DNA of 32,875 nt from IMG/VR virus record IMGVR_UViG_3300032225_002522, positions 1 through 32,875 of that record. One strand, written 5' to 3'. Positions 1 to 32,875 of this stretch are shown here, piece after piece. This DNA is from a virus. Taxonomy: Duplodnaviria; Caudoviricetes. Under the pieces are notes generated by a model that searched no databases, was not told the origin of the DNA, and saw only the letters and a program-made list of their open reading frames with translations. Each line of letters begins with the position of its first letter. Positions within the stretch are counted from its first letter, which is position 1. Position numbers and translations under genes: made by a program.

Positions 1-381
1 AACGCGTCAAACCTTTTCTGGCAAGATAGCAAGATCCGTTGGGTTGACCCGAGAGGAGAGTTCTGGGGACACTGGCTCCATGACGTTGCAAAAGCCACAA
101 TGTCTTTTCTTCACTTTTATGACCACGTTGATTGCCAGGAGACAGCATCGGCGGACCACAAGGAGTTCTACGTAAACGTCGGATGCATCGAAAGCTACTA
201 CAATATGACAGCTCTCTTTGAGCAATGCATTTTACAACCGCTATCACAAGAGGAAAGGCACTTTGTTGGTCTTGTTGAAGCTTCTCTGTTCTTGTCTTGC
301 ATACCGCTACACTACGACAGACCAAAATCTCAAATGACCTTCGCCGCCATTGGCTCTAGACTAGCAAAGCAACTCCTATGA
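1..381 (+). CDS. 5'-truncated APH/choline-kinase-fold kinase of the capsule-locus (BcbE-like) type, C-terminal part
   Basis: Frame 1 is open from base 1: NASNLFWQDSKIRWVDPRGEFWGHWLHDVAKATMS...YD...ASLFLSCIPLHYD. This resembles the SN..IDPRG..YDxAK..YD..SLFLSMxPLHxD pattern of capsule-associated APH-like kinases. The stop overlaps the next ATG (ATGA, 378-381). Confidence 0.7.
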   Translation, partial: NASNLFWQDSKIRWVDPRGEFWGHWLHDVAKATMSFLHFYDHVDCQETASADHKEFYVNVGCIESYYNMTALFEQCILQPLSQEERHFVGLVEASLFLSCIPLHYDRPKSQMTFAAIGSRLAKQLL

Positions 382-1262
382 AAAGACCTTCTGATATCCG
401 CGATTTGTTTGTATACTTTGTTGAGGAGCGGGAGCGTATACGAGTTATGCGAGACTGCTTGGGTGACTTGCCGCCGTACACGGAAGACCCAACCCTCCAG
501 AAATACAGCTTTTGCAATGTCAACCGAGAGCACGACCGTGTCACCCGTTGGGTTGCTGACAACGTCCGTAACCTGGAAATCACACACGAACAGATGGTTC
601 TGAACATTGCGGTGGCTAGGATCTTCAACGAGCCAAGAACACTGAAGCACCTTCTGCCGTTCTCGAAGCCCAAGTCTCTTGTTATGAAAGTGGCTCGGCT
701 GAAGCGGGACAACCCAGATGTGTCCCTCTTTCGTGGTGCGTATATGATGCCGTCACATGGTACGTCTGGTAAGGGTGTCTGTTCTTTCGAGTATTGGTGT
801 AACAATGTTGTGAGCCTCGAACAACTCAGCTTGCAAGAATGTGACAGCCTCCGATCCCTATCCGATGTAATCAGGCAAGCGAAAGGGTTTGGCGACTTCC
901 TTGCGAACCAGATTTGCACAGACATGCGATACACCAGATTCTACCCTACAAGTAGGACACCGGATTGGACGACGTTCGTCCTTGCTGGTCCAGGTACACA
1001 ACGAGGTATGGCGAGATACTACAAGACAAAACCGTTTGGGCCAAACGTGTTCCGCCAGTCTAGAGGATGCAACCAAGAGAGGCTTGTGGCGTTACGCGAA
1101 GAACTTTCAAGTGTTGTGAGCCCGAACATTCTGAGCCACTTCCAGGACATCAACAACCTTTCCAACTGCTTCTGCGAGTTTGACAAATTCTGCAGAGCGA
1201 TTGACATAGCACCTTCTGACACTCGACACAGAGTTGGGCTGAGGGAATTCAAGAAACGATAA
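378..1262 (+). CDS. aGPT-Pplase clade 1 / 5-hmdU DNA kinase helical-domain family protein (thymidine hypermodification)
   Basis: Motifs ERERIR..PPYTEDPTLQKYSFCNVNREHDRVTRW, RIFN, GAY, GFGDFLANQICTD, GPGTQRG and NCFCEFDKF; adjacent to a thymidylate synthase homologue. Confidence 0.8.
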   Translation: MKRPSDIRDLFVYFVEERERIRVMRDCLGDLPPYTEDPTLQKYSFCNVNREHDRVTRWVADNVRNLEITHEQMVLNIAVARIFNEPRTLKHLLPFSKPKSLVMKVARLKRDNPDVSLFRGAYMMPSHGTSGKGVCSFEYWCNNVVSLEQLSLQECDSLRSLSDVIRQAKGFGDFLANQICTDMRYTRFYPTSRTPDWTTFVLAGPGTQRGMARYYKTKPFGPNVFRQSRGCNQERLVALREELSSVVSPNILSHFQDINNLSNCFCEFDKFCRAIDIAPSDTRHRVGLREFKKR

Positions 1263-1299
1263 CAACAACAACAACAACAACAACAATAACAACAAACAT
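1261..1299 (+). repeat. (AAC)8 microsatellite plus degenerate units, filling the leader of the TS-like gene
   Basis: aac x8 at 1261-1284, then aat aac aac aaa cat, then ATG at 1300. Confidence 0.9.
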
Positions 1300-2358
1300 A
1301 TGATAGCCACACAAGCAAGAAACATGCATGATCTCACAAAGAACCTGCTCCCGGAGTTCGGTCGCATTGGAATCTCTGAAGAAACACGCAACGGGACTGT
1401 GCTCCGGTTGCCAGGGGTTGTATGCGCGGAGTTGAGTTCCCCGATGGAGAACGTGTGCCTCTTTGAAGCGCGGGATGCAAACCCGTTTTTCCATTTGATC
1501 GAAGCCATGGCGATGCTCGTCGGATACAACTCCAATACGCTGTTGTCCTACTTCGCAAGCAACATGAACAATTTCAGCGACGACGGACTTACATACAACG
1601 CATTCTACGGTTCAAGAGCAAGGACAACTTTTGGCGACCAGCTCCTGGCTTGCATCAACATGCTTCACAAAGAGCCGAACACCAGAAGGGCAGTTGTGAC
1701 TCTTGTAGATCCGGCGGATTTGACAAAGGAGACAAAGGATGCTGCGTGCAACCTTTCCATGGTCTTCAGTATCCAGGATGAAAAGGTTTGCATGACAACC
1801 TACAACCGCTCCAACGATGCCATCTGGGGTTACTTGACAGGCGCGAACATGGTTCACTTCCCGTTCTTCCAGCTCTTTGTGGCGAACTCTCTTGGTCTTG
1901 AGCTTGGGTCTTGGACACATGTGAGTTGCAACATGCACGTCTACGTCTGGAACGAGAAGTATCAGAAACTTTGTGACAGTGTCAGAACGGCTTCAAGGGA
2001 TCTTATCAACCCTTACGATGCGTTTGGGTTGACTTGGTCGCCGTTGTTCCACAGACCACTGCGGAAAGTGTTTGAAGATCAGATGACATTTCTGCTCACA
2101 AGAATGGAAAGTAATATCAGGCATGAAAAGTTTGAGACGGCACAGGATCCGTCATTCTACTTACCGTTCATAGGCAGAGTTGTCGTGCCAATGTTCAACG
2201 CTTTTCAGGTGTACAAGGCACACAAGGCTGGGCTTTTAGACCATGCTGCCGCTTTGTCTGATTGCCAATTCTGGCTTGACAAGATGCCAGAAGGTAATGA
2301 TTGGTGCTTTGCCGCCAAGAGTTGGCTTTCGAAGCGGTTCAAGACCGAAAAGATGTGA
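1300..2358 (+). CDS. Thymidylate synthase homologue, probably dUMP hydroxymethylase (5-hmdUMP synthase)
   Basis: RDANPFFHLIEAMAMLVG, TRRAV, catalytic Cys in DAACN, RSNDAIWG..GAN (Asn at the dUMP-specifying position) and NMHVY; context next to aGPT-Pplase1. Confidence 0.8.
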   Translation: MIATQARNMHDLTKNLLPEFGRIGISEETRNGTVLRLPGVVCAELSSPMENVCLFEARDANPFFHLIEAMAMLVGYNSNTLLSYFASNMNNFSDDGLTYNAFYGSRARTTFGDQLLACINMLHKEPNTRRAVVTLVDPADLTKETKDAACNLSMVFSIQDEKVCMTTYNRSNDAIWGYLTGANMVHFPFFQLFVANSLGLELGSWTHVSCNMHVYVWNEKYQKLCDSVRTASRDLINPYDAFGLTWSPLFHRPLRKVFEDQMTFLLTRMESNIRHEKFETAQDPSFYLPFIGRVVVPMFNAFQVYKAHKAGLLDHAAALSDCQFWLDKMPEGNDWCFAAKSWLSKRFKTEKM

Positions 2359-2509
2359 AAAATCTCCCTCCCGCAGCCCTCATAAAATCTAGAAAAACGA
2401 AAATAGTTTGAGAATTCGCTTTACGTTTTTGTGAAAATAGTGCACATTGTGTCTGTCGCCCTGAGCGGCTCTAACCTCAAACCAAACTACTACTACTACT
2501 ACTACCATG
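2359..2509 (+). repeat. Promoter/leader repeat, copy 1 of 3
   Basis: Near-identical to 29723-29864 and 32723-32864: 6 substitutions versus copy 3, plus (TAC)6 instead of (TAC)3. Begins right after a stop codon and ends at an ATG. Confidence 0.95.
2415..2448 (+). promoter_or_regulatory. Putative sigma70-like promoter inside repeat copy 1
   Basis: TTCGC-TTTACG (2420-2425), 17-nt spacer, CACATT (2443-2448), with A-tracts upstream. Confidence 0.6.
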
Positions 2510-2704
2510 AAAGCAAAACCATTACACAATTACAAGCTGTTGGGAACTGATATCGTTCTTGATGTTCAAAAGACCTATGGATTCTCCCATGCCACCACTC
2601 AACCCGATTGGAAGGAAAAAGGTTTGATCTTTATTCATGAGCGCAAGTATGATCCCGTAGGGGTTCTATTGGAGCGTGGGGAATACCTGATCGTTGAAAA
2701 CTAA
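2507..2704 (+). CDS. Hypothetical protein (65 aa)
   Basis: The ATG lies directly at the end of repeat copy 1. Confidence 0.7.
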   Translation: MKAKPLHNYKLLGTDIVLDVQKTYGFSHATTQPDWKEKGLIFIHERKYDPVGVLLERGEYLIVEN

Positions 2705-2748
2705 ACGATAACAACACCATGTTTGTTGATTACAAAACTACTACTACC

Positions 2749-3048
2749 ATGAACACTACTACCAAAAGAGTTTCCGCCACCGAAAAAGAGTTCCACCGCA
2801 CGATGAAACGGTTCAGCGACCAGGGTCACGATGTCCGGATGATCGTGACCCCTGCGAGCGAATACTTTGGCGAGTCCGTCGCCTTTGATGTCTTCGGTAA
2901 CAGCGCGTATGCAGCATTCACTCTCCGCAAATCAGGAGGGTTACGTAAGCGTACAACCGTTATGACCTTTGGCATGATCAACGGCAAAAAGGTATCCCTC
3001 AGAGATGCAATTCGCCGTATTGGAACCCCTGACAAAAAGAACGAATGA
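2749..3048 (+). CDS. Hypothetical protein (about 99 aa, MNTTTKRVS...)
   Basis: Leader aaactactactaccATG is the same as in the repeats, and the stop overlaps the next gene (ATGA). An alternative start exists at 2719. Confidence 0.7.
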   Translation: MNTTTKRVSATEKEFHRTMKRFSDQGHDVRMIVTPASEYFGESVAFDVFGNSAYAAFTLRKSGGLRKRTTVMTFGMINGKKVSLRDAIRRIGTPDKKNE

Positions 3049-3527
3049 GCACCCTATCGAAGCAAGTTGGCGGCTCCCACTACAAGACAGTGGGAGTTCA
3101 GCACGTAATGTTCTGCATGTACAACGGCATCCCTTGGTGCGAAAGCTGCGCGACCAAGTACATCGCAAGGCACAAACGTAAGAACGGGTTGGAGGACATC
3201 CGCAAGGCGATCCACTACTTGGAGTTGCTGAACGCTTTGATCTACCAAGCTGAGCAAGACAAGTGTCAATGGTACAAGAAGTTTTGCCGGAACAACGGCG
3301 CGATCAACACGGATTTCCTGCCAGAGAGAATGGATCCGGCGAAGTTTGTCATACCAGTGGCACAGTTTCTTAAGGACAACGAGATTGACGGTCTCGAAGC
3401 GGTTGCGTGCAAAGAGATCCTGTCGCACCAAGTTGGCGACGGTGAAGTTGCCATCCTGAGAGCGATTGAGGCTCTCCGGAAGATCGAGGAGACCTATCTC
3501 AGTCGACCGGAGCACCTCTTGTCTTAG
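3045..3527 (+). CDS. DUF3310 (T7 gp1.7/SaV-like) protein with an internally duplicated domain
   Basis: KQVGGSHY...KYIARHKRKNGLEDIRKAIHYLELL signature; a second degenerate copy at about aa 108-144. Confidence 0.8.
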   Translation: MSTLSKQVGGSHYKTVGVQHVMFCMYNGIPWCESCATKYIARHKRKNGLEDIRKAIHYLELLNALIYQAEQDKCQWYKKFCRNNGAINTDFLPERMDPAKFVIPVAQFLKDNEIDGLEAVACKEILSHQVGDGEVAILRAIEALRKIEETYLSRPEHLLS

Positions 3528-6500
3528 ATCACGATGGAGGCTTCTGGGCTCATGCTCTCCTCTGTCCCCCACTTGTCCACAGCGGATACCCGCCAGTAGG
3601 TGGTAACAACGGCGGTAACGCTTGATGTGTTCCCGTAGGCAGCGACAGTGGCGACTAGGTTTCCCGGTCCAGGGGTAAATCCAATTGTGGTAGAGGCGTA
3701 GACCTTGCAGTGCTTGAGATCGTCGTCGTATCCATGTTCCCACACAACTGGGTAAACACTCCCTGTTGGCGATCCTGCGGAAAGCGAAAGAGGTGCTGTG
3801 GGTGTTGGGTTGGTAAAGACCACTTCGTCAGAGTAAGGTCCATTCCCGATAGCGTTTTCCGCTCGGATGATTACCCCTATCTCACGATCCAAGGATACCG
3901 CCGCGATCGCAGCACCGTTTGTAGCGTTTGCCAAAGAAAAGGTCGTGGATGTCCCCGTGGACGTCTTCTCGTAGATCATGGTCGCACCGATGAAGAATTG
4001 CAAGCGATACGAGGTCGCCAGATCGTTCCTATCCCATTTCAGGTAAAGGACATCTCCGGTAAACTCTTCCTGCGCTTCGAGTCCGGTAACAGCATCTGGC
4101 TCCGTCGTTGCGCTTCCTACTGTGCCAGTCCAAGTAGCCGCTGGACCAGCACCCACGTTTACTGCGTAGACTTTGACCCAGAGAGAACCCGCTTCAACGG
4201 GGAATGTGCAGTTGGAGACCGTTACTCGCTGAACAAACACATAGTTCGTGCCATCAAGAGATTTACTCACGATGTAGTAGGCGGCTCCCAAAGAAGGGGT
4301 CCAGCTTGCGACGTAGTCCGTCAGACTTCCAGGGAACGCTTGAACGGTGAGACCTCCAACGGAAGGTGCAGAGGGGTCTGCAGGGACATCGAAGAAGTAG
4401 TCCAACGCGGGTGGCTCGGCAAGGGCAAACCCATACACCCTTTCGTCGTATGGCACCGCTGTGACCCGTATCTTGTGAGGAGCGGTTGACTCGAGCTTCA
4501 CAATCTTGCAAAGGGTATACTCCCTACCACTCACACCGAACCAGTATAACGGCTGCTCAGAACTGTCTTCAACTTCGGTGTCTGAAATGTCAAGCTCAAC
4601 TTGCAGGACAACCAAGTTTGGATTCTCATCCGGATCAGCTTCACAGATGTACGGACCACGGACAACCCCTTTCCGGTTGCGGAAGGATATCCGATGGACT
4701 TCACCGAACTCAAACTCTGCTTCGACAGGCAGCAAGATTGTCGTGAAAGTGTCAGGTCCAACAACCTTTGTTCCAAAAGAGTTCGCCATCAGTCTCCCGG
4801 ATTGGTTGGGTTCAAATGAGCTCTCGGAGAGAAGGGTTTCGTGTTTGACAGCAATCAAATCTCCGTACACCGCTGTGCCTCCTTCGAGTCCTGTCTCAAA
4901 AACGACGTTGTCCGTATGGTAAATTTCAACTGCTCTTTGGTACATACCCCATCGGTAAGCTCTCGCTCTGCTTGTGCATCCGAGCAGCTTCAGTTGTCTT
5001 GGGTTGAGACCTTTGTCCGTGCCAACCAAGCAGAGAACCGTTCTCCGCTTCCAGGTGGCTTCATCAATGTATTCAACTTCAATGCCATCCGTGCTTGCGT
5101 AGCTGTAGAGTTTCGAGCTGACTGTCACGGAGTCAAGACCGATGTTGTTGCCATTGAACCCAAGGGTCGGTATCGTCTTCGGCACATCCCGCACAACGGA
5201 TATCAATCCTGCCGGAACAACAGGAACTGCATTGGCCACCGCGAGGATGTTCTGAAGTGCTGTCCAAACTGTGCCGCGTTGGGAGAACGTCCCGTCAAAC
5301 CAGATCTCCTCTTCCTCAAGATCAGCCGCGAGTTCCGAGAAAGCAACAAGATCTATTGACTTGCTAAGAAGCCTTCTTCCATACTTCGCGCGCAGGACAT
5401 CAAGAGCAGCCCATACAGGGTTCCGCGTGATCTGCTTCGTCCATGCTCCTGTTCCTGAATTGTACACAGGCAAGATGCTTGTGCTTATGACGTTGAACCC
5501 ACTCTTGGAACTATCGTTCAAGTTGTCTGTGGCTCTCGCCTTGATCGCGAGAAGCGTCACGTTGCCAAAGTTCTGTTCAGTCTCGCAGAAAGCACGGAGG
5601 CTGTCCCAATGAATGGTATCTCGGATCCGGAAGTTCTCATCCTTGTCATTCGTTCGCCTTGCTCTCACTTCGTATCGTCCTGAAGGCACCGACAGAGACA
5701 TGGTAAACCGTTGTGGCTTCTGGCTGTCATCTGTGCGCGAGAAGGTCGTGAGTGCAGTCCAACTTCCGACCGGATCCCCTTCGTCGTCTACTTCGCGATA
5801 CTCGGCTTCTACAGAGACAGTAGTGCTCTTTGGTTGCCTTTGCTGTCCATTTTGTAGAGACCTTGACGGCAAGAAAAGTCCAGCTCCAAGGTGTAAGATT
5901 TGCTGCCAGCAGAACAAGCCACAAATGGACCTGTCCACTCTTCGTAGTCATCTTCGTTTGGTCCATAGAGTTCTATACCCCCCACTTCGGTGGAGGTTTG
6001 AACGTTGGTCGGGAAAAGGGTTACTTGCTCTCCTGGAGGAACAAGCTCATACGTGATGTCTTGGAAGTTTTCGATCAGCGTGTCCTCCACTTGAATTGCT
6101 TCAACGTCGTACTCGCCAAGACCGATGCAGAGAAGCGCGAACAAATACTGATCGTTGTCGTAGTATTGGTTGTAAGGTCTTGACATGTAACTTGGCCATG
6201 TCCTTGTCCGTCCGTAGCTCCTTTCAATTGGCTCTCCCAGTCTTGCTTGATTCTTCTGTCCACGGAGAGTGTAAAGCGGGTCAGACTCCGCGTCGCCGTT
6301 TACACTGGCAGGAGGTATAGAAATCAAGAAGTAGATGGCTACTGCGATCAGGATTGAAAGCAACAGGAGGATCGCGATGTTGTAGCCAACTACAGGAGTC
6401 ACAATGACAATCGCATTGTCACTGTACACCTTGTTCCAAGTGTCCTCCGAAACCTTTTGGCTGTCAACGATGCACGCCTTGTTGGTCATGACCAACCCCT

Positions 6501-6600
6501 TCTCCGCGATGAAGGAGTTGATAGAGGTGCCTGGCAGATCAAAGAACTCACAATCCTTGAGCGGTTGCATGGGGTTCTTTACGATGGCAAATCTTGGCAT
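3524..6600 (-). CDS. Tail tip / host-specificity protein J-like, interrupted by a one-base frameshift near 5830
   Basis: The N-part (5809-6600) has NQARLGEPIERSYG..WPS..QYLFALLCIGLGEY. The C-part (3524-5830) has SVEAEYREVDD..GRYEVRARR..TRNPVWAALD and C-terminal FN3-like repeats. The two frames join at GLYKMDSKGN/(x)KSTTVSV. Confidence 0.85.
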
Positions 6601-6986
6601 ACTGGTCGTCTTTGTTTGTGGTGGTAGAACTGGACTGTGTCAAACTCGCTGAGGAGAGTTTTCAGTTTGGAGAAGCAAGAGAAAGTGTTTTCGGAGAGGT
6701 GAAGTATCATGACTTCCTCCGTCAAGACACCAACGTGGTAGCGCAAACCCTTTCTCCCGAACACTGCAACGTCTCCGACGGCTGGCTCCTCCGTTGTTTC
6801 CCAAGTGTCCTCATCTTTGGAGCGAAGTGCTATCGCCTTTTCCGCGTCACGGACAGCATTGCTGACAGAGATTACTTGCGGCTCCAGCTTGATACCAAAC
6901 TCGTTGTTGTAGATGTAGCAAACAAAGTCCCAGCAATTGAAGTCTGGCTTCCAACGGAATCCTAGGTATTTTGTTGGCGCGTTCAT
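6579..6986 (-). CDS. NlpC/P60 tail assembly protein (lambda K-like)
   Basis: FNCWDFV...GDVAVF...YHVGV...ILHL; ATGA overlap with the upstream gene at 6983-6986. Confidence 0.85.
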   Translation of the reverse strand: MNAPTKYLGFRWKPDFNCWDFVCYIYNNEFGIKLEPQVISVSNAVRDAEKAIALRSKDEDTWETTEEPAVGDVAVFGRKGLRYHVGVLTEEVMILHLSENTFSCFSKLKTLLSEFDTVQFYHHKQRRPVCQDLPS

Positions 6987-8053
6987 TGCAAAGACGGACA
7001 CTTGGTTGGTGTGTAGAACTCGTTCGGGAAATTCGCATTGTGGAGATCAATCCAAGAAAGCTGACAAGACACAAGAGACCCTTTGATTTCGAAGTCCGTT
7101 GCGTACAGCTTCAGTGGCGGGACGTTCTGTGGTCCACTTGTGTCTCCTTCTTCGTAGATACGGATTATGACTTCTAGGGGCAGCGTGTATGCTTTGGCAC
7201 GAGTGAGGAAACGGGATACTTGCAAATCCGAATTATCAATAGTCACAGGCACACCGATGGAGCCTTCCTCTCCACTGGTGAACGGCTCAATTGAGAAAGA
7301 CCTTTGGAGGAAATCCACTTCCGCGCCTGTTTCAATGAGAGCTGTGAAGTTTCGGTTGTCATTGACAAGATAGATCGGATCTTCAACCGGAGAAGCAATG
7401 CCGCGCAGCACGGATATGATCTCCTCGGTCAGGAGCTCTCCCGTAGTTTCTTCAAGCCGTGCGCCACGAGTCACCTCAGCGAGACTGTCATAGTCTTCAT
7501 CTGAGAGGGAGATGCCATAGAAGAAAAAGATTGACTCGTTCAACAGTGCGTTCCTTGCTTGTGAAAGTGTGCTCCCCCTTTCGTGACTGCCAACATCGGA
7601 GACAAGGATAGCCGCTCTGGCGGCTTCGTGATCCCAAGGCAGTTCCCTTGCAGCCATCTTGGCAGCTCCAAATCCGTTCTCGAGGGAATCCCCTCCCCCG
7701 CTTACGCTAATCGCACCAAGGATGTCAAGCGCGCCACCCAGGTCGTAAAAAGGCTCACCCCCAGAAAGGACGATCTTGGTTTCTCCAGGTCCCTCGTCTT
7801 TGAACGTAACAATGGAGTAACGTATCACCGGAAACTCTTCTGCCAGACCTGCCGCGACACCTTCGATCGCCGTGATGAACTCCGCGATCCTTGAAGCCAT
7901 GGATCCAGTTGTGTCGATCAAGAAGACAAGGTCAAGTTGCTCACCAACATCGGTGGCAACTTGCCGTATCTCCAAAGTTTGTATCTCCCTCGTGTTGACA
8001 GGGAACACGTTCCTGAGCTCAAACAGTCGGTCACTTTGTGTCGTATCGGGCAT
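6983..8053 (-). CDS. DUF1833-like tail hub protein with an inserted von Willebrand factor A domain
   Basis: DUF1833-like N-terminus (IQTLEIR) and C-terminus (PIYLVND..IDNSD..GPQ..PPLKL..NANFPNEFYTPTKCPSL) surround a vWA domain (LDLVFLIDTTGSM, GGGDSLE, AILVSD). Confidence 0.8.
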   Translation of the reverse strand: MPDTTQSDRLFELRNVFPVNTREIQTLEIRQVATDVGEQLDLVFLIDTTGSMASRIAEFITAIEGVAAGLAEEFPVIRYSIVTFKDEGPGETKIVLSGGEPFYDLGGALDILGAISVSGGGDSLENGFGAAKMAARELPWDHEAARAAILVSDVGSHERGSTLSQARNALLNESIFFFYGISLSDEDYDSLAEVTRGARLEETTGELLTEEIISVLRGIASPVEDPIYLVNDNRNFTALIETGAEVDFLQRSFSIEPFTSGEEGSIGVPVTIDNSDLQVSRFLTRAKAYTLPLEVIIRIYEEGDTSGPQNVPPLKLYATDFEIKGSLVSCQLSWIDLHNANFPNEFYTPTKCPSLQ

Positions 8054-8064
8054 GGGGAGTCTGT

Positions 8065-8604
8065 TCAGAGATTCAAAAAAGCCTCAATCGCTGAACAATA
8101 TGCCATGGCGACTTCTTCCTGGTGGTTCTTGAAAAACTCATTCTCCTTTGGGTTGCTGTGGAAGAACGGTTCAGTCAGGACAGCTGCTCCGGGAGACTTC
8201 ACAAGGAATCCTGCACCATCGCCTCTCGGTGTGTGAAAGATCCCCTTGTCTTGCCTTGGACGGCTGTTTGGGAACTTGCTTTGAAAAGCATTCGCAAAGC
8301 AACGGGCAAGCGACTCTCTTGCGTTGTAATGGAACTGATGTCCGTTGGCTTGAGGATCGTCAACATCGTTGTAATGCAACTCAACGCATACCTTGTTGTT
8401 CGGTTGTGCGGCTCTCACAGCAGCTGCCATTGCGTCTTGGCGAGCTCCGTAGGATTTTATCTTGTGGTCGTAGAGGAAGACTTCCAACCCCAGTGAGACA
8501 AGTGCTGTAGCCATGAGAGAGCGCACTTTGATGTTGTACAGTCTCTCCCCTTCAGCACCCCCTCCTGGCTCGTGACCCACGATTAAGGCAATTTGTGTTT
8601 TCAT
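8065..8604 (-). CDS. Endolysin, N-acetylmuramoyl-L-alanine amidase (Amidase_3)
   Basis: ALIVGH..E..VELHYN..AVLTEPFF zinc-amidase motifs. Confidence 0.85.
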   Translation of the reverse strand: MKTQIALIVGHEPGGGAEGERLYNIKVRSLMATALVSLGLEVFLYDHKIKSYGARQDAMAAAVRAAQPNNKVCVELHYNDVDDPQANGHQFHYNARESLARCFANAFQSKFPNSRPRQDKGIFHTPRGDGAGFLVKSPGAAVLTEPFFHSNPKENEFFKNHQEEVAMAYCSAIEAFLNL

Positions 8605-8631
8605 ACTCGAGCTTCAGCGGGGGTGTTTGGC

Positions 8632-8838
8632 TTACTTGTTGCCGCCGTCGTCTTGGGTGACAGTCTTCACTGCACCTCCGATGCCTGTGGCGCCAGTCGC
8701 GATGTCAGAACCGGATATGGTGGTTGCTTTGGTTGTCGTCACAGTTCCGTCAGGAGCTGTTACAGTGGTTTCAGTTGTCACGCATGATACAGCTGCAAGT
8801 GTGAGGGTTGAGATAATGCTAATGTGTCGTAGTTTCAT
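8632..8838 (-). CDS. Small Thr-rich lipoprotein in the lysis cassette
   Basis: Signal peptide with lipobox AVS-C. Confidence 0.65.
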   Translation of the reverse strand: MKLRHISIISTLTLAAVSCVTTETTVTAPDGTVTTTKATTISGSDIATGATGIGGAVKTVTQDDGGNK

Positions 8839-9124
8839 ATTTTTTGATGTTCAGTTTTCTGTAATACGCTTTGAGGGAGAATACTATCACTAGGAAGAAG
8901 TGGTTCAAACACTCAACAACAATCAAGCTGTCATGATGAACTGGATACCCAATTTTGGCATTGTGTGCAATCTGGTAGAGGTAGGTCACATTGGCGCATT
9001 CGACTACCATCAATGCTGCCTTTGCCCACCGCAGCGGGGTTCTCTCCCCGTCGCGGAGTAAAGACATAGCCCACAACAGAACCAATGCTGTGAGAACGTG
9101 CAAAATGATTAGCATATAAATCAT
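8819..9124 (-). CDS. Small membrane protein (holin/antiholin candidate)
   Basis: About 3 hydrophobic segments, basic C-terminus, located in the lysis cassette. Confidence 0.55.
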   Translation of the reverse strand: MIYMLIILHVLTALVLLWAMSLLRDGERTPLRWAKAALMVVECANVTYLYQIAHNAKIGYPVHHDSLIVVECLNHFFLVIVFSLKAYYRKLNIKKYETTTH

Positions 9125-9435
9125 GGCTCACCTCCTTTTTTGTTCTTCACGATAACTTCAATGGCCAATGGCACCAAACCTTCAATGGCGCGTAGAACAA
9201 GATGGGAAGTATAAGCAGATGCAAATGTTGCGAGACACGCAGCACGCACTGTCCAGTGGAAATACTCAGACAGGGCTGGAATCACGAATACACAAACCGC
9301 CAGACCTATCAAGATCTCCACTGCTACGTAACGTGGGCGCAGCGTGTCTTTACCACGGAGAATCTTGATGAGACTGCCCGACAATGCCGCGCCTGTCAGA
9401 AGTAACCATTCGATAGCGTCAAATTGTTTGTCCAT
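9121..9435 (-). CDS. Putative holin (about 3 TM, 104 aa)
   Basis: MDKQFDAIEWLLLTGAALSGSLIK...; TAATG overlap at 9435; basic C-terminus. Confidence 0.6.
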   Translation of the reverse strand: MDKQFDAIEWLLLTGAALSGSLIKILRGKDTLRPRYVAVEILIGLAVCVFVIPALSEYFHWTVRAACLATFASAYTSHLVLRAIEGLVPLAIEVIVKNKKGGEP

Positions 9436-9968
9436 TATGGTATGCGTCTTGTTGCTGCTTTGAAAATGAAGAACCCAATACCGCCAAGAGTGACGATACC
9501 AAGAATCCAATATACTCTTAGCATAAACCAATTGTAGATGGTGACTTTCCAACCGTGTTTGGCTTTCCATTCAGCATCAGCTTTGGTGATTTTTCTTAGT
9601 TCCTCCTTCTCGATGTCTGAGGCAGTTGCGGCAACACTCATTTCACTGTTAGTTTTCTCAAGGGATTGGATCTGATCCCATTGCGCGGCGACTCGTTCTT
9701 GAACTCCTGTGAGCTTGTCCCATACCTCTTGCAACTGCTCGTCGCTTGCGACTTTTTCTCGACTGATTCTGCCAAGTTGGTCAATCGCTGCGTCAAGTCC
9801 CTGTTGGATGCTGGTGTTAGATTCACGAATTGTTACGGTTTGGGTTCTCACTCTCTCTGCTATCGACGCAACAGGGGCAGACTTGATTGGAGTCTGTCCT
9901 ATCGACGCGACGTTGCTGCACCCGATGAGGAGGATGAGCGACAGCATGGTTAGCAGAGGGAGGTTCAT
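9435..9968 (-). CDS. Lipoprotein with coiled coil and C-terminal TM (unimolecular-spanin-like)
   Basis: Lipobox LIG-C, heptad-like middle region, C-terminal TM VYWILGIVTLGGIGFFIF followed by KAATRR. Confidence 0.65.
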   Translation of the reverse strand: MNLPLLTMLSLILLIGCSNVASIGQTPIKSAPVASIAERVRTQTVTIRESNTSIQQGLDAAIDQLGRISREKVASDEQLQEVWDKLTGVQERVAAQWDQIQSLEKTNSEMSVAATASDIEKEELRKITKADAEWKAKHGWKVTIYNWFMLRVYWILGIVTLGGIGFFIFKAATRRIP

Positions 9969-10363
9969 AAAAGGTTTCCGATTTGGGTCATCAAGCCTGC
10001 AAATGCAGCGGCGAAAGTTGAATCTGTTGCGGCCAGCGCACGCGCATCTCTGATGAGATGTGGTGCTCCGCCGTCAAAGCTGCACACAATACTGATCGGT
10101 TTGCTTGGCGATGGTGCATTCACATTGACTACTTTTAGTCCTGCACGTCCAGTCAAGCGGGTCACTTCTGCAACTACAGCCTCATTGATTGCAGTAACAT
10201 TAGCAGCACGGTGGACAGAGGTTTCGCTATCTCCAAGAGTTTGCGCTCCGTTGAAGTGAGTAGCGGAAACTACGAGTTGTCCGCTCACGTTAATTCTTGC
10301 ATAACTGATCCACAGACCTGTAAAATCTCCTGATGTATGAATTGGATTTGGATGTTCTAACAT
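9965..10363 (-). CDS. Hypothetical protein (132 aa), possibly fibre-associated
   Basis: Fills the operon between the fibre gene and the lysis genes; ATGA overlap with the next gene. Confidence 0.7.
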   Translation of the reverse strand: MLEHPNPIHTSGDFTGLWISYARINVSGQLVVSATHFNGAQTLGDSETSVHRAANVTAINEAVVAEVTRLTGRAGLKVVNVNAPSPSKPISIVCSFDGGAPHLIRDARALAATDSTFAAAFAGLMTQIGNLL

Positions 10364-10374
10364 AATTTTTTGTT

Positions 10375-11421
10375 TTATATGGCGATGCGTGATCCATTAA
10401 CGGTTCCCCCAATGTCTCTGTTTCCAGTTTTACCTGATCCTGCTGAGGCGTATGAATTAACATTAACTTGTCCTTGTATAGTGCCATCTAATGATTCATT
10501 TTCTGAAAAAGCCCCAGAGAAATAGGCATCTGCATCCACAAATCCTAAGTTTCTTGAACGTAACCCGCTACAAATTAAAATGTGAGCAAAGCCACCATAA
10601 GCTCCAAGGTATGAATCTTCACCTGACAATGTTACTTGTGAGCCTACTCCAAGGCAGTATGAACCGATACCTGAAAATTCCGAGTTCCCATAAATGTATG
10701 ATCCTCCTTGACTATACGAACCAACTCCAGAGAACGTAGCATCAACGTAGATACCGCCGTCATTATGCGAACCTTCTCCACTAAATACACCGTAGGATGC
10801 TTGCCCATAGTTTGCAGTGTATTTGCCTATGCAATAAATTGTTCCATCAATAAATGCTGGCGCGGCTTGGTTGTAACTGTTGTCTCCTACCAAATAAACA
10901 TCTCCCGTGCAATTTCCACCAAAAACAGAGTAATACCCATTCATGTAAACGTCACACTCAGAGTCTTGAAAATAAACTTGCAACGCATTACCATCACAAA
11001 CAGTGGTCGTGTCAGTCGCTTGTGGATGCTGAGAAAGGTAGTGACCACTGATATAAAAATAACAATCACTAGCACTCATGTAGATGCTACCATATAAATA
11101 ACAATATAAACTTATATTTGCATCACCTCCTGACACTTTCAATAAAAATACTGATATAGGTTCACCATAAAAACTTAAATTAGATGTTCCATTTACTTCA
11201 AATGTTAGCGTATGACACTGAATGCCACCACTTATGAACCTTTCGTCATTAGCATATACATGAGCATCATCATCCCACGTTGGCACTCGTCCAGCTAACG
11301 GGCCACTTGAAGATTCCAGATGCCACATATCAGGATCATTCATGTCCACGTCACCACTATCCACAAGATACAAGGTGACGCGAGCGGGAGTGGTTAAAGT
11401 CATGTTACGACCTGCGAACAT
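10375..11421 (-). CDS. Putative receptor-binding/tail fibre protein with Gly/Ser/Tyr-rich beta-solenoid-like repeats
   Basis: Start at 11421 (TAATG overlap). Repeats FSGEGSHN, FSGVGSYS, FSGIGSYC, LSGEDSYL, FSGAFSEN; visibly more AT-rich than its neighbours. Confidence 0.6.
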   Translation of the reverse strand: MFAGRNMTLTTPARVTLYLVDSGDVDMNDPDMWHLESSSGPLAGRVPTWDDDAHVYANDERFISGGIQCHTLTFEVNGTSNLSFYGEPISVFLLKVSGGDANISLYCYLYGSIYMSASDCYFYISGHYLSQHPQATDTTTVCDGNALQVYFQDSECDVYMNGYYSVFGGNCTGDVYLVGDNSYNQAAPAFIDGTIYCIGKYTANYGQASYGVFSGEGSHNDGGIYVDATFSGVGSYSQGGSYIYGNSEFSGIGSYCLGVGSQVTLSGEDSYLGAYGGFAHILICSGLRSRNLGFVDADAYFSGAFSENESLDGTIQGQVNVNSYASAGSGKTGNRDIGGTVNGSRIAI

Positions 11422-12224
11422 TATACGGTGAAGTTTTGGATGATCGACCCGCTCCAAGAAGTTCCGTCTGCGACAAACGAAAGGAGGTCGTATTTTGAAG
11501 CTGCTGCTGTGATTGTTGGTGCTGTGCCGCCTGGCCATTTGACACCTGTGAATGCGGCGGTGAAAGAACCTGCTCCTGTCAGAAGCTTGAGAATGAAAGA
11601 CTGTCCTGCTGTTGGTGTTGGCATGGTGAACGTGCAGTTGCCATTCAAAGTGCAGGTTTGGAAGGTGCCTGTGTTGAGGGAAAGGGTTTTCGCTGTGCCA
11701 CTGTTGCCGTTTGCTACAACAGCTTCAACAAAGCCTATGATCGTTGGGTTTGTGATGCTTGGACCGCTGTCGAGACTTGCTTGTGTAAGGAATTCATAGG
11801 TAGCGATGATGTCCACCAGTTCCACGATATCTAGACTTGTGAGTGCCCAAACAGCAGCACCCAATGTAGAGTCAACACATCGGTAAATCTCCTTTGTGGT
11901 GGTGTTGCACCAAACTGAACCGACGGAGTAACCGTCTCCCGAGTCATCCGATATGGAGGGGTCCGTTGAAGCAGCCCAATTGTTGAGAGAAGGCAAACCC
12001 AAGTTGGCCAATGCTTGTGCCATCCACCCACTGCCATTGGACTGCGCGATGTCACCTCGAACCGATTTATCCTCAAAATCCTTCAAGGCTTTCGCGATTG
12101 TTGGTAAGTTGCCAGCTTCAGTAGAAACTGTTTCGTTGTCCGCACCGTTTATGATGCTGTGAGCTTTGTCCGAAGCTGTGAAGAATTGAGCTATCTTTGC
12201 TGTGAGTTGAGCGATGGTAGCCAT
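11421..12224 (-). CDS. Tail fibre / fibre adaptor protein
   Basis: N-terminal IINGADNETVSTEAGNLPTIAKAL anchor-like motif, a DDSGDGYSVGSVWCN module and a KWPGGTAPT C-terminal module; follows Dit. Confidence 0.7.
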   Translation of the reverse strand: MATIAQLTAKIAQFFTASDKAHSIINGADNETVSTEAGNLPTIAKALKDFEDKSVRGDIAQSNGSGWMAQALANLGLPSLNNWAASTDPSISDDSGDGYSVGSVWCNTTTKEIYRCVDSTLGAAVWALTSLDIVELVDIIATYEFLTQASLDSGPSITNPTIIGFVEAVVANGNSGTAKTLSLNTGTFQTCTLNGNCTFTMPTPTAGQSFILKLLTGAGSFTAAFTGVKWPGGTAPTITAAASKYDLLSFVADGTSWSGSIIQNFTV

Positions 12225-12233
12225 AAGTTTGTT

Positions 12234-12749
12234 CTATGAGTAGAGTTCCATGAAGTGTTCAGTTATTTCATCCCCAGCGAAGTCACCATAGGTGGTTTCT
12301 ATGTAGATGTAAAGAGCTTCGCAAGAAAATGTGAAAACCTCGACGTCACTCAGTTCGTCCATGCCCAGGATCCCGAGCATGTCCTCATCCATCGTCGTTG
12401 GAGCTACCCGCACAAGGTCTGCAGTAACGTTGTAGTGGAAAGGTCCAGCCATGCTGACAGAAAAGGTGCCATTTCGGAGAGTGACTTCCGCGTCTTCAAT
12501 TCCGTCCAGTCCAATGATGGTTGTGTTGAAAAGGTTCGCGCCGTTGTCCAGCTCGAACTTTACAAATGCACGGAAGATATCAAGCTGGAATTGTGTCAGA
12601 AGCCAGACAACCTTGATCGAATCCTCGAGGTGGGTGTATCGTCTGCGTTGACGCTTGCCGACTTCGAACTCGGTAACTACAAGCCTCGGATCAACTCCGA
12701 CAGAGTAGGCTTGTAGTGGTTTTGGTAGATGTTGTGGCCAAGGTATCAT
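12234..12749 (-). CDS. Distal tail (Dit / lambda M-like) protein
   Basis: WPQHLPKPL..YS..RQRRRYT..W..Q..F..F; immediately downstream of the tape measure gene. Confidence 0.75.
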   Translation of the reverse strand: MIPWPQHLPKPLQAYSVGVDPRLVVTEFEVGKRQRRRYTHLEDSIKVVWLLTQFQLDIFRAFVKFELDNGANLFNTTIIGLDGIEDAEVTLRNGTFSVSMAGPFHYNVTADLVRVAPTTMDEDMLGILGMDELSDVEVFTFSCEALYIYIETTYGDFAGDEITEHFMELYS

Positions 12750-15451
12750 TTTGCGTTCCCGTTCCTTTGAAGGTTATACTTGCTCGCAAGCGCGGGGACA
12801 AAGCGTCCTCCTCCTGTTTGCGCTTCCCTGACAAGCCTGTCAATCGTTTTTGTGATCGTGATTTCGATCATCTTCCCATCCTGGTTTTCTGTCTCTGTGA
12901 CTTCAGCGACATGTCCTGGCGCGTTGTTGATCACAACCTTCACAGAACTGTCACTCCCGGATCTCCGCAGACCATCCGTAGCTTTCGCGCTTGTGACGAT
13001 AGCAGGACCACGCACAAACTCCGGACCCGCTTCCCCGACAAGTCCCAACCCGCCAGATGGAATCATGCCACCATGCTCGTACGCTTGGAACCGTTGTGCT
13101 TTGATGTTGGCGATATTCGCCGCACCCGCCGCGAGAGCTGCCCCTGCGAACACAGGTCCAAGGAAAGGACTGATGGCCGCACCAGAAGCGTATGCAGCCA
13201 CAGCGGACTCGTACATCTTGATGGTGGCTTGTGCGATAGATGCGATCTGTGCGACACGGAAGGCTTTCTCACTGTGGAAATTGGAAAGATTTGCAATGTT
13301 GCCAAAAAACTCCGAGTATGCATTGAGCTCGAACCGTTGATGGCCAATCATGGCTTCTTCCATCTGGCGAGCAGCTTCTGCTTGGGCATCAACCATGATG
13401 TCCGCTTGCATCTGCGCAGTCTCCCGTGTGCTGTCCAGGATCTTGTCTTGTCGCCGTTGGTAGCTATCGTCGATCAAACCCTCCTCTGCGAGTAGTGCAT
13501 CTCCTATGATCGGGACCCCAGGAAGTGTGCTAAATCCCTTGCCGATACCACTGCGGTTGGAAGAGGCTGCGAGCGCGGCGATTTGCTTCTTCTCTTGGAG
13601 CTTGTCATACTCAACAATCTGAAGTCGCAAAGCAGCGATGGCTTTGTCTGCAAGAGCAGCCTCTTCAGGGACTTGTGCTTTGGCGATCTCCAGCTGTTTG
13701 ATTTTGAGTTGGAGCTTTTCCTTTTCCGTCGTTGTCAGTTCTCTCGCGGATTCGAGAGACGCTTTGATGGCTGCTTGCTCATCCTTGGCAGCTTTCTCCT
13801 TGACTTTCGACGTTTCTTTCTCTTTGGCCAGCACTTCGTCAGCTGCCTCGAGTTTCTTGCCTTTAAGTAGCAACTCCAACTCGGATACTTCCTTGTCAAT
13901 CTCGGCGAACTCACGTTGCTGAGCGACCTCAGCTTCTTGCGCCTGGATCTTGGAGCGGATGGCTGCTTCAGCTTCAGCGTTGCCGGAGGAGACAGCATCG
14001 GAGAGAGCTCGCTGAAGGTTTGCACTCTTGACGGTCTCCTCGTTGTACTTCGCCAGTTCTGCCCGTGCTCTCCGGAGCTTTGTCTCAGTTTCCTCCATCG
14101 CGGTGGAGAGCAACTTTGCGCCAGCAAAAAGGGAATCATCCTTGCCGAACCCCCCAGAAGATTCACCGAGACCGGATGTAAATGCCCCACGGGACTGCCT
14201 TGCTTTCAGAAGCGCATCCAATGCCTCAAGTTTTGCGATTTCGTCCTGGAGGGTTTGAACACCCACGATTCCACCGATGTTCTGTGAAGCTGTAACAGCC
14301 GCGTTCTGCGCATCTTTGGCTAGTTGGACGTTGTGGGTGAATTCTTTGAGAAGGTCACTCGCACCTTGGATGATACCAAAGTTGTGCTCCATGGATTCAA
14401 CCAACTGAGAGAAAGTATTCTTGAGACTCGTCAGAGCAATTGAAAGAGTATTCGCATTGTCCTCGTATGCCTTGTTGGTCTTGCCAGCTGCTTCGTTGAC
14501 GTTCTTGAGTCCAAGCTCGAAGGTCTTGAGGTTGGCTCCGGTGACAGATAACACACCGTTGTAGGCTTCCGTTGATCCGAGTGCTTTCACCAGCCCTGCA
14601 TCGTTGCCTATGAACTGTTCGGACACAAGTTGAAGGGCTCCAGCCAACCCGTACTGCGCAATCGCTTGTCGACCACTCTTTATCTCAAGCTTGTCGTATG
14701 CCGTCTGGAGTTCATCCGTGGGTCGCACAAGAGCTGTGAACACTGCCTTCATCTGCGTGAACGCTTCCGAAGTCTGGGTGCCTTGCTTTGTTATGGAGAT
14801 GATGCTGGCAAGCAACTCTTCAAACGGCACATCCAAAGATGCTGCGATCACCGACGCTTTTGACATGTGTGCCGCGAGCTCTTCAAAGGTTGTCTTGCCG
14901 TCAACAACTGCAGCGAACATCTGGTCAGAGACACGCTCCGCATCAGTAGCAGCAAGGTGGTAAGAGTTGATGACGTTTGTCAGACCGTCAACCGCAACGT
15001 TCACTTCGGTGACACCTGCGATCGCAGCCTTTGAAGCCACTTTCATGAACTCCAGAATATTGTCTTGCGGGATACCCGCGCTGAGTGCTTCGTAGAGACC
15101 CTTGGCGGCGACGGTAGCGTCCACACCGACAGAGGTGGCGAGGTTGAGCACATCCTCACGTAAGTCCCCAAAGCTCTCCTTGGAAAGTGTCGTGATGGAG
15201 AGCACCTCCTTCATCGCTTTGTCATAGTCAAGCCATTTGGCCACAGCGGCTCCGGTTGCTGCCGAAATCGCTGTCATGCTCCCCACACCCGAGAGGATCG
15301 CCCCAAGGGACAGCTTAGAGGACAAGCCGAACTTTGTTACTGCGGTGTCTGCGCCTTTTGCTTGCCTCTCCAGCTGCTCGAGACGGTTCTTGCCTGTTAC
15401 GACATCGTCCGAGTAAACCTTCAATCTCAGGGATGCTACTGTGTCAGACAT
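12746..15451 (-). CDS. Tail tape measure protein (TP901-family core), 901 aa
   Basis: AAKGLYEALSAG..ASKAAIAG..GKTTFEELA motifs; Ala-rich coiled coils; GEAGPEFV near the C-terminus. Confidence 0.92.
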   Translation of the reverse strand: MSDTVASLRLKVYSDDVVTGKNRLEQLERQAKGADTAVTKFGLSSKLSLGAILSGVGSMTAISAATGAAVAKWLDYDKAMKEVLSITTLSKESFGDLREDVLNLATSVGVDATVAAKGLYEALSAGIPQDNILEFMKVASKAAIAGVTEVNVAVDGLTNVINSYHLAATDAERVSDQMFAAVVDGKTTFEELAAHMSKASVIAASLDVPFEELLASIISITKQGTQTSEAFTQMKAVFTALVRPTDELQTAYDKLEIKSGRQAIAQYGLAGALQLVSEQFIGNDAGLVKALGSTEAYNGVLSVTGANLKTFELGLKNVNEAAGKTNKAYEDNANTLSIALTSLKNTFSQLVESMEHNFGIIQGASDLLKEFTHNVQLAKDAQNAAVTASQNIGGIVGVQTLQDEIAKLEALDALLKARQSRGAFTSGLGESSGGFGKDDSLFAGAKLLSTAMEETETKLRRARAELAKYNEETVKSANLQRALSDAVSSGNAEAEAAIRSKIQAQEAEVAQQREFAEIDKEVSELELLLKGKKLEAADEVLAKEKETSKVKEKAAKDEQAAIKASLESARELTTTEKEKLQLKIKQLEIAKAQVPEEAALADKAIAALRLQIVEYDKLQEKKQIAALAASSNRSGIGKGFSTLPGVPIIGDALLAEEGLIDDSYQRRQDKILDSTRETAQMQADIMVDAQAEAARQMEEAMIGHQRFELNAYSEFFGNIANLSNFHSEKAFRVAQIASIAQATIKMYESAVAAYASGAAISPFLGPVFAGAALAAGAANIANIKAQRFQAYEHGGMIPSGGLGLVGEAGPEFVRGPAIVTSAKATDGLRRSGSDSSVKVVINNAPGHVAEVTETENQDGKMIEITITKTIDRLVREAQTGGGRFVPALASKYNLQRNGNAK

Positions 15452-15765
15452 AGGCGGGATAGATCAATGATGACTTTGGTTTCGTTGCGATCAACTGGAG
15501 TGTTGCGAAGAACCGACCAGGCGTGAAGCTCTTGGTAGCTGATCGGTTCCCCGCTGTAGATCTCGATGAACCACTCCCAGATGTAGAAGAGTTTCTTCGG
15601 AGGGTTGCGGCTGGTCTCAAGCAACGGGTGCGGTGTCCCAGAGGACTTTTCAAGTTGAACCAGGAGTTGTCTGTTTGTGGCTTCAAAACCTTTTTCCTTG
15701 CTTGAGAGGTAGAACTCGTTCTTTGCGTAGGCAATCAGTTCCCCGACTGCCTTGCGGTAAAATTT
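15436..15765 (-). CDS. Tail assembly chaperone C-terminal extension (gpGT-like), reached by -1 frameshift
   Basis: The -1 frame from the slippery site is open: YRKAVGELIAYAKNEF...LFYIWEWFIEIYSGEPISYQELHAW... to the stop at 15436. Confidence 0.8.
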   Translation of the reverse strand, partial: KFYRKAVGELIAYAKNEFYLSSKEKGFEATNRQLLVQLEKSSGTPHPLLETSRNPPKKLFYIWEWFIEIYSGEPISYQELHAWSVLRNTPVDRNETKVIIDLSRLCLTQ

Positions 15766-16124
15766 GCGATGTTACTGGCAAACTTGTCAACAGCCATGCG
15801 AACCCTTGGAGCTTCTTTGAAAAGCTCTTTGATCGCATCCTTGGAGAAGGGAGAACCCTTTGGATCGAAAGACCAACCAGTCACAAGAGCTGCATACAAG
15901 TCCAGCTCGTTGTCGTCCTCTTCGGCGGATCTCTTGTCCTCCGGCATTTGCTCAATCTCCAACGAGCGTTTCCGCTTTGCGATGATTGCTTGAGCAAATG
16001 CGTCGGACTCCAATCCGAGGACAAAGAGGAAGTCCCCTGTCTCCTTACCAGTAGCAGGGTCGACGAGTGGCATCTTTGCACCTTTGTTCGAGGCAGGCCT
16101 TGTAAAGTAGTCTTGCGGCTTCAT
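15735..16124 (-). CDS. Tail assembly chaperone (gpG-like)
   Basis: Lies between tail tube and tape measure genes; GA.MPLVDP..G..VLGLESD..LVTGWSF pattern; probable start MKPQDY. Confidence 0.8.
   Translation of the reverse strand: MKPQDYFTRPASNKGAKMPLVDPATGKETGDFLFVLGLESDAFAQAIIAKRKRSLEIEQMPEDKRSAEEDDNELDLYAALVTGWSFDPKGSPFSKDAIKELFKEAPRVRMAVDKFASNIANFTARQSGN
15759..15765 (-). promoter_or_regulatory. Programmed -1 ribosomal frameshift site A AAU UUU
   Basis: X XXY YYZ heptamer in the correct phase (GCA AAT TTT), 7 sense codons before the chaperone stop. Confidence 0.8.
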
Positions 16125-16156
16125 ATCGTTTCGATTGTATGGTTCTCGTGGGTGGA

Positions 16157-17068
16157 TCAATCAGGTTGACGCGTGATTACCAGAGAGGAAGCATTACCCG
16201 CGTCATAGATGGCTTGGAAGGGGATCTTCAAGTTGATCGGACCTTCACCACCAACGTCCGGCTGACCACCATTGAGCATTACCCTAGGTAAGTTGAAAGC
16301 CACACTGTCACCGTTGAGTTGAAGATTGAAAATGAGGTTAGATTCGTCCGCATCGGCGAACGCTTGCAGCAAAGCAGCATCCTCAAACCGCACACCAACC
16401 TCACCCGTGACGGAGCACATCTGGGAGGATGGCAGAGAAGTGCGGTCATCAAAGAGCACAAAGTTTGGTGTCAGACCGTTCTCGATTTTCAAAGAGATTT
16501 CGGTCACAGGGTAGTTTTGGCCACCAATTGCGACACTCCCCGAGAAACCGTCCAACGCTTTGCTTGTCGTAGGCAGCTGAAACGCAGAACTGGCTGGTGC
16601 TTCGCCAAGGTATTCTACTTCCCGACCGATTGTGCCAAAAGTGCCTGAGACGATTTTGCCAGCAACGACATTCAAAGAAAGCATGTTGATCTCAACACCT
16701 TTGAACAAGTGGAACGGGAACTCCACTTCCTCCTGGTTGTTGAAGTGGCGCAAAAAGGAAAACGACCTGCGAGTTGTCCCGACCTTCAAGACGTTGGTAT
16801 CCCACGTGCCCATGAGGAGCGCCTCAAGAAGGACATCGTAGGTGCCGTAAGAAAGCTCGAAGCCAATGTCGCCGCCGATCTGCTTGTTCCCGTGACGGAA
16901 GTCTTGCAGATTGCGGTGGGCGTTCAATTCAGCCGAACGGAAACCTTGCTTTGACAAGGCGAGTGAGCAGCTTGTGTGCCGCAAAGTACCGAACGTTGGA
17001 CCAGATGGGGTTGTGCCGTATTCGCTTTCGGCTACGATGTACAGTTTGTGATGGATGGAGTCAGACAT
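16157..17068 (-). CDS. Major tail tube protein
   Basis: AESEYGTTP..RSAEL..RHGNKQIGGDIGFELSYGTYD..LKVGTTRRSFS motifs. Confidence 0.88.
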   Translation of the reverse strand: MSDSIHHKLYIVAESEYGTTPSGPTFGTLRHTSCSLALSKQGFRSAELNAHRNLQDFRHGNKQIGGDIGFELSYGTYDVLLEALLMGTWDTNVLKVGTTRRSFSFLRHFNNQEEVEFPFHLFKGVEINMLSLNVVAGKIVSGTFGTIGREVEYLGEAPASSAFQLPTTSKALDGFSGSVAIGGQNYPVTEISLKIENGLTPNFVLFDDRTSLPSSQMCSVTGEVGVRFEDAALLQAFADADESNLIFNLQLNGDSVAFNLPRVMLNGGQPDVGGEGPINLKIPFQAIYDAGNASSLVITRQPD

Positions 17069-17095
17069 ATTGTTTCTTGTGTTGGTTGTTGACGA

Positions 17096-17509
17096 TTATG
17101 CAGGACGATTATACCTGCCGTAGAAGTATATGGAAAGACTTGTTCTGAAAAAAGCGTCCACCGTCCTCCCGATGGAGCGGACAACCTTTGTTACTTTGAC
17201 GTCTTGACCTTCATGTGTCAGGACGCCCCCAGCGTAGAATGTTTCCCGGAGATCCAAGAGTGCTGTCTCAGTTGCCTTCTCCCCGCTGTTCAAAGGCACG
17301 TTGACGTCTACTTGCAGGAGACCTACAACCTCATTCTCACCGCCGTCCCCCATCGTCACAACAGGCTCGTCTGCAGGTAGGTAGTGAACTGCATACCAAG
17401 TTGTCCGTGCCTTCGGATCGAGCGTCTTGTTTGGCCATGCCACCACTTTGCTTGTGAGTGCAGTCTTGGCTGCGGAGAAGAGGGTTTTGCGTATGAGATC
17501 TTCGGACAT
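17096..17509 (-). CDS. Tail terminator (DUF4128-like)
   Basis: VAWPN..GLLQVDVNVP..G; directly upstream of the tube gene. Confidence 0.75.
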   Translation of the reverse strand: MSEDLIRKTLFSAAKTALTSKVVAWPNKTLDPKARTTWYAVHYLPADEPVVTMGDGGENEVVGLLQVDVNVPLNSGEKATETALLDLRETFYAGGVLTHEGQDVKVTKVVRSIGRTVDAFFRTSLSIYFYGRYNRPA

Positions 17510-17510
17510 G

Positions 17511-17912
17511 TCAGCTCACCTTTCTCAGTTGTTCCTCTAGGAGCCTTTCAAATCTTGCTACGTTTATGCGCAGCATACCTTGTGGTGCCTTCGTGTGGCT
17601 CCACCCGTCAAATTCGATTACCGACGCGTATGGAAGATTGTTTGTGAGGATAATGGTATCATCTCCTTTTGCGTTGCTGATCACTTCCTTTGCAAAGGCG
17701 ATTGACACCGATCCGGAAGGGTCGTCGGTAGTTACTGTTTCTTCTGTATCAAAGTTCAGGGTTGTGACCCAGTTGCCTCGGAGACGACCAGTCAGCACTG
17801 GAGTACTGAGAATGACAGCGGAGAACAGTTTCAAAGCAACCGCCTGTCTCACTTGAGTGACATTCATGTTTGCCATTTTTGCGAAACCCTCAACTTCTTC
17901 ACCAAAGTTCAT
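17511..17912 (-). CDS. Tail completion / HK97 gp10-like protein
   Basis: TPVLTGRLRGNW..NNLPYA..E..G.S..APQGM motifs. Confidence 0.8.
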   Translation of the reverse strand: MNFGEEVEGFAKMANMNVTQVRQAVALKLFSAVILSTPVLTGRLRGNWVTTLNFDTEETVTTDDPSGSVSIAFAKEVISNAKGDDTIILTNNLPYASVIEFDGWSHTKAPQGMLRINVARFERLLEEQLRKVS

Positions 17913-18319
17913 ATCATGGTTGCTCCTATCTTGTAGAGGATTGTTTCTGTGTCATCCGGTTTCACTGGGACACTTACGATGACGACCCAAGTGGTGCCGT
18001 TTGAAACGATCAAACTCCCAGGTGGGACGTCTGCTATGGCAACTCCCGCTGTGTCTCTTCCAGGTATCAAGATGTACTTGGCTTTGGAGATAGCAAGAGA
18101 CCCGTCTTCAAAGCGTGAATCCATGTTCTTGAACTTCTGGAGACTCGCTGGTAGCATAACTGCTGAAACAGTGTGGACAATGTCCTCGGGAGCTTCTTCG
18201 TCCTCTCCTTCGACCACATCGTATTCTGCTCCGGTAACTTTTACGGTAAGGGTAACGTCGGCACCAGATCTTTCGATGGCACGCATCGTTGAGAGAACAG
18301 ACTGTTCGTACTTACCCAT
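17909..18319 (-). CDS. Head closure / head-tail joining protein
   Basis: Position and size in the neck module. Confidence 0.6.
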   Translation of the reverse strand: MGKYEQSVLSTMRAIERSGADVTLTVKVTGAEYDVVEGEDEEAPEDIVHTVSAVMLPASLQKFKNMDSRFEDGSLAISKAKYILIPGRDTAGVAIADVPPGSLIVSNGTTWVVIVSVPVKPDDTETILYKIGATMI

Positions 18320-18320
18320 G

Positions 18321-18830
18321 TCAAGATCTTACGAGAGGGATCATATAGGACGACCCCGAGGTCCGGTCGAACAAACGCTCAAGGAGCGCGTTCACTTTTG
18401 TCAAACTTGGCAACTGAGTGGAAGTTCCTGTTGGAGCATACTCAGTTTCGATGACGTCAATCTTCTCGCGCACAATTTCACGTCCATCGCCATTTGGCAT
18501 TGGATCGTTGCCGGAGTGGATCTCGTACACGAGCTGGGCAAGTGCTTTGCGAAGCGTCACAGGTATCTCGTCTTCCTCAACAGCAAATCCGTCGACAAAT
18601 GCGTCAGACCTTGGCCACTGCAGAGCCTGAGCCTTTGTCAGCTTGGCACCTGAGAATGAGGCATAGAGGCTCTCGATATACTCCATCGCCTTGTTGGCAA
18701 GAATCTCGAGTGCGGGTTCCTCCGAAGGAAGTGTATACCCTTGTGACTCGCAGTAAGCGACGATGTACTCAAGATCAGCGTATGACGTAGCATCGCTTTT
18801 CCCAGTTCCATCTTCAACGACGACAGCCAT
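18321..18830 (-). CDS. Head-tail adaptor (DnaT-like family)
   Basis: VVEDGTG..ATSYA..QALQWPR..IP..EKIDVIETEY motifs. Confidence 0.8.
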   Translation of the reverse strand: MAVVVEDGTGKSDATSYADLEYIVAYCESQGYTLPSEEPALEILANKAMEYIESLYASFSGAKLTKAQALQWPRSDAFVDGFAVEEDEIPVTLRKALAQLVYEIHSGNDPMPNGDGREIVREKIDVIETEYAPTGTSTQLPSLTKVNALLERLFDRTSGSSYMIPLVRS

Positions 18831-18835
18831 AACAG

Positions 18836-19039
18836 TTATTCAAGGAGGGAAAGGTTTGGGTCTTCAGGCGCAGCACCAACAACATTGATGACGATGCTAT
18901 CACCCTTGCCACGCTTGGCGACGATTTCGTGCACTTTCTGTGCAATCTTGGCCACATCGGCTTCAGAACGGACGCTGATGTTGACAATGACCCGCTTCTC
19001 CAAGGGTCTCTTCGGTTTCTTTGTTGTGACTCCTACCAT
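18836..19039 (-). CDS. Hypothetical protein (67 aa)
   Basis: Probable start MVGVTTKK; fills the gap between the capsid and adaptor genes. Confidence 0.55.
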   Translation of the reverse strand: MVGVTTKKPKRPLEKRVIVNISVRSEADVAKIAQKVHEIVAKRGKGDSIVINVVGAAPEDPNLSLLE

Positions 19040-19070
19040 AACTTGTTGAACCAGCTCTTCCTTTTTGTGA

Positions 19071-19103
19071 GAGCTCGGTGGTGAGCATAAAACCACCGAG
19101 CTC
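19071..19103. other. Perfect 12-bp inverted repeat downstream of the capsid gene (RNA hairpin)
   Basis: GAGCTCGGTGGT (19071-19082), 9-nt loop, ACCACCGAGCTC (19092-19103); no U-tract on the coding strand. Confidence 0.75.
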
Positions 19104-19130
19104 AATAACAAACGAACAAACAACCGAAGA

Positions 19131-20171
19131 TCAACCGTTGACGAGAACGCGCACAATGCGAGTTTCCTTCACATCGGTGTAGGCAGTTTCCCAAGCATTC
19201 ACCGTAGCGAGCTGCGCATTGGTAGGTCCGCCGCCAGCGATGGTAAGATCAGGGTTCGGTCCGGTTGTGGTCCAGACAGTTCCGTTGATGTGGCAGACAG
19301 CCACCACACGATCGTACAGTGCTTTGCGCAGGTTCGGGATGTCCGAATCATAGGCGAGCGAGCTGGAGGTTGTGCCATCCGTGCCTTGCGACGCGAAGTT
19401 GAACACAACAGTTCCAGGAGCTGCGATACAGACCGGATAGACGTACCCGTTGGTGGTCCCAGCACGAACCAAGCGGTCGTCAACGACAAGGCGCAGGCCT
19501 TTCCAAGTCAGGTAGGGAATACCGTTCTCAGAAGGCTTGAAGATGTCAAGCTCGTCAAGCTTCTTGAGGTTGGTGCGAACGCGGCTGTGCATGGTGATGA
19601 TACCACCAACAAGGTCGTCTTCCTTGATGCCGAGCAAACCAGTGGTGTCGTGGAACATGTCCGCGTCCAGGTAGACGTTGTCTGCTGGTGTACCAGCAGC
19701 TGCTTCGTTCACATCGTTGTCAAAGGTGAGACCAGCGAAGTCCGCACTGTTGAAGACACCGTTCAGAACGTTGATGAGAGCATCTTCAGCACCGTCAAGA
19801 CGGACATTCAGAATGCGATCAACGATATAGGCGAACGGATCGATGCCGGTCTTGGCAGCCGAGAACGCGTCACGTCCCCAAGCCTTCTCACGATACATGA
19901 CAGGCGCGGTTTGGCGACCCGAAGTTATGTTACTCGGTGTGGGAGGTGTCCCCGGATTCTGGAGCGTATAGCCACCAGTGAGAGGGGAGATCAGCGGGAT
20001 TTCAACTTTCGTTGCACCGTCTTCAAGAGCGCGGTTTGCGAAGTTGCGAGCATCTTTCAACACGAGTGGCGAGTTGAAGATTGTGTTCATGCGTGGTTGA
20101 CGCTCCTGCAATGCAGCAAGAAGCAGTTCAACGGGTGCGTGTGCCAGATCGGCGGCGGTGGTATGTGCCAT
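19131..20171 (-). CDS. Major capsid protein
   Basis: 346 aa, follows the scaffold gene; REKAWG..D, ITMHSRV..L, WKGLRLVVDD (SPP1 gp13-like pattern). Confidence 0.85.
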   Translation of the reverse strand: MAHTTAADLAHAPVELLLAALQERQPRMNTIFNSPLVLKDARNFANRALEDGATKVEIPLISPLTGGYTLQNPGTPPTPSNITSGRQTAPVMYREKAWGRDAFSAAKTGIDPFAYIVDRILNVRLDGAEDALINVLNGVFNSADFAGLTFDNDVNEAAAGTPADNVYLDADMFHDTTGLLGIKEDDLVGGIITMHSRVRTNLKKLDELDIFKPSENGIPYLTWKGLRLVVDDRLVRAGTTNGYVYPVCIAAPGTVVFNFASQGTDGTTSSSLAYDSDIPNLRKALYDRVVAVCHINGTVWTTTGPNPDLTIAGGGPTNAQLATVNAWETAYTDVKETRIVRVLVNG

Positions 20172-20202
20172 AGTGGTGTTGTGTTATTGGTGTTGATTGA
20201 GA

Positions 20203-20967
20203 TTACTCAGGAATTTGATACTCTTCACGAATGCGTGAAACAAGTGTCGGATCTTCTTTTGACGCTTGGTGAACCTTCGTCCAATTGACACTTCCGTCAG
20301 TATTCTTGAAGTCTTTCGAGCCAACAGAGGATCCCCCTCCTTGACCTGACCCGCCGGATCCCCCGCCAGAGCCTTTCGACGCTACCAGGATAGGTGCAAA
20401 ATCCTTGTTTGCAAAGAATTCTTTTTTCAAATCATCGAGTGACGAGGCTGACGGTTTGCCGTCCTTGTCAAGGACTCGCACCTTCACTTCGCCATCCACC
20501 TCTTCGAGCGTCAAACGAGCCTTGATGTGGGGAAGGATGAGGGAAGGCGATTGGCTCAAGGAGGCGGCAAGCTCTGTCGCAGCATTGTCCACCAACAGCT
20601 TCTGGAGCTGTGCAGCTTTCTTCTCAATGATCTCATTGAGCTCGGTTTCCCTATCCTGAAGTTTCTTCCTCCAGCTTTTCTCGAGAGCTTCAACGTCACC
20701 GCTCTTGCGCTTGCCATCGTCGTCCTCCTCCTGCTTCTGCTTCTTGATGTCAGCAAGTTCCTTCTTGAGAGCCTTTGCAGCGTCCCGCTCTTTTGCCAAT
20801 GCCGCTTTCAGCGCAGCATCATCGCGCTTGCCGTCGTCATCGTCATCGTCCTCCAGGTCGAGTTCGTACGTCTCCTCAGCTCCATCCTTGCCGTCCACCT
20901 TTTTGTAGAGTGCTTGCAAGGCTGCTTCCAATGCCGTAAAGGCTGTCTTGTTCAATTTCTTTTTCAT
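20203..20967 (-). CDS. Capsid scaffolding protein
   Basis: Charged coiled coil, LPHIKARL..VRVLDKDGKPSA and a Gly/Ser linker; upstream of the capsid gene. Confidence 0.8.
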   Translation of the reverse strand: MKKKLNKTAFTALEAALQALYKKVDGKDGAEETYELDLEDDDDDDGKRDDAALKAALAKERDAAKALKKELADIKKQKQEEDDDGKRKSGDVEALEKSWRKKLQDRETELNEIIEKKAAQLQKLLVDNAATELAASLSQSPSLILPHIKARLTLEEVDGEVKVRVLDKDGKPSASSLDDLKKEFFANKDFAPILVASKGSGGGSGGSGQGGGSSVGSKDFKNTDGSVNWTKVHQASKEDPTLVSRIREEYQIPE

Positions 20968-21009
20968 AATACTCTGTTTGTTCGTTTGTTGTTGTTTTCA
21001 GTTAGTTGG

Positions 21010-21258
21010 TTACTTGATTTTACCTTCACGTCTGATCAAGTGGCTTTCTTTGACCAAATCCCGGTGCTTCTTGCCCTTGATCCGTTTGACGCCTTGTGGC
21101 TGAACAGGCTGATCAGCTTCTTCAGGCGGCTGCTCTTCAGAGGACTCTTCGTCTTGATCAGATTGTTTCAGGACGTACTTCGCCCCCTTCTTCTCATACT
21201 TGGCTTGCTCGGACTCTTCCAGTGCTTTGTACTCTTTCGCTGTCAATGTGTCTTCCAT
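21010..21258 (-). CDS. Hypothetical highly charged protein (82 aa)
   Basis: ORF with a C/A-rich leader within the head module. Confidence 0.6.
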   Translation of the reverse strand: MEDTLTAKEYKALEESEQAKYEKKGAKYVLKQSDQDEESSEEQPPEEADQPVQPQGVKRIKGKKHRDLVKESHLIRREGKIK

Positions 21259-21271
21259 ATTGGTGTTGTTT

Positions 21272-22363
21272 TCAGTTTTGCTTTTGCAGTTTCTCCTTCA
21301 AATCTTTGAGGGAGATCGGTGTGAAATTCCTTCCCAGATTCAAACGAGCAAATTCTTTGGCATCAATCTTGCCACTCAAGAAGATCTCCGCTTTGCCGAC
21401 ACCGATGGCATCTTCAACAAAGGGTTTCGGTTGCGTCTTGAGCCATTCGTAGTAGGTCGTCTTGGAAGTGATCAGCCCTGTCGCGGAAGACCTTGTGGCA
21501 CCAACGTCCAGGAAATCGAATTGGCTACCGAGGTCGGGTATCGTTGTGCTCCTGCAATTGATGTGTATCGGTGGCATCGGTCCTCTGCCCATTTTGAACT
21601 TCTGTCCGTCGAGGCTTTTGCACGTGTCCGATGTAACACCGTCCAGCGTGCTGACCCAGATGTACCCTTTGACCACACTGGGGTTGTCTTCCCAAGTCTT
21701 CATCCTTGCTGAGTTGGCAACATGCTGCATCGATGTCCGAACAACCGCTTCCGCTTGCCGCTTGTCAATGTTCTTGACGAGACCATCCTTGAACTTGTTC
21801 GCCTTTGTGCCACGTAGGTCTTTGACAAGCTCACCGATGGTCCTGCCCTGTGCCCATCCAGTAGCGATAGCACCGTTCACACGCTTGACCGCTGCTTTGC
21901 TGTAGTTGTCTATGAACCCCTCCAGCAGCTCTCCTGTGGCTTGTATTGGGGTATTCTTCACAGCTTTCCACGCGGTTGTAGCGTTCGGTGCATAGATCTT
22001 TCCCTTGATGGCGACTTGCTGTGCAAATCCGGTGATGACATCGGACTCCCGAACCGCTGCAAACTCTGCAACCTGCGAGAAGGATTCGTTCAGTTCTTTA
22101 AAGTAATTGCCATGGATCGAGAGAATCGTTTTCTGCACGTCACGCTGTAGTGCTTGCAGCTCGGCACGCTTCAGATCAGACAACGCACCAAAGTCGGGAG
22201 ACATTAGAAGTTTGGCAACCTCTTCGTAAACAGCATCGACCATCTTCGCTGATTTGGAAACCTCCAAGCTCTTCAACTTTTCAAGGTATATTTGTTGACG
22301 CACTGCTTCATCCCAGAGTTTCTGGGCAGCAGATTTGCGTACACTCTTGGGTGGTCTTGCCAT
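21272..22363 (-). CDS. Minor head protein, SPP1 gp7 / MuF-like
   Basis: WVSTLDGVTSDTCKSLDG..PPIHINCRSTT motif. Confidence 0.9.
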   Translation of the reverse strand: MARPPKSVRKSAAQKLWDEAVRQQIYLEKLKSLEVSKSAKMVDAVYEEVAKLLMSPDFGALSDLKRAELQALQRDVQKTILSIHGNYFKELNESFSQVAEFAAVRESDVITGFAQQVAIKGKIYAPNATTAWKAVKNTPIQATGELLEGFIDNYSKAAVKRVNGAIATGWAQGRTIGELVKDLRGTKANKFKDGLVKNIDKRQAEAVVRTSMQHVANSARMKTWEDNPSVVKGYIWVSTLDGVTSDTCKSLDGQKFKMGRGPMPPIHINCRSTTIPDLGSQFDFLDVGATRSSATGLITSKTTYYEWLKTQPKPFVEDAIGVGKAEIFLSGKIDAKEFARLNLGRNFTPISLKDLKEKLQKQN

Positions 22364-23865
22364 TACTGTTGTGCAGCGGGATCGCTGCTTCTTGGTTGTG
22401 GTGGCACTGTATCAGGGACAATGTTGTTCGGATCAGAATCAATCTCATCCTTGGCCATCTCGTCGTCTTGGAAAGCCACACCCGCTGTCTTAAGTCCGGT
22501 GCGCAGCTCTGTAAACGAGATCACCTTGGAACTGTATTCCTTCAGCAGCTGAGCACGATCTTGTGATGTCATCACAGCATTATCGAAATCGTTTGACAGC
22601 TCGAACAGAATCCGGTCTTGCTTGCTGCCATCTTGCTGAGCCACTACTCCTTGTTCTTCCCCGACAAAGTCCCCAGCGATTTCGAGAGCCTTCGTGATAC
22701 CAAGACTCACGTTGTCCGCAGCGGCGGAGAGAACACTCGTTTTTGCGCTCTCGTTGAAACCTGCTTCGGTAGCAGTTTGCTGGGTATCCCGTTGCTCCAC
22801 CAAAGTGGCACCGAGAGCCGCCATTTGCTTTTCCTTGCGATCCATCGCTTCCTTGGCTAGGATGTTCGGCTGCACTTGGTGCAACTCACAAGATGCGTCC
22901 TTCGGCAAGGCGATGGCAGTACGACTGCCAAAGCGGATGCCCTTTGACTTCCAGACATCCGTGATCCAGTCTTTGGTAATGCCGGAAAGGGTCAACTGTG
23001 GTTGTCCCATGATGTGGACCGCTTCTTCGTAGTCCGCACTGTTTTGGTAGTGTCCGATGTTGAGGTCAGCAATGTCAAGCAAGGGTGGCTTGTCAACCGT
23101 GGGGTCATTGGTCTTTGCACCGATGAAGATGAACGGTATGTATTTGAACGCTTCCCCTTTTGAGTTGGTCGGTATGACCTGCTCGGCAACTGTAAAGCCG
23201 CCACCACTTTCCTTGCGATGCACCTCCATGACGAAGACGCCATCTCTCAGCAACAAGACACGATATTGATACTCCGATGAAGATCCGAAACCTCCTTCGT
23301 CGTAAGTGACATGATTCTCACGCAAGACAACCATTGACAACTCAAGGTCGGAACCATTTTCCTGTACCCGCCAATTGATGATGTCAAACTTGTTGTAGAA
23401 AACCATCTTTGGTCGCACAGATCCATCGCTGACGTCCTTGCGTGTGGTGACCTCGTCACCTCTTTTTGGGAAGTCAACAAGGATACCTGCTCTTCCACAA
23501 GACATCACCTCGAACAGCATCTTCTTGGAAAACTGATCAAGGTCGTTACCTTTGCCGTCGCAGTTCTTTGACAAGGGTTCAAGGAGTGTGGGGATCGCCT
23601 TGTTGGTTGGCTTAGAGAATACCAAACCGACTGAACCTTCCGCTGTCTGCGCTGTTGCTCCGTACCAAACAGCTTTCTGCTTGTACGCTGCGTAACGCTG
23701 AATCCCCGCTTCAGACACATCGGACGGATCAGGGTTTGGTAAGTAAGTGGTGCCCTTCGCTTTCACAGCGTCGGACCCTTCAATGACATCGGTCACCCGT
23801 GTCCACTTTGTGAGATTGATCTCGTACTCGAGACATGGTGTTTCAACGGTTGCTTTATCGCTCAT
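22363..23865 (-). CDS. Portal protein (DUF4055-like)
   Basis: VKAKGTTYLP..RYAAY..A, GRAGILVD, IINWR, IPF, PPLLDIADLNIGHYQNSADYE, TATEA; ATGA overlap with terL. Confidence 0.9.
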   Translation of the reverse strand: MSDKATVETPCLEYEINLTKWTRVTDVIEGSDAVKAKGTTYLPNPDPSDVSEAGIQRYAAYKQKAVWYGATAQTAEGSVGLVFSKPTNKAIPTLLEPLSKNCDGKGNDLDQFSKKMLFEVMSCGRAGILVDFPKRGDEVTTRKDVSDGSVRPKMVFYNKFDIINWRVQENGSDLELSMVVLRENHVTYDEGGFGSSSEYQYRVLLLRDGVFVMEVHRKESGGGFTVAEQVIPTNSKGEAFKYIPFIFIGAKTNDPTVDKPPLLDIADLNIGHYQNSADYEEAVHIMGQPQLTLSGITKDWITDVWKSKGIRFGSRTAIALPKDASCELHQVQPNILAKEAMDRKEKQMAALGATLVEQRDTQQTATEAGFNESAKTSVLSAAADNVSLGITKALEIAGDFVGEEQGVVAQQDGSKQDRILFELSNDFDNAVMTSQDRAQLLKEYSSKVISFTELRTGLKTAGVAFQDDEMAKDEIDSDPNNIVPDTVPPQPRSSDPAAQQ

Positions 23866-25382
23866 ACAAATTGTGTTTCGATTGAAGTTGCAAAGTCTTT
23901 TGCTGAGCTGAGACAACGGTATCGAACCTCGTCATAGACATGGTCTTCTGCAGTGGTATCGATGTCATCCGGATCGTCTTCATCCCTTGGCAATACTGGT
24001 AACGTAGTTATACATGCCTCGCAATTGTCCATAAAGTAAAGACCAGGACGTTCGTAAGTAACTGATCCCCCTTCGTCTGAAGTACCGAGTGCATTCTCAA
24101 GTGCATCCCTCAGTAACTGAAGACCAACCTTGCGAGACCCAGGACGCTTGTCCGACTTGGTCCATGTCACGCCTTCTTGCTCCATGATAGAAGCGATGGA
24201 GTTGGACTCGGTTTCCTGAACAGCGAATATCTGGTTGTCCGCAGGTCCTGGTCGAACATGACTTGAAATCCATGCTTGACGACGCAACATTTCTTCCCGT
24301 TTCAGAATACCAAGAGCTACGTTTCTTGCGGACATTTTCAAACCTTTGTTTGTCCCAATCTCTTCGCTACCGTACCATTCAGCGAAGCGAAACAGACTCC
24401 CTCTGACCGGAGCCCACTTCCTTCCGTTTGGCATTGTGACCTCCTCACCATCCGCTTCTGCCCAGAAACCAACAGAGAACGGGTGGGTGCTGCCCCAGTC
24501 CATGCTGCGATCAAGCCGCCAACCCTTTGGCACTTTGAAGCGTGGTACAACATGAACTGCTCTGTTCCAAACTCCTTCCAGAGCTCCACCAGCGTCGATG
24601 TCCCAGTCACCCTTGAGCCACGCACGACGTTTGTTCTCATCCTTAATGCTGTCAAGCTCAAGCACATACTCCGGTGAGAGGAATCGATTCTCTTTGTAGC
24701 TACCGAACAAGTGGCATTGCGTCTTTGTGATGTTCTCTTCTTGTGCTGTCTGAGGATTAAAGACCTTCTTTGTGATACGATGCACTGTACCAGGTCTGGA
24801 AGTGTCAATGAACCGACGCTTGACCCATATGTGACCTGGTCCGTGTGGGTTTGTAGTAGAGAAGACAACAAGTGGTATCGGATCAAGTGGCTCCGAAAGG
24901 TTTGGGCTGTGCTCCAGAGGCAAGAAAGATGATCGGTTACAGGACATCATCATGTCATACAGCTCAGATGTAGGGTTCTTGGTAAGCTCGTTCCATCCGA
25001 TGAAAGGGTACTCGTGTCCATGGTAATTCTCGTAGCTCTTGATATCCTTCATGTGTCTGAACAACAGGCTCTCTCCCGTTGGCCATACCCACCGGAGACC
25101 ATCACCTTTGATGAACCTTGCCCCATCTCTGAACTGTGGGAACCAGCGTTGGCTCTTCTTGATCAAATCGTCCAACATCTTGTACGTCCTGTCAAAGATA
25201 ACACCTGTCCAGAACTGTCCGTACCCTTGCCCTACAAACCTGCGGAAGTACATTAGCTGTGCGTCCGTTTTGCCTGGTCCTCGGGAGCCGTGGTAGAGGA
25301 TGTGGTTTGCCGGACAAGACAGAGCTAGTTGCTGGGAACCAGGAAGGGGTTGCCACACAACTCTTGGTTTCTTTTGTGTCAT
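23862..25382 (-). CDS. terL: Terminase large subunit
   Basis: Walker A GSRGPGKT, YHGHEYPFIGWNELT, TTNPHGPG, RSMDWG and DHVYDEVRY nuclease motifs. Confidence 0.95.
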   Translation of the reverse strand: MTQKKPRVVWQPLPGSQQLALSCPANHILYHGSRGPGKTDAQLMYFRRFVGQGYGQFWTGVIFDRTYKMLDDLIKKSQRWFPQFRDGARFIKGDGLRWVWPTGESLLFRHMKDIKSYENYHGHEYPFIGWNELTKNPTSELYDMMMSCNRSSFLPLEHSPNLSEPLDPIPLVVFSTTNPHGPGHIWVKRRFIDTSRPGTVHRITKKVFNPQTAQEENITKTQCHLFGSYKENRFLSPEYVLELDSIKDENKRRAWLKGDWDIDAGGALEGVWNRAVHVVPRFKVPKGWRLDRSMDWGSTHPFSVGFWAEADGEEVTMPNGRKWAPVRGSLFRFAEWYGSEEIGTNKGLKMSARNVALGILKREEMLRRQAWISSHVRPGPADNQIFAVQETESNSIASIMEQEGVTWTKSDKRPGSRKVGLQLLRDALENALGTSDEGGSVTYERPGLYFMDNCEACITTLPVLPRDEDDPDDIDTTAEDHVYDEVRYRCLSSAKDFATSIETQFV

Positions 25383-25960
25383 GCGTTCTCCTGTAGTTTG
25401 CGCTGTGCCTCAGAAGCCTTCTTCTCCCAACTTTCCGGCGAATCCATCGGGGCGACGAGCATAACACCGCCATTGACAACCGATATGCTTGTTGACTCAT
25501 CTTGTCCCTCCAGCTTAAGATGCTTGGCTAGGATTTGTTGTGCTTTGACCCGTGCCAGTGGGTTGGAAAACGGTGTCTTGTCCGTTGCTTCCTGGTAGAT
25601 CCAAGCCAGTACGGTATCTTGGGTAAGCACATTCTGCGTTTTGAAGTTCTGCATCCGGTGCCGTATGAAACGTTGGACAAGAGGGTGTGTCATATACTGC
25701 TTCACAAGAGCTCTACAAGCTTCTGGATCAACACCAAGACGCAACAAGGCTTTTCTTGCGTCAAAGTCAAACATGTACTCCGATGAAAACAACATAGCAC
25801 AAGCCTCTGCATGGGTTTGCTGCTCAAAAGACCACAACAAAGGATGATCCGTTGGAAGTGACCAATCGTCATCCGAAATTGACGATGACATTGTGAGGTA
25901 CGTGTCGTCGTCACTACCCCAAGAAGCTGTCAACCCTTCCAAGTTACCCTGTGTGTTCAT
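25379..25960 (-). CDS. terS: Terminase small subunit
   Basis: EYMFDFDARKALLRLG HTH-like segment and RVKAQQILAKHL; directly upstream of and overlapping terL. Confidence 0.8.
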   Translation of the reverse strand: MNTQGNLEGLTASWGSDDDTYLTMSSSISDDDWSLPTDHPLLWSFEQQTHAEACAMLFSSEYMFDFDARKALLRLGVDPEACRALVKQYMTHPLVQRFIRHRMQNFKTQNVLTQDTVLAWIYQEATDKTPFSNPLARVKAQQILAKHLKLEGQDESTSISVVNGGVMLVAPMDSPESWEKKASEAQRKLQENA

Positions 25961-26205
25961 GCTTTCTCACGCTTCATGCGCCTTTTTTGTTTCCTCATAT
26001 AGCGCACCAAAGCCACTTCCACATGCTCCCGCTGTGTCTTTTTGGTTTCAAGACTGAGCGCGCGAAGATCTTTTGCCACTTGTTCTGACAAGCGGAAGTT
26101 GACAAGCACGAATGCTTGAGCACTTCCAACAGAACCGTCTCCGTATTTACCATTACGATGAGGTCCTTTCTTCCAGAGGTGAGCAGTATTTGTGTTGTCC
26201 GCCAT
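25957..26205 (-). CDS. Ribbon-helix-helix DNA-binding protein
   Basis: VLVNFRLSEQVAKDLRALSLETKKTQREHVEVALVRY (beta-alpha-alpha pattern); first gene of the leftward operon. Confidence 0.65.
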   Translation of the reverse strand: MADNTNTAHLWKKGPHRNGKYGDGSVGSAQAFVLVNFRLSEQVAKDLRALSLETKKTQREHVEVALVRYMRKQKRRMKREKA

Positions 26206-26736
26206 ACCATTAAGTGTTTACTCTCGTCAATACTAACTGTAAAGCGAAATACCGGACTGAACAATACTACAACTCCTATCTATCATAACCCAAAGAACCC
26301 TCTCAGTTGACAACTGTCTCTATACGATATGACAAAAAGAAATCCATAAAACCGCTCAACACCACCCACTTCTTTGCTCGTGCTCGAAAACTCTCTCGAA
26401 TAGGGCTTTTAACTAAAACTATTCACTTTTCATTATTATTTTTCCATCCCAATTCACTTTTATTGAAACATCGAGCAAACTTAAATACCAAAATACTTGT
26501 GCTTAGTATGATCTTCATTCCCAGTCGGTAAGTATCATTTTGTCATCTCTGGAGCTTTTTACTCATAAACAAGATTTTGATACTTTAATATTTTCCCAAT
26601 TTTCACAGATTTATCACAACGAGCACGCACTTTGTCGCGATAGGTTTCTGGAAAAATACAATCGATCAAGTATCTTTTTCGCTTTACAAATCTTTCAAGA
26701 CAGGGCAATGTGGCCAAGCACCAACCACGTCCACAA
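26206..26736. promoter_or_regulatory. AT-rich divergent control region (late arm / replication arm)
   Basis: No convincing ORF. TTCGCTTTAC on the minus strand at 26239-26248 and on the plus strand at 26678-26687 (TTTACA-17-CAATGT); ATTCACTTTT direct repeat at 26421 and 26452. Confidence 0.7.
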
Positions 26737-29400
26737 ATGGAAGCACAAGAAGATTCAACGTCCCACGAAGCACTCTTTTTTGGAGGAACAGACAAACAAC
26801 TCAAGACCGTAAAAGCTCTACCACATAGGAGCTTCCGCGCTCTTGCTGATCAGATGTTCAACGTAGCAGTACTAATGAACCTCACAAGAGAAGAGTTCCA
26901 AGCACTACCGGAAGAAGATCGCCGCATACGGAAGCGTGTGCCATACCTTACTCCTTGCTGCTTCAACACCAGCCCTTGCCACCGCTCCTCAGAGTATGCC
27001 ACCAACTGCAACTTGATATTCCTGGACATAGACCCGGACAAGGAGAGTGGGAGATACGTGGCGGCTCCATACGTGGATGCACCATGGACATTGGTAGAGC
27101 AATTAATGCCATTCAACTTTGCTGTCTATCACACAGCATCTTCCATGCCAAAGAAGCCGCGCATACGGGTGGTTGTTGAAGCCGATGGCTTACCACCGGA
27201 CAAGTACCGAGATGCTGTCCTCTATGTAGCGCGTCTGATCGGATTGGTTGAAATAACAAAAGAATCCTTTACCTATGTGCAACCGATGTACCTTCCGACC
27301 ATCTTCAAAGGCGAAGCTGAACAAGACATACACCCGCTGATTGTGCAATGCTTGGATGGCAGAGCAGTAACCCTCAAAGATATTAAAGCTGTTGCTTCCA
27401 CACATGGCACAGGAGAAAGCAAGAACCAGAAGAACATGAAGGCGGAAAACTACACAAGCGGTGACGTGCTTGACTTCCTTCGCCCCATCGTAGAAGAGGT
27501 AACCCTTGAAGACGCTGCCGCTGCCTTGGCACACGTGGATCCAGACGTCAACTACCCAGACTGGTTGGAGATCGCAGCCGCGCTACGACACCAGTTCACC
27601 GGAGTGACAAGCGAAGACGCTTATGTTATTTTTGACGAATGGAGTTCGCTTGGCACCAAGTATGCCGGACAGAAGGACACGAGAGCCAAATGGGACAGCC
27701 TTCGCCCCAACCCAGTGAACCGTGTGCCCATAACAATTCGTTCTCTGCTCCATCGGGCACAGGAGAGTGGTTGGGACGGCAACCGCACCATGGAGAAATG
27801 CTTCCATGCCACCCGCCAATGGATATCACACATGAATCGCACCGCTACAACCCTAATGACCGAGGGACTTGGCAAGATAATCGCGACACCTATGATTAGC
27901 CAAGCGGGTGAGGAGGCTCTACTGAACATGATCGTAGAAGAGTGCCGTAAACGGTTCAGCGTGCGTGTCTCTACTGCGTCTCTCCGAAAGGATCTGGCCA
28001 ACATGCGCCTTGAGATGAAGGAGAAGAACAACAAGAAGAAAGATATTTCCCCACCATGGACCAAGGGTCTGTGCTATGTTGCCGCTACTGACCAATTCTT
28101 CAGACAGGCAACCGGAGAACGATTTAGTCCTGTGGCGTTTGACCGCTACTACTCAGCAAAACTTATGACGACACCGGAAGGGACGCCGATGTCTTCAAAT
28201 AGCGAAGTTGGGGCAGCTGGTAGACCAGCGGTAAAGCCACAGGACTATTTACTCAACCAGATCCAAGTGCCGAAGGTGTATGACTACGTGTACGATCCCC
28301 GCTTTCCGTCTGACACGTTCCTACATTACTCCAACCGCCCTTTTGTAAATACCTATGTGCAAAACTTTCCAGAGCCTGACAAGAAGACAAGCAAGGAGTG
28401 CGGTCAACTGTTCTTAATGCATCTACGCAATCTTGTCGAAGAGGAAGAGTATCGCAACACACTAATGGACTTTCTTGCCTATCTTGTCCAGTTCCCAGGA
28501 AAGAAGATCCGGTGGGCATGCCTCATACAAGGGGTAGAAGGTTGTGGTAAGACATTTATCGCGGAAGCGATGAAAGCGGTTCTCGGTATCGGGCATGTCC
28601 GGACAGTAGACAACAATGCCATCTCGTCGGCGTACAACGATTGGGCATATGGGTCACAGCTCATAACCTTTGAAGAGATCCGCGTCGCCGGACACAACAG
28701 GCACGACATCATGAACGTGCTCAAACCACTCATCACAAATGAAAGCATCAACGTCAACCAAAGGTACCGAGACAGCAGACAGGTAGACAACACAACCAAC
28801 TACATGTTGTTCACAAACCACCACGATGCACTTGCGCTGACAAAGGGGGATCGCAGATACTTTGTTCTCAAGAGCCGACTACAAACTAAGGAGCAAGTAG
28901 CGGACATAGCAGAAGGGACACACTACTTCACAACCCTGTTCAACATGTTGAAGAACCGCCCAGGAGGGTTACGGCACTTCCTCGAGAACTGGCCAATATC
29001 TGCGGACTTCGAAGCCGACGGACATGCACCGAGAACCAAGTATATGCTAGAAATGCTGAACGACAGCACCAATGAAGCTTGGCTTTTCTTGAAGGAGTTC
29101 ATAGAGGAGGGACGGCACCCGTTGCTTAGTTTCGATCTGATATCCTCCACAGCAGCCATGGAAGTATTGGAGGCTTCGGACGAATACCGTGGCAGACCGT
29201 TGAGCGGCAAGATGTTGTCCGCTGTTCTCCGAGACGAGAGCTATGTGCGCACCGGAAGGGCAAGGATAGAAAACCGCACGCACCACATCTGGGTGAAAGC
29301 TGGTAGCGCGGCTACGAAGATTAATGCCAACGTCGAAGCCAATGCCCGATACAAAGCGTTCTCACAAATTGAAAGTGTAGATTGGGATCTACTGGAGTAG
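26737..29400 (+). CDS. Primase-helicase (primase-polymerase N-terminus, PriCT-2, SF3/DUF5906 helicase)
   Basis: LIFLDID, YHTASS..PRIRVVV, YPDWLEIAAAL..FDEWSS.GTKY, Walker A GVEGCGKT, FEEI, MLFTNH, DRRYFV. ATG 26737 is preferred because GTG 26710 overlaps the predicted -10 element. Confidence 0.9.
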   Translation: MEAQEDSTSHEALFFGGTDKQLKTVKALPHRSFRALADQMFNVAVLMNLTREEFQALPEEDRRIRKRVPYLTPCCFNTSPCHRSSEYATNCNLIFLDIDPDKESGRYVAAPYVDAPWTLVEQLMPFNFAVYHTASSMPKKPRIRVVVEADGLPPDKYRDAVLYVARLIGLVEITKESFTYVQPMYLPTIFKGEAEQDIHPLIVQCLDGRAVTLKDIKAVASTHGTGESKNQKNMKAENYTSGDVLDFLRPIVEEVTLEDAAAALAHVDPDVNYPDWLEIAAALRHQFTGVTSEDAYVIFDEWSSLGTKYAGQKDTRAKWDSLRPNPVNRVPITIRSLLHRAQESGWDGNRTMEKCFHATRQWISHMNRTATTLMTEGLGKIIATPMISQAGEEALLNMIVEECRKRFSVRVSTASLRKDLANMRLEMKEKNNKKKDISPPWTKGLCYVAATDQFFRQATGERFSPVAFDRYYSAKLMTTPEGTPMSSNSEVGAAGRPAVKPQDYLLNQIQVPKVYDYVYDPRFPSDTFLHYSNRPFVNTYVQNFPEPDKKTSKECGQLFLMHLRNLVEEEEYRNTLMDFLAYLVQFPGKKIRWACLIQGVEGCGKTFIAEAMKAVLGIGHVRTVDNNAISSAYNDWAYGSQLITFEEIRVAGHNRHDIMNVLKPLITNESINVNQRYRDSRQVDNTTNYMLFTNHHDALALTKGDRRYFVLKSRLQTKEQVADIAEGTHYFTTLFNMLKNRPGGLRHFLENWPISADFEADGHAPRTKYMLEMLNDSTNEAWLFLKEFIEEGRHPLLSFDLISSTAAMEVLEASDEYRGRPLSGKMLSAVLRDESYVRTGRARIENRTHHIWVKAGSAATKINANVEANARYKAFSQIESVDWDLLE

Positions 29401-29402
29401 AC

Positions 29403-29717
29403 ATGAAGATAGAACACATACCGATAGAACTTCTTGTGCCGCACTATCTTGTGCACTGCGCAGCGTACTATGTGTACAATGCGTCTCTTGTGACAGACAA
29501 CGAGTTTGATACGTTGTCAAAGAGGGTATACGACGCATGGGATTGCATAGAGCATCGTCACAAGACTTTGATAGACAGAACCGCGCTCCGAACAACAGGC
29601 GCATACCTGGTCAACAAGCTCCCCGGCATCGTGCTATCCGCAGCCGAGCAGTTCATACTTGAAGGGGCTCCAAAAGTAGCAAAAATGTCGTTCGACCCGC
29701 TCGAGCTGCTCCGGTAA
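29403..29717 (+). CDS. Stand-alone NAD-dependent DNA ligase subdomain Ia-like protein
   Basis: AYYVYNASLVTDNEFDTL resembles the YY..D.P.ISDAEYD.L motif of LigA domain Ia. Confidence 0.65.
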   Translation: MKIEHIPIELLVPHYLVHCAAYYVYNASLVTDNEFDTLSKRVYDAWDCIEHRHKTLIDRTALRTTGAYLVNKLPGIVLSAAEQFILEGAPKVAKMSFDPLELLR

Positions 29718-29722
29718 GTGTC

Positions 29723-29864
29723 AAAATCTCCCTCCTGCAGCCCTCATAAAACCTAGAAAAACGAAAATAGTTTAAGAATTCTCTTTACGTTTCTGAGAAA
29801 ATAGTGCAAATTGTGTCTGTCGCCCCGAGCGGCTCTAACCTCAAACCAAACTACTACTACCATG
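29723..29864 (+). repeat. Promoter/leader repeat, copy 2 of 3
   Basis: 4 substitutions versus copy 3, which lies exactly 3000 nt downstream. Confidence 0.95.
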
Positions 29865-30581
29865 AACCTGAACGACAAAACAATCGCAAAGATCAAAGCA
29901 CTCCTCAACCTCGCGGACACCTCCCGTGGCGCGACAGAGGAAGAAGCCAAAGCCGCCATGCAGAAAGCTGGTGAGCTTATGGCAAAGTACGGCTTGGAGA
30001 TGGCTGACCTCTCTGAAGAAGAACAGAAGCAGCAAGAAGTTGAGGGTGCACAGTTCAAGATGGACATGCGGGAACGCATCATCCATCGCGCTGTCTACCG
30101 AATCATCGCACAATGCTTCGAGTGCAAAATCCTTTGGGACACGCACTACGTTTCCGGTAAGAAGAAGCAAGCCTACTACGTCATCGCTGACCCAGTAACC
30201 CTTTCGCTGCTTGAAACCCTTATCCCGTATCTCTACAAAACTATCCTGTCCTGCTTCACCGCATGGCTCAAGGCGAATGACAACTCCTGGAGTGCTCTCT
30301 ACGAGAAGTCCTTCAGCGACGGGTTCGCTTCTGGCTGCATCGCCGCCAACAAGAAAGCCAAGGAAGAGCTCGTCAAGGTCGCTTGTGCCGAAGTCAAGTA
30401 CGCTCTTGTTGTCGCTGACATGAAAGAGAAATGTGAACTCAAATGTGCCGAGATGTTCCCGAAGATGGGCACCAAGAAGCACAGCTCCCGCACCCAAGGA
30501 TATGACTCCGGTGCTTACTCCTCAGGAGCCGCCAAAGGAGCCGCCACCAACCTCAACAGAACCGTAAACCTCAAAGGATGA
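29862..30581 (+). CDS. DUF2786-domain protein
   Basis: KIKALLNLA...ATEEEAKAAMQKAGELMAKYGL; the ATG lies at the end of repeat copy 2. Confidence 0.85.
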   Translation: MNLNDKTIAKIKALLNLADTSRGATEEEAKAAMQKAGELMAKYGLEMADLSEEEQKQQEVEGAQFKMDMRERIIHRAVYRIIAQCFECKILWDTHYVSGKKKQAYYVIADPVTLSLLETLIPYLYKTILSCFTAWLKANDNSWSALYEKSFSDGFASGCIAANKKAKEELVKVACAEVKYALVVADMKEKCELKCAEMFPKMGTKKHSSRTQGYDSGAYSSGAAKGAATNLNRTVNLKG

Positions 30582-30799
30582 ACAACGAACCCACAGAATT
30601 CAGGCACCTCCCCGTGGGTGCCACCTTCTTCATCGATCTCTACCCAGGCAACGAGTATCGCAAGCATGGAGACAACAAAGCGGTATTCGTCAATAACCGC
30701 AACGGCAGTCAGTATAACGGTTGCGAATGCATTCTACCAAGTGCAACCCTCACCCGCAAACAACCCCTACACTTCAACGCAGAAGACCTACTATCATGA
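30578..30799 (+). CDS. Hypothetical protein (73 aa)
   Basis: ATGA overlaps on both sides. Confidence 0.7.
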   Translation: MNNEPTEFRHLPVGATFFIDLYPGNEYRKHGDNKAVFVNNRNGSQYNGCECILPSATLTRKQPLHFNAEDLLS

Positions 30800-31002
30800 A
30801 CAAGCACCAAGACACTACGACACCGGAAGAATCTTACGTGGTTTGCTTCCTTCTATCAAACGGCAAAGAGCGGGAGCATCCAGGTTTCCGCAATGTCAAG
30901 TCAGCGAGGAACTTCGCAAAATCTTCCCTACGCGGAAGTGACGAGTTCCTTCGAGCAGTGGTAAAACATGGCGGTAAAACCCTTGTCCGTATCGAGCGAT
31001 GA
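30796..31002 (+). CDS. Hypothetical protein (68 aa, MNKHQD...)
   Basis: ATGA overlaps on both sides. Confidence 0.65.
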   Translation: MNKHQDTTTPEESYVVCFLLSNGKEREHPGFRNVKSARNFAKSSLRGSDEFLRAVVKHGGKTLVRIER

Positions 31003-31634
31003 ACATCTTTGCGCTAGACAACGATCCGAAGCTGGCAGCCTCCTACCATTGTGACTACCACGTGCGTGGGAAGATGATCCTGGAGACAGCCCAGATCATG
31101 TCCTCCGCTTTGCGCTTGCGTTTGCCACAGAAGTGGTGCAAAGGTCTCTACCTGTTGACTCACTACAACCATCCTTGCGTTGTGTGGGCAGCACAGTCCT
31201 ATCAGAATATGCATTGGCTGTATAGGCTTGCTCAGCAACTTGAGATTGAGCGCAAGACCCGCTGCGCAACAGCAAGCAAGCTGGAGCACAAGAGCTTGAA
31301 AGTTATTGACATAGCAACTGAGATGGCTGAAATGAACAAGACAATGTTCCCACTCCACGAGAGAACTCCTTTTGTCAAAGTTGTTGACGAGCGCAGCAAG
31401 AAGATAGCGGATCCTGTTGAAGCATACCGCAACTATTACAAGACGGAGAAGTATGACATCACTGGACCACAACACGGATGGCGATTTGGAGCACCGGATT
31501 GGTACAGTACTATGCCTTACTGTGACTGGTGTGATGACAGAGCTGTTCAATATGCCGCTGCCCAGCCGTTCTGCCGAACATGCCTTGAGAAATTTGCAGA
31601 TACAATTGAAGCAACCAACAAAACAACAAGATGA
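30999..31634 (+). CDS. Pyrimidine-dimer DNA glycosylase / endonuclease V-like family protein
   Basis: MNIFALDNDP..A..HCD.HV.KMILETAQ.MS..THYNHPCVVWA..AYRNYY..K signature. Confidence 0.8.
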   Translation: MNIFALDNDPKLAASYHCDYHVRGKMILETAQIMSSALRLRLPQKWCKGLYLLTHYNHPCVVWAAQSYQNMHWLYRLAQQLEIERKTRCATASKLEHKSLKVIDIATEMAEMNKTMFPLHERTPFVKVVDERSKKIADPVEAYRNYYKTEKYDITGPQHGWRFGAPDWYSTMPYCDWCDDRAVQYAAAQPFCRTCLEKFADTIEATNKTTR

Positions 31635-31978
31635 GAATATGTATTGACATCGATGGCGTGCTTTGCGAAGTACGTAGACCGGACCAAACCTATGCCGAGG
31701 TAAAAGCAATCCCAGGTGCCGTTGAAAGCGTCCGGCATCTCAAAGAGAAAGGACACTACATTATCTTGCACACCGCGAGACACATGCAGACGATGGCATC
31801 AAACCTTGGCAAAGTAAACGCAAACATAGCTGCGATAACACTTGAGTGGTTGCGTGTCAACGGGATCGAGTATGATGAGATCTACTTTGGCAAGCCCAAC
31901 GCGGATGTGTACATCGACGACCGAGCCGTGTGGTTTCTCAGCTGGTCAAGAACACTTAAAGCAATCAGAATGTTATGA
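31631..31978 (+). CDS. Capless HAD phosphatase, EcbF/BcbF-like (capsule biosynthesis phosphatase family)
   Basis: DIDGVL, ILHTARHM, WL..NGIEYDEIYFGKP, YIDDRA. Confidence 0.85.
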   Translation: MRICIDIDGVLCEVRRPDQTYAEVKAIPGAVESVRHLKEKGHYIILHTARHMQTMASNLGKVNANIAAITLEWLRVNGIEYDEIYFGKPNADVYIDDRAVWFLSWSRTLKAIRML

Positions 31979-32721
31979 ACATCATAATACCAATGGCGGG
32001 AGAAGGTAAGAGGTACTTACAAGGAGGATTTCAAACTTGGAAACCCTTTATACGAGTTGGCACGGGGAAGACCCTGCTGGAGCTTGCAGTAGAATCCTTG
32101 AACATCCCGGACGGGTTCAGAGTTACGTTTGTATGCACCAAAGAGCAGGAAGCGAGATGGAGCGTTCGGGCAACGATCAACCACCTGTTTTCAAGACAAT
32201 CTTTTCGCTGTCGTTTTATACATCTCCCAAAGTTGACAAGAGGACAAGCCGAAACCGTTTACGAGTCTCTGATGTTTGAGCGATCAGACGCGCCACTTGT
32301 AATTTACAACTGTGACACTATCTATCGTTCAAAGCGAAACATCTTTGAAGATGTAGCGACATCAAAGAGTTGCCTTCTTGGAACGTTTCAATCTACGAGC
32401 CCTAGCTACGGATACGTGTCTCTGTCTGACACCGGATTGGTGACAGAGGTAACAGAGAAGGTTGTTGTCAGCAGTAACGCATGCAACGGTCTCTACACGT
32501 TTCCTTCTACGAGAATGTTCAAAGATGTCTACGACCGTCCTTGTGTAGGAGATGCTATGCCAGGAGAGAAGTACGTTGGACCTCTCTACAACCGTGTGAT
32601 ACAAAGCGGTCTTTGTGACGTCCGTCCTTGGGATACGGAAACGGTTACCATTGGCACACCGGAGGAGTTCCTTTTTTACACAAAAACACAATTGGAGAGT
32701 GAAAACAAGAGCGGGTTGTAG
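31975..32721 (+). CDS. Sugar/alcohol-phosphate nucleotidyltransferase (GT-A fold; capsule-locus BcbG-like)
   Basis: IIIPMAGEGKRY..G...KPFI, TRGQAETV, IYNCD, YGYV, EK...S..ACNGLYTF, E.YV.PLYN, GTPEE. Confidence 0.85.
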   Translation: MNIIIPMAGEGKRYLQGGFQTWKPFIRVGTGKTLLELAVESLNIPDGFRVTFVCTKEQEARWSVRATINHLFSRQSFRCRFIHLPKLTRGQAETVYESLMFERSDAPLVIYNCDTIYRSKRNIFEDVATSKSCLLGTFQSTSPSYGYVSLSDTGLVTEVTEKVVVSSNACNGLYTFPSTRMFKDVYDRPCVGDAMPGEKYVGPLYNRVIQSGLCDVRPWDTETVTIGTPEEFLFYTKTQLESENKSGL

Positions 32722-32722
32722 A

Positions 32723-32864
32723 AAAATCTTCCTCCTGCAGCCCTCATAAAACCTAGAAAAACGAAAATAGTTTGAGAATTCGCTTTACGTTTTTGAGAAA
32801 ATAGTGCAAATTGTGTCTGTCGCCCCGAGCGGCTCTAACCTCAAACCAAACTACTACTACCATG
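32723..32864 (+). repeat. Promoter/leader repeat, copy 3 of 3, followed by a truncated gene start (ATG 32862, MNTT...)
   Basis: Direct sequence comparison with copies 1 and 2. Confidence 0.95.
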
Positions 32865-32875
32865 AACACTACTAC

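Follow-up and report, generated by a model that had tools for sequence, protein, structure and literature searches.

Does this phage build a sugar onto the base that replaces thymine in its DNA? The question is raised by a locus in which a sugar kinase gene overlaps a gene familiar from thymidine hypermodification and a thymidylate-synthase (TS) homologue follows. The characterised thymidine hypermodifications of phages that we know of proceed via phospho-5-hmdU and add amino acids or amines, and to our knowledge the characterised phage sugar modifications are on cytosine derivatives. The window, meaning the whole stretch of 32,875 nt analysed here, is an entire database record, a linear virus contig with an estimated completeness of 74%. 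A preliminary description had proposed that a capsule-type kinase, a HAD phosphatase and a nucleotidyltransferase supply an activated sugar or polyol for transfer onto 5-hmdU or phospho-5-hmdU. The five genes it named are all there, three at 1-2358 and two, the HAD and the nucleotidyltransferase, at 31631-32721 (Table 1), and a donor of activated sugar for 5-hmU is still the best reading of the locus. In the explanation that we favour, with a probability of roughly 0.55, the phage swaps thymine for 5-hmU and glycosylates 5-hmU directly with a non-glucose sugar that it activates itself.

Table 1. Features of the window that bear on DNA modification
Feature	Position	Strand	Basis or context
AfhE-like APH-fold sugar-phosphate kinase, C-terminal 126 aa	1..381	+	Homology, profile match, tree
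aGPT-Pplase1, M6 gp55 homologue	378..1262	+	PF18723 match, alignment, model
Thymidylate-synthase homologue, predicted dUMP hydroxymethylase	1300..2358	+	PF00303, phrog_5131, residues
145-nt intergenic repeat, copy 1	2359..2503		Right after the TS stop
145-nt repeat, copy 2	29723..29867		Opens the block ending in HAD and nucleotidyltransferase
Small HAD phosphatase, EcbF/BcbF- and AfhF-like	31631..31978	+	phrog_1238, profile and identity comparison
Stand-alone sugar-1-phosphate nucleotidyltransferase, bacterial capsule/LPS type	31975..32721	+	Overlaps the HAD stop
145-nt repeat, copy 3	32723..32867		Closes the HAD-nucleotidyltransferase block at the contig end

The TS homologue and aGPT-Pplase1

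The TS homologue matches PF00303 and phrog_5131 (E 1.2e-71) and is 33% identical over 354 columns to M6 gp58, which we take, from its position, to be the hydroxymethylase of M6. The two proteins share Asp147 (three residues before Cys150), Cys150, Asp173 and Asn183. Asn183 stands at the position of ThyA Asn177, in agreement with the dUMP-type Asn noted in the preliminary description, and Asp147 is a non-Leu residue at ThyA position 143. Asp173, in the motif RSND, keeps the Asp of position 169, and the D169N change of 5-hydroxy-dCMP synthases is absent. Asn177 determines the substrate choice of TS enzymes, position 143 tracks hydroxymethylated products, and D169N marks 5-hydroxy-dCMP synthases (PMC13326640). 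Because the residues at positions 143, 169 and 177 are as in M6 gp58, the protein is a predicted dUMP hydroxymethylase, and its residues point to the uracil-specific type.

With PF18723 the middle gene scores 136.6 bits (cut-off 25), and it is 27% identical to M6 gp55. Its earlier placement in the aGPT-Pplase1 family holds; its description as a 5-hmdU kinase does not, since it is the homologue of M6 gp55. Lee et al. 2021 (PMC8989533) assign the 5-hmdU kinase of M6 to the P-loop protein gp54, which together with gp51 is enough for glycinyl-T without gp55. For Pplase1, the label "kinase, helical domain" in Pfam is no demonstration of kinase activity. The top Foldseek rows for its predicted model are mostly HhH (helix-hairpin-helix) glycosylases, a weak resemblance with no match at E<=0.001, and a sequence search of the PDB returned nothing meaningful. 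Of the two acceptors first considered, 5-hmdU is kept, and phospho-5-hmdU becomes the less likely one because the PF18723 gene is a gp55 homologue and not a 5-hmdU kinase.

The kinase fragment resembles phage donor enzymes

From base 1, frame +1 reads through 126 codons before its stop at 379-381, which overlaps the ATG of the next gene at 378 (ATGA). This reading and the homologue matches confirm the kinase that had been seen running in from base 1, with its motifs DPRG, HDVAK and SLFLSCIPLHYD. The fragment matches phrog_21938 (E 7.8e-13), and among 1.84 billion representatives searched it has 113 homologues at E<=0.001, the best at 2.6e-26; Pfam and NCBIfam profile searches with the fragment matched no model. 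It starts with NASNLF, whose counterpart in relatives comes after the catalytic YHGDP. Since the fragment begins right after this catalytic HGD loop, the N-lobe and the catalytic Asp are absent from it.

What the missing part holds can be judged from the homologues, 83 of 113 of which are at least 430 aa long and 72 of which carry a nucleotidyltransferase domain. The closest, P0034 (42%) and P0001 (48%), are fusions of 518 and 525 aa. The first 240 residues of a predicted P0034 model (mean pLDDT 86.7) match RmlA/GalU-type nucleotidyltransferases, and fold searches with this model returned nucleotidyltransferases only, that is, matches to its nucleotidyltransferase half. In a quick tree of 136 columns, from which four rows without the anchor motif were left out and in which phiR1-RT forms a long branch of unsure placement, the fragment groups with P0034 and P0001 (SH-aLRT 99). 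The enclosing 39-row clade (SH-aLRT 95) has full-length members that are nearly all fusions, the exceptions being stand-alone kinases such as that of S-SKS1. The kinase gene is likely the end of a nucleotidyltransferase-kinase fusion of ~520 aa, with its 5' part off the contig.

An alignment of the kinase family, fragment included, matched phiR1-RT g053 (RB69ORF052c) with 99.25% probability (E 5e-20) over 397 columns. By this comparison the kinase is homologous to AfhE and RB69 gp52:53, a type of donor enzyme in phage DNA glycosylation. Its supposed capsule type was not borne out: two fusion proteins gave scores of 108 bits (P0034) and 105 bits, and none of 67 bacterial kinase ORFs scored above 35. 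Nor is it foreign to phage DNA modification, as had been thought, given the alignment of its family with the RB69 gp52:53/AfhE type; and it does not lie outside known pathways, since kinase, HAD and nucleotidyltransferase together correspond to the published UDP-arabinose route (PMC13326640). No viral locus matched sequence patterns made from the three kinases nearest to the fragment, and patterns for the fusion clade gave no confirmed locus among bacterial genomes, which is weak evidence.

The HAD and nucleotidyltransferase have another ancestry

The HAD matches phrog_1238 and PDB 1xpj, and its best NCBIfam match is TIGR01689 EcbF-BcbF (E 4.9e-18), at 65.3 bits and so below the cut-off of 162. 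Its identity reaches 63% with bacterial HADs, compared with 24-48% for those beside phage fusions, and its closest relatives lie in bacterial surface-glycan loci. For the nucleotidyltransferase, the named phage matches are 17 cyanophage records only. Eighty bacterial loci were retrieved with the nucleotidyltransferase, 65 of them with a related kinase and 59 with a HAD; WavE is found in three of six inspected. All three genes occur together in 57 of the 80, whereas the pair in the window has no adjacent kinase and the window kinase has no HAD directly downstream. Judged by these relatives, the HAD and the stand-alone nucleotidyltransferase are capsule-type genes, bacterial in origin, with an ancestry that differs from that of the kinase.

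The nucleotidyltransferase ends at 32721 and the 145-nt repeat starts at 32723. With its stop two bases before the repeat, the enzyme is not fused to the kinase and does not adjoin it. The kinase and the pair, which lies an estimated 12-14 kb upstream of it, were probably acquired independently and may or may not be coupled; the two could work together, or the unassembled part may encode a second HAD. Two nucleotidyltransferases are no proof of two modules, because a fused and a separate one often occur together in bacterial loci.

The two contig ends likely belong to one genome

The minus strand carries the head and tail genes, the primase lies at 26710-29400, and at each contig end the assembly breaks a plus-strand arm. 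The window is syntenic with a complete relative, G001 (49,922 bases), with identities of 69% for the capsid, 65% for the terminase, 42% for the portal and 51-54% for the primase. In G001 the order after the primase is DNA polymerase A, SNF2 helicase, modification cassette, Pplase1, TS, HD hydrolase and DUF3310. From primase to Pplase1 G001 spans ~20.4 kb, of which ~6.5 kb is present in the window. From this span, the completeness estimate and a 45,763-base contig on which an identical nucleotidyltransferase is recorded, we infer that 12-14 kb of missing sequence separate the contig ends at bases 32875 and 1. The whole genome would measure about 45 kb and is not T4-like.

One sequencing run contains the phage. 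Its contig starts at base 1 too, with no loose end listed, and a 2,914-base contig of the same run carries the HAD block and terminates in the 145-nt repeat; the long contigs of the run have similar depths, 9 to 11. Since the HAD block ends in the repeat and the depths are alike, both contig ends likely belong to one genome but to separate operons. A circular join of nucleotidyltransferase to kinase was ruled out: no terminal overlap was found between the ends of the whole 32,875-nt contig, a stop codon and the repeat stand between the genes, and the 2,914-base contig ends in the repeat. The repeat is likely a candidate expression signal of the phage, and a promoter and terminator scan of 29400-32875 stayed at chance level. 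An exact sequence pattern for the missing DNA had 0 matches in viral contigs; a second had eight metagenome matches, none similar to the window.

A sugar kinase occupies the modification slot

In M6, gp54 directly precedes gp55; in the window the sugar kinase has the gp54 position. Relatives carry AADT and P-loop kinase, TAGT, GT-B, radical SAM or other genes in this slot. The 101 loci of this TS type divide into 61 with only a P-loop/AADT cassette, 20 with only a glycosyltransferase and 20 with neither, many of these last being short; none has both. Clustering at 70% TS identity left 22 P-loop/AADT groups, 13 glycosyltransferase groups, six with neither and one mixed, in which the two cassettes are on different contigs. 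A Fisher test with the mixed group entered as "both" gave p ~1e-5, a value to be read with the relatedness of the loci and the short contigs in mind. TAGT is present in the complete relatives G001, G002 and G008, which lack both P-loop kinase and AADT, with a PF18748 search negative in all three and positive in G016; the G001 slot holds TAGT and GT-B, and that of G002 likewise TAGT or GT-B. A sugar-donor kinase in the slot fits the glycosyltransferase branch. Direct glycosylation is favoured because the slot holds a sugar kinase and the glycosyltransferase and P-loop/AADT cassettes do not occur together in any of the 101 loci.

Within the assembled 32.9 kb no glycosyltransferase was found, and no sugar isomerase, arabinose-5-phosphate isomerase included. 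For a genome that is 74% complete, neither the P-loop 5-HMUDK (PF18748) was found in the window or its usual slot nor AADT (PF18724) in the window. The kinase and both nucleotidyltransferase types are absent from all 101 other hmU-type TS loci, so the expected co-occurrence of kinase, HAD and nucleotidyltransferase with 5-hmdU genes elsewhere was not seen. An alignment of the fusions matched 0 of 10 related records (no positive control; six of the ten incomplete).

Fusion kinases in other phages

Phage loci bearing nucleotidyltransferase-kinase fusions form a redundant set of 35, some contigs appearing twice. HAD is present in 33, TAGT in 20, TET/JBP in 20, a TS homologue in seven and GT-B in three; five have no TAGT, TET, TS or GT-B by the profiles used, and Pplase1 occurs in 0 of 35. 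Stenotrophomonas phage DLP_6 has the order TAGT, unannotated HAD, fusion, Tet_JBP. No cytosine C5-methyltransferase was found in the complete DLP_6 genome or in four incomplete contigs by a search that was positive in 9 of 14 controls. Pyle et al. (bioRxiv 10.1101/2023.12.21.572611) argue that dioxygenases without a nearby methyltransferase probably make 5-hmU. The TAGT-HAD-fusion-TET/JBP arrangement without this methyltransferase thus points to 5-hmU as the acceptor base of DLP_6, and we infer that the donor family of the fusions may already serve 5-hmU.

A proposed pathway and its alternatives

In the pathway that we favour, the TS homologue would make 5-hmdUMP, as the residues common with M6 gp58 suggest, and replication would build it into DNA. 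By homology to AfhE, the kinase would phosphorylate the anomeric carbon of a sugar monophosphate; by homology to AfhF, a HAD phosphatase would take off the distal phosphate, the gene at 31631 (at about even odds) or another in the gap. A nucleotidyltransferase, which is probably the N-terminal half absent from the kinase fragment, would then produce the NDP-sugar. A DNA glycosyltransferase of TAGT or GT-B type, predicted in the unassembled 12-14 kb, would link the sugar to the 5-hydroxymethyl group. The product would be a base-J-like O-glycoside reached with no phospho-hmU step. For the sugar itself a furanose is likely, with D-arabinose, ribose and fructose as candidates. Pplase1 would be a conserved accessory, and protection against host nucleases is the likely purpose. 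This direct route is favoured because the kinase is of AfhE type and its clade lies mostly near TAGT, TET/JBP or TS genes.

Several observations were counted against this reading. Neither a glycosyltransferase nor a sugar isomerase is seen in 32.9 kb and the kinase fragment has no catalytic loop. The locus is a singleton, with the kinase in 0 of 101 TS loci, and Pplase1 is missing from all 35 fusion loci, five of which show no DNA-modification family by the profiles used. The ancestry of the HAD and nucleotidyltransferase is unlike that of the kinase.

The best-surviving alternative, which we consider unlikely, is that the DNA carries plain 5-hmU and that kinase, HAD and nucleotidyltransferase supply another glycan, on a virion glycoprotein or the host surface, or are leftovers. 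The nearest relatives of the HAD and nucleotidyltransferase are in bacterial loci that adjoin WavE and further genes for surface glycans, the named phage matches of the latter are confined to the 17 cyanophage records, no transferase is visible in the window, and neither cassette is present in 20 of 101 loci, many of them short. However, the kinase gene overlaps Pplase1 and occupies the modification slot, and the kinase clade is mostly beside TAGT, TET/JBP or TS genes.

More doubtful is a route through the phosphate, in which the gap encodes a P-loop 5-HMUDK and AADT that produce 5-phosphomethyl-dU, whose phosphate is then displaced by a sugar or polyol made with the kinase. About 25% of the genome is outside the contig, and P-loop/AADT is the commonest cassette (61 of 101). 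That polyol genes can join the AADT route is shown by the relative L035, where an inositol-1-phosphate synthase accompanies AADT, a phosphatase and a P-loop kinase. Yet the P-loop gene directly precedes Pplase1 in M6 and six listed cassettes, where here there is the APH kinase; the window has neither AADT nor P-loop kinase; and an NDP-sugar is a glycosyltransferase donor that requires no phospho-hmU.

Which sugar direct glycosylation would use depends on the genes involved. Arabinose and ribose are the candidates from the phage side, and fructose is the candidate if the HAD-nucleotidyltransferase pair is used. It is a rather slim prospect that the donor pathway is a hybrid, with the phage AfhE-type kinase and the captured bacterial pair making NDP-fructofuranose from fructose 6-phosphate and the phage placing this ketose on 5-hydroxymethyluracil to give a fructosylated thymidine. 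The literature searched contained no report of fructosylated thymidine and no biochemically defined NDP-fructose route.

It is highly improbable that the APH-fold kinase took over the role of the P-loop enzyme as 5-hmdU DNA kinase, with Pplase1 or an unseen AADT as transferase: it has the same position as M6 gp54, overlapping the gp55 homologue, but it is homologous to a sugar-phosphate kinase family and its nearest relatives are fused to sugar nucleotidyltransferases.

Relation to known systems

A close parallel to the favoured pathway is the Afh pathway of Straboviridae (HY126 AfhE/AfhF; RB69 gp51, gp52:53, gp55; DLP3 gp81-83), which makes UDP-D-arabinofuranose for arabinosyl-5-hydroxycytosine (PMC13326640). 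There the kinase yields arabinose 1,5-bisphosphate, the HAD arabinose 1-phosphate and the N-terminal domain UDP-arabinose (Lee et al. 2026, PMC13326640, citing HY126). The window shares the kinase family, a homologous HAD and the location beside a TS homologue. Unlike the Afh TS, a D169N 5-hydroxy-dCMP synthase, the window TS keeps Asp169 and Asn177; the window also has no arabinose-5-phosphate isomerase or transferase, its HAD is not adjacent, and its genome is ~45 kb. With the hypermodification systems of M6, PaMx11, ViI, phiW-14 and SP10 the window shares homologues of gp55 (27%) and gp58 (33%) in the same order, but the enzymes that define the M6-type pathway in the available account, 5-HMUDK (gp54) and AADT (gp51), are absent from it (PMC8989533).

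Clusters of TET/JBP and TAGT, as in DLP_6, have the same kinase clade adjoining TAGT and HAD, but their dioxygenase hydroxymethylates on DNA whereas the phage of the window would use a TS before replication; the available account characterises no donor pathway for these clusters. The predicted product, an O-glycoside of 5-hmU, is like base J, the beta-glucosyl-5-hmU of trypanosomes. Base J is made with UDP-glucose. It arises via JBP oxidation (PMC13229309), in contrast to a window route that would be pre-replicative with a donor made by the phage. Phage glycosyltransferase neighbours include APH phosphotransferases and ThyS, and GT-A and GT-B genes lie beside ThyS (Pyle et al., bioRxiv 10.1101/2023.12.21.572611).

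The bacterial capsule trio BcbE/BcbF/BcbG is like the window in that TIGR01689 is the best match of the HAD and that the HAD gene overlaps the nucleotidyltransferase gene, an arrangement also seen in several bacterial loci; unlike it, the window has no kinase before the HAD, and its own kinase comes from another group. We take BcbE to be the kinase and BcbG the nucleotidyltransferase of the trio. Both are required for the fructose side chain of the Pasteurella multocida type B capsule (PMC13552107).

Donor module, acceptor enzyme and TAGT are each known, and the locus combines known parts in a new way. The literature searched, with most subscription papers beyond the search, held no report of natural glycosyl-5-hmU in phage DNA or of an AfhE-type gene beside a dUMP hydroxymethylase. 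Significance is limited in that the locus is incomplete and so far unique. If the favoured reading is true, the locus joins a uracil acceptor with an arabinose-type donor module. A DNA transferase that puts a sugar other than glucose on 5-hmU would be of practical use for labelling, and it would help to tell which defence nucleases these phages escape. The reading is testable in a cultured phage, DLP_6, where TAGT and TET/JBP adjoin a member of this donor family.

Cassettes ahead of Pplase1 and misleading gene names

The slot preceding Pplase1 and the TS homologue is filled by other cassettes in several comparison loci, which are listed in the table. In a related phage (L035) the gene set suggests that inositol is transferred to phospho-5-hmdU, because genes for inositol phosphate synthesis, an AADT, a phosphatase and a P-loop kinase precede Pplase1 and TS. 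Gene names in these pathways require care. M6 gp54 is a proven 5-hmdU DNA kinase, and RefSeq labels it "terminase small subunit". The Pfam name of the gp55 family is that of a kinase domain. Both names are misleading.

Positions of features in the window and in comparison loci (L numbers) from other phages and viral contigs
Locus	Positions	Strand	Features
L035	5603-9619		myo-inositol-1-phosphate synthase, AADT, dual-specificity phosphatase, P-loop kinase; ahead of Pplase1 and TS
L042	64-1487		unassigned ORF and PIG-L deacetylase; same slot
L048	5578-7942		radical SAM, FkbM methyltransferase, TAGT; same slot
L002	7163-9983		radical SAM, TAGT, GT-B; same slot
L001, Stenotrophomonas phage DLP_6	6440-10730		TAGT, unannotated HAD (7317-7697), nucleotidyltransferase-kinase fusion, Tet_JBP gene
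L111, Enterococcus phage 9183	5902-12433		TS, HAD, nucleotidyltransferase-kinase fusion, two likely glycosyltransferases
L114, viral contig	2050-12488		fused and split kinase/nucleotidyltransferase sets, adjoining a TS homologue
L161, phage M6	4393-4956		gp54
Window	1260-1298		(AAC)n run separating Pplase1 from TS
Window	2359-2503, 29723-29867, 32723-32867		145-nt intergenic repeat, three copies
Window	6983-8053	minus	tail-region protein combining a von Willebrand A domain with DUF1833
Window	30999-31634		phrog_624 gene, immediately before HAD

Nucleotidyltransferase and kinase genes in other phages

Nucleotidyltransferase-kinase fusions occur in DLP_6 and in Enterococcus phage 9183, a phage of a Gram-positive host; fused and split sets coexist on a single viral contig (L114). 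The Tet_JBP gene of DLP_6 is annotated "SNF2 DNA repair protein", and no cytosine C5-methyltransferase was found in the DLP_6 genome.

Surroundings of TS and HAD, and the repeats

M6 and most relatives have an HD hydrolase after TS; the window lacks it, and the corresponding position (2358-3045) is occupied by the 145-nt repeat together with small genes. At the other end, the gene before HAD belongs to phrog_624, and five comparison loci (L007, L009, L018, L038 and L097) likewise have homologues of it close to Pplase1 or TS. The three window copies of the 145-nt repeat are 91-100% alike, and the repeat terminates in a CTA run and ATG. In X1, the sole sequencing run with this phage, loose ends together with higher depth suggest additional copies within the unassembled part of the genome. 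Contigs of the same run break at the (AAC)n run.
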